Origin: Pirellulales bacterium
Lineage (GTDB): Bacteria > Planctomycetota > Planctomycetia > Pirellulales > UBA1268
Assembly: GCA_044336925.1 (NCBI GenBank)
Contig: JBIIOM010000003.1
Span: 1 to 40,358 of the forward strand
Length of the DNA: 40,358 nucleotides
Direction of reading: 5' to 3'
Made by a program: the position numbers and the translations under genes. Positions 1 through 40,358 of the stretch are shown one piece after another (within the stretch, counting starts at the first letter, position 1; every line of letters starts with the position of its first letter). Below the pieces are notes generated by a model. That model was not told the origin of the DNA. It did no database searches and worked only from the letters and a program-made list of their open reading frames with translations.

Positions 1-1
1 G

Positions 2-106
2 TGGCGGACGATGTGCCGCTACATTCAGGCCAACTCGCGGATGGCGATGCTCGGGCTGGACTTGGAGCGGTGGGGCGACGAGGCCGCGCGGCGGCTGTCT
101 GCCTGA
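2..106 (+). CDS. 3' fragment of a hypothetical protein (truncated by window start)
   Basis: Frame 2 reads WRTMCRYIQANSRMAMLGLDLERWGDEAARRLSA* with TGA at 104-106. Confidence 0.45.
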   Translation, partial: WRTMCRYIQANSRMAMLGLDLERWGDEAARRLSA

Positions 107-156
107 ATGACGCTACAGCGGCGAGAGCGGGCCGGTGAATCTGGCATAATGGCAAT

Positions 157-633
157 ATGCCAACCGCAGCCCCAACGCACGTCCAGCGGCTCGTCGCCAA
201 CGAACTAGCCGCCGCCCTCACGGCCTGCTCGTGGCCTGGCGACATTGCGACCATTTCCGCCACCGTCCGCCGGGTGCCCGACTACACGACCGAAGACCTG
301 GGAACGCTCAAGGTATCGGTCGTGCCCGGTCCCGTGACGCTGCGGACGGCCACGCGGTCCGACGATATGTTTGAGGCTTCCGTCGGGATCGTGCTCGCGA
401 AGCTCGTCACGTCGGAGGCCGAGATTTCCTCGCTCGAGGATCTCAATATGGCGATCATCAACGCGATCCGCTCCGAGCTTGTCGAGGTCGAAAGCCTGCC
501 GAGCGGGGCCGATTGGACCGAGATCGCCCTGCCGGTGCCGTACGACCGGGAATCGCTCACCGAGCGAAACGTCTTTCTGTCACAGATCGAAGTGACGTTC
601 CAAGTGCCGATCGAGAAAATCGCCGGAGGGTAG
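157..633 (+). CDS. Putative tail terminator / neck protein
   Basis: 158 aa, acidic and beta-rich (C-terminal FLSQIEVTF); lies just before tail genes. Confidence 0.6.
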   Translation: MPTAAPTHVQRLVANELAAALTACSWPGDIATISATVRRVPDYTTEDLGTLKVSVVPGPVTLRTATRSDDMFEASVGIVLAKLVTSEAEISSLEDLNMAIINAIRSELVEVESLPSGADWTEIALPVPYDRESLTERNVFLSQIEVTFQVPIEKIAGG

Positions 634-636
634 CCG

Positions 637-1374
637 ATGGGCGTTTTCCTTCCCCCGGGCGGCGGCCTAGCCAGCAGCCTCGGGCTCAACGGCGGAATTC
701 CGTCGATCCCCGGCAGGATCAACGTCAAATTCTTTTTCGACCGGCCGGCCGTCAAGAACTCGATGAGCCGTGCGAAATACTGGGCTCTCTACAAGGCCGG
801 CAGCGTCGTGATGCAGACCGCCCGCCGGTCGATCAAGCGAAAGGGGCTCGCCCGCCCCAAGCTGCAGATCATGAAGGACAACCCCGGCGTTGCCTTGATG
901 CAGCTCGCGAGGATGCCGGGCGTCCGCGAATCCACCCGCCGGAAGCTCCGGCAGCGGATTTGGGAGATCAAGAACAAGCCAGCATCCATGCCGGGCACGC
1001 CGCCCAACACGCACACGGGAGTATTTCGGAGGGACATCGTCTACGCATACGACCCGATCGCCGAGTCGGTCGTTGTCGGCCAGTTCATGCAGGGCGGAGC
1101 GTGGCTCGCGGCCCTCCACGAATACGGCGGCGTGCAGCGGATGCAGGCCTACGCGTTCATTCCGAAATACGACGGTCGCTATACCGGCATCATCGGCTAC
1201 TGGCGAGTGGGCAAGAAGCCGCGGCTGCCGGGCCGGTGGCACCCGCTCAATATGTTCGAGAATCACATCTACCCAGAGCGGCCGTATATGCGGCCTGCGA
1301 TTACCAACGCGGCCGCGAAGAACGAAGTCGTGGCGCAGTTCCGCGGGCAATTTCGCGCCGGCGGCGGAGCGTAG
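637..1374 (+). CDS. HK97 gp10-like / virion morphogenesis (tail completion) protein
   Basis: Basic protein with S.PG.PP..HTG, LHEYGG and C-terminal YPERPYMRPA motifs typical of this family. Confidence 0.7.
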   Translation: MGVFLPPGGGLASSLGLNGGIPSIPGRINVKFFFDRPAVKNSMSRAKYWALYKAGSVVMQTARRSIKRKGLARPKLQIMKDNPGVALMQLARMPGVRESTRRKLRQRIWEIKNKPASMPGTPPNTHTGVFRRDIVYAYDPIAESVVVGQFMQGGAWLAALHEYGGVQRMQAYAFIPKYDGRYTGIIGYWRVGKKPRLPGRWHPLNMFENHIYPERPYMRPAITNAAAKNEVVAQFRGQFRAGGGA

Positions 1375-1378
1375 GGCC

Positions 1379-1398
1379 GTGGTATACTGACGTTCAGG
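1379..1398 (+). promoter_or_regulatory. Putative late promoter (extended -10 TGG-TATACT-N7-AGG)
   Basis: GTGGTATACTGACGTTCAGG; near copy at 9963-9978, related copies at 12995 and 31618. Confidence 0.5.
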
Positions 1399-1446
1399 AG
1401 CGGCGCCACGCCGCCAACGTCGGCAAAACCACTGGCGAAAAGGCAT

Positions 1447-1815
1447 ATGGCCACCTACACGCTCGGCAAGGATTACACGGTTTCGGGGCTGACGGGCGTC
1501 AGCGAGCTCACCTACACGCGAACCGGCGAACGGCTCGACGTGACCACCCGCGAGGGTGCCAAGCCGTACAAGAAGACGGTGGCCGGGTTCGGCGACGAGA
1601 CGCTCGAGTGCAGTGTGTACGAGCCGACGGGCGCGGGCGTGAACTTCGCCGGCTTCAAGATCGGCGAACAGAAGACCGTCGTTATCAACGGCACGTCGAT
1701 TACGGCTGTCATCATGAGCGCCAATCGTTCAGAGCCGCAGGACGGCGTGGTCGTCTACCAACTCACGCTGCGACCGGGCGAGGCGCTGGAATCCGCCCAG
1801 CAGGCTCCGATCTAA
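1447..1815 (+). CDS. Tail tube-like protein, paralog 1
   Basis: MATYTLGKD...LDVTT...; size, position and motif shared with the next two ORFs. Confidence 0.65.
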   Translation: MATYTLGKDYTVSGLTGVSELTYTRTGERLDVTTREGAKPYKKTVAGFGDETLECSVYEPTGAGVNFAGFKIGEQKTVVINGTSITAVIMSANRSEPQDGVVVYQLTLRPGEALESAQQAPI

Positions 1816-1839
1816 ACCCTTCCGCGAGGATCTCAGCAC

Positions 1840-2187
1840 ATGGCGAAATACAAGATGGGCCGCGCTTGCGTGGCCACCCTGCCAGGCGTCAGCAACAACG
1901 ACATCAAGGACGTGACCGTCAACGCGTCCGCGACGGAGCTCGACGTGACGACGTTTCCGACCACTGGTTCGCTCACCAAGGCCGACTATATGCCCGGCCT
2001 CGTCGACGTGACGATCGACGTGACGTGCACTGAAACGACCGCGACCGTTGGTATGTCGGGCGCCCAAGACGTTGCGAACATCGACACGACTCTCGAGGCC
2101 GTTGTGCTCGACGTTAAGGAGTCAGTCAGCCCCAAGGGTGTCGTCGAATACACCGTGACGTACGGCCTGCAGATGCCCGAAAACTGA
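1840..2187 (+). CDS. Tail tube-like protein, paralog 2
   Basis: MAKYKMGRA...IKDVTV...ELDVTT...PKGVVEYTVT. Confidence 0.6.
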   Translation: MAKYKMGRACVATLPGVSNNDIKDVTVNASATELDVTTFPTTGSLTKADYMPGLVDVTIDVTCTETTATVGMSGAQDVANIDTTLEAVVLDVKESVSPKGVVEYTVTYGLQMPEN

Positions 2188-2197
2188 GTGGTGCTGA

Positions 2198-2557
2198 ATG
2201 GCGAAGGTCAAGCTGGGCCGCGATCAAACGCTGACGCTTGACGGTGTCGCCCTTGAGGGCGTTCGCGAGGTTGATATTCAGGTCGATATGCAGGGTCAAG
2301 ACGTTACTGCGTTCGACCACAGCACGACCTCGACGCTGCCTATTCGCCAAGACGTGACGCTCCGCACGCTCATCTACCACAAAGACGATTACGACCGCAT
2401 CCGCCCAAGCTTCAGCCTCACGACGCCGAGGCCCGTCACGCTGGCAATCAGCAACGTCGCGTCGGCCCAGTTTGTGCCGGTGGCAGTAAAGATCGCCCAG
2501 CCTGTCGACGGCGTCATGGCCTGGGACGTGACGTGGAAAACCTGGAACTATTCATGA
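2198..2557 (+). CDS. Tail tube-like protein, paralog 3
   Basis: MAKVKLGRD...VREVDI...QDVTA...QPVDGVMAWDVT. Confidence 0.6.
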   Translation: MAKVKLGRDQTLTLDGVALEGVREVDIQVDMQGQDVTAFDHSTTSTLPIRQDVTLRTLIYHKDDYDRIRPSFSLTTPRPVTLAISNVASAQFVPVAVKIAQPVDGVMAWDVTWKTWNYS

Positions 2558-3027
2558 AGACGTTTCGCACGACCGACGGATTGGAGTGGCAGATTGCCGT
2601 CAACGTGGCGACGGTCAAACGCGTCCGCGACCTCGCCGGCGTGGATCTGCTGGCCGTGGTCGACGACGCCGGCCCGCTGCAGGCGATCTTCGGGGATCAC
2701 GTCAAGTTTTCGGAAGTGCTCTGTGCGGCCGTTCGCCCGCAGTTGGCCGACCGCGACGTGGGCGATGACGAGTTTTTCGCGACGATCGACGGGGCGGTGA
2801 TTGAAGCCGCGGCGGAGGCGCTGATCGGCGAAATCGTCGATTTTTTCCAAGAGCCCCGAAAGGGGCTGCTCAAGAAGGCGCTGGCCAAGTACCAGGAAGC
2901 GCTGGCGAAGGTCAACAGCCGGACGACGCAGACCGCCGAGGCGGCCCTCGACCAGATCGACTTCGAGCAAATGATTCTAGCGATGCCTACGAGCTTTGCT
3001 TCCGCCTCGCCGGGATCTGCGGGGTAG
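2554..3027 (+). CDS. Tail assembly chaperone (gpG-like)
   Basis: ATGA overlap with the previous stop; lies between tail tube genes and tape measure; contains slippery T TTT TTC at 2841-2847. Confidence 0.75.
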   Translation: MKTFRTTDGLEWQIAVNVATVKRVRDLAGVDLLAVVDDAGPLQAIFGDHVKFSEVLCAAVRPQLADRDVGDDEFFATIDGAVIEAAAEALIGEIVDFFQEPRKGLLKKALAKYQEALAKVNSRTTQTAEAALDQIDFEQMILAMPTSFASASPGSAG

Positions 3028-3302
3028 CACCGTGGGGCTACACGCTCCGCGAGTTGGATTGGATGGCCGTTGGCCGACAACACGACACTTGGAACCACAC
3101 CAGCAACCTCATGGCCCTGCTCGCGACCATCCACAGCGACCCCAGCAAGGGCAGCAGCTACACGCCGTCCGACTTCCACCCGTTCGTGGAATCGCCGGGG
3201 CTGCCGGAAGCCACGCCAGAGCTGCTTGAGTCGCTCGGATTCAAGCGGGCCGCCAAGCCGGAGGCGGCCGCCCAGCCGGAGGGGGTGAGCGATGGCCGCT
3301 AG
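2847..3302 (+). CDS. Tail assembly chaperone gpT-like extension (-1 frameshift product)
   Basis: -1 frame open from 2805 to 3302; encodes LAGICGVAPWGYTLRELDWMA...DFHPF; no good own start. Confidence 0.65.
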   Translation, partial: PRAPKGAAQEGAGQVPGSAGEGQQPDDADRRGGPRPDRLRANDSSDAYELCFRLAGICGVAPWGYTLRELDWMAVGRQHDTWNHTSNLMALLATIHSDPSKGSSYTPSDFHPFVESPGLPEATPELLESLGFKRAAKPEAAAQPEGVSDGR

Positions 3303-5418
3303 TGCTGGTGCCGTGAAGATGGGCGGCGCCTACGTCGAAATCTTCGCGAAGGATGGCGCGTTCATGCAGGCCATGACGCGAGTCCAGAATCGGATCAAGT
3401 CGGTAGCGTCTTCCATGCAGACGGCCGGCCGCAACATGGCTTTCGGCGGCACGGCGATCGGTGCCCCAATGCTGCTGGCGATCAAGCAGGCGGCCACGTT
3501 CGAGGATGCCCTGCTTGGGATGCGGTCCGCGGCCGGGCTGACCGAGAAGCAAGTGGGCTCGCTCCGCCAGCAAGCCCTCGCGCTGGGCCAGGCGATGAAC
3601 GCGAGCCCCACCAAGGTTGCCGGCGCGTTCCTCGAGCTCACCAAGGCCGGCATGAGCGTCGACGAGGTGCTCAGGGGGGCCGGGCAGTCTTCGGTTGAGT
3701 TTGCCCGCGTGAGCGGCGTTGAGATGGCCGACGCGGCCGTCTTCATGAAAGTCGCCATGCAGTCGTTCGGTGTTTCGGCCCAAGAGGCCGTCGACACGCT
3801 CTCGGCCGCTGCCGACTCGAGCGAAACGAGCATCGCCAGCATGGTCGAGTCGTTCGGCCTCGTCGGCTCCGCCGGTGCTCTGTTCAACCAGAGCCTATTC
3901 GACCTCGCTCAAGGCATGGCCGCCCTCGCCCGGTTTTCGATCATCGGCGAGGAGGCCGGCACGGGCATCAAGAGCATCCTCAATAGCCTCGTGGCCCCGT
4001 CGGGCGTGGCCCAAGATGCCTTGGAAAGCCTCGGCCTCACCGTCGACAACTTCCGCGGCGCCGACAAGAAGATGCTGCCGCTGGTGCAGATCGTCGGCGT
4101 CTTCGAGAAGGCGCTCAAGAACATCGACCCGAAGACCGGCGACCGGGCTCTCGCCCAAATCTTCGGCGACCGCGGTATCAAGGTGATGGGTGCCTTCTTG
4201 AACCTGGGCACGCAGGGGTTTGAGAATATTTCGGCGGCGATGAAAGACAGCCTGCCGGTGAGCGAGAAATACCAGATCGTGATGAGCGGCGTGACCGGCT
4301 CGCTCGAGGGGCTGCGGAATTCGACTGAGCAGGTGTCGATCGCGTTTACGGAATCCGTCGGGCCGGCGTTCGCCCAGGCCACTCAGTCGGCCAGCGGATA
4401 CCTTGGGGCACTGGCGTCGATCATTTCAAGGAATCCAGAGGCCACCACTGCCGTCGCCATGCTGACTGTCGGCGTCACGGGCCTCGGGGCCGCTCTCGCA
4501 TTGACGGGCCTCGCCGCCAAGGGGCTTGTAGCATCCCTCGGCGTGATCGCGACGCTCGCGACTCCGTTCGCGGCAGCGGCCGCGGCCGCCCTGGCAGGCG
4601 GGGCGGCGGTCGGCTATTACGGCGGCAAGGCTGCCGGCTGGGCCTTGGGGCTCAAAGACCCGGGGGCAGAGAACGCACCGGGCGAGCTCGCCGGCAACTT
4701 CATGGCCGCGAGGGCTCTGCAGCGGCAGGGCGTCGACGGCAAGGCCGCGATCAAGCCGTCGGTGAAGATGAGCGACGCCGAGATCGCTAAGCTCGAGCAG
4801 CGAGCCCAGGCGGCCCGCGACGCGGAGGCTGCCCAGAAGGCCGCCCTCGACGCCGCGGAGGAGGCCCGCAAGGCCTTGGAGCGAGAGGACGAAGACTTCG
4901 ACCGCTCGCAGGCCCAAGCGGTTGCGGGGCTGCAGGAGTTGTCCAATGCGGTCGTCGAGGAATCGCTCAAGCTCGGCGCTGACGCCCAGGCGGCGGCCGT
5001 TGAGTTTCAGAAAAAGCTCTCTGGCCTGCAGGGCCAAGTGAGGGCCGGCGTGCTCAACCAGGCCGGAGCCGAAAACCTTGGCGGCCTTGAAAAAGCCAAG
5101 ATCGACGAGCGGTTTCAGCAGATCCGCGACGCTCAAAACCCAAAGCCCTTTTCCATTGGCCCAACGGCCGGCACGTTCGGCAGCGCCTCGCAGATCGGCA
5201 TTGCACCGGCGCTCAATACGGCGTTCCGGCAGGCCGCCGACGCGGCCAAGGCCGGGCAGCGGGCCGCCCAGGTCAACGCCGCGGCCGCCAACAAGGTCGC
5301 CGCCGGCGTCAACGGCATGGCCGATCAATTTAAGAAGGTGGTCGAGGCTCACAGGCAGGGCAACGAAATACTCGGCCGTATCGAAAACAAGCTGGGCATT
5401 GGGGGTGCGTTCGTATGA
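3292..5418 (+). CDS. Tail tape measure protein (TP901-type core)
   Basis: 708 aa, Ala/Gly-rich helical; GAYVEI N-terminus, AADSSETSI / EAGTGIKSIL core motifs, hydrophobic mid-segment. Confidence 0.92.
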   Translation: MAASAGAVKMGGAYVEIFAKDGAFMQAMTRVQNRIKSVASSMQTAGRNMAFGGTAIGAPMLLAIKQAATFEDALLGMRSAAGLTEKQVGSLRQQALALGQAMNASPTKVAGAFLELTKAGMSVDEVLRGAGQSSVEFARVSGVEMADAAVFMKVAMQSFGVSAQEAVDTLSAAADSSETSIASMVESFGLVGSAGALFNQSLFDLAQGMAALARFSIIGEEAGTGIKSILNSLVAPSGVAQDALESLGLTVDNFRGADKKMLPLVQIVGVFEKALKNIDPKTGDRALAQIFGDRGIKVMGAFLNLGTQGFENISAAMKDSLPVSEKYQIVMSGVTGSLEGLRNSTEQVSIAFTESVGPAFAQATQSASGYLGALASIISRNPEATTAVAMLTVGVTGLGAALALTGLAAKGLVASLGVIATLATPFAAAAAAALAGGAAVGYYGGKAAGWALGLKDPGAENAPGELAGNFMAARALQRQGVDGKAAIKPSVKMSDAEIAKLEQRAQAARDAEAAQKAALDAAEEARKALEREDEDFDRSQAQAVAGLQELSNAVVEESLKLGADAQAAAVEFQKKLSGLQGQVRAGVLNQAGAENLGGLEKAKIDERFQQIRDAQNPKPFSIGPTAGTFGSASQIGIAPALNTAFRQAADAAKAGQRAAQVNAAAANKVAAGVNGMADQFKKVVEAHRQGNEILGRIENKLGIGGAFV

Positions 5419-6374
5419 CCGTCGTTTGCTACGAAATGTCCGATTCGATGTCGGGGAGCATCACTCACGATTTCGAGCAGGGCGAGACGCGCGAGGTCAA
5501 GCGGCGATACGTCATCGGCCAGTGCGTTGGATTCAACGACGCCGTGACGCAGATCGCGGCGTATGCCCCGCCATACGTTGACGGCGACGGGGCGGGCATC
5601 TTTTGGCGCCGTGCCAGGCTGGACGTAGTCGGGATCGGAAACAGATGGTTTGACTGCACGGCCACCTACTCAACGCTGATGTTTCGGGACGACGCGCACG
5701 GCGGCGGCAGCGGCGGAGGCGGAGGCGGAGGCGGCAGCGGCTCATTCCAGCCGGGCTCTATCGCCTGGGACACGACGGGCAATACGGAGCACATCACGCA
5801 AGGCCTCGTCGCAGAGGAGCGGATGCCGGCCAATGCCGCCGACTTCAAGGGGGCGATCAACGTCAATGGCGACGGCGTGGACGGCATCGACGTTGTTCGT
5901 CCTGCCATGCGGTACTCGGAAACATGGATACTGCCGGTGTCAGTGGCGGTCGGAGACGAATACGTCCGGGCCGTGTTCGGCCTGACCGGAACCGTCAATC
6001 AAAGTAACTTTCGGGCATTTGGCCCAGAGAACGTGCTTTTTCTTGGCGCCCGCGCGCAGTGGCAGGGTGATCTGCCATACGTTGCCGTGACATACGACTT
6101 TGAGGCTAGGAAGGGGTACGGCGACGACACTCCGCAATATACGGTCCCAGGAATTGCGGGGGCGATGGACAAGAAAGGCTGGGAGCACATCTGGATCGCC
6201 TACGAGCCGGAGGCCAACAACCAAAAGCTCGTCCGCAAGCCTATCGCGTTCTACAAAAACAAAGTTTACGAAGTGGCGGATTGGTCGCCGCTGCAGCTTG
6301 GCGGCGACATTGGCACGGCCCCGGCCGTCCTAAACGCACAGCTCCCCGGCGCCCCCGGCCAAGGCTTCCTCTGA
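5415..6374 (+). CDS. Putative distal tail / tail tip protein
   Basis: 319 aa, translationally coupled directly after tape measure; poly-Gly linker. Confidence 0.6.
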   Translation: MTVVCYEMSDSMSGSITHDFEQGETREVKRRYVIGQCVGFNDAVTQIAAYAPPYVDGDGAGIFWRRARLDVVGIGNRWFDCTATYSTLMFRDDAHGGGSGGGGGGGGSGSFQPGSIAWDTTGNTEHITQGLVAEERMPANAADFKGAINVNGDGVDGIDVVRPAMRYSETWILPVSVAVGDEYVRAVFGLTGTVNQSNFRAFGPENVLFLGARAQWQGDLPYVAVTYDFEARKGYGDDTPQYTVPGIAGAMDKKGWEHIWIAYEPEANNQKLVRKPIAFYKNKVYEVADWSPLQLGGDIGTAPAVLNAQLPGAPGQGFL

Positions 6375-7120
6375 TGCCAGATCCTCGCCAATACGTCCGG
6401 CCTGGCCAGCGGCTTCAGATAGCCGCCAGCCAGATCAACGCGCTCAATGAAATGATCCGCAAGGGCGACGCGGCGACTGTCGTGCCTGCGCGGCCGGAAT
6501 CCGCCCCCTACACGTTCGTATATGCAAGGAACGCCACCGGCGGCACTGTCGCCCGCTGGGGAATCATGTCGATCACTGGCGTCGAGATCACGCCCACCAG
6601 CACGAGCGGCGGGGCGACGGCTCAGTTTGAGCAGATGCCCGTGCTCACGGGTGGCACGCCGTCTGCGACCACAACGGCCTGGTGCGTGGCTGTCGAACCG
6701 ATTGAGAGCAACAAAATTGGTCGCGTGGCGGTGGCTGGTGTTGTGCAGTGCAAGGTTGAGGTGACTAGTGCCGACGACAAGTTTGCGGCGTGCAAGGCAT
6801 CTGCGTCAGAGCTCAAGACGGGGACTAGCGGCGAAGCGACGATTCTCTGGAAGGACAGTGGCACCGGCTCTGGCAAGTGGGCGTTCGTGCGGTTCGGTGG
6901 TGCTGGTGGCGGCGTCCGCCTCGGAACGATCTCGGCAACGTGGAGCAAGGGCGCAACAGCCACCGTCACGGAGCAAAACGGCGACGGCTCAACCAAGAGC
7001 CCGTCATCCACATTCACGGCGAAGAACTATTTTGCCACCGTCGCGGTCGCCAGCGGCACGAAGCGGGTCGCGTGCGCGAAGGTGGACGATACTTGGATTC
7101 TGTTGGCTGCGGAGTGCTAG
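6374..7120 (+). CDS. Putative tail tip / minor tail protein
   Basis: ATG overlaps previous TGA; MPDPRQYVRPGQRLQIAASQINAL..., EPI...IGRVAVAG motif; beta-rich. Confidence 0.55.
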   Translation: MPDPRQYVRPGQRLQIAASQINALNEMIRKGDAATVVPARPESAPYTFVYARNATGGTVARWGIMSITGVEITPTSTSGGATAQFEQMPVLTGGTPSATTTAWCVAVEPIESNKIGRVAVAGVVQCKVEVTSADDKFAACKASASELKTGTSGEATILWKDSGTGSGKWAFVRFGGAGGGVRLGTISATWSKGATATVTEQNGDGSTKSPSSTFTAKNYFATVAVASGTKRVACAKVDDTWILLAAEC

Positions 7121-9586
7121 ATGCTCGACCTCCTCGCCGCTATATCGTCAGTCGATCCGCCCGCCCTTGTGGCTTGGCTCGTCTTCCTGTTTGCTGCCAG
7201 CGGCTATCCGCTGGGCATCATGCTCGGGTCGAGCTGCTCGCCGTGTTGCGGTTGTAGCGGCACATGCACAACCACTGCCGATTGCCGCGCGGGCTGTGTA
7301 TGCGTAAGCGGTCAATGCGTTGCTAACCCATGCACCCAATGCACTGAAGGCGAATTGCCGGAAACGCTGACGGTCTCGTTTTCCGGCCTTGCCGACAAGG
7401 CTCCCGGCCCCGACCTAATTTCCCTCTCGTTCTCAGCCTGCTACGGAGGCGGCGCGACGGCGCAGGTGACGGCCCCCGGCGGCGACCCCGCGACGGACAA
7501 GGGCGCGATTGGTGCCGTTACCCTGACCAACGGCGGCAGCGGCTATGCGAAGTTGGGCCGCGTGGCTCCGACGCTTACGGTGAGCGGTGGCAGCGGCACA
7601 GGGGCGACGTTCACGCCCAGCCTGTCAACGTCGCAAGACGAGTGCGACCTAGACCTGTGGGCTTTGCAGTCTGTTGCGGCATCGGGCGGCACAGGTTACG
7701 AGGACGGCGACACGCTCACGATCACGGTGGCCGAAGGCGACACGGAGGTCGCTGCCGCGTCTGCAACGCTCTACCTCGACAAGTCGGAGCCGACGCTGAC
7801 GCTCGACGGCACGGCGACGGCGACCGTGGCGATGGCTGGTTTAGGAGATGGAAACTTCGGGATTGCCTCTGTCGCAGTCACCGGAGGCGGCAGCGGATAT
7901 ACAGAAGGTCAGTCGGTGACGTTTTCGGTTGGCGCAAACGACGAGACAGTCGCCGCCGCCACAGCGACCGCGCGAGTGGTTCACGGGTCGCCCGCCAACG
8001 CCCTGCTATACGAAGAAGGCACCGGGTCTGGCGCGGTCCTTACGCCCGTTTGGACGTTGCTGCCAATCAGTCAGTGGCCTGCCCCAAATAAGAAAGCCTA
8101 TAGCGTTTCATCGGTGACGATCACGAACGGCGGCAGCGGCTACTCATCGGCAGACTACTTTGAGTTTTATTTTGCGTCTGACGACGACGGGCAGGTTGTC
8201 GAGTACGGTTATGGTTTCGTAGACGCTGTAAATGGCAGCGGAGCCATTACAGCAGTCAGCATTGAAAGCGGCGGGCGGTACGTCGGGTCGCGAACCGACC
8301 AATTAGAATCGGTGGCAATAGCAAGCGGCGGCAGTTACTACAACGACGACCCAGGCGCGCGCAGCGTACTCGTGAACGCTGGCGGCACCTACTACCGCGA
8401 GGACGCGAGCGCCTCACCATACGTTGCCACCGTGACGGTGGGTGTGTCGCAGACGGCACCGAGCGCCGGGGCAGGGGCAACGCTGACGGTAGACATCGAC
8501 GATGACACTAGCAGCGAGACGTTCGGGCAGATCACGGGCGTTAGTAGCAGTGGCGGCAGCGGGTATCTCGCGCACGAATTGTTCGACACTTGCATGACGA
8601 GATTTGATGGCCGGTCGATTGTGGTGCGGCGCACAGGAAACCCGTGTCTATATGCGTTTTCTTGCGAATGGGATAGAGAGTGCGGCTTAGAACAAGAGTC
8701 AGTTTATGTTCAATATCGTGGCCCTACCCAGCCTTTGACGGTTGAAATGGGCTTGTCGCGTCCAACGGGCGGGCGCGCCGACGGGCAGCGAATCTGGATT
8801 CTCGTCGAAAATCCATCTATGACCGCCGATGAGTTGTCCCCCGACTGCTCCGCCATCGACGTTACGGCGACCGGCGGCTCTGGAGTGCCAGAGGGCGCGA
8901 CGGCTCACGTTGTAGGAGGCGGCGAGTACGAGGAGACGGAGACGTGTAAAACGATTCTCAGCGAAGACGTGGCGGCCCTGCATGTAGAGTTGAGTTGGGG
9001 AGGATTGACCAACTCAACGCAGACCGGAAGCGGTTGCGGGAGGGGCTCTACGTTTTACATTCCCGGCGCAAGCCAAAGCAGTCCGACTTTGTCTTGGTGC
9101 GATGCTTGGAAGGAAGGCGAGCAGGATCGAAAGGATGGCGTTGAGGCGGCAACAACAAACTTCGGGGGGTTCGCTTCTTGGACTGAATCTTGCGGCCCTC
9201 GCACGTTGGCGATCCAAGGAAACGGAGTCGCGGGCCTTGAGTTGAAGGGGTGCAACTGGAAATGGATTGCTCAAGGGGAAGTCTGCGTGGAGTTGTCCGA
9301 AAGCGCTCAGATCTTTTTTCAGACAAACACGAGCTACGGCCTTTCAAACAGTACCGTTGCTGGCACTCGCGTGTGCCGTTGGTGCTATCCAGTTCTTTCC
9401 GTGGCGGTTGATGGAGACTTTGTCCCGACTGGAGCAGTCACACTGGGGACGCCGGTATTCACGACGTCTCTGCCCGTATCGCCTGGGTCTATCGATGTCG
9501 CTTTTTGGTTTGATGATTATCTTTCAGCAGGAAGCGTATGTAACAACCCAGGAACGCCAACCGTAACTCTCTCACGGCTCCCATGA
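7121..9586 (+). CDS. Tail fibre / receptor-binding-like protein with Cys-rich N-terminus and GGSGY repeats
   Basis: 821 aa; about 8 V.(I/L)..GG.(G)Y repeats; visibly lower-GC C-terminal third. Confidence 0.65.
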   Translation: MLDLLAAISSVDPPALVAWLVFLFAASGYPLGIMLGSSCSPCCGCSGTCTTTADCRAGCVCVSGQCVANPCTQCTEGELPETLTVSFSGLADKAPGPDLISLSFSACYGGGATAQVTAPGGDPATDKGAIGAVTLTNGGSGYAKLGRVAPTLTVSGGSGTGATFTPSLSTSQDECDLDLWALQSVAASGGTGYEDGDTLTITVAEGDTEVAAASATLYLDKSEPTLTLDGTATATVAMAGLGDGNFGIASVAVTGGGSGYTEGQSVTFSVGANDETVAAATATARVVHGSPANALLYEEGTGSGAVLTPVWTLLPISQWPAPNKKAYSVSSVTITNGGSGYSSADYFEFYFASDDDGQVVEYGYGFVDAVNGSGAITAVSIESGGRYVGSRTDQLESVAIASGGSYYNDDPGARSVLVNAGGTYYREDASASPYVATVTVGVSQTAPSAGAGATLTVDIDDDTSSETFGQITGVSSSGGSGYLAHELFDTCMTRFDGRSIVVRRTGNPCLYAFSCEWDRECGLEQESVYVQYRGPTQPLTVEMGLSRPTGGRADGQRIWILVENPSMTADELSPDCSAIDVTATGGSGVPEGATAHVVGGGEYEETETCKTILSEDVAALHVELSWGGLTNSTQTGSGCGRGSTFYIPGASQSSPTLSWCDAWKEGEQDRKDGVEAATTNFGGFASWTESCGPRTLAIQGNGVAGLELKGCNWKWIAQGEVCVELSESAQIFFQTNTSYGLSNSTVAGTRVCRWCYPVLSVAVDGDFVPTGAVTLGTPVFTTSLPVSPGSIDVAFWFDDYLSAGSVCNNPGTPTVTLSRLP

Positions 9587-9948
9587 TCCGCTGTCATCGC
9601 AAACAACTGGAAGACCGTTGCAAGCAACGCGGCTACGCGCTGGCTAATGTGATGCCGTGCGTTATCGAGCAAGACGGCGACCGCTGGCTGATCGACACCG
9701 AGCACCCCGCCTACCCGCGCAAGCGTGAGGAGTGGCGGCCCATCCCCATCGGAGACCTCATTGAGCGTGGCCTCACCGCAATCGGCATCACAAAGGAGCG
9801 GGTCGAGGCTCTGACCCGCACGGAGGGCAAGCCCGGTGGGTGTGGCTGCGCCGGTCGGCAAAAGTGGCTGAACGAGGTCGGGAACAAGGTGCAGATCGAC
9901 GCGCGGAACGCGCTGATCGCGGCGAAGCGGTTTTACGTCGGCGAGTGA
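9583..9948 (+). CDS. Hypothetical protein with CGC..R...LN motif
   Basis: Coupled to the fibre gene; GD.IE......GIT...GGCGCAGRQKWLN. Confidence 0.65.
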   Translation: MIRCHRKQLEDRCKQRGYALANVMPCVIEQDGDRWLIDTEHPAYPRKREEWRPIPIGDLIERGLTAIGITKERVEALTRTEGKPGGCGCAGRQKWLNEVGNKVQIDARNALIAAKRFYVGE

Positions 9949-9962
9949 GTTTCGCCGCAAGA

Positions 9963-9978
9963 TATACTGACGTATAGG
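9963..9978 (+). promoter_or_regulatory. Putative late promoter TATACT-N7-AGG (near-leaderless)
   Basis: TATACTGACGTATAGG, 1 nt before ATG 9980; 14/16 identical to 1383-1398. Confidence 0.5.
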
Positions 9979-9979
9979 T

Positions 9980-10330
9980 ATGACCAACTTTTCCCAACTG
10001 CCGCGCACCAACAACCTGGCGTTCGTCAAGGGCGACGAAGTGTCTTTTACAGAAGCATTTGCCGGGCTCGACCTGACGGGCCATACGCTTTCAGCCGGGA
10101 TCTTTAACTCCAGCATCGCCACGGTCACAAACGTCGTTACGCCGACGCTCTCGCTGGCTACTGCTACTTCCGGCGGCGTCGTTACGAGCACGGTCACAGT
10201 CTCGCTCTCGGAGACAAACACAAGCGCCCTAGCTACGAATGTGCGTTACCGCTGGTTTCTGCGTTATGTCACGCCAGGCGGAAAGACCATTACGGCCGTG
10301 AGCGGGGCCGTGTCCTGCGTGAATCCGTAG
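9980..10330 (+). CDS. Hypothetical beta-rich virion/baseplate-associated protein
   Basis: 116 aa; KGD...F...DLTG.T....I and YRW.L.......T...G pattern resembling BppU-N-like small proteins. Confidence 0.55.
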   Translation: MTNFSQLPRTNNLAFVKGDEVSFTEAFAGLDLTGHTLSAGIFNSSIATVTNVVTPTLSLATATSGGVVTSTVTVSLSETNTSALATNVRYRWFLRYVTPGGKTITAVSGAVSCVNP

Positions 10331-10356
10331 GCGTCGCCTGCCAGCAAAAACTCGGG

Positions 10357-10384
10357 TTGACGCTATTGCTGGGTGTGGCAGTCT
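10357..10384 (+). promoter_or_regulatory. Sigma70-type promoter TTGACG...TGTGGCAGTCT, duplicated at 31017
   Basis: GTTGACGCtatTGCtGGGTGTGGCAGTCT followed by AAGGAGG RBS. Confidence 0.6.
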
Positions 10385-10406
10385 CGATCTAGCAAGGAGG
10401 CAGGCG

Positions 10407-10703
10407 ATGGCGGGCAGGCACGTCACGAAAAGCCGCAGGGTCTACGTCGGCGATCGCCGGTGGACGATACAGCACGTCCGCTACCCGCGGGACCGCGACG
10501 GCGATTGTGATTGGGACCGCCGCGTTATCCGCCTCGCCGCAAACCTTTCCGGCATCCAGCTCCTTGACGCGTTGCTGCACGAGCTGCTCCATGCCCGGTT
10601 TCCCGATCTTGCGGAGGAGGTTGTCGAGGAGTTTGCCAGCACGGCCGCCGCGATCGCCCACCACGAGGGCTTCCGCCTGGCCGACGATCACGAGGAGGAG
10701 TGA
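10407..10703 (+). CDS. Small zincin-like metallopeptidase (HExxH)
   Basis: GDCD....IRL...LLHELLHA...EE; strong RBS AAGGAGG. Confidence 0.75.
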   Translation: MAGRHVTKSRRVYVGDRRWTIQHVRYPRDRDGDCDWDRRVIRLAANLSGIQLLDALLHELLHARFPDLAEEVVEEFASTAAAIAHHEGFRLADDHEEE

Positions 10704-10979
10704 ATGGCGAAAGCCAAGAGCGGACTGTTGGCGTCACTGAAGGAGCGGGCCGTCGCGTCCGGCACTCGCCGCTTCGAGACTTGGTTCGACAAGTTGCCGG
10801 CCGACGTTCAGGCCGAGCTCAACCAAGCGAAGTTGAGTTTCCTCCGCGGCGAGATCGTCGACGCCCACGGGCGGATGCCCACGAGCCGATTCGCCGAAAT
10901 GATGTCGGCCGAGTTGGCCGAGCGTGAGATTGCCAACGTCGGTCGCCAAGGAGTCGAGAATTGGCTAAAGCGAAAATAG
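10704..10979 (+). CDS. Hypothetical protein (possible DNA-binding C-terminus)
   Basis: 91 aa, RBS GGAGGAG, coupled in operon. Confidence 0.65.
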   Translation: MAKAKSGLLASLKERAVASGTRRFETWFDKLPADVQAELNQAKLSFLRGEIVDAHGRMPTSRFAEMMSAELAEREIANVGRQGVENWLKRK

Positions 10980-12184
10980 CCCAGGCGATCGCCGAGAAGG
11001 CCGCGATGGCCGCCGGCCGCCCGCCCGAGAAGTCTGAGCAAGTCACGCAGTCTCGCGACGGCGACACGCTCGAGGCCCGCAGCGTGTCGGTCCGCATTCG
11101 CACGGTTGAGGATCTCCTTCGCCATATTGAGGCCGACCTCGAGCGCTACGAAGTCAGTGCGAGTGAAGCGACCAAATGGGAGGTGGCGACGAGCGATGCC
11201 GACGGCACGGCCACGGTGACGGAATTGCATCGCGTTTGGGTGCGACTCAAGCCGCGGCCCGGCCCGGGCGTTGTCGAGTGTGTCGCGGCCATGATTCAGG
11301 CCGCGGCCAAAGAGATTCGCCGCCCGGCGATCAAGCCGCACAAGCGCCGCGAGCCCGGACCGTGGCAGGTTGTCGTGATCGCGGATACCCATTTCGGGAA
11401 ATACTGCTGGCGGGCTGGCACCGGCGACGCGGACTACGACCTCTCGATCGCCGAGAAGGTTGTGGGCGACGCCGGCCGCGATCTGCTCGACAAGGGCGAC
11501 GCCGTCTACAAGCCGAGCCGGCGGTCGATCCTGCTCGTGGGCGATCTCTTTCATTACGACACGATCAGCGGCACAACGACCGGCGGCACGCCGATGGCCG
11601 GCAGCCTCGACGGCCGGCTGCAGAAGATGATTCAAGTCGGCTCCGATTGCCTCTTGGGATTGATTGAGCGGTCCGCGGCCACCTGCCCGACCGACGTGTC
11701 GATTGTTCACGGCAACCACGACGAGACGCTGACGTTTGCCTTCCAGCGGATCATGGCCGAGCGGTTCCGCAGCGACCGCCGCACGAGTATTTCGGAGCGG
11801 CTCACAGGCCGGCAGTATCTCCACCACGGCAACAATTTGATTGGCATTGCCCACGGCCACCGGGCGAAACGTCGGCTCCCGCAACTGATGGCCCTCGAGG
11901 CCGCCGACGTTTGGGGGCGGACGACCTACCGCGAGATCCACACCGGGCACTTCCACTCCCAGGCCGCCGAGTGGTCGCTTCCCATCGAAACGGTTGATTC
12001 GGTGCTCGTGCGGGTGGCCCCGTCGTTGGGGCCAGCCGACGACTACCACGCGAGCAATGGGTGGATCGGGGCACGCCGAGCGATGGAATCGTATTTCTAC
12101 GATCCAGCCGGCGGGGTCGTCGGAATGTTTTGTAGCGGTCCCCGGCCCGAGCGGCGGGGAATAGTGAACACGCAAGCACGGTAG
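10961..12184 (+). CDS. Calcineurin-like metallophosphoesterase / nuclease
   Basis: All five motifs present: DTHFG, GDLFH, GNHD, HGH, GHFH. Confidence 0.88.
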   Translation: MAKAKIAQAIAEKAAMAAGRPPEKSEQVTQSRDGDTLEARSVSVRIRTVEDLLRHIEADLERYEVSASEATKWEVATSDADGTATVTELHRVWVRLKPRPGPGVVECVAAMIQAAAKEIRRPAIKPHKRREPGPWQVVVIADTHFGKYCWRAGTGDADYDLSIAEKVVGDAGRDLLDKGDAVYKPSRRSILLVGDLFHYDTISGTTTGGTPMAGSLDGRLQKMIQVGSDCLLGLIERSAATCPTDVSIVHGNHDETLTFAFQRIMAERFRSDRRTSISERLTGRQYLHHGNNLIGIAHGHRAKRRLPQLMALEAADVWGRTTYREIHTGHFHSQAAEWSLPIETVDSVLVRVAPSLGPADDYHASNGWIGARRAMESYFYDPAGGVVGMFCSGPRPERRGIVNTQAR

Positions 12185-12189
12185 AGCGA

Positions 12190-12987
12190 ATGAGCGATTG
12201 CGGCGACATTCTCACGGACGAGTATCTCCGCCAAGCGGAGCAGCGCGCGAGACGCTTTAGCGGCGCTTTTACGGGCACATCGGGCTCTCTTGCTGCCGAC
12301 GTGCTGAGAATCCTGAAACACCTGCGACACGTCACCAAGGAGGACCGAGCGATGGGACTGCAAGAAGCAATCGACACGGCGTTTAGCGGGCTGCCCGAAG
12401 ACTTCGTGAAGGCAAACGACCGCTACACGCTCACGCCCGCCGAGCCGCAGCCACCGCTCGAGATCGAGCCGCAGCGGGTGGGGGCATCAATGACGCCAGA
12501 GCAGCTCGAGGCCGCCTGGGCGGCCGTGAACGCACGACGCGAGCAAGTGATCGAGCGGATTCAATCCGGCGAAGTGCCGGAGCCCGTGGCCGAGGTTGTG
12601 GCGACCACGCCGCCGGCGGCCGACAAGGTTGTCGACGGCGACCGCACGAGGTTTGCGACCGGGGCCGTCCGCTCGAGCGATGCGGAGGCAACCCGCTACG
12701 ACTTGATCTCGCCGATCGGCCTCGAGGCGGTCGCGAGAACGTGCGCCGAAGGGGCTGCGAAATACTCGGCGCACAACTGGGAGCGCGGGATGGACGTGCC
12801 CGACCTTTTGAATCACGCGCTCCGCCATATCTTTCAATTCTTGGCCGGCGATCGCTCCGAGCCGCACCTGCCGCACGCGGCTTGGGGGCTCCTAGCCGCG
12901 ATCCATTCAGACACTCTCTGGCCGCATCTCAACGAGAACAAACTCCGCGGCCCCGGGTGCACGCCGCCCTACGAGCCCCCTATCTGA
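12190..12987 (+). CDS. dATP/dGTP diphosphohydrolase-domain protein (DUF5664-like)
   Basis: C-terminal FATGAVR...RYDLI...GAAKY..HNWERG...ALRH...HL.HAAW. Confidence 0.8.
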   Translation: MSDCGDILTDEYLRQAEQRARRFSGAFTGTSGSLAADVLRILKHLRHVTKEDRAMGLQEAIDTAFSGLPEDFVKANDRYTLTPAEPQPPLEIEPQRVGASMTPEQLEAAWAAVNARREQVIERIQSGEVPEPVAEVVATTPPAADKVVDGDRTRFATGAVRSSDAEATRYDLISPIGLEAVARTCAEGAAKYSAHNWERGMDVPDLLNHALRHIFQFLAGDRSEPHLPHAAWGLLAAIHSDTLWPHLNENKLRGPGCTPPYEPPI

Positions 12988-13021
12988 ACAACCGTACAAT
13001 AGGGGTATAGGAGCCCGCCCT

Positions 13022-13306
13022 TTGATTCGCCGCCAGCGACCAGACGAGACGCAGTTTCGCCACGGTGCCGGCGGCCGGGAGCCGCTGTCGCCGCCGGGGC
13101 AGGCTGGCGATCACGTCCACTACACGCCGATGAAGCGGGCCGGGTTAGGTGTCATCACGAGCCGAGACAAGAAGCCCACGTCGGCCCTCTCGTTTTTCGA
13201 GGTGCTCGCCTGGGAGTTGTCCGGTGCTGGCGACGCCTCCAAGGCGATCGTGCCCGGCTGCACCGTCCGCCAAGCCAAACAACTTTTCGACGAGGGGCTC
13301 ATCTGA
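13022..13306 (+). CDS. Hypothetical protein
   Basis: TTG start, AGGAG RBS, preceded by a TACAAT-N8-AGG promoter-like motif. Confidence 0.55.
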   Translation: MIRRQRPDETQFRHGAGGREPLSPPGQAGDHVHYTPMKRAGLGVITSRDKKPTSALSFFEVLAWELSGAGDASKAIVPGCTVRQAKQLFDEGLI

Positions 13307-13665
13307 TGAGGGAAGTCATGCCAGAGCTCGAGCGTGAGATCGTCACGACCGAAATCGCCGCGTTCCTCGAGCGGGCAAAGTATCTCGCCGCCGGCGGGCT
13401 GACCGTCGCCGAGTTTGGGCGGTTGGCCGTCGATCTCATGCGGCTCGTTATCGGCCTGGTCGACAAGATCGCCGCGCCGGGGGCCGACAAGAAAGCCGTC
13501 GTGCTCGCGGCAGTCGGCGATCTGTTCGACGCGGTCGCCGACAAGGCCGTGCCGCTCGCGGCCTATCCGCTCTTTGTGCTGCTCCGTCCGGCCCTGCGTG
13601 CGTTGTGTCTGGCCGTGGCCGCCGGGGCCGTCGAGAGCCTGCTTCCGCTCGTGAGGGCTATCTAA
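13306..13665 (+). CDS. Hypothetical amphipathic/membrane protein (possible holin-like)
   Basis: 119 aa, hydrophobic helices, G.DKK..VL motif; coupled start. Confidence 0.6.
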   Translation: MREVMPELEREIVTTEIAAFLERAKYLAAGGLTVAEFGRLAVDLMRLVIGLVDKIAAPGADKKAVVLAAVGDLFDAVADKAVPLAAYPLFVLLRPALRALCLAVAAGAVESLLPLVRAI

Positions 13666-13919
13666 TGATTCTGGCAACTGCTCTGGCCGTGGCGGCCCTG
13701 CTCACCGCCTGCCCGTGGCTCGTGGGTCGTGCGGCGTCGGTCGTCGGTGGCGGCCTCGCGATGCCGGCCCACCGGCCCGCCGGCCCGACCTACCAGGGGG
13801 CGATCGCCGACTTGGCGGTTGTCCGGCTGCGACTGCTCGAGACGCAGCAGCTCACCGAGCAGGCCCGGGCCGCCATCGACACGCTGACGCTGGCACTCGT
13901 GGCAGGGAGCGATCAATGA
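13665..13919 (+). CDS. Small membrane-anchored protein
   Basis: TAATG overlap; N-terminal hydrophobic segment MILATALAVAALLTAC (possible lipobox LTAC). Confidence 0.6.
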   Translation: MILATALAVAALLTACPWLVGRAASVVGGGLAMPAHRPAGPTYQGAIADLAVVRLRLLETQQLTEQARAAIDTLTLALVAGSDQ

Positions 13920-14383
13920 GCGAGCGATCCCGATACCTTCTGGCCGGCGCCCTGGTCGTCGGTGCCCTGTTCGCCTGGGTTGTCGACCGCCCGGCAACGC
14001 CGCCGAGCCCCGAGCCGTTCCCGCCGGAGCCGCTGCCGGTGATGCTCCGCGGCAAGTTCACCGGGCCGACGGGGGCGGAGGATGCGGCCACGATCTCGGC
14101 GCTCTGTGCGGAGCTCGCCGACGAGATCGCCTGGGATGGCCGGCAGGCGGAGCCCTTCCTGAAAAACGCCGTCCAGCTTGACGCATTGCGGACGCGGTCG
14201 CGTGAGCTCCGCTGCCGGGGCGTGAGCATCGGCGAGCGGCAGCCGGCGGCCCGCGATGCGATCCACGCGTACCTCGATACGGCAGTCGGCACGGCCGGCG
14301 GTCCAGTGAGTGACAAGCAACGCGCGGCCTGGGTTGACGCGTACCGCAATCTCGCGAGGGCCGCCGCTGATGCGACGCGTTGA
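13916..14383 (+). CDS. Membrane-anchored protein with Pro-rich linker
   Basis: ATGA overlap; transmembrane segment, then PATPPSPEPFPPEP. Confidence 0.65.
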   Translation: MSERSRYLLAGALVVGALFAWVVDRPATPPSPEPFPPEPLPVMLRGKFTGPTGAEDAATISALCAELADEIAWDGRQAEPFLKNAVQLDALRTRSRELRCRGVSIGERQPAARDAIHAYLDTAVGTAGGPVSDKQRAAWVDAYRNLARAAADATR

Positions 14384-15503
14384 CGACACTGCACGGTTCC
14401 GCCTCGCGGTTGCCGGACTCCTGCTTGGCCTGGCCGTGCTCGTGGCCATTCGGGCCGGCCTGCTCCTCGAGGGCACGGTCGGGTTTGGTGGTCGTTTCGG
14501 GTACACACCCAATCCCGAGGGCACGCGGCAGTTTCTCCAAGAGCTTGACGAGCCGCGGTTTTCCCAGGCCGCCCCCGAGTGCATGGCGAAGGCCCGGGGC
14601 GTCGACACGTTCCTCTATCGGGCCGCCGACAAGGCCCACCGGGCACGCTACGGCACGCCGTTCAAGGTCTGGCGGCAATCGATCGGCGACTGCGTCAGTT
14701 TCGGGTGGGGGCTGGGCATCTTCGTTTCGGAGAGCGTCGATTGGCAGAACGGCCAGCTGCAGGAGCCGCCGCTGCTCCCCTGCACGGAAAGCATCTATGG
14801 CGGTTCGCGTGTCGAGGCCCGCAACAAGCCCGAGGGGTCGGGCGGGTGGAGCGACGGATCGTACGGCGGCGCCGCGGCCCGCTGGGCTCGCGATTGGGGG
14901 GTGGTGTATCGCGAGGTCGTCGCCGGCCACGATCTCCGCATCTACTCCGGTGATCGCTCGAAGCAATGGGGAAACCACGGCAACGGTGGCCAAGGCGATA
15001 AGGGCCGGCTCGACGCGATCGCGAAGAAGCATCCATGCAAATACGTTTCGCTCGTGAAGACGTGGGACGAAGCGGCCGCAGCTATCGAGGCGGGTTTTGC
15101 GATCCCAGTGTGCTCAATGCAGGGATTCGCTTCCGTCCGCACAGACGGGGGCTGGGCCGCACCTTCCGGCCAGTGGGCTCATTGCCTCTGCCTGATCGGA
15201 GTTCGCTACCAAAAGAACGGCAGCCCACGAGACGGGATGCTGGTGGCGAACAGCTGGGGCGAGTCGTGGATCTCTGGCCCGCGGTGGCCCGATGATATGC
15301 CCGAGGGTTGTTTCTGGGCGGACCGGAAGACGATCGAGCGGATGCTCGCCGGCGAAGATTCGTTTGCGGTTGGTTCGGTGGCGGGCTGGGGCTGGCGTGA
15401 GATCCACAACGGCGAATGGATGCAACCCATGCCGGTGGAAACCATCGGCCGCCGGCCGTCGACCGCCCGGCTTGTGGCCGACGTATTCAAGTTGTCGTTT
15501 TAG
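14370..15503 (+). CDS. Membrane-anchored papain-like (C1-family) cysteine peptidase
   Basis: Q.IGDCVSFG (Gln/Cys), WAHCLCLIG (His), ANSWGESW (Asn); N-terminal transmembrane segment. Confidence 0.85.
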   Translation: MRRVDDTARFRLAVAGLLLGLAVLVAIRAGLLLEGTVGFGGRFGYTPNPEGTRQFLQELDEPRFSQAAPECMAKARGVDTFLYRAADKAHRARYGTPFKVWRQSIGDCVSFGWGLGIFVSESVDWQNGQLQEPPLLPCTESIYGGSRVEARNKPEGSGGWSDGSYGGAAARWARDWGVVYREVVAGHDLRIYSGDRSKQWGNHGNGGQGDKGRLDAIAKKHPCKYVSLVKTWDEAAAAIEAGFAIPVCSMQGFASVRTDGGWAAPSGQWAHCLCLIGVRYQKNGSPRDGMLVANSWGESWISGPRWPDDMPEGCFWADRKTIERMLAGEDSFAVGSVAGWGWREIHNGEWMQPMPVETIGRRPSTARLVADVFKLSF

Positions 15504-15508
15504 GGGGC

Positions 15509-15778
15509 ATGATGAAACTCGACCGAAATACTCTCCTGCTCGTGGCTGCCGGCGTGCTCGTCTGGTGGTTTTCCGGCTCCCCTGCCCCGCAGCCGCAGCC
15601 GTTCGCTCCGCCGCAGGATCGCCCCGTGCTCCGCTGGATCGCCAAGGCCGCAAAGACCGCCCTTTGGATCATGATCTTCGCCGAAGGCCCGCCGGCCCAG
15701 GACCGCCCGCTCGTCCACGCTCACGGCGACATTGGCGAAGACGGCTACGCCACGATCCAACATGGCAGGGGGTGGTAG
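15509..15778 (+). CDS. Small membrane protein
   Basis: MMKLDRNTLLLVAAGVLVWWF, Pro-rich linker, second hydrophobic helix. Confidence 0.6.
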   Translation: MMKLDRNTLLLVAAGVLVWWFSGSPAPQPQPFAPPQDRPVLRWIAKAAKTALWIMIFAEGPPAQDRPLVHAHGDIGEDGYATIQHGRGW

Positions 15779-15779
15779 C

Positions 15780-16076
15780 GTGACGCTTTACGAATGGCTC
15801 GTCGCTTGGCTCGTGTCGCTGTCGGCCGGCCCGGGGGCCGTCGACGCGGAGGCGCCACGGGCGGCAGCCGCAGTCACCGCCGCTCGAGCGAGCATGATTG
15901 CCGACGGCCCGGCGCCCCCGGCCCCGGCCCCTGCTGAGTGCGTCTGCGGTCGGACGTGCGTCAATGGAACATGGAAGCCCGACGGGCGGATCGAGCAGCG
16001 GTGCACCTGCACCTGTGAGCGATGCAAGCGGAAGCCCGCCCTCCCCTGCCCCGATGGCAAGTGCCCGCCACGGTGA
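15780..16076 (+). CDS. Secreted/membrane Cys-rich protein
   Basis: GTG start; hydrophobic N-terminus, PAPPAPAP linker, CVC..TC...CTCTCERC...CPDGKCP. Confidence 0.6.
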   Translation: MTLYEWLVAWLVSLSAGPGAVDAEAPRAAAAVTAARASMIADGPAPPAPAPAECVCGRTCVNGTWKPDGRIEQRCTCTCERCKRKPALPCPDGKCPPR

Positions 16077-16079
16077 AGC

Positions 16080-16466
16080 ATGGAAGCCCTCGAGCGGCTC
16101 GTCGCCCACGTCTCGGAACAATGCGGCCAGCGTGCCCGCATGGCCGGCCGTGCCCGCGTGCACGAGCTCACGCGTCTGGTTGTCCGGCACTGGCCGCACA
16201 ATCACGTCGAGGCCATTGAGCGGCACGGCGGCAAGAACAACGCCGCGGCCGCTCACGCGATGATCCTCGTGCGTGCCCAGGTTCGCGAGCAATACGAGGC
16301 CCGGCACGATGTTGGCCCGCTCTGGGATCTCTTTCTCGGCGGCCTCGTGGCGTCGATCTGCAGCTCCGTGCTCGATCTCTGGCTGGCCGATCGGGCGTGG
16401 CGGGTGATGCTCCGCGGGTTGTCCCGCCAAATCGCCGCGGAGCGGTCAGCGGATCGCACCGAGTAG
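16080..16466 (+). CDS. Hypothetical protein with hydrophobic C-terminal helix
   Basis: 128 aa; last gene of the rightward cluster. Confidence 0.6.
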   Translation: MEALERLVAHVSEQCGQRARMAGRARVHELTRLVVRHWPHNHVEAIERHGGKNNAAAAHAMILVRAQVREQYEARHDVGPLWDLFLGGLVASICSSVLDLWLADRAWRVMLRGLSRQIAAERSADRTE

Positions 16467-16610
16467 GGCGGCGATCGCGTCATGCACGGCACGGGCGAGC
16501 GGCGTCTCGCTACCGAGCTCCTGGCCGAGTCGCACGAGCACGAGGGCACGAATCCATTCGTCCCACGGTATCCGCGAGCGGCGGCGTGTTATCCGGCGTG
16601 TTGTCCGCAT
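16446..16610 (-). CDS. Small basic hypothetical protein (54 aa)
   Basis: GGAGGAG RBS before ATG 16610; MRTTRRITRRRSRIPWDEWIRALVLVRLG... Confidence 0.55.
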   Translation of the reverse strand: MRTTRRITRRRSRIPWDEWIRALVLVRLGQELGSETPLARAVHDAIAALLGAIR

Positions 16611-17089
16611 AGCTCCTCCATGAGCCTCAAGGGGAAGGCCGCGATCTCGACGGCGGTCGGGTGGGTTGTCCATGCGTAGGCCTGGCCGTCGGGGTGGAGC
16701 GACGGCGGGAGCACCGACTGAGCGGCCCGGCCGCCGATGCGGACCTCGAGGCCGTCGATCTTGGCCACGGCCACGGGCGGCAGGTTGTCCGTCCAGCGGA
16801 AAAGCCGGTGCTCGCCGCGAGCCGATCGCCACGTCGGGGTGGCCACGTCGACCAAGCCGAGCCGCTCGAGCGTCGCCCGGCCGTCGTCGTCGTCGAATTC
16901 CACGTCGACAACGCCGGATGGCGGGCCGAGCAGGAGCCCCACATTCGACCGAGCGGCGAGCCACGCTGCCACGTCGCCCGGGTTGTCCGTCGATCGGGTT
17001 TGCCATGCGGCCCCGAGCGGGCGCTTCTCACGCCGGGCGAGCCGGACAAACCGGCAGCCGGCGGCGGCCAGTGCTGCGATGTCGTTCAT
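16589..17089 (-). CDS. Bifunctional DNA primase/polymerase (Prim-Pol, AEP) domain protein
   Basis: EKRP...W....T......W....NVG......VVDVEFD...T..GEH..F...SVLPPSLHP.G..Y.W signature. Confidence 0.85.
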   Translation of the reverse strand: MNDIAALAAAGCRFVRLARREKRPLGAAWQTRSTDNPGDVAAWLAARSNVGLLLGPPSGVVDVEFDDDDGRATLERLGLVDVATPTWRSARGEHRLFRWTDNLPPVAVAKIDGLEVRIGGRAAQSVLPPSLHPDGQAYAWTTHPTAVEIAAFPLRLMEELCGQHAG

Positions 17090-17349
17090 CGGTCGCCCCT
17101 CCTGTCGTCGAGCATGGTGTAGGTGGTGGGCATGGCGAGGCCCGCGGCGGCGAGAGCGTCGCGGACCTCTCGGCGGATACGCTCGCAGCGGTGGGCGCTC
17201 ACGGGCTCGCCGATGTCGTGGTAGGTGTCGAGAATCAAGAACGCGTCCGGCAATTCCCGGCCGGCGGCGATGGCGTCGACGACCGGCCGCGTGAGCGGGT
17301 CGGCCTCGAGCACCTGGGCGAGATCGGTTTCAAAGTTGGCGGCGTGCAT
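17086..17349 (-). CDS. Hypothetical early protein
   Basis: 87 aa; AGGAG RBS within the CAACCCAGGAGCCCC element. Confidence 0.7.
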   Translation of the reverse strand: MHAANFETDLAQVLEADPLTRPVVDAIAAGRELPDAFLILDTYHDIGEPVSAHRCERIRREVRDALAAAGLAMPTTYTMLDDRRGDR

Positions 17350-17397
17350 GGCGGGGGCTCCTGGGTTGGGGGTGGGTTGTGGGTCGGTGGGTTGTGG

Positions 17398-17631
17398 TTA
17401 GTCGTTGATGCTCAGGAAACGATCGCTGGCCGGGCAGGCCTCGAGCACGATCGCGTCGGGGTCATCGGCCACGGCCGGGGCCGCCCGCATGGTGTCGTAC
17501 AGATCGGACGCGATGGCCTGGTAGCTGCCGGCCCCGAGCACGGCGTCGATGGCTGCGGCGAGCGTCGCCCCGGTGGACACGCGGGCGAGGATCATCCGGC
17601 TAACGGCTGCGTTCTTTTCGATGGTCGTCAT
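17398..17631 (-). CDS. Hypothetical early protein
   Basis: 77 aa from ATG 17631; AGGAG RBS; downstream of promoter 17681-17708. Confidence 0.7.
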   Translation of the reverse strand: MTTIEKNAAVSRMILARVSTGATLAAAIDAVLGAGSYQAIASDLYDTMRAAPAVADDPDAIVLEACPASDRFLSIND

Positions 17632-17680
17632 TTCATTTCTCCTAGTTAGTGGCGGGCCGCTCGTTGCTGCCCGTGTGTGT

Positions 17681-17736
17681 ATATTAGCAATCGGCAATAA
17701 GGAGTCAAGGGCTGAAATCAAAAAAACTTTTTGGGG
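17681..17736 (-). promoter_or_regulatory. Strong leftward early promoter with 13-bp operator and A/T UP element
   Basis: Minus strand TTGACT-16bp(CCTTATTGCCGATTGC)-TAATAT; near duplicate at 20408-20464. Confidence 0.75.
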
Positions 17737-17964
17737 CTACTTCCCGGCCTTCTTGGTGGCGTCGGCTCGAGGCCGGCCACGGCCGATAGGATCACGCTTG
17801 AACGCCGCGGCCGACGACCGGAGGGCGAACCATTGGCCGTCAATCTCAACGCCCGCCACGGCCCCCTTCTTGATCTGCGTGAGCATCCAAAGGCGAGACA
17901 CGCCCGCGAGCTTCGCGGCCGTGCCGATGCGGACGTAGAGGCTAGGGTCGATTTTCGGTGGCAT
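17737..17964 (-). CDS. Small HTH DNA-binding protein (excisionase/HTH_17-like)
   Basis: AAKLAGVSRLWMLTQIKKG...G.QW followed by GRGRPR tail. Confidence 0.75.
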   Translation of the reverse strand: MPPKIDPSLYVRIGTAAKLAGVSRLWMLTQIKKGAVAGVEIDGQWFALRSSAAAFKRDPIGRGRPRADATKKAGK

Positions 17965-18026
17965 GGCTGCATTATTGCCAATTGCTTTCTTCGGTCAAGC
18001 GGCCCGGGTTGTCCGTTGTGGGTTGT

Positions 18027-18386
18027 CTATCCCTGGTAGTCGGCCAGATAAACGAGCTCGTCGGCCAGAGCCGAGCCCGGCAGCCCCTCGAGGGCGTCGA
18101 GCTCGTCATCGGAAAGCGGCTGGCCGGCGGCGGCGTGCACGTCGGCCACGATCGACACGCCCGGCGAGCGGCGGCCGGCACGCTTCCCGCCGGCCTGGCG
18201 TCGCATGATCTCGGCGTGGCAGTAGTGGACCTCGTCCATGTAATAGCCGGCCTTCGGGCCGTCGGGCATGGCGGCGAGGGCGGAGCGGCAATCGGCGATA
18301 ACGAATTCCAATTCCGCCAACGAGCGGCGGCGGCAGATCTGGGGGTAGGCGGCGTGGTCGATTTCTTTCGTGGCATATGCGGGCAT
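18027..18386 (-). CDS. Hypothetical early protein
   Basis: 119 aa; AGGAG RBS; KAGYYMDEVHYC motif. Confidence 0.7.
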   Translation of the reverse strand: MPAYATKEIDHAAYPQICRRRSLAELEFVIADCRSALAAMPDGPKAGYYMDEVHYCHAEIMRRQAGGKRAGRRSPGVSIVADVHAAAGQPLSDDELDALEGLPGSALADELVYLADYQG

Positions 18387-18507
18387 TGGTTGGGGCTCCT
18401 GGGTTGTGCGGCCATCGGCCGCGGGTTGTGTGGGTTGTGGGCGACGTGCCCGGCAGCCCCCTAGCCGGCCGCGGGTTGCCCCGGGGCCGGCGCGGGGGAG
18501 GCCGCGG

Positions 18508-19434
18508 CTACTCGGCGGCGGCGGCGGGCTCGAGCTCCTCGGCGGCCGCTCCGCCGGGCTGCTTGGAGTGAAGGAACGCGGCGGCCCGGCTGGCGGCGGC
18601 GGAAGCGGTGAATATCGCCCGCTTGTCGGCCTTCATGATCTTCAGCCACGACGCCAGATATTCGGCGTGGTCTTCGCGGGGCTGGGGCTCAATGCCAAGA
18701 TCGGCGGCCAAGAACGCGGCCCCCAGTTCGGCAATGAGCTCCTCGGCCGCGTATTTGTTTTCGCCAAATCTCGACGAGAGATCGCGGGCGAGGCGGGAGC
18801 CGTGGCCGGTCCAATGCACGAGCTCGTGGGCAAGCGTCGCCGCGTGGTAGCCCGCATCCTCAAAAGCGGAGGCATCAGGCATCTGGACATAGTCCGCGGA
18901 CGGGTTGTAATAGGCGCGGCCGCCACCCTCGCGAATATCGGCGCCGGTATGGCCGAAAAACTGCATGGCCGCGGCGATCGGTTGCACGTCGCCGGCCGGC
19001 CGCTCTACGGCCGCGGTGAAGTGCTCCGGCAGCCCTTCACACTGTTCGGCATTGAATACCGCATAGCTTTTCAGGAACGGGATTTCACGCTCTTGGGTTG
19101 TCCCGTCGGCCCCCTGCTCCTCTTTCTTGAAGACGCCAGCGTAGACGACGGGCGTGGACTTCTCGCCCTTCTTGACGTGGCCGCCGAGCTCGCGGGCCTG
19201 ATTGAACGTCAGCCAGAACGGGCAGGAATAGCCGCCGGCCTCCGCGGCCATCCAGAGCACGAGAACATTGACGCCGGAGTAGGGTTGCCCGTTGTGGCGG
19301 AGCGGCCGCGACGCGGCCCCGGTTGTCCATGGCTTGTGCCACGGGGCCACGTCGCCAGCTTCAAGCCGGGCAACAATGGCATTGGTCACGTCAGCGTAAA
19401 CGTCGCGGCGGGTTGTGGTGCTGGTCGTCTTCAT
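18508..19434 (-). CDS. ardC: ArdC-family antirestriction protein (ssDNA-binding + zincin domain)
   Basis: DVY..VT..I...LE.G..PW.KPW, YSGVN...LW, W.TF.QA..LGG.V.KGEK, VFN.EQ, HEL.HWTGH..RL.R, YA.EEL.AELG, YL.SW. Confidence 0.92.
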   Translation of the reverse strand: MKTTSTTTRRDVYADVTNAIVARLEAGDVAPWHKPWTTGAASRPLRHNGQPYSGVNVLVLWMAAEAGGYSCPFWLTFNQARELGGHVKKGEKSTPVVYAGVFKKEEQGADGTTQEREIPFLKSYAVFNAEQCEGLPEHFTAAVERPAGDVQPIAAAMQFFGHTGADIREGGGRAYYNPSADYVQMPDASAFEDAGYHAATLAHELVHWTGHGSRLARDLSSRFGENKYAAEELIAELGAAFLAADLGIEPQPREDHAEYLASWLKIMKADKRAIFTASAAASRAAAFLHSKQPGGAAAEELEPAAAAE

Positions 19435-19549
19435 CTTTGAACCTTCTTGGGTTGTGGCGGGTTGTCCGCCGGGTTGTGTGTCGGGCGACGTGCCCGGCCG
19501 CACGGTGCCCGGCCGCCACGAGCGGCGGCCGGTGGCCGTGGGGCCGCGG

Positions 19550-19744
19550 CTACTTGGCGGCCGCCCGCATCGCCTTGACGAGCTCGCGGGCCTCTTGCCG
19601 GTCGTCACACGTCGCGACGTGATGCCGGGCACCGTCGGGCGTGATGCTTTCGATTTCGTACCAGCAGCACGCGCCGCGGCTGCGGGGGTCTGCAATGCGG
19701 ATGATGCGGTAAACGGTCGTCGGGTTGTGGGGCGTGTTATCCAT
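19550..19744 (-). CDS. Hypothetical early protein (64 aa)
   Basis: AGGAGCCCC RBS before ATG 19744; operator-containing promoter upstream. Confidence 0.6.
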   Translation of the reverse strand: MDNTPHNPTTVYRIIRIADPRSRGACCWYEIESITPDGARHHVATCDDRQEARELVKAMRAAAK

Positions 19745-19765
19745 CGTCGGGGCTCCTGTTAGGGG

Positions 19766-19794
19766 TATATCGTCAATCGGCAATAAAGACCTAG
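19766..19794 (-). promoter_or_regulatory. Third early promoter/operator copy
   Basis: Exact TTATTGCCGATTG (19774-19786) followed by ACGATATA; weaker -35. Confidence 0.6.
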
Positions 19795-20387
19795 AACGGG
19801 GCAAATCGCGGCCTTCCCATCGTGGGATGGCGGCGGAAGTTTTCGGCGGCTGACCGCGGGACAACCCACGAGCGGCCAATACGCTGGCCGGGCACGCGGC
19901 CGGCCTTCACCAGTTGGCGGAGCCATTGCTCCGTCACGTCGGCCAGAGCGGCGGCGGCCGGCAGCGGCAAGAGCTCGTCGGCCGTCGGGGCTGCGGGGGC
20001 AATTTCAGCGGCGGCCCGATTGATGGCCGCGGCCATCGTTTCATCGGCCGTCGGCAGCACCGGGGCCGGGGCCGTCACGAGCTCGTAGAGGGCTGCCGCG
20101 GGGTCGTCCTGCCCTAGTTCGGGAATGTCGGTATTCGCGAGCTCGCGGGCCACGTCGTCGAACGCCCGCAGATTGGTCTGGTCGCCGATGGTAACGGCGT
20201 GCCGATTGGCCATCTTGAACGTGCCCCCGTGCCGATGGCCGAGCGCAGCGTAGGCAATGCGGCGGGCCTCAAGCGTGCGAGCGATGCCCATAGTCTCGAG
20301 CTCACGCATTTCGGAGTAGATCGCGCGCACAACGGACCAATCGAGGCCCATTTCCGCGGCGGTCTGCTTGTGCTTTTGAATGTCCAT
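19791..20387 (-). CDS. Protein with C-terminal HTH_17-like DNA-binding domain
   Basis: AAALADVTEQWLRQLVKAGRVPG.RIG.SW...GRPR, paralogous to 17737-17964; GGAG RBS at ATG 20387. Confidence 0.8.
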   Translation of the reverse strand: MDIQKHKQTAAEMGLDWSVVRAIYSEMRELETMGIARTLEARRIAYAALGHRHGGTFKMANRHAVTIGDQTNLRAFDDVARELANTDIPELGQDDPAAALYELVTAPAPVLPTADETMAAAINRAAAEIAPAAPTADELLPLPAAAALADVTEQWLRQLVKAGRVPGQRIGRSWVVPRSAAENFRRHPTMGRPRFAPF

Positions 20388-20407
20388 GTCTCGTCTCCCG
20401 ATGCCCA

Positions 20408-20464
20408 ATATTATCAATCGGCAATAAGTGTGCAAGGGCTGGAATCTAAAAAAAGTTTTTCGGG
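20408..20464 (-). promoter_or_regulatory. First leftward early promoter with 13-bp operator and UP element
   Basis: Minus strand TTGCAC-16bp(ACTTATTGCCGATTGA)-TAATAT; A/T tracts upstream. Confidence 0.75.
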
Positions 20465-20588
20465 CAAATTTCTAGCCAGAATTCCGGCGGGCGTGAGTTT
20501 CGCCCGGAATATTCCCAACTGGACACTTTGGCGAAATCGAAAAACGCCATCGGCCATCCCCCCCGATAGCGGGGGCGTGCTCGCCCGT

Positions 20589-20840
20589 CGTGGCCGATGG
20601 CCACGGGATCGACCGCCGGGCCGGGCAGGATGGCCGACGGACGCGGCCACGAGCGGCGAGGGGCTCGAGCATCGGGCGACGATGGCCGGGCGACGACCTG
20701 CCCGGCCCGGCCGACGATGGCCGGCCGTCGGGGCTCTAAGTTGTGGGTTGTCGGGCCGGCCGACGGGCGCGAGTATTTCGATTCCGAAATACTCGCTTCC
20801 CCCGCTGCGTGGGGGGTGGCACACCCCGCCGCGTGGGGGT
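20589..20840. repeat. Cluster of inverted and direct repeats in the largest non-coding region
   Basis: 15-bp IR 20615-20629/20697-20711; 12-bp perfect hairpin 20769-20796; CGTGGCC-GAT-GGCCACG 20589-20605; CCCCGCyGCGTGGGGG twice. Confidence 0.8.
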
Positions 20841-20872
20841 GACGCAAAACGCTACACCCCACCCGGCAGGGG

Positions 20873-20920
20873 GGGTCCTTCCGCCTCCTCCGCCGCCCTG
20901 CCCCCGGCTGCGAACTCCAC
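20873..20920 (+). other. Putative cos/packaging site (lambda cosQ-like GGGTCCTTCC)
   Basis: GGGTCCT is the lambda cosQ heptamer; phage has gpA-type terminase and lambda-type portal; lies in the large intergenic gap. Confidence 0.45.
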
Positions 20921-21020
20921 TTTAGCGTCGAGTCCGTGCGCGCCCTGCCAAATTCTTCGACTGCTAGACCGAAAAACTTTTCACGCGTAGGATTCGACCC
21001 ACCCAAACGAGGAGCGTGAA

Positions 21021-21452
21021 ATGATGCGAATTCTCGCGGTAATCGCCCTGCTTCTGCCGGCGCTCTCGGCCGCCGACGAGCCGAAGCGGGCCGGAATGGT
21101 CGAAGCGAAAACGAAGGCCGTCGAGCCGAAGATCGACAAGGCCGTGGCGAGGATGCAGGCGGCAATCGCCCTGGTCGAAAACGACGAATGGCTCGCGGAA
21201 ATCGCCCACGATGCCGCGACGACCGGCCGCTACAAGACCCCGAAGCTGCCGGACGGCGTGGTCGTGACCGTCATCATCCACGAATCGTCTGAAAAAAACC
21301 CTTTCGGCCGTATTCCGACGCCGAAAGCACGCGGAAACGGTGCCGAAATGATCCAAGTGGCCTACAAGGTGGCCGAGGGCAAGCGCGGCGCAAAGCGGGC
21401 GATCATGTGGGTCGACAAGCAAAAAATCGACTACAAGCGACTCAGGCCGTAG
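21021..21452 (+). CDS. Secreted/periplasmic protein (moron-like)
   Basis: Signal peptide MMRILAVIALLLPALSAA; GAGGAG RBS; converges on integrase. Confidence 0.7.
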   Translation: MMRILAVIALLLPALSAADEPKRAGMVEAKTKAVEPKIDKAVARMQAAIALVENDEWLAEIAHDAATTGRYKTPKLPDGVVVTVIIHESSEKNPFGRIPTPKARGNGAEMIQVAYKVAEGKRGAKRAIMWVDKQKIDYKRLRP

Positions 21453-22344
21453 GTCGGCCCATCGCCGGCGGCGGATCGACGCCGAGCGGCCGCGGAAATA
21501 CGCGATTTCGGGCGACAATCGTCGGGTCAACGTAACTGTCGTAGGCGATGCGGCTGCCCGGCGCGTGCCCCAACTGGACGCTCGCGGCCCCCTGCTGCTG
21601 CAGTTCGCAGTCGGTCGAGCTCGAGCGGCGGAGCCACTTCCACGTCCCGGGCCGAATCCCGGCCTTGAGCACCAGGCGGTCGAGCTGGTCGAGGAACGTC
21701 TCCCGGCTCGACGGCCACGGGACAACTAGCGGGCGTTGACATACGTCAAGCGATGCCCGAAGGGCCGCCATAGTGGCCTCGGACAGCCGGAACGTGACGA
21801 CGCGGCCCGTTTTGCTCTGCGTCCATGAGGCGAACCCGTCCGGCCGGATCGCCGAGACGGGAATCGCGATCAAATCGCCCCACCGGACACCGGAATCCCA
21901 GGCGACGCGGACGGCCAGATCCCACCAGACGCTCCGGCGGAGCCCGCACTTGTGCCACCGCGGCAGCGTGCGGCAGGCGGCCAGCAACTTCTCGACCTCC
22001 TCGAGCGTCCAGCACTGGACGACCGGCCTCGCACACCGGACGGAGCGAATCCTCCGCCCTGGCGGCTCGCAGAGCCCCTCATCGGCGGCCGCCCGCCAGA
22101 GGGAAAGCACTTGGGCCTTCTTTGAGCGGACTGTGTACGGGCGTACAGTTGCCGCGTAATCGCGGAGCCACGCCGAGACGCTCTGCGTATCAAGTTCTTG
22201 GAGTGGGACAGGCCCACCCGCCCACCGCTCGAAAAGCTCCGCCGCCATGCGGTACTGGCGAAGCGTCTCAGGTCGGCAGTCGTGGAGCAGGCCGTAGTCG
22301 CGAGCGTAGTCGCCCAACGTCCGCGGGCCGGAGCGGCAATACAT
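21442..22344 (-). CDS. int: Tyrosine recombinase / integrase
   Basis: G.R.GD (R), SKTG (K), WLRR, LGH, SY (Tyr); adjacent to the tRNA-derived attP. Confidence 0.85.
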   Translation of the reverse strand: MYCRSGPRTLGDYARDYGLLHDCRPETLRQYRMAAELFERWAGGPVPLQELDTQSVSAWLRDYAATVRPYTVRSKKAQVLSLWRAAADEGLCEPPGRRIRSVRCARPVVQCWTLEEVEKLLAACRTLPRWHKCGLRRSVWWDLAVRVAWDSGVRWGDLIAIPVSAIRPDGFASWTQSKTGRVVTFRLSEATMAALRASLDVCQRPLVVPWPSSRETFLDQLDRLVLKAGIRPGTWKWLRRSSSTDCELQQQGAASVQLGHAPGSRIAYDSYVDPTIVARNRVFPRPLGVDPPPAMGRPTA

Positions 22345-22552
22345 GGTTGCTAGTCAAGGCTATGCCCTCGCCTGGTCCGCCAGACCCGTCGAGGACTCCC
22401 CCACGGCGAGCATCCTGCCGCCGGGTGATACCGCCATCTTCCAGATGGTTTCCTGCCGGTCAAAACCCCCGCAAAACCCGAATGTCCGCTACTCGGCACC
22501 GTTTGTCAGAGCAGTTGAATTTCAGTTCTGTAGATCGTTTTTTCGGTTCCAG

Positions 22553-22606
22553 TAGAGCATCGGTCTACGGAACCGAAGGTTGCTGGTTCGAGCCCAGCGG
22601 GGTGTA
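22553..22606 (+). other. attP core: 3' two-thirds of tRNA-Arg(ACG)
   Basis: TAGAGCA-TCGGT-CT-ACG-GA-ACCGA-AGGTT-GCTGG-TTCGAGC-CCAGC-GGGGTGTA; 5' acceptor strand and D-arm 5' half absent. Confidence 0.85.
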
Positions 22607-22675
22607 TTGCCGTCAGTGAACCCTACGGGTCGCGTGACGGCTAGGCAAATTGCGTAGAGTTCACGGAGGAGTCGA

Positions 22676-22909
22676 ATGGTCAGCAGGCACCCGGGCGGCA
22701 GGCCGCGGCAGATCAAGGTGTGCGAGCTTGGCAAGCGCATCGAGCAGATGGCGGCCACCCGAGGATGGAACCGCTCCGACCTTGCTAGCCGTGCTGGCAT
22801 CACGCCCGTCTCGATGTGGGCACTGTGCGTCGGCAAGTCCAAGCCAAAGTTTGAAACGATCTGCAAGATCGCAGACGCTCTCGGCGTCCCAGTAACAAAG
22901 CTGCGGTAG
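22676..22909 (+). CDS. XRE/Cro-C1-type HTH transcriptional regulator
   Basis: LG.RI......G....DLA.RAGI....M......K.KP...TI.KIA.ALGV; GGAGGAG RBS. Confidence 0.88.
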   Translation: MVSRHPGGRPRQIKVCELGKRIEQMAATRGWNRSDLASRAGITPVSMWALCVGKSKPKFETICKIADALGVPVTKLR

Positions 22910-22933
22910 ACGCTTTTTCAGAAAAATTATCTC

Positions 22934-22978
22934 CACCTAAAAACTCCTGTTGACTGAGTTATTAGGTGTGCCTATGAT
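22934..22978 (+). promoter_or_regulatory. Rightward sigma70 promoter with operator-like inverted repeat around -35
   Basis: TTGACT(22950)-17bp-TATGAT(22973); CACCTAAAAACTC / GAGTTATTAGGTG 12/13 IR. Confidence 0.8.
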
Positions 22979-23089
22979 CCCCGCCATGCGATGCCGATTG
23001 CCGGCATCACGACCCCATGGCGAGGGACCGCCGGATGGCAAGCAGAGAAGACAAGCCAGCGGCCTCCCTCATTTCGCAAGGAGGCCGAA

Positions 23090-23308
23090 ATGGAATTGCA
23101 GGACAGCAATGCAGGTCGCAGGGGAGGAAAGTTTCGCCCTGTCGAGGATCCCACGTTGGAGCAGATCGCCGAGCGCTGCTTGGAAGTTCAGGCCAAGTGG
23201 AGCGAGCGGGAGAAGCTGAATCGCTCCGGCATGACTCGGTTTCTGTGGCGGCCGCAGCGTATCACGTTCGATCTCGAGCGAATGTCTGTGCAAGAGTCAT
23301 TCACCTAG
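23090..23308 (+). CDS. Hypothetical protein
   Basis: AAGGAGG RBS; DPT.EQI.ERC..VQ..WS..E...R. Confidence 0.7.
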   Translation: MELQDSNAGRRGGKFRPVEDPTLEQIAERCLEVQAKWSEREKLNRSGMTRFLWRPQRITFDLERMSVQESFT

Positions 23309-23430
23309 CCGAAAGCCTTGCCCGCCGCGCCCATCTCTGCCAGGGGTGTGACGCTACCGCACCCCTGGCGAGCTGGGATTCGGCCCATCTTGACCTCGAC
23401 CAGCGAATCACGGCCAACGACCCGGCTGCC

Positions 23431-23652
23431 ATGTTCGACGTGATCGTCGAGGCCATCTGGGAGTTGGGCGAAATCCGAGACGCGGTCGACCGCGACCTCG
23501 TTTCACCGTCGGGGCCGCTGATGGGTGGCCGCGGGACGCTCGCGAGGCTCGCGGAATTGCGCGAGCGGGCAGCGGGCGGATTCGCATTGTTCGCACAAGG
23601 AGACGGCGGGCTTGGAGGCCAGCCGGAAGGAGCCGCAGAGGAGCGGCGTTAG
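23431..23652 (+). CDS. Hypothetical protein (start uncertain; frame open further upstream)
   Basis: GT.ARL..LRERA..G..LF...D C-terminal motif; fills the operon gap. Confidence 0.45.
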   Translation: MFDVIVEAIWELGEIRDAVDRDLVSPSGPLMGGRGTLARLAELRERAAGGFALFAQGDGGLGGQPEGAAEERR

Positions 23653-23710
23653 CAGGATTGACGGCCGGCAAGCCAAGGCAGGCAAGCCGGCAGTTAGCAA
23701 GGAGGCGATC

Positions 23711-23938
23711 GTGCTGGTTCTGTCGAGAAAGCCTGGCGAGTCGTTGGTGTTCCCAGATTTGGGCATCAGCGTCTTCGTCTGTGAGACGCGAGGCGATCGC
23801 GTCCGCCTGGGCATAGTTGCCCCCGACGGCGTGCTCGTCCTCCGCGACGAAGTCTTGCAGCGGATTCGCCTTGGCGAGCCGCTGCGTCAAAGGCCGTCCG
23901 ATGGATCGGGCGGAAGGAGCGTGGCACCAAAGGAGTAG
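23711..23938 (+). CDS. csrA: Carbon storage regulator CsrA/RsmA homolog
   Basis: MLVLSRK.GESL......I.V.V....GDRVRLGI.AP..V.VLR.EV; AAGGAGG RBS, GTG start. Confidence 0.88.
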   Translation: MLVLSRKPGESLVFPDLGISVFVCETRGDRVRLGIVAPDGVLVLRDEVLQRIRLGEPLRQRPSDGSGGRSVAPKE

Positions 23939-23940
23939 CT

Positions 23941-24168
23941 ATGGGCCAGTGGGACTCAGAAATGAGGTCGGCGGTCGCCGTGAGGCTTCTCGCGAAGCAC
24001 ACAAGGACGACCGCGACGTTGATGGAAGTGATGCGGGCGGCGGAAAAACTGGCAGCGGAAAGCCGTCCGGTCGCTCGCGGGATTTACGAGATCAAGCCGG
24101 AATCGCTCTTGAGCCTGCGGACATCGCTGGCGGCGGCCCGGCAACACATGGAAAGGGATTCCAAATGA
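23941..24168 (+). CDS. Hypothetical protein
   Basis: 75 aa, AAGGAG RBS, coupled to the next gene. Confidence 0.65.
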   Translation: MGQWDSEMRSAVAVRLLAKHTRTTATLMEVMRAAEKLAAESRPVARGIYEIKPESLLSLRTSLAAARQHMERDSK

Positions 24169-25082
24169 CAATTTCGATTCGCAAAGCAAAGCGGTCGGCC
24201 ACGAAACTGCGACTGCTCACGACCGGCCCGAGTGGCGCCGGCAAGACCTACGGCAGTTTGCTCGTGGCCAAGGGGCTCGGCTGCAAGAACATCGTCGTGA
24301 TCGACACGGAGCAAGGCTCTAGCGATCTCTACGACACGCTGGCTGACTTCAATGTCATCGACCTCGCCCCGCCGTTCACGCCGGAGCGATACATCGAGGC
24401 GATACAGACGGCGGAGCAGGCCGGGGCCGACTGCATCATCATCGACAGTATTTCGCACGAGTGGAACGGCAAGGGTGGCTGCCTCGAGCTGGTGGACGAG
24501 ATCGCCAAGGCGAAATTCAGGGGCAACACTTGGTCGGCCTACTCGGAAATCACCCCGCGGCACCGGGCCTTCATCGACGCAATGCTGCGGTCGAGTGCCC
24601 ACATCATCGCGACCGGGCGGGCGAAAACTGAGACGGCGCAAGTCGACGACGGGGGCAGGAAGAAGGTCGTCAAGTTGGGCATGAAGCTCGAAAGCCGCGA
24701 CGGTGCGGAATACGAATTCACGCTCTGCCTCGACATCGTCCACGACGGCCACTTCGCGGTGGCAAGCAAGGACAGGACGGGGCTTTTCGGCGGCGACCCG
24801 AAGCCGATCACGGAGGAAACCGGCCGACGGCTCGCGGCGTGGCTGGCCGGCGGCGAGTCTCGCCAGCCGGAGCCGGAGGCCAAGGGCGACGACGGTCTTT
24901 TCAAGAAGGCGGCCGACGCGATCGACGCGGCCGACTCCGTCAAGAAGATCGCCCCGATCTCGAAGCGGATCGACGCCCTGGTGGCCGACGGCACGCTCTC
25001 GAGCGAGCAGTGGTCGGCCCTCACCGACAAGGTCGACGCCAAGCTCCGCGAGCTGACGGAAAGCGAGGCTTCGAATGTCTGA
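24165..25082 (+). CDS. AAA-family ATPase, Sak4-like phage recombination protein
   Basis: Walker A GPSGAGKT, IDTE.GS, IIIDSISHEW, EYEF....D, KDRT motifs. Confidence 0.85.
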   Translation: MTISIRKAKRSATKLRLLTTGPSGAGKTYGSLLVAKGLGCKNIVVIDTEQGSSDLYDTLADFNVIDLAPPFTPERYIEAIQTAEQAGADCIIIDSISHEWNGKGGCLELVDEIAKAKFRGNTWSAYSEITPRHRAFIDAMLRSSAHIIATGRAKTETAQVDDGGRKKVVKLGMKLESRDGAEYEFTLCLDIVHDGHFAVASKDRTGLFGGDPKPITEETGRRLAAWLAGGESRQPEPEAKGDDGLFKKAADAIDAADSVKKIAPISKRIDALVADGTLSSEQWSALTDKVDAKLRELTESEASNV

Positions 25083-25905
25083 GCACTACGAAACATTCGT
25101 TTCCGTCGCCATCGACTACCTCTCGCAGCGGAGCGTCTCGCGACACTACTCCGAGAACGTCACGCGGATCGCGACGCGGGCCGGGGCGATCTCAACGGAG
25201 CGGGTCAACGCGTTCCTCAAGTGGCGTCTCGAGCAGGTTTCCACCGTCACGGCCAAGGCCGAGCGGGTGGTGCTGCTCTCGCTCTGGCGGGCCGCCTACG
25301 AGGCCGGCAAGGTGAACGACCCGCCGCGAGGCGTGTTGCGGATCAAGGCAAAGCGGCCGCCCACGCGGGCGTGGACCGTCGAGGAAATGCGGAGGGCCAT
25401 CGCCAAGACCGACGAGGTCCGCGGGCGAACCCTGCGGAACGGAGCCGATCTCGGTGCGTTTCTCAAGTGCTGGCTGCTGCTTGGCTACGAGAGCGGTGCC
25501 CGGCGGGGCGACATCTTCTCGTTCACAAGCCAGCACCTCGACGGCGACGTGCTCCGCTGGACGATGGCGAAGACGGGCGACCCAATGACCAAGCATCTGT
25601 CGCCGGCCTGCCTGCGGGCTTGCTGGGAAATGCTCGAGCAATCGCCCGATGGCAGCATTTTGGCCTGGGTCGTTCAGCGGCGTCGTGCGGCGATTCTGCT
25701 CAAGGAGCATCTAGACCGCTGCGGCATGGTGGGCTCGAGCAAGTTCCTGCGGCGATCTGGGGCGACCCATATCGAGATTGAGTCGCCGGGCCTCGCCACT
25801 CGCCATCTGGGCCACAGGACGGCGGCGCTCGCCAGCCAGGCCTATCTGGATTGGGGCCAGATTCGCAAGTGCAGCCCGCAAACCCCCGTGCTGGTGGCGT
25901 CATGA
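25075..25905 (+). CDS. Second tyrosine recombinase-family protein
   Basis: SGARRGDI (R), AKTG (K), FLRRSGAT, HLGH, AY (Tyr); paralog of 21442-22344. Confidence 0.82.
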   Translation: MSEHYETFVSVAIDYLSQRSVSRHYSENVTRIATRAGAISTERVNAFLKWRLEQVSTVTAKAERVVLLSLWRAAYEAGKVNDPPRGVLRIKAKRPPTRAWTVEEMRRAIAKTDEVRGRTLRNGADLGAFLKCWLLLGYESGARRGDIFSFTSQHLDGDVLRWTMAKTGDPMTKHLSPACLRACWEMLEQSPDGSILAWVVQRRRAAILLKEHLDRCGMVGSSKFLRRSGATHIEIESPGLATRHLGHRTAALASQAYLDWGQIRKCSPQTPVLVAS

Positions 25906-26249
25906 TGAACGACATCGAAAAGTCGCCGGCAAACCGGACGTTCCGCGAATTCATCGAATTTGAGGCGGCGCAGCACGACCCGCTCGACCGCGAGTTTGCG
26001 GTCAAGCGTATGTGCGGACCGCGGGCAGTGAAGGGGCGTCCAGCGACGCTTCCGCAACTGACTGACGAGCAGATCGTTGAGGCGGCCAGTTGCCTCTACC
26101 ACCACCTGCTCTCCCTGCAGGAGTGCATGGCGACCGACGAGAAATGCACCTGGCGGCTGACGACCGTCAACGCATGGCTTGGGGCACGCTCGGCGATCAA
26201 GCGGGCGGCGACGTTCACGCGAAAGGAGGAGCCGGATGCTGTGGCATGA
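25902..26249 (+). CDS. Hypothetical protein
   Basis: ATGA overlap, 115 aa. Confidence 0.6.
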   Translation: MMNDIEKSPANRTFREFIEFEAAQHDPLDREFAVKRMCGPRAVKGRPATLPQLTDEQIVEAASCLYHHLLSLQECMATDEKCTWRLTTVNAWLGARSAIKRAATFTRKEEPDAVA

Positions 26250-26442
26250 CCGATCGCGGTGGCAGGCCCGCCGCGATGAGCAAGCAAAGAAGGTCGAGAC
26301 GATGACAGCGTTGATTGAGTCGTTCAAGCGTGGCGAGCTCTCGTACACGCGGCTGGCCGACAAGATCGACGAGGTAGTGAACGGTGAAACCGACAGCATC
26401 GTGCGAGTCGGCGAAGCACACAAGTTGGAGATCAAATCGTGA
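26236..26442 (+). CDS. Hypothetical protein
   Basis: AGGAGGAG RBS, 68 aa. Confidence 0.6.
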   Translation: MLWHDRSRWQARRDEQAKKVETMTALIESFKRGELSYTRLADKIDEVVNGETDSIVRVGEAHKLEIKS

Positions 26443-26945
26443 GCATGGATTGGACGACGTTTTTCACGGATGACGAACCGAAGCAAGGCCCGGCCGCGGT
26501 CGAGGCCGATATGCCGATCCTGCCGGAAGGCACGCACACCGGCGAGATCAAGGTCGCGCTCATCCAGCAAAAGGAATGGGCCAAGAGTGACGTGAACCCA
26601 AACGGCGAGTGTCTCACGGTCAAGGTGGCCGTGACGAACTACCGGCCGATCTGGGAGTCGATCCCCTGCCACTACACCGGCAAGGTCGCCGCGCTCTGCC
26701 GGGCCGCGAGGATCGAGCCGCCGACGAAGACGAACCCCAAGTTCGACGAGGCATCGCTCGCCGGCCAGTTCGTCACGTTCAAGAGCCTGCTCGCGATCTC
26801 GAAGAAGGGCAACGAGTTCGTGAAGGTCGAGCAGTGGCAGCCGAGCACGGCGCCGCTGCCGGCCGCGATCAAGAACGCAGCGCCGCGGAAGACGGCCGCC
26901 GCCAAGCTCTCCGCCGCCACGCCGGAGGACGACATTCCGTTTTGA
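26439..26945 (+). CDS. Putative single-stranded DNA-binding protein (DUF669-like)
   Basis: LPEGTH...I OB-fold start; acidic C-terminal tail EDDIPF; follows Sak4-like ATPase. Confidence 0.75.
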   Translation: MSMDWTTFFTDDEPKQGPAAVEADMPILPEGTHTGEIKVALIQQKEWAKSDVNPNGECLTVKVAVTNYRPIWESIPCHYTGKVAALCRAARIEPPTKTNPKFDEASLAGQFVTFKSLLAISKKGNEFVKVEQWQPSTAPLPAAIKNAAPRKTAAAKLSAATPEDDIPF

Positions 26946-26953
26946 TCCATCCA

Positions 26954-27088
26954 CCCCGCCGTGGGTTCGCTGCGTTCATCAGCGAAATCGGCCGCTGCGC
27001 CCTTTTGAGGCGTTACATCGAAGGGCTGCCATCCAGCGGTTTTTACCTTCCGCCGCGGGGCTGGCCGGGTGCCGCACGAGACGCGGCC
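26954..27088 (+). ncRNA. Candidate structured RNA element
   Basis: Nested stems 26954/27060, 26966/26986, 26992/27039, 26999/27026, then hairpin 27071/27087; no plausible CDS. Confidence 0.4.
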
Positions 27089-27107
27089 AATACACGGGAG
27101 AAGACCA

Positions 27108-27431
27108 ATGCCGACGTTCGTGGAAGCCAATTGCGATCTGCCGCTGTTCGCGGCGTGTCGCCGCAGCGATCCGCCGACGAGCCGCGCGGCCGCGAGCATG
27201 GCCGGCGGGCTGCGGGCGGACCATCAACGGAAAATCCTTGACAGTCTTGGTCAAGGTGCGGCGGGTGCAAGCGAGATCGCGGCCCGGTGCGGCCTGGACG
27301 CTCACCAAGTCGGCAAGCGTCTCGGCGAAATGGGCCGGGCGGGGTTGATCCAGACGACCGGCCGCACGGTGCGGTCGGCGACCGGGCGGCCGGAAAGGGA
27401 ATGGACGAAGGGAGTCGTCGATGGCCGGTGA
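27108..27431 (+). CDS. Winged-helix DNA-binding protein
   Basis: RRSDP.TS..AA motif; EIA.RCGL...QV.KRL.E....GLI..TG. Confidence 0.75.
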   Translation: MPTFVEANCDLPLFAACRRSDPPTSRAAASMAGGLRADHQRKILDSLGQGAAGASEIAARCGLDAHQVGKRLGEMGRAGLIQTTGRTVRSATGRPEREWTKGVVDGR

Positions 27432-28272
27432 ATGGATCGCAATGGACGTTGGCCTACCGGACAAACCCGAGGTGCAGGAGCTCCTCGACATAACCGGCGA
27501 GTCGGTCGAGGCCGTCGTGTTCCGGCTTTACCGTCTTTGGGGCTGGGCCGCCCTGCACTGCTCCGACGGTACGGCACGAATGACCATCCCGAGGCTCGTG
27601 CGGACGTGCGGGGCCGACGAGGCCTTCTGGCGTGCCGTCGCGGCCGTTGGCTGGCTGGAAATCGACGAGGACGGCGGCACGGTTGCCGTGCCCGGCTGGG
27701 ACCGCCGTTTCAGCCAGGCCGCGAAGGCCAGAATCCAGCACCAAGACCGGGCAAAGGCCCAAAATGAGCGCGATCCAGACCGCCGGAAGCGTCCCGAGGC
27801 TGCCTGCGCTCAAGCGCAGGAGTCGCCTGCGCCGACGCGCAGTAGAGGAGATAGAGGAGATAGAGGAGAAGTTCCTCCTCCTCCGCGTGCGAGCTTCGCA
27901 GACTTGCGGAAAGCCTGGAACGACGGTCCCGGCCAGAAGTGGAAGCCCAACAAGCCGCCAGACGGTGCCGAAGACCGCCTCAACGACCCGGAATGGTGGC
28001 CTATGGCCGTGGAAGCGATCCAGCGGCTCCGCACGGCCAAGTATTTCGATACCCCGCCGACGCTGATGCAGTTCGTGGCCGAAGGGTTCGTGGAGCGGAC
28101 GCTGGGCGGCCAGTACGACGCCGGCAAGACCTCGCCGCGGCCCCCCGGCGGCCGCGGCCGGCCGGACGATAGGCCGGAGGCCAAGCCGTTCGTGGGCAAG
28201 GACGCTGACGATTTCGAATACACCCGCCGCCGCGAGCTCGAGCGGCTGGCCCAAGCGAAGGCGGTGAGCTGA
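27421..28272 (+). CDS. Phage replication initiation protein (replisome organizer/DnaT-like)
   Basis: MAGEWI.M...L..KPEV...VV.RL..LW.W...VGWL; internal repeats typical of an origin; C-terminal GQYD. Confidence 0.75.
   Translation: MAGEWIAMDVGLPDKPEVQELLDITGESVEAVVFRLYRLWGWAALHCSDGTARMTIPRLVRTCGADEAFWRAVAAVGWLEIDEDGGTVAVPGWDRRFSQAAKARIQHQDRAKAQNERDPDRRKRPEAACAQAQESPAPTRSRGDRGDRGEVPPPPRASFADLRKAWNDGPGQKWKPNKPPDGAEDRLNDPEWWPMAVEAIQRLRTAKYFDTPPTLMQFVAEGFVERTLGGQYDAGKTSPRPPGGRGRPDDRPEAKPFVGKDADDFEYTRRRELERLAQAKAVS
27802..27884. repeat. Putative replication origin inside initiator gene
   Basis: CCTGCGC/GCGCAGG/CCTGCGC repeats, then (TAGAGGAGA)x3 at 27843-27869 and a TCCTCCTCCTCC tract. Confidence 0.6.
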
Positions 28273-28523
28273 TGGGCGGCCTGCGAATCGAGAAGATGCC
28301 GAAGGACTCCGACGGCCGCGTGGCACCGACGGCGAGGCAGCGCGAAATACTCGACGCCGGCATCCGCTTGGCGTCCGCGGGCTATCCGCCCACGCTCCGC
28401 GAGTTGGCCCAGGCCGTCGGGATTCGTTCGCTCAATGGACTGCGAGTGCAGTTGGATGCTCTGCGGCGCAAGGGCTGGGTCGATTGGCGAGAGGGATGCG
28501 CTCGTACACTAAGATTCATGTAG
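28272..28523 (+). CDS. LexA-like DNA-binding domain protein (no peptidase domain)
   Basis: T.RQ.EILD......GYPPTLRELA..VGI.S.NG...QL.AL.RKG......ARTL. Confidence 0.85.
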   Translation: MGGLRIEKMPKDSDGRVAPTARQREILDAGIRLASAGYPPTLRELAQAVGIRSLNGLRVQLDALRRKGWVDWREGCARTLRFM

Positions 28524-28531
28524 AGGAAATC

Positions 28532-28900
28532 ATGGGACGTAGTTCGAGAGAAAAGGGAAAACGCGGCGAGCGTGAGTGCCGCGACGAGCTCCGCGAGGTG
28601 CTGGGCCTGCCCGACGGGGCGGCCCGGCGTGGCTGCCAGTTCCAAGGCGGGCCGGACTCGCCCGACGTGGTGCTCGACGGGGTGCCGATTCACGTCGAGG
28701 CCAAGCGGACTGAGCGGCTCTCCCTCTGGCCGGCGGTCGACCAAGCAGGCCGCGATGCAAAGGCCGGCTGCGTCCCGATCGTGTGGCATAAGTGCAATCG
28801 GCGTCGTTCGGTCGTGATCGTCGAGACGGCGAGGCTTTACGACCTCGCGGTGGCCGTCGTTGAGGCCGCAAAAAACGGTACTCCTGCGGAGCCGACCTAG
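28532..28900 (+). CDS. Holliday junction resolvase-like PD-(D/E)xK nuclease
   Basis: SREKGKRGERE...PDV......VEAKR. Confidence 0.8.
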   Translation: MGRSSREKGKRGERECRDELREVLGLPDGAARRGCQFQGGPDSPDVVLDGVPIHVEAKRTERLSLWPAVDQAGRDAKAGCVPIVWHKCNRRRSVVIVETARLYDLAVAVVEAAKNGTPAEPT

Positions 28901-31008
28901 TGCCCGTCAAGAGCAAGGAGGCAATCGAAAACCGCCGCAAGGCGACGCTCGAGCGTGGCCGGGCGACGACGCGGCTGGGGGCCGACATCGGCGAGATCGC
29001 CAAGCCGGTCAACTTAGAGCGACGCGAAGCCTGCCGGCTCGACCTCGCCCGCTTTCTCGTCGAATACTTCCCGCAGTCGACCGGCCTTTCGCCATTCTCC
29101 GAAGACCACAAGCGAGTCATCGGCCGCATCCAAGACTGCATCCTCCGCGGCGGGCGATTCATCAACGCGGTCTACCGCGGCTTCGCCAAGAGCACGATCT
29201 CCGAAAACTCTCTGCTCTGGGCCATGCTTTACGGCCACCGGCGATTCGGGGCGATCTTCGCGGCCGAGGCCGACCTCGCCACCAAGGCCATCACGAGCAT
29301 CAAGCTCGAGCTCGCCGAGAACGACCTCCTGTTCGAAGACTTCCCCGAAGTGTGCATCCCCGTGCGGGCCTTGGAGGGCAAGCCGCAGCGGTGCAACAGC
29401 CAGACGTTCAACGGGAAGCACACGCATATCCGCTGGCAGGCCGATAGCGTTGTCCTGCCGTCGATCCCGGGCGGCGTGGCCAGCGGCTCGATCATCATGA
29501 GCCGCGGCCTCACCGGCTCGATCCTTGGCCTGCGTCACAAGGCGCCGGACGGCACCCAACTCCGGCCGGACTTCGTGATCGTCGACGACCCGCAGACGCG
29601 AGAGTCGGCGGCGAGCCCGATGCAGTGCCAGAAGCGTCTCGAAATACTCTCCAAGAGCGTGATGAAACTGGCCGGCCACACCAAGAGCATCGCCTGCGTG
29701 GTCAACGCGACCGTGATCGCGACCGACGACATGGTTGACCAACTCCTCGACCAGCGGAAATACCCGGCGTGGCAGGGCGAGCGGATTCCGATGGTGCGGA
29801 AGTGGGCGGACCGGCACGAGGAGCTCTGGCTCGGAAAGTATCGCGAGATCCGCAACACGTTCGACAAGGATCGCGTCGGCGACCAGGCGAGAGCCCACCG
29901 CGAGGCGAATGAGTTTTACGCGACCAATCGCGAGGCGATGGATGCCGGCTGCCAAGTCTCGTGGGCCGCCTGTTTCGATCCCGACAACGAGCGCTCGGCG
30001 ATCCATCACGCGTACAACGCTCTGATTGACGACGGCGAAGCGGTCTTCGCGAGCGAGTTCCAGCAGGTGCCGCTCGCCAACGAGGCCCAGGCGTCGGGGC
30101 TCACGCAGGACGACGTTCGCGGGCGGGCGATCGCGGTGCCGCGGTGGATCGTCCCGGCGGGCCTTGAGACTTTGACCGCGTTCGTCGACGTGCAGGAGAA
30201 ACTTTTGTATTGGGCCGTGGTCGCTTGGGGGCAGCAACTCCGCGGGCACTTGGTCGCCTACGGCGTCTACCCAGAGCAAAACCGCACCTACTACACGCTC
30301 CGCGACGCCCGCAAGACGCTGGTTAAGGCCGCGGGCGGCGTGAGTCTCGAGGCGGCGATCCACGCCGGGCTCGAGAAGGTGGCCAGCGAAATACTCGACC
30401 GCGAGTTTTCGCGGGAGTCTGACGATGCCGTGCTCCGCGTCTCTCAGGTTTTTGTTGACGCGAATTGGGCGCAGACGGCCGGCGTGGTCCGCGACTTTGC
30501 CCGGCGGTCGCAGTGGGGGCCGCGGATCATCCCCACCCACGGCCGATTCGTCGGGGCCAGCGGCTCGACGCTCTCCGACAAGAAGGCGGACAAGGGCGAG
30601 CGGGTGGGAGCCAACTGGCGGACGAGCACGATCAACCGCCAGCGGCACGTCTTGTACGACACGAATTCGTGGAAAACCTTTTTCGCGGCCCGCTGCAAGC
30701 TGCCCATCGGCGATCTGCAGGCCTTCACGGTCCACGAGGGCCGGCACGAAATGCTGTGCGAGCAGTTGGCGGCGGAGTATCCGACACGGGTCGAAGCCAA
30801 GGGCCGCGTCGTGGACGAGTGGCGATTGATCCCCGGCCGCGACAACCATTGGCTCGACTGCTGCGTGGGCTCGGCCGTGGCGGCGTCTTTCACGGGGATC
30901 TCGGCCGTGGGCGTTGACGCCCGGCCGGGGGTGGTGGCCAGCCGGACGGTGTCCCGCGAGGAGGCCGCGAAACGTCGGGCGGAAATCATGGCCAAAATGC
31001 GGCGCTAA
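28900..31008 (+). CDS. terL: Terminase large subunit (lambda gpA-type)
   Basis: YRGFAKST Walker A, RPDFVIVDDPQ Walker B, SEFQQ.P, FVDVQ nuclease Asp, DNHWLDC. Confidence 0.92.
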   Translation: MPVKSKEAIENRRKATLERGRATTRLGADIGEIAKPVNLERREACRLDLARFLVEYFPQSTGLSPFSEDHKRVIGRIQDCILRGGRFINAVYRGFAKSTISENSLLWAMLYGHRRFGAIFAAEADLATKAITSIKLELAENDLLFEDFPEVCIPVRALEGKPQRCNSQTFNGKHTHIRWQADSVVLPSIPGGVASGSIIMSRGLTGSILGLRHKAPDGTQLRPDFVIVDDPQTRESAASPMQCQKRLEILSKSVMKLAGHTKSIACVVNATVIATDDMVDQLLDQRKYPAWQGERIPMVRKWADRHEELWLGKYREIRNTFDKDRVGDQARAHREANEFYATNREAMDAGCQVSWAACFDPDNERSAIHHAYNALIDDGEAVFASEFQQVPLANEAQASGLTQDDVRGRAIAVPRWIVPAGLETLTAFVDVQEKLLYWAVVAWGQQLRGHLVAYGVYPEQNRTYYTLRDARKTLVKAAGGVSLEAAIHAGLEKVASEILDREFSRESDDAVLRVSQVFVDANWAQTAGVVRDFARRSQWGPRIIPTHGRFVGASGSTLSDKKADKGERVGANWRTSTINRQRHVLYDTNSWKTFFAARCKLPIGDLQAFTVHEGRHEMLCEQLAAEYPTRVEAKGRVVDEWRLIPGRDNHWLDCCVGSAVAASFTGISAVGVDARPGVVASRTVSREEAAKRRAEIMAKMRR

Positions 31009-31016
31009 ATCTGGCG

Positions 31017-31044
31017 TTGACGCATATGCAGGGTGTGGCAGTCT
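31017..31044 (+). promoter_or_regulatory. Promoter, duplicate of 10357-10384
   Basis: GTTGACGCataTGCaGGGTGTGGCAGTCT. Confidence 0.6.
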
Positions 31045-31078
31045 GCGGGTGGACAGTTTCCCCCAAAGGAGATCCACC

Positions 31079-31378
31079 ATGCGTTTCTTGATCGCGTTCG
31101 TTGCCCTGCTTGTCGCCTGCCCTGCCCTGGCTGAGACGTTCGTCACGACGACGACCATCACGATTACGACGGCCCAGGCCGAGGCCGAAGGCATGGCCCG
31201 CACCGGGATTCTTCGCCACTGCGGCCGGAACGGCGGCCGTGCGGAGGGCATAGGTTTCTCGACCGTGAGTGCCGACCATGCCATCCGCAACTCCTGCTAC
31301 TGGGGCCAGCGAAAGCCTCGCGAGATCGGCGTGGCCCGCGGCCCGCGGGGATGGTACGCCTGCGTGAGATACTACTAG
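31079..31378 (+). CDS. Secreted minimal CAP/SCP-like protein
   Basis: Signal peptide ...PALA; AQ..A..MA..G.L.H...EGIG...CY...IGVA.G..GWYAC; AAGGAG RBS. Confidence 0.6.
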   Translation: MRFLIAFVALLVACPALAETFVTTTTITITTAQAEAEGMARTGILRHCGRNGGRAEGIGFSTVSADHAIRNSCYWGQRKPREIGVARGPRGWYACVRYY

Positions 31379-31521
31379 TGAGCGGCCCTCTCATCGCACT
31401 CACTGGATTGATCTATGCCTGGATTGCCGCCGACCAGTTTTGGCGCGGCAATCCAGGCATGGGCATCGCCTACTTGGGCTATGCCGTTGCCAACGCGGGA
31501 ATGTATCTGCTCGCTCGTTGA
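31378..31521 (+). CDS. Small two-TM membrane protein (47 aa; not in ORF track)
   Basis: TAGTG overlap; MSGPLIALTGLIYAWIAADQFWRGNPGMGIAYLGYAVANAGMYLLAR*. Confidence 0.65.
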   Translation: MSGPLIALTGLIYAWIAADQFWRGNPGMGIAYLGYAVANAGMYLLAR

Positions 31522-31613
31522 CGACGACCTCGACTTCAACCCGTTCGACGAAGACGACGGAACGATCGGCCTAATCGTTTTTGCGTAGGCTTGGCCAGGA
31601 TGCCGGGTGTACG

Positions 31614-31633
31614 GTGGTACACTTATGGGTAGG
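31614..31633 (+). promoter_or_regulatory. Putative late promoter of the head operon
   Basis: GTGG-TACACT-N7-AGG, same architecture as 1379-1398. Confidence 0.5.
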
Positions 31634-31670
31634 CGCGGAGGGACCGCGTCCACCTGCCGGAGACTGCCTC

Positions 31671-31880
31671 TTGGCCGACAACGACGACGTGATCGACGCG
31701 CTGGCGGCGAATCTCGCCCAGCCCCGTCGCGCCCGCACCGACGCCGGTGAAGTCGAGCAGCACGAGCTCGACCGCCAGGTGGAGGCCGCCAAATTTGTCA
31801 TGCAGTCGCGGGCGGCTTCCGTGTCGCCCTTCAAGAGCCTGCGTATGGCCCGCATTGAGTACCCGGGGGCCACCGGCTAA
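31671..31880 (+). CDS. Head completion/adaptor protein (gpW-position)
   Basis: 69 aa, TTG start with GGAG; P.R...D.G.VEQH.L..Q; directly before lambda-type portal. Confidence 0.65.
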   Translation: MADNDDVIDALAANLAQPRRARTDAGEVEQHELDRQVEAAKFVMQSRAASVSPFKSLRMARIEYPGATG

Positions 31881-33349
31881 TGGGGCTGTTCTCCAAGCTC
31901 GTTGGGCCGTCGAAGCGGACGCTGCAGGCGACGATCGCCGCGCAGCAGGCCGCTATGTCGACGCTGGTGCGTGCCCGCTACGACGCCGCCCAGACGACCG
32001 AGCTCAACCGCCGGCATTGGTCGCAAGCCGACTACTACTCGGCCGACGCGGCTCTCAGCCACGAGGTTCGCCGCAAGCTCCGCTCGCGGGCTCGCTACGA
32101 GATCGCGAACAACAGCTACGCCGCCGGCATGGTAAGCACCTGGGCCAACGACCTCGTGGGCACCGGTCCGAAGATCCAACTCGACCTTGGCCCCGACGTT
32201 GACCCAGAGCTCGTCCGGCAGGTTGAGCTCACCAATTTCGATTGGTCCGTCAACGTCGACCTCGCCAACAAACTCCGCATCTGCAAGCGGGCGAAGTTGG
32301 GCGACGGCGAAATCTTTGGCGTCATGACGACCAACAGCCGGCTTTCCCGCCGCCGCGATGCCGTCACGCTGGACTTCCGGCTCATCGAGGCCGACCAGAT
32401 CGCCGACCCGGCCGCGTCGATCTGGACGAACGAAGCGGACGGCATCCGCTTCGACGAAGACGGCAACGTCAACGACTACTACTTGCTCAAGCATCACCCC
32501 GGCACGGCACTCGCGACGGCGACGCTGGACGGCCGCTGGGTGGCTGCCGAGCACGTCCTGCACTGGTATCACGCCACCCGGCCAGGCCAGCACCGCGGCG
32601 TCGGCGAGATCGTGCCGGCCCTCGAACTGTTCGCCATGTTGCGCCGCTACACGCTCGCGGTCGTGACGGCCGCGGAGACGGCGGCCGACTTCGCCGCGAT
32701 CTTGAAGACGACCATGCCGGCGGACGGCCGCGGGGCCGACAAGCTCGAGCTCTACGAAACCATGCCGATCACGCGTGGCATGGCCATCGCCGCCCCCGAC
32801 GGGTGGGAGCCGGTCCAGATGAAGCCGGAGCAGCCGACGAGCACCTACGACTCGTTCGTGCGTCGCCTAATCTGTGAAATTTCGCGAAGTTTGAATCAGC
32901 CCTATATCGTCGCAAGCATGGACAGTTCGCAGGCGAATTACTCGTCCATGCGGGGCGATTACCTCGTCTACCGCAAGCACATCGGCACCGAGCGGAGCGA
33001 CCTCGAGCGTGTCATTCTCGACCCGCTCTTTGAGCGTTGGCTCGACGAGGCCGCCCTTGTGGACGGTGCGATCCCCGACGGCCTGCCGCCCCGCGACCAG
33101 TGGAATTGGCGTTGGGTGTGGGATGGCTTCGAGCACATCGACCCGCTCAAGGAATCGAGTGCGGACGTGGAGCTCGTCAACAACAACATGGCGAGCCTCG
33201 CCGACGTGTGTGCCAAGCGCGGCCTCGATTGGCGTGTCGTGCTTCGTCAGCGGGCGATCGAGCGCGGCGTCGAGGAGGAGTTTGGCATCCGCCCCGAGGC
33301 GGCAACGCCAGCCCCGCAAAACAACCCCAGCCAGGAGCAAGACCAATGA
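31880..33349 (+). CDS. Portal protein, lambda family
   Basis: LRSRARYE..NNSYA, DGE.F, RPGQ.RGV, NYSS.R, HIDP.KE motifs. Confidence 0.93.
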   Translation: MGLFSKLVGPSKRTLQATIAAQQAAMSTLVRARYDAAQTTELNRRHWSQADYYSADAALSHEVRRKLRSRARYEIANNSYAAGMVSTWANDLVGTGPKIQLDLGPDVDPELVRQVELTNFDWSVNVDLANKLRICKRAKLGDGEIFGVMTTNSRLSRRRDAVTLDFRLIEADQIADPAASIWTNEADGIRFDEDGNVNDYYLLKHHPGTALATATLDGRWVAAEHVLHWYHATRPGQHRGVGEIVPALELFAMLRRYTLAVVTAAETAADFAAILKTTMPADGRGADKLELYETMPITRGMAIAAPDGWEPVQMKPEQPTSTYDSFVRRLICEISRSLNQPYIVASMDSSQANYSSMRGDYLVYRKHIGTERSDLERVILDPLFERWLDEAALVDGAIPDGLPPRDQWNWRWVWDGFEHIDPLKESSADVELVNNNMASLADVCAKRGLDWRVVLRQRAIERGVEEEFGIRPEAATPAPQNNPSQEQDQ

Positions 33350-35244
33350 GCGGTCGCCACCGTCGCGAGTCTGTTGCCGCCGAGAACGCCACCCGCCACG
33401 GGATCGTGGCCCAGGCGGATTTCAGCGTTGTGCAGCCGTCCGTCGCCGCCGAAGGCCAGGCCAGCGGCCAGCCGCGGTTTTCGCTCACGGCCTACACCGG
33501 CCGGGCGATCCGGCAGTCGTGGTCCAGAAACCCAATCGTTGTCGACCTCGCGGGCATGGACACGAAGACGAATGTCGTGTCGATCATGTACGGCCACCAG
33601 TACGACATTTCCGCCGCTCTCGGCCAAGCCGACTCTATCGACAATTCGATGGAAGACCTCGCGCTGGCCGGCAATCTGATCGGCGAGGGCGAAATCTATG
33701 ACCGCGTAGTGAGCTACGCGAAGAAAGGCTGGCGTTTCCAGGCCTCGATCGGTGCCGACGTGAACCGCATCGAAAACGTCGCCGCCGGCGAAACCGTCAC
33801 CGTCAACGGCCGGGAATTCACCGGGCCGATTTCCGTAGTTCGTAGTTCCATGCTCCGCGAAGTCAGCGTCGTAATGTTCGGGGCCGATGCCTCGACGACG
33901 GTGCAGATCGCAGCGGAGCAAGACCCAGGAGAAGAAACCATGGCTGACGAAGCCACCAAAAACCCCGTCGAGGCGTCCGCCCCGATGGAAGGCACGGCGA
34001 GCGTCGCCGTGGAAACCCCTGTGACCGCTGCCGCGGTCGTGTCCGAGGAGAACAAGTCGATGGAAAGCATCAAGGCCGAGATCCTGAAGGAGCTGAAGGC
34101 CGAGCTTCTGGCGGACGTGCGGGCCTCGCGCCCCGCCGCCCCCGCCGCGCCGGCGGTCCACGTCAAGGCTCCGACCGACGACCCGAAGACGGTCGTGGCG
34201 TCGCTCTGCCTTGCCGGTGGCCTGCACGGTGCGGAAAAGGCCTTCGACGAGCGGACGCTCGAGGCGGCTCACGCCCGGCGTGGCGAGGCGTCGCTGGCCC
34301 AGGTGGTGCTTGCCGCTGCCAAGGCCAACGGCTACACCGGCCCGGCTCGCATCAGCGAGGGCAACTGCCGCGAGGTGCTCAAGGCCGCGTTTGCGACCCA
34401 CAGCATCTCGACGGTCCTGTCTGCGACCTACGGCAAGTTCCTCCTCAACGGCTTCACCGCCGTCGAGAGCAACTGGGACCGCATCGCCTCCGTTCGCTCG
34501 GTCAGCGACTACAAGTCGGTGACGGGCGTGCGTGTGACGGGTGGCTTCGAGTTCGAACCGGTCGGCCCCACGGGTGAGCTCAAGTCGGCCGACGCCGGCG
34601 AGGAGACGCGGTCGATCAAGGCGGACCTCTACGGCCGCCTGAGCTCGATCTCGATGGTCGACCTCGTGAACGACGATCTCGGTGCTCTGACGCAGGTCAG
34701 TGCACGGCTCGGCCGCGGTGCCGCGCTTCGGCTCAACAAGGTGTTCTGGGCTGCCTTCGAGGCCAGCAACGCCAGCTACTACGCGAAGGAAACGGCGGCC
34801 GCGGGCAACGCGTTCTCGCTGACCTCCCTCCGCACGGCGACCGCGAGCTACCGCAAGCTCAAGGACGGCGACGGCAACGTGCTCGGCGTGGCTCCGCGGA
34901 TCCTGCTGGTCCCATCGGACCTCGAGCTCCCGGCCGCCGAGATCATGAGCAGCTCGCTCCTCATCACCGGCAGCGATACCGTCCGCGGCAACGCGAACGT
35001 GCTCGCCGGCCGTTACCAGGTCGTGGGCTCGAGCTACCTCTCGAGCGCGTCGACTTGGTGGCTGTGTGCCGACCCGATGGATCTGCCCGCGATGGAAGTC
35101 GCCTTCCTCGGCGGTCAGCGCCAGCCGGTCGTGGAGTCGGCCGAAGCCGACTTCAACCAACTCGGCGTGCAGATCCGCGGCCACTTCTCCTTTGGCGTGG
35201 CCAAGGGCGAGAAGAACGGTGCCTACCGGATGGCGACTGCTTGA
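33346..35244 (+). CDS. Prohead protease - major capsid protein fusion
   Basis: N-terminal AYTG...VVDL.G...H...G...FQASIGA...LREVSVV.FGAD protease; C-terminal capsid P..LLVP..LE, EVAFL.G...P; internal RBS and ATG at 33940. Confidence 0.88.
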   Translation: MSGRHRRESVAAENATRHGIVAQADFSVVQPSVAAEGQASGQPRFSLTAYTGRAIRQSWSRNPIVVDLAGMDTKTNVVSIMYGHQYDISAALGQADSIDNSMEDLALAGNLIGEGEIYDRVVSYAKKGWRFQASIGADVNRIENVAAGETVTVNGREFTGPISVVRSSMLREVSVVMFGADASTTVQIAAEQDPGEETMADEATKNPVEASAPMEGTASVAVETPVTAAAVVSEENKSMESIKAEILKELKAELLADVRASRPAAPAAPAVHVKAPTDDPKTVVASLCLAGGLHGAEKAFDERTLEAAHARRGEASLAQVVLAAAKANGYTGPARISEGNCREVLKAAFATHSISTVLSATYGKFLLNGFTAVESNWDRIASVRSVSDYKSVTGVRVTGGFEFEPVGPTGELKSADAGEETRSIKADLYGRLSSISMVDLVNDDLGALTQVSARLGRGAALRLNKVFWAAFEASNASYYAKETAAAGNAFSLTSLRTATASYRKLKDGDGNVLGVAPRILLVPSDLELPAAEIMSSSLLITGSDTVRGNANVLAGRYQVVGSSYLSSASTWWLCADPMDLPAMEVAFLGGQRQPVVESAEADFNQLGVQIRGHFSFGVAKGEKNGAYRMATA

Positions 35245-35261
35245 TCTCTGACGTGACTGTG

Positions 35262-35300
35262 CCCGGCCGGCGGGAGCCCAAGCCCGCCGGCCGGGTCTTC
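35262..35300 (+). terminator. GC-rich hairpin after the capsid gene
   Basis: 13-bp perfect stem CCCGGCCGGCGGG/CCCGCCGGCCGGG with weak U-tail (TCTTC). Confidence 0.6.
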
Positions 35301-35339
35301 GATCAACCCTAACCCTGTTTCCAAGAAAGAGAGTTTCAA

Positions 35340-35666
35340 ATGGCTTCTATCGTTGGCGAGGGCACTTCCCTCGACTACACCCCGGGCTCGGCCGTTGCGT
35401 CGGGCGACGTGGTGGTTCTCGGTTCCATCGGTGTCGGCATCGCCGATCACGACATCCCGGCGAACACGCTTGGGGCGGTCGTGGTCGACGGCCTGGTCGA
35501 GTTCCCCAAGGCCACCGGCGCGATCAACGCGTACGCCAAGGTCTACTGGAACGCGACCAACAAGAACGTGACGACGACCGCCACGGACAACACGCTCGCC
35601 GGCTATGCCGTCGCGGCCGCCGCCTCCGGCGACGCGACCGTCCGCGTCAAGCTGATGAAGGCCTAG
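35340..35666 (+). CDS. DUF2190-family capsid cement/decoration protein
   Basis: G..LDYTP...VASGDVV......GIA..DI.A...G.....G...FPK, VYW, G.AV.AA..GD..VRVKL. Confidence 0.85.
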   Translation: MASIVGEGTSLDYTPGSAVASGDVVVLGSIGVGIADHDIPANTLGAVVVDGLVEFPKATGAINAYAKVYWNATNKNVTTTATDNTLAGYAVAAAASGDATVRVKLMKA

Positions 35667-35745
35667 TGGCGTGCTGACGGGTGCCCCGCGGCGGCGCTTT
35701 CAATAGCCGCCGCCGCGGGCGCAACCCGTTCCCGGGAGTATTGCG

Positions 35746-36444
35746 ATGCAGGATATGTTGGCCAAGGCCGAGTTGTGGTTTGAGCAACAGCGTCGGGAGC
35801 ATCTCGCCGTTGAAGTTCAATACCGGCCGGCCGGCACGCTCCTGCCGCGAACCTGCCGGGCCACGCTGGTCGTTGGCCGCTGGGAGTCTGTCGATTCGGC
35901 CGGGCAATTGGTGCGGATGGAGAGCTTGGATTTCTTCATCCACAAGGACGAACTGCCGGCCGACCCCAAGAAGGGCGACCGGATAGCCGTCACGGAGCAA
36001 GGCGTCGAGAAGTTGTACGAGGTGGCGATCATCGGCGGGGCATCCCATCCGTGGTCGTGGGCCGATCGTTCGCAAAAAATCCGCAGGATACGAACTATGG
36101 CCGTTGCCGGCACCACTGCCACCCCGAATGAGACGCTGCTCGTGCGGGCCGTCGGCTCCTCGACCGCGGCCGACATCACCGACGCCCAGATCAAGACGAG
36201 CCTCTCGCTCGATATGGCCCAATCGCGGGCCATCGAAAAGACGGTCGTCGCCGCGTCGGCCTACCTCTACGTCGTGCTGCCCGTGTCATTTGGCGAGCCC
36301 GTTCTCCGCGTCAACGGCTTTCTGACGACCGCCTGGGGGCTGACGCTGCGAAATATTGCCTTTGATGGGCAAGCCTCGCGGCCCTACCGCATTTACCGCT
36401 CGACCTACCCGATCACCGGCACGGCCGTCGTGGAGATTTCGTAA
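35746..36444 (+). CDS. Head-closure/head-tail joining protein fused to an extra C-terminal beta domain
   Basis: N-terminal DF.I...L..DP.KGD.I...YEV...W.W.D....RRIRT; C-terminal YLYVVLP..FG.P...VNGF...YRIYRS. Confidence 0.65.
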   Translation: MQDMLAKAELWFEQQRREHLAVEVQYRPAGTLLPRTCRATLVVGRWESVDSAGQLVRMESLDFFIHKDELPADPKKGDRIAVTEQGVEKLYEVAIIGGASHPWSWADRSQKIRRIRTMAVAGTTATPNETLLVRAVGSSTAADITDAQIKTSLSLDMAQSRAIEKTVVAASAYLYVVLPVSFGEPVLRVNGFLTTAWGLTLRNIAFDGQASRPYRIYRSTYPITGTAVVEIS

Positions 36445-37874
36445 TGCCGCAGATCAAGGGCACCAACGTCGTCGCCCCGGTCGTGCCGCTCGACACGGCC
36501 GACGTGCACCCATCGCACGAGGCCCGCTATGGCAAGGGCGGCTATCGCACGGTCGCCACGCTGGCGGAGCGGGACGCGATCCCGGCCCCTCGTCGCGAGG
36601 CTGGGATGCTCGTCTACGTCCAGGCCGACGACAAGATTTACCAGCTCTCGGCCGATCTGCTCGCGTGGGAGGAATTCTCGGGTGGCGTTTCCACTTGGAC
36701 GGAGCTGGAAGGGAAGCCCTCCACCTTCCCGCCAGATCCACACGGCCACACGGTTTCCGCGATCGTAGGCCTGCAGGCGGCCCTCGACGGCAAGCAAGCC
36801 GCAGGCTCCTACGTTCTGACGACGGACGCCCGCCTCTCGGATGCCCGCCAGCCGCTCACGCATACCCACACGGCCAGCCAGATCACCGACTTCACGACGG
36901 CCGTCGTGGCCGCCGCGCCGCCGACCACCAATGCCAGCCTGCTCACCTCTGGCACGCTCCCCGACGCGCGGCTCTCCTCGTCAATCGCCCGCACCGCTGA
37001 CGTTACGGCTGCGGTCGCCGCCGTGGTGAACGCGGCCCCGGCGACGCTCGACACGCTCGCGGAGTTGGCCTCGGCTTTGGGCTCAGACGCGAACTTCTCA
37101 ACGACCGTCACCAACTCGCTCGCCTCGAAAGCCCCGCTCGCGAGCCCGACGTTCACCGGCACGGTCAGCGGCGTCACCAAGAGCATGGTCGGCCTCGGCA
37201 ACGTCGATAACACAAGCGATGCCTCGAAGCCCGTCAGCACGGCCACGCAAACGGCTCTCGACGACAAGGCCGCGACGAGCCACACGCACGGGTTTCTGTC
37301 GGCAAGCGGCGACCTGTCGAACGCTTCTGGCGCAGGGACCGCAGCGACGGTTGCAATGGTGGGAATTGCTGGCACACCGAGCGCCGGAAAACTTGTCGCT
37401 GCCACATCAATGGTTGGCCTAAGCGTATCGGCAGTTTCAAACGCCCTATTAGTTACTTACGGCAGCACCGCACTCACGGCCTGCCAAGGTAACGACTCCC
37501 GGCTCTCCGATGCTCGAACCCCGACCGCCCACACGCAGGCGTGGTCAACGATCACGGCCACCCCGACAACGCTCTCTGGCTACGGCATCACCGACGCTGT
37601 TTCCTCGTCGGACGCCCGGCTGACGGATGCCCGCACGCCCCTCTCTCATACGCATAGCGCACAAGATATTCAGAGCGGTGTCATCGACACGGCTCGGCTT
37701 GGCAGTGGTTCGGCAACCTCCACGACGTTCCTGGCTGGGGATCAAACCTGGAAAACCGTCACCAGCGGCAGCACCAACGCCAGCGATTTGACCTCTGGCA
37801 CGCTGGCCAATGCCCGCATGACAACGCGAGCGCGCGCCTCAATGAACATTTACCTCTGGTCTTCTTTCCGATAG
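36444..37874 (+). CDS. Fibre-like structural protein with internal repeats
   Basis: D.RL.DAR.P..H repeat x3, NAS.LTSGTL..AR x2, AP.TLDTL.ELA.ALG.D.NF, K..VGLGNVDNTSD..KPVS. Confidence 0.75.
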   Translation: MPQIKGTNVVAPVVPLDTADVHPSHEARYGKGGYRTVATLAERDAIPAPRREAGMLVYVQADDKIYQLSADLLAWEEFSGGVSTWTELEGKPSTFPPDPHGHTVSAIVGLQAALDGKQAAGSYVLTTDARLSDARQPLTHTHTASQITDFTTAVVAAAPPTTNASLLTSGTLPDARLSSSIARTADVTAAVAAVVNAAPATLDTLAELASALGSDANFSTTVTNSLASKAPLASPTFTGTVSGVTKSMVGLGNVDNTSDASKPVSTATQTALDDKAATSHTHGFLSASGDLSNASGAGTAATVAMVGIAGTPSAGKLVAATSMVGLSVSAVSNALLVTYGSTALTACQGNDSRLSDARTPTAHTQAWSTITATPTTLSGYGITDAVSSSDARLTDARTPLSHTHSAQDIQSGVIDTARLGSGSATSTTFLAGDQTWKTVTSGSTNASDLTSGTLANARMTTRARASMNIYLWSSFR

Positions 37875-37883
37875 GAGTCTGTC

Positions 37884-38267
37884 ATGGCCCTAGAGCCGCA
37901 GTTTGCAGTTACGCCGCGTATTGGCACCGTCAATATCGCTACCGCGAATACGAACCGCGACGGCACTGGCACCGTTGCCACGCTGATTACGGGGGCTGCG
38001 ACCGGCACCCGTATCGCGGAGATAGTCGTGCAGGCCCGCGTCACGACAACAGCAGGCATGGTGCGGATTTTCCTGCACGACGGGACGACGTTCTACTTCT
38101 TCGATGAAGTAAACGTGGCCGCAGCCACCGTGGGTGCGAACGTAAAGGGTTCGCGAGTCAGCACCACCTACAGCAACCTCGTCCTACCCAATGCGTCTTG
38201 GAGCGTTCGCGTCAGTACGCACAACGCGGAGAGCATCGACGTTACGGCTCTTGGGGCCGACCTGTGA
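37884..38267 (+). CDS. Hypothetical virion protein
   Basis: 127 aa, AGGAG RBS, Thr-rich beta; ends G.D. Confidence 0.7.
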   Translation: MALEPQFAVTPRIGTVNIATANTNRDGTGTVATLITGAATGTRIAEIVVQARVTTTAGMVRIFLHDGTTFYFFDEVNVAAATVGANVKGSRVSTTYSNLVLPNASWSVRVSTHNAESIDVTALGADL

Positions 38268-39994
38268 ATGCCGGAGTGCTGGCAAGCGGACACGCGCCGC
38301 CAACAATGCCGCTCGGGCTGCTTGGCGGCAGCTTTGGTGTGCCGCTGTTCAGCCGCACCATGCACCCAGAGGTTATCGGCTGGTTTTCACGAGTCCGCGC
38401 AAACGGCGGAAACGCTTCAGCGGCAACGCTGGAGGCTCTCAGCGAGTTTTGCAGGGGCGTTGACTCGCTAGGGCTGCGAAGCCTGTTCTATCGCCTGAAC
38501 CTTTTTTGCGGCAGCAACCTATCGGCCTGCTTGGTCCCGCTGTATCGCGGGCCGACCTTACAAGGGCCGCTATTCGGACACCCCGTAGACGCTAATTACA
38601 ACTTCGCGTCATCCGACTACACGGAAACAGGCGCGAGCGGAGGACTGACATCAAGCAACACGAAGTACCTTATCACCGGCCTCGCCCCTGCGGACTTTGT
38701 CCAGGCTACTAGCGGCCTACACATGGGTTTTTCTTCGTCGCGTCAGGGGCAGCAGTTTGGAGACTATATCGGAACCGATTACGGGAACGCGGGAGCTGTA
38801 GCAGGAGTTTCGTTTTACATCCGGCAAAACACTGGCCTCCAAGTGCAGTCCGGTACGTCGATCTCTAGCGCAGGCACTTCGCCTTTCGTTCCAAGGCGAT
38901 TTATCGCATCAACGACAACGACTGCTCAAAACAGAATGATAGTTGCCGGTGCGCCAGGAGGCAGTTTTGGCAACATAGTACCGCCGTCCGCGGGTGTCAT
39001 GGCGGTTTTTGGCAAGGCAGCATCAGCCACTACGGTAGCCTCGCCAAACTACATGCCGCTTGGCGTATTCCAGATGTATTCAATCGGTGCGCACATAACA
39101 GCGGAGCAGTCGCTCGCGATAGATACCCTGCTTCGCTCGTTCAATGCGGCCCTGCGCCGCGACCGCCCCAGCAGCGACCCGGCGTTTGACCGCGTTGGGC
39201 ATCCAGAGGCAAGGGAGTGGATTGATAACGTGTACGCCAACGGCGGAACCGTCAGCACCTCCACCGCGAGCGCCGTCAACGACTTCTGCAACGCCATCGA
39301 CGCCGCTGGCCTGCGCGACCGCTTCTATCGTCTCAACCTCTTCGCTGGCACCGGCCTCGCAGCCGCACTCGTCCCGCTCTATCGCGGGCAGTCCCTCGGC
39401 GGGACGCAGTTTGGGAATGCGACGGACACGAACAGCAACTTCGTCGCAGCCGACTACAACGAGGCGAGCGGCCTTATCAGCAACGGTAGTAGCAAGTGGC
39501 TGAACACAGGACTACCGCTGAACTTCGCAACTGGCAGGCATATCGGTGCTGTTTTGTTTTCCTCCAGTTTTGGCGGGCAGTACCTTCTCGGTGCGTGGGG
39601 CGCAAGCGGCAATAATTCGATCTTCGGTATTTTCACGCAAGCCAGCCAAAATCTGACCGCGTTCAATTTCTCCGACGCCGGGGCATCTGGCTCCGCTGGC
39701 AACAATGCACCGACGCTGAGACGATCCGCGATTGCGAGCAGCAACCCCGGTACTGGCGGATTGGAGTTGTTCCTGAACGGCACAAGCGTCGGCGCAGGGA
39801 CGGCCTACAGCACAACCAACACTGGCCCCATATCTATCTTTGGCCTTAGAAGAAGTAACGAGGCCATTCCGCAGTCGATCACGACCGCACGAATGTCCGG
39901 CTATACCATTGGAACGAATCTTTCGGCGGCAGATGCGTCCGCAATCAATAGCGCGCTGGCGACGTTTAATGCAGCAATGGGGAGAGACTCCTAA
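38264..39994 (+). CDS. Tandem two-domain putative adhesin/fibre (lectin-like)
   Basis: GTGA overlap; HPE...W...V.ANGG.....T......FC...D..GLR..FYRLNLF.G..L...LVPLYRG occurs twice. Confidence 0.7.
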   Translation: MNAGVLASGHAPPTMPLGLLGGSFGVPLFSRTMHPEVIGWFSRVRANGGNASAATLEALSEFCRGVDSLGLRSLFYRLNLFCGSNLSACLVPLYRGPTLQGPLFGHPVDANYNFASSDYTETGASGGLTSSNTKYLITGLAPADFVQATSGLHMGFSSSRQGQQFGDYIGTDYGNAGAVAGVSFYIRQNTGLQVQSGTSISSAGTSPFVPRRFIASTTTTAQNRMIVAGAPGGSFGNIVPPSAGVMAVFGKAASATTVASPNYMPLGVFQMYSIGAHITAEQSLAIDTLLRSFNAALRRDRPSSDPAFDRVGHPEAREWIDNVYANGGTVSTSTASAVNDFCNAIDAAGLRDRFYRLNLFAGTGLAAALVPLYRGQSLGGTQFGNATDTNSNFVAADYNEASGLISNGSSKWLNTGLPLNFATGRHIGAVLFSSSFGGQYLLGAWGASGNNSIFGIFTQASQNLTAFNFSDAGASGSAGNNAPTLRRSAIASSNPGTGGLELFLNGTSVGAGTAYSTTNTGPISIFGLRRSNEAIPQSITTARMSGYTIGTNLSAADASAINSALATFNAAMGRDS

Positions 39995-40221
39995 TGTGGC
40001 TGGACGCCTCGCAACACCTAGACGAACTGGCGGCCCTCAACGCGGCCCATGCCGACCGGCAAATTCAGCCGGTGGCGGGAACCGGCGGCACGTTTCTCGT
40101 CGGGGCCGATCTCCTTACCGACTGCGGCGAAGGGTGCTACTGGCACGGGTATTGCGAGTGGTTGGAGAAGCTGCCGCCGACCGATGCGGTGCCGTTGCCG
40201 CCGGACGAGCCGGTGGCCTGA
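39994..40221 (+). CDS. Hypothetical protein (possible fibre chaperone)
   Basis: TAATG overlap; ADLLTDC motif. Confidence 0.6.
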   Translation: MWLDASQHLDELAALNAAHADRQIQPVAGTGGTFLVGADLLTDCGEGCYWHGYCEWLEKLPPTDAVPLPPDEPVA

Positions 40222-40292
40222 GTTGCCGTCTTCCCACAAGAGAGCGCATTTCGGGGCATTTCAGAACTGGACGCGGCGCGTAGGCTGCGGGG

Positions 40293-40358
40293 ATGGCATG
40301 GACGATCCATCACGGCGACAGCGTGGAGACGCTTTCCCGACTCCCCAGCGAGTCGGTC
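40293..40358 (+). CDS. 5' fragment of an N4/N6 DNA methyltransferase (truncated)
   Basis: MAWTIHHGDSVETLSRLPSESV matches the I..GD....L..LP..SV start typical of beta-class MTases. Confidence 0.6.
   Translation, partial: MAWTIHHGDSVETLSRLPSESV

What the first reader, a model, noticed from the sequence alone, without database searches (positions are those of the whole stretch)
16416..20751. Polar array of 18 GGGTTGT/ACAACCC heptamers confined to the first-ejected early region
Seen: 18 exact copies on one strand within 4.3 kb and only one inverse copy; I noticed only a handful in the other 36 kb. They cluster upstream of RBSs but also sit inside ArdC, Prim-Pol and other CDSs, sometimes using ACA codons that are uncommon in this GC-rich genome, which argues for selection on the nucleotide motif. 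Inference: the array lies directly 5' of the cosQ-like site, at the end a lambda-like phage ejects first, alongside ArdC and Prim-Pol. Candidate roles are (i) host Chi-like sites, correctly oriented for a RecBCD/AddAB-type enzyme entering from the right end; (ii) recognition sites for the encoded AEP primase; (iii) stoperator- or antitermination-type sites for a phage protein. It may be an undescribed DNA-entry protection or early-expression system.
Basis: partly seen in the sequence, partly recalled or inferred. Interest (0 to 1): 0.85.

Follow-up and report, generated by a model that had tools for sequence, protein, structure and literature searches.

The report
Start-associated leader repeats in a phage operon
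The repeated heptamer is real, but read on the strand of the genes it is ACAACCC, a word in the untranslated leaders just ahead of ribosome-binding sites in one operon of a temperate phage, so it most likely serves translation and gene shuffling, not DNA-end protection.

Summary
GGGTTGT occurs 18 times on the + strand in 16416-20751, against 0.3-0.4 expected, with one inverse copy.

The genes there (ArdC, Prim-Pol, seven small ORFs) lie on the minus strand, so the word in mRNA sense is ACAACCC. Ten of the 18 copies sit in tandem 14-55 nt upstream of start codons of internal cistrons. Two more lie in codons 6-9.

Twelve related IMG/VR contigs carry the same polar array: 152 sense to 1 antisense with the window. 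One subclade uses GAACCC and a fixed 'CCAGGAGCCCGAACCC-ATG' unit.

Across 84 start regions, G falls to 0.05-0.13 between -25 and -16, and Thr fills 22% of codons 2-9. The phage's + strand genes and the host bin show none of this.

All four gene-content differences from the closest relative break at these leaders.

The word is not enriched in 21 genomes of the host lineage, so Chi is unsupported. The 'first-ejected end' claim has no support.

The closest known things are the start-associated sequences of Cluster K mycobacteriophages and PeSL cassettes of T4-type phages. The mechanism is inferred, not shown.

The parts
16416..20751 (-). Polar array: 18 copies of ACAACCC in the sense of the minus-strand genes (GGGTTGT on +).
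19449..19477 (-). Three tandem heptamers, 14, 24 and 36 nt 5' of the ArdC start codon (19434). The last one abuts the SD AAGAAGG.
18401..18438 (-). Three heptamers, 14, 36 and 45 nt 5' of the start of the 119-aa gene (18386). The last one abuts AGGAGCCCC. A 6-bp hairpin lies between copies 2 and 3.
18006..18026 (-). Two heptamers directly after the stop of the 119-aa gene, 41 and 55 nt 5' of the start at 17964 and upstream of that gene's own promoter.
17374..17395 (-). Two heptamers in a 48-nt spacer with only 4 G outside the SD core, 24 and 39 nt 5' of the start at 17349. The spacer is predicted unstructured (-0.9 kcal/mol).
19435..19549 (-). Intercistronic cassette before ArdC: stop codon, long GC hairpin, small hairpin with loop ACGUC (about 19482-19496), heptamer tract, SD.
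   Evidence: z -3.5.
18387..18507 (-). Paralogous intercistronic cassette after ArdC with the same layout. The small ACGUC hairpin is at about 18439-18451.
   Evidence: z -2.55.
19749..19757 (-). AGGAGCCCC, an SD-containing unit. The other two module copies are at 18392-18400 and 17354-17362.
   Evidence: 5 in the window against 0.44 expected; 3 of the 5 in module start regions.
19410..19416 (-). Heptamer in codons 7-9 of ArdC (T-T-R), using the rare ACA codon. ACCACAACC is kept in 6 of 6 ArdC orthologs examined.
19722..19728 (-). Heptamer in codons 6-8 of the 64-aa gene.
18508..19434 (-). ArdC-like anti-restriction protein (ArdcN plus zincin peptidase). It holds two deep heptamer copies (19095, 18902).
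16589..17089 (-). Small Prim-Pol (AEP) protein. It holds copies at 16980 (deep) and 16663 (52 nt 5' of the overlapping 54-aa gene's start at 16610).
16446..20387 (-). The minus-strand module of nine genes: 19791-20387 HTH/Xis-like, 19550-19744, ArdC, 18027-18386, 17737-17964, 17398-17631, 17086-17349, Prim-Pol, 16446-16610.
17688..20427 (-). Span holding sigma-70-like promoters of the module that share the operator TTATTGCCGATTG (20415-20427, 19774-19786, 17688-17700; inverted at 17972-17984). The leaders directly behind three of them carry no heptamer.

Best explanation
ACAACCC is the mRNA-sense word of a start-associated leader system, specific to one module of a clade of lake-water temperate phages.

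Where it sits. The minus-strand operon (HTH, ArdC, Prim-Pol and small ORFs) has internal cistrons separated by stereotyped cassettes. Each cassette runs: stop codon, strong GC hairpin, a small hairpin with an invariant ACGUC loop, a tract built almost only of A and C in which ACAACCC is repeated 2-4 times, a Shine-Dalgarno unit AGGAGCCC(C), an A/C spacer, then ATG. Thr-rich (ACC/ACA) first codons often follow.

How it probably works (inferred). An A/C-only tract cannot pair with itself. I infer that it keeps about -30 to +20 of each internal start site single-stranded in a 66-69% GC transcript, acting as a landing pad or enhancer for 30S subunits. Each small gene would then be translated on its own behind the hairpin that closes the upstream cistron.

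Second effect (shown by comparison). The repeated leaders serve as short homologies at which whole genes are gained, lost or swapped between related phages.

Shown: position, polarity, composition, conservation, and breakpoints at the leaders. Inferred: the effect on translation, and whether a protein reads the word.
For: - Strand and genes. All nine genes of 16446-20387 are on the minus strand.
- Position. By my reading, 10 of the 18 copies lie 14-55 nt 5' of a start codon in intercistronic spacers. Two lie in codons 6-9. One lies 52 nt 5' of an overlapping gene's start.
- Polarity in relatives. 152 sense to 1 antisense copies in 126.8 kb of the window's 16000-21000 plus 12 IMG/VR loci. The whole 43.8-kb relative has 25 sense and 2 antisense. 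ArdC loci at 53% identity or less have no array.
- Stereotyped start regions. Nearly every module gene of L003 and L004 ends its leader in CCAGGAGCCCGAACCC-ATG. Of 84 non-identical start regions from 9 phages, 63 have AACCC within -50..-1 and 56 have the SD followed by CC.
- Composition. G is 0.05 at -20..-16, 0.13 at -25..-21, 0.09 at -5..-1 and 0.15-0.21 at +5..+19. T is 0.09 or less from -40 to -1. Twenty-six + strand genes of the same phage have G at 0.18-0.30 at -30..-16 and -5..-1. Thr is 147 of 672 residues in codons 2-9, against 392 of 6720 deeper in the proteins.
- Not a host habit. 677 crudely called host start regions show no G depletion, and there are no tandem heptamer pairs outside this contig.
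- Word-level excess over leader composition. 8 against 0.36 in the window's leaders, 21 against 1.42 in three phages, and CGAACCC 25 against 1.0 in the other subclade.
- Accessibility. The predicted energy to open -20..+6 is 4.3, 7.1 and 5.1 kcal/mol for the three heptamer-bearing starts, against a mean of 11.9 (sd 3.6) for 26 + strand genes. The 48-nt spacer 17350-17397 is predicted unstructured.
- Spacing of neighbouring copies is irregular, 7-15 nt, with no helical phasing.
- Breakpoints. 4 of 4 gene-content differences between the window and L001 break at the SD or leader, two of them with 19-23 nt overlaps.
- Contigs of other lake-water runs join 18512 to 19448 and 18410 to 18006, that is, across whole genes between leaders. 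This is weak: see the warning.
Against: - No experiment and no usable transcript data. The one RNA-library run is kept as contigs and may hold DNA.
- The folding support is weak. Replacing the heptamers with random 7-mers from the same module raised the opening energy only modestly; 6%, 20% and 27% of 150 replacements did as well as the native sequence. Two module starts without heptamers open nearly as easily (5.1 and 7.8 kcal/mol).
- Pure 'lack of structure' does not explain why one exact word recurs, nor why the sister subclade uses a word that contains G (GAACCC).
- My crude automatic gene calls place only 37 of 114 copies within 45 nt 5' of a called start. 81 of 114 are intergenic, 6 lie in the first 45 nt of a coding sequence and 27 lie deeper.
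- In the window, 3 copies lie deep in coding sequence and 2 lie outside any leader (20745, 16416).
- The style is confined to one module. The rightward early genes of the same phage use ordinary AAGGAGG leaders, which hints at regulation rather than a general need.
- The clade members are kin, so the counts across them are not independent.
Confidence: 0.5

Rival explanations
1. The heptamers (and GAACCC in the sister subclade), with the ACGUC hairpin, are RNA sites for a sequence-specific trans-acting factor. The factor could be encoded by the phage or the host. It would switch translation or transcript elongation of the whole module on or off, in the manner of T4 RegA on early start regions or lambda N on nut sites.
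For: - One exact word is in excess over leader composition.
- The words differ by subclade (ACAACCC against GAACCC).
- The small hairpin has an invariant loop, and its outer stem differs in L176 (12 and 10 bp) while still pairing.
- The style is limited to one module.
- The 54-aa protein at 16446-16610 has an Arg-rich N-terminus followed by Trp. Its family was found only in the ACAACCC-rich members: window, L001, L194, L164 and L002. It was not found in L003, L004, L059, L151, L152 or L176, nor in the short fragments L189 and L191.
Against: - No RNA-binding protein was identified. Pfam and PHROGs give nothing for the small ORFs. The Atlas gave no leads. Models of two conserved families had no significant fold match.
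- The Arg-rich tail is not kept in L164 or L002, and the gene is last in the operon.
- The correlation with word type is a single phylogenetic split.
- Only 10 of 137 non-duplicate heptamers sit in a hairpin loop with a stem of 4 bp or more.
Confidence: 0.2
2. The word has no function of its own. The leaders are paralogous copies of one cassette, spread and homogenised by recombination and slippage, and the heptamer rides along.
For: - The two long spacers of the window are paralogous.
- Perfect tandem runs (four heptamers head to tail in L002) look like slippage.
- Gene indels sit exactly at the leaders.
Against: - Strict polarity, and persistence across ArdC divergence down to 66%, with turnover of copy number and position.
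- A/C bias extends into coding sequence, with rare ACA codons kept in 6 of 6 ArdC orthologs.
- Independent words in two subclades occupy the same positions.
Confidence: 0.08
3. The repeats act on DNA as oriented binding sites for a phage protein (for example one of the two HTH_17/Xis-like proteins) that silences or organises the module, like the stoperators of Cluster A mycobacteriophages.
For: - The sites are intergenic, in one orientation relative to transcription, and in tandem direct repeats.
- Two HTH proteins are encoded in the module.
Against: - The word is only 7 bp, and spacing is irregular at 7-15 bp.
- The promoters of the module share a different operator.
- The graded A/C-only composition centred on start codons, the fixed SD-to-ATG unit and the Thr-rich N-termini are RNA or translation features.
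Confidence: 0.07
4. The C-rich, G-poor tracts are Rho-loading (rut-like) sites, or otherwise govern transcription polarity between cistrons.
For: - C is 0.43-0.51 and G 0.05-0.19 from -30 to -16.
- A Rho gene is present in the host bin.
- The tracts lie where ribosomes have just terminated.
Against: - The tracts are short, about 20-45 nt.
- They abut the SD and run into the first codons, where an initiating ribosome would cover them.
- No terminator-like ends could be tested.
Confidence: 0.05
5. The repeats are host Chi-like sites that protect the entering DNA end from a RecBCD- or AddAB-type nuclease.
For: Strict polarity on one strand over 4.3 kb, next to an anti-restriction gene.
Against: - The word is not enriched in the host bin or in 20 genomes of its genus and order. 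Counts are about equal to or below the reversed control, and 0.04 per kb outside this contig.
- RecC was found in 2 of 13 genomes of the genus and not in the bin, which is 80% complete.
- Copies cluster at start codons and track the direction of the genes.
- There is no evidence that the region is near a packaged end.
- AddAB was not searched. The bin may not be the true host.
Confidence: 0.02
6. The repeats are template recognition sites for the encoded Prim-Pol, or hairpin-plus-GU-tail terminators that act on antisense (+ strand) transcripts from the late operon.
For: - Prim-Pol is conserved in every full module.
- One + strand terminator-like hairpin with a GGTTGTGTGT tail lies at 19455-19471.
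Against: - Position relative to start codons, extension into codons, and A/C-only composition.
- Terminator-like sites are not above the shuffle expectation in the region (6 against 5.0).
- No assay was possible.
Confidence: 0.04

Closest known systems
[quoted passage not shown] 2011, PMC3203893, passages read; 2025 survey PMC12699233, passages read)
   Same: - Short asymmetric repeats, 11-19 per genome.
- In one orientation.
- Restricted to the non-structural genes.
- Placed at translation starts of genes of unrelated families.
- Contain an AGGAG core followed by CCC.
- Absent from the host genome.
- About half have an upstream inverted repeat.
- Function is still unknown in 2025.
   Different: - The consensus GGGATAGGAGCCC is not enriched here (8 hits at 3 mismatches or fewer, against 14 expected).
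- The heptamer itself lies upstream of the SD, in tandem and in variable number, not 3-7 nt from the start codon.
- The leaders are A/C-only.
- The upstream hairpins pair as RNA, with a conserved loop and a stem that differs in L176. Pope et al. found little support for RNA pairing of ESAS.
- The host lineage is different: the nearest named ArdC relatives are in Planctomycetales and Pirellula MAGs.
PeSL cassettes (promoter-early stem-loops) of T4-type phages (Arbiol et al. 2010, PMC2839356, abstract read; PMC4122927, search listing only)
   Same: Small repeated regulatory cassettes with a stem-loop, between small non-essential early genes. Insertions, deletions and replacements between close relatives occur at the cassettes.
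   Different: PeSLs are a sigma-70 promoter plus a terminator. Here the heptamer-bearing spacers show no promoter match, and the repeated part is the translation leader. Mini-circles were not tested.
Stoperators of Cluster A mycobacteriophages (mentioned in PMC3203893; details recalled)
   Same: Asymmetric intergenic repeats with a fixed orientation relative to transcription.
   Different: Stoperators are 13 bp, resemble the operator of the early promoter, and are spread over both arms. Here the word is 7 bp, is unlike the module's operator, and is confined to one module.
Lambda and P22 nut sites (boxA plus boxB hairpin, read by an Arg-rich N peptide) and T4 RegA operators (recalled, no call)
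   Same: - A small hairpin with a conserved pentaloop next to a single-stranded conserved word in early transcripts.
- A small Arg-rich protein is encoded in the operon of some members.
- RegA acts on many early start regions.
   Different: - There are several sites per operon, placed between cistrons rather than once near the promoter.
- No boxA-like word.
- The Arg-rich protein is not conserved and is the last gene.
G-poor CA-rich translational enhancers (TMV omega leader, CA repeats in E. coli; recalled, no call)
   Same: A/C-rich, G-less leader tracts next to the start site that favour initiation.
   Different: Those are single artificial or viral leaders. Here it is a repeated, module-wide, conserved word in a 65-69% GC phage.
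Chi sites
   Same: A short, strictly oriented word.
   Different: Not enriched in the host lineage, and tied to gene starts.

Membership tests
Cluster K SAS/ESAS | Many copies (11-19) of a short asymmetric repeat in one orientation | tested here: met
   18 + 2 sense against 4 antisense in the window. 152 to 1 in the clade.
Cluster K SAS/ESAS | Restricted to non-structural genes | tested here: met
   All clusters lie in the ArdC/Prim-Pol module. The structural and lysis genes have ordinary leaders.
Cluster K SAS/ESAS | Repeat lies 3-7 nt from the start codon and contains the SD core | tested here: inconclusive
   True of the AGGAGCCC(C) / AGGAGCCCGAACCC unit. The heptamer itself lies 14-55 nt upstream.
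Cluster K SAS/ESAS | Consensus GGGATAGGAGCCC | tested here: not met
   8 hits at 3 mismatches or fewer, against 14.2 expected, none in the module. Only AGGAGCCC is shared.
Cluster K SAS/ESAS | Absent from the host genome | tested here: met
   0.04 per kb in the bin outside this contig, with no tandem pairs. The bin may not be the host.
PeSL cassettes | Sigma-70 early promoter joined to a terminator stem-loop | tested here: not met
   The promoter scan finds promoters only in spacers without heptamers (17998-17971, 17708-17681). Hairpins are present, but there is no U tail.
PeSL cassettes | Indels and replacements between close relatives occur at the cassettes | tested here: met
   4 of 4 differences between the window and L001.
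Chi | Over-represented in the host chromosome | tested here: not met
   Counts are about equal to or below the reversed control in 21 genomes.
Chi | Skew co-oriented with replication | not testable with these tools
   The MAGs are fragmented (329 contigs).
Chi | Host has a RecBCD- or AddAB-type enzyme | tested here: inconclusive
   RecC domain in 2 of 13 genomes of the genus, none in the 80%-complete bin. AddAB was not searched.
Stoperators (Cluster A) | About 13-bp site related to the repressor's operator at the early promoter | tested here: not met
   The operator shared by the module's promoters is TTATTGCCGATTG, unrelated to the heptamer.
Lambda-type nut site | boxB-like hairpin with a conserved loop | tested here: inconclusive
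   Hairpin GGC-ACGUC-GCC: 12 non-duplicate module instances, all in sense orientation. The outer stem differs but still pairs in L176. Nothing shows that a protein binds it.
Lambda-type nut site | One site per early operon, promoter-proximal, plus an N-like Arg-rich protein | tested here: not met
   Two or three cassettes per module, between cistrons. The Arg-rich tail is seen only in the window and L001.
Primase recognition sites | Priming starts at the word on the template strand | not testable with these tools
   Needs an enzyme assay.

The most novel reading that the evidence does not exclude
The heptamer arrays (GAACCC arrays in the sister subclade), with the invariant-loop ACGUC hairpin, are the cis sites of a dedicated post-transcriptional regulon. 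A small phage-encoded RNA-binding factor would read them to gate translation or elongation of the whole anti-restriction and replication module. The candidate is the Arg-rich 54-aa protein at 16446-16610 in the ACAACCC subclade, with a different protein in the other subclade. This would be an N/nut- or RegA-like system of a new sequence class, in phages of a barely studied host lineage. Its cassettes would also double as the recombination joints that shuffle early genes.
Probability: 0.2. Interest if true: 0.7.

Novelty: new variant of a known kind. Interest (0 to 1): 0.48.

Why it matters
Start-associated repeats were first described in Cluster K mycobacteriophages in 2011, and their function was still called unverified in 2025 (PMC12699233, passages read).

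Here an analogous but unrelated system turns up in a clade of uncultured lake-water phages. It has a clearer anatomy: hairpin, A/C-only repeat tract, fixed SD unit and Thr-rich first codons. This suggests that module-wide leader grammars are a recurrent phage strategy. It also gives a second, compositionally extreme case in which to test how they work.

The exact coincidence of gene gains and losses with the leaders shows how small early genes, including an anti-restriction gene, can be exchanged as ready-to-translate cassettes.

For annotation, the word marks true start codons and the coding strand in these genomes.

Tried and rejected
- Isolate phages. blastn of 16400-20800 found only ArdC at 64-66% identity in Caulobacter and Brevundimonas phages, with no related module.
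It was not informative.
- Rfam had no family in 16000-23000 except a sub-threshold tRNA-like hit. ARAGORN found no tRNA.
- Hairpin-loop idea. I asked whether the heptamer is usually presented in a loop, like boxB. Only 10 of 137 non-duplicate copies have a stem of 4 bp or more around an ACAAC loop. Rejected as a general feature.
- In-silico replacement of the heptamers gave a small, non-significant rise in opening energy. I keep it as weak evidence only.
- Candidate trans-acting factors. The Atlas gave no usable hit for the 119-aa and 87-aa proteins. AlphaFold models were made of the 119-aa family (pLDDT 77.5) and the 64-aa family (pLDDT 86.1). Foldseek on PDB gave no match at E of 0.001 or better. 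The best rows for the 64-aa model were dsRNA-binding domains at E 0.2-0.4. VIA-align wide gave a best Z of 7.0, which is within the stated noise. No fold assignment is made.
- Public runs. 23 DNA runs of lake and freshwater metagenomes hold part of the stretch, and one metatranscriptome library holds 7% of the words. All four runs laid are contigs. RNA-library contigs of a 90-97% relative cover parts of six places in the module. The tool states that this does not show transcription, so I draw no conclusion on expression or on transcript ends. The uncovered parts mean nothing.
- Physical ends. The window's ends map to about 42.2 kb and to 393/43726 of the 43.8-kb relative, so the contig break is an assembly break. 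I could neither find nor exclude a cos site. The 'DTR' of the other complete relative says nothing about packaged ends.
- My automatic gene caller is crude. It misses genes and misplaces starts. I used it only for rough tallies and picked the module starts for by eye.
- Rows left out: L152, L189, L191, L194, exact duplicates, and all genes outside the module.
- Papers. The searches for the word itself (932 papers, primers and the like) and for Planctomycetes translation leaders gave nothing usable. I found no paper that describes this repeat, but these two searches and one search are the only basis for saying so. Supplements of the SAS papers were not opened.

Full report
**1. Observation**

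GGGTTGT occurs 24 times in the window. Eighteen copies are on the + strand between 16416 and 20751, with one inverse copy at 19861. Only 2 + and 3 inverse copies lie elsewhere.

Whole-window shuffles give 3.3 copies, with a maximum of 9. Markov models of order 0-2, trained on the 4.3-kb region itself, expect 0.34-0.43. Higher orders absorb the word, because they learn it from the same few kilobases. It is the most over-represented 7-mer of the region.

**2. Context**

The window is a whole contig (C93) of a 2.79-Mb, 329-contig bin. It is a temperate siphovirus-like genome:

- large terminase at 28900-31008, portal at 31880-33349, protease and major-head fusion at 33037-35244;
- tail genes that run over the contig end to a tape-measure gene at 3292-5418;
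- an exonuclease, then lysis-region genes up to about 16.4 kb;
- a tyrosine integrase at 21442-22344 (minus strand);
- rightward early and replication genes at 22.6-28.9 kb.

The contig's two ends map to about 42.2 kb and to 393/43726 of a 43.8-kb relative, so the break is an assembly break in the tail-fibre region. Nothing places the array at a packaged end, and I found no cos site. By gene order it lies between the lysis genes and the integrase.

**3. The genes under the array are on the minus strand**

The nine genes are:

- 19791-20387, HTH_17/Xis-like;
- 19550-19744;
- ArdC, 18508-19434 (ArdcN plus zincin peptidase, PHROG anti-restriction, E 7e-98);
- 18027-18386;
- 17737-17964;
- 17398-17631;
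- 17086-17349;
- Prim-Pol, 16589-17089 (E 2e-24);
- 16446-16610.

In mRNA sense the word is therefore ACAACCC. I read together to place the 18 copies:

- 10 lie in intercistronic spacers, 14-55 nt 5' of a start codon: three before ArdC, three before 18386, two between 18027 and 17964, two before 17349;
- 2 lie in codons 6-9 (19722, 19410);
- 1 lies inside Prim-Pol but 52 nt 5' of the overlapping 54-aa gene's start;
- 3 lie deep in coding sequence (19095, 18902, 16980);
- 2 lie elsewhere: 20745 in a non-coding stretch dense with inverted repeats, and 16416 just 3' of the last gene.

The three leaders that directly follow the module's own promoters carry no heptamer.

**4. Relatives**

No isolate phage has the module.

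ArdC-based searches of IMG/VR found contigs with ArdC at 98, 83, 66 and 67% identity. Pattern scans added more. In the window's 5 kb plus 12 such loci there are 152 sense and 1 antisense ACAACCC in 126.8 kb. In the whole 43.8-kb relative, 25 of 27 copies are in ArdC sense, and 24 of these lie in the 12.9-kb ArdC locus L001.

ArdC loci at 53% identity or less, including one in a Planctomycetales MAG, have no array.

In one subclade (L003, L004, L059, L151, L152, L176) the dominant word is GAACCC. Nearly every module gene there ends its leader in CCAGGAGCCCGAACCC-ATG. The array is neither a local composition effect nor a single duplication, and it is present and oriented in homologous regions.

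**5. A start-site property on RNA**

I took 84 non-identical start regions of module genes from 9 phages. The starts were picked. Duplicates, four loci and all non-module genes were left out.

- G is 0.13 at -25..-21, 0.05 at -20..-16, 0.09 at -5..-1 and 0.15-0.21 at +5..+19.
- T is 0.09 or less from -40 to -1.
- A plus C reaches 0.8-0.9.
- Thr makes up 147 of 672 residues in codons 2-9, against 392 of 6720 deeper in the proteins.

Twenty-six + strand genes of the same phage show none of this, and their leaders are ordinary AAGGAGG types. Nor do 677 crudely called start regions of the host bin.

AACCC occurs within -50..-1 of 63 of the 84 starts, and the SD is followed by CC in 56 of 84. The exact words exceed what the leaders' own composition gives: 8 against 0.36 in the window, 21 against 1.42 in three phages, and CGAACCC 25 against 1.0 in the other subclade.

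ACA is a rare Thr codon (3% in + strand genes), yet ACCACAACC is kept in codons 7-9 or nearby of ArdC in 6 of 6 orthologs examined. The two deep ArdC copies simply follow the local amino acids.

Neighbouring copies are 7-15 nt apart, with no helical period.

An A/C-only tract cannot pair with itself. Predicted opening energies of -20..+6 are 4.3, 7.1 and 5.1 kcal/mol for the three heptamer-bearing starts, against 11.9 ± 3.6 for the + strand genes. The 17350-17397 spacer is predicted unstructured.

This support is modest. Swapping the heptamers for random module 7-mers raised the energy only a little; 6, 20 and 27% of the swaps did as well as the native sequence.

**6. The cassette**

The two long spacers of the window (19435-19549 and 18387-18507) are paralogous. 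They share a layout with spacers of the relatives: stop codon, a long GC hairpin (z -3.5 and -2.55), a small hairpin with core GGC-ACGUC-GCC, the word tract, sometimes a second small hairpin, then the SD.

The small hairpin occurs 12 times (non-duplicate) in module spacers of 6 phages, always in sense. In L176 its outer stem is different in sequence but still pairs (12 and 10 bp), while the loop is unchanged. No Rfam family matches.

**7. Recombination joints**

Between the window and its 98% relative, all four gene-content differences inside the module break at the SD or leader. There are three whole-gene insertions and one replacement. Two of the breakpoints have 19-23 nt of duplicated leader.

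Contigs from other lake-water runs show joints that skip ArdC (18512 to 19448) and the 119-aa gene (18410 to 18006). One RNA-library contig leaves the window right after the last heptamer, into a different SD and start. The tool warns that such joints, at under 95% likeness or with short sides, are unreliable, so I count them as weak.

**8. Rivals**

- Chi. The word is as rare as its reversed control in the bin, in 12 genomes of its genus and in 8 of its order. RecC is found in only 2 of 13 genomes of the genus. AddAB was not searched, and the bin may not be the host. I consider Chi very unlikely.
- DNA-binding sites of the stoperator kind. The module's promoters share another operator, TTATTGCCGATTG (6 hits at 2 mismatches or fewer, against 0.39 expected). 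The word is short and irregularly spaced.
- Rho loading. This is compatible with the C-rich, G-poor tracts, and Rho is present. But the tracts are short and sit under the initiating ribosome.
- A specific RNA-binding reader. This remains a serious alternative. It would explain the exact words, the subclade-specific words, the invariant hairpin loop and the restriction to one module. I found no such protein. The Arg-rich 54-aa protein is limited to the ACAACCC-rich subclade, and its Arg-rich tail is seen only in the window and L001.
- Primase recognition. Not testable here.

**9. Comparison with what is known**

The closest described things are these.

- The start-associated sequences of Cluster K mycobacteriophages. 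They share the same genomic logic and a shared AGGAGCCC core. The consensus differs, the placement of the repeated word differs, and their function is still unknown (PMC3203893 and PMC12699233, passages read).
- The PeSL cassettes of T4-type phages. They play the same role as indel joints but have a different content (PMC2839356, abstract read).

I file the finding as a new variant of a known kind.

What is known about lambda N/nut, P22 boxB, T4 RegA, CA-rich enhancers and Chi density is recalled from memory, not taken from a call.

**10. Verdict**

The array is real and conserved. It is an RNA-sense, start-associated leader repeat of one phage module, not a DNA-entry device.

| Item | Value |
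|---|---|
| Confidence that it is a start-associated, RNA-level element | about 0.8 |
| Confidence in the specific landing-pad-plus-recombination-joint account | 0.5 |
| Interest | 0.48 |

Noticed in passing
window 17688-17700, 19774-19786, 20415-20427 (minus strand), 17972-17984 (plus strand): A 13-nt operator-like word, TTATTGCCGATTG, sits in the spacer of four sigma-70-like promoters that drive the minus-strand module. There are 6 hits at 2 mismatches or fewer, against 0.39 expected. It is probably the repressor or Cro-type control of the module by one of the two HTH_17 proteins.
   Followed up: partly
window 17964-17998: The promoter TTGACC-16-AATAAT ends 6 nt before the ATG of the 75-aa HTH-like gene (17737-17964). 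This predicts a leaderless mRNA.
   Followed up: no
window 22545-22598: A sub-threshold tRNA-like match (26 bits, E 0.044) lies just upstream of the integrase gene. It may be an attP core derived from a tRNA gene. ARAGORN finds no tRNA.
   Followed up: no
window 20450-21020: About 570 nt of non-coding DNA is packed with inverted repeats (21 pairs), including the perfect palindrome GCGAGTATTTCG/CGAAATACTCGC. One isolated heptamer (20745) lies between two arms. Related words (GAGTATTTCGAT) recur in L002 and L004. Its role (origin, arm sites, ncRNA) is unknown.
   Followed up: partly
window 16446-16610: A 54-aa protein overlaps the end of Prim-Pol. It has an Arg-rich N-terminus followed by Trp. 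Its family was found only in the ACAACCC-rich subclade (window, L001, L194, L164, L002). The GAACCC subclade has an unrelated 83-aa protein at that place.
   Followed up: partly
window 16446-20387 and loci L001-L004, L059, L151, L164, L176: Many module proteins begin with runs of Thr (MTTT..., MSTTTTTT..., MKTTSTTT...). The nucleotide bias of the start region has shaped the protein N-termini.
   Followed up: yes
L001 5364-5687, 7043-7343, 8498-8722 against window 19748, 18392-18410, 17356-17378: Three whole small genes are present in the 98% relative and absent from the window. Each is inserted exactly at a leader or SD repeat.
   Followed up: yes
window 25075-25905: There is a second integrase-like gene (PHROG integrase, E 2e-13) inside the rightward early region, besides the integrase at 21442-22344.
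   Followed up: no
window 33037-35244: The head maturation protease and the major head protein appear to be fused in one long ORF (PHROG 'major head and protease protein', E 2e-51).
   Followed up: no
window 13004-13016: GGTATAGGAGCCC is one mismatch from the Cluster K SAS consensus. It lies just upstream of the ORF that starts at 13022. It is a single copy and probably a coincidence.
   Followed up: no
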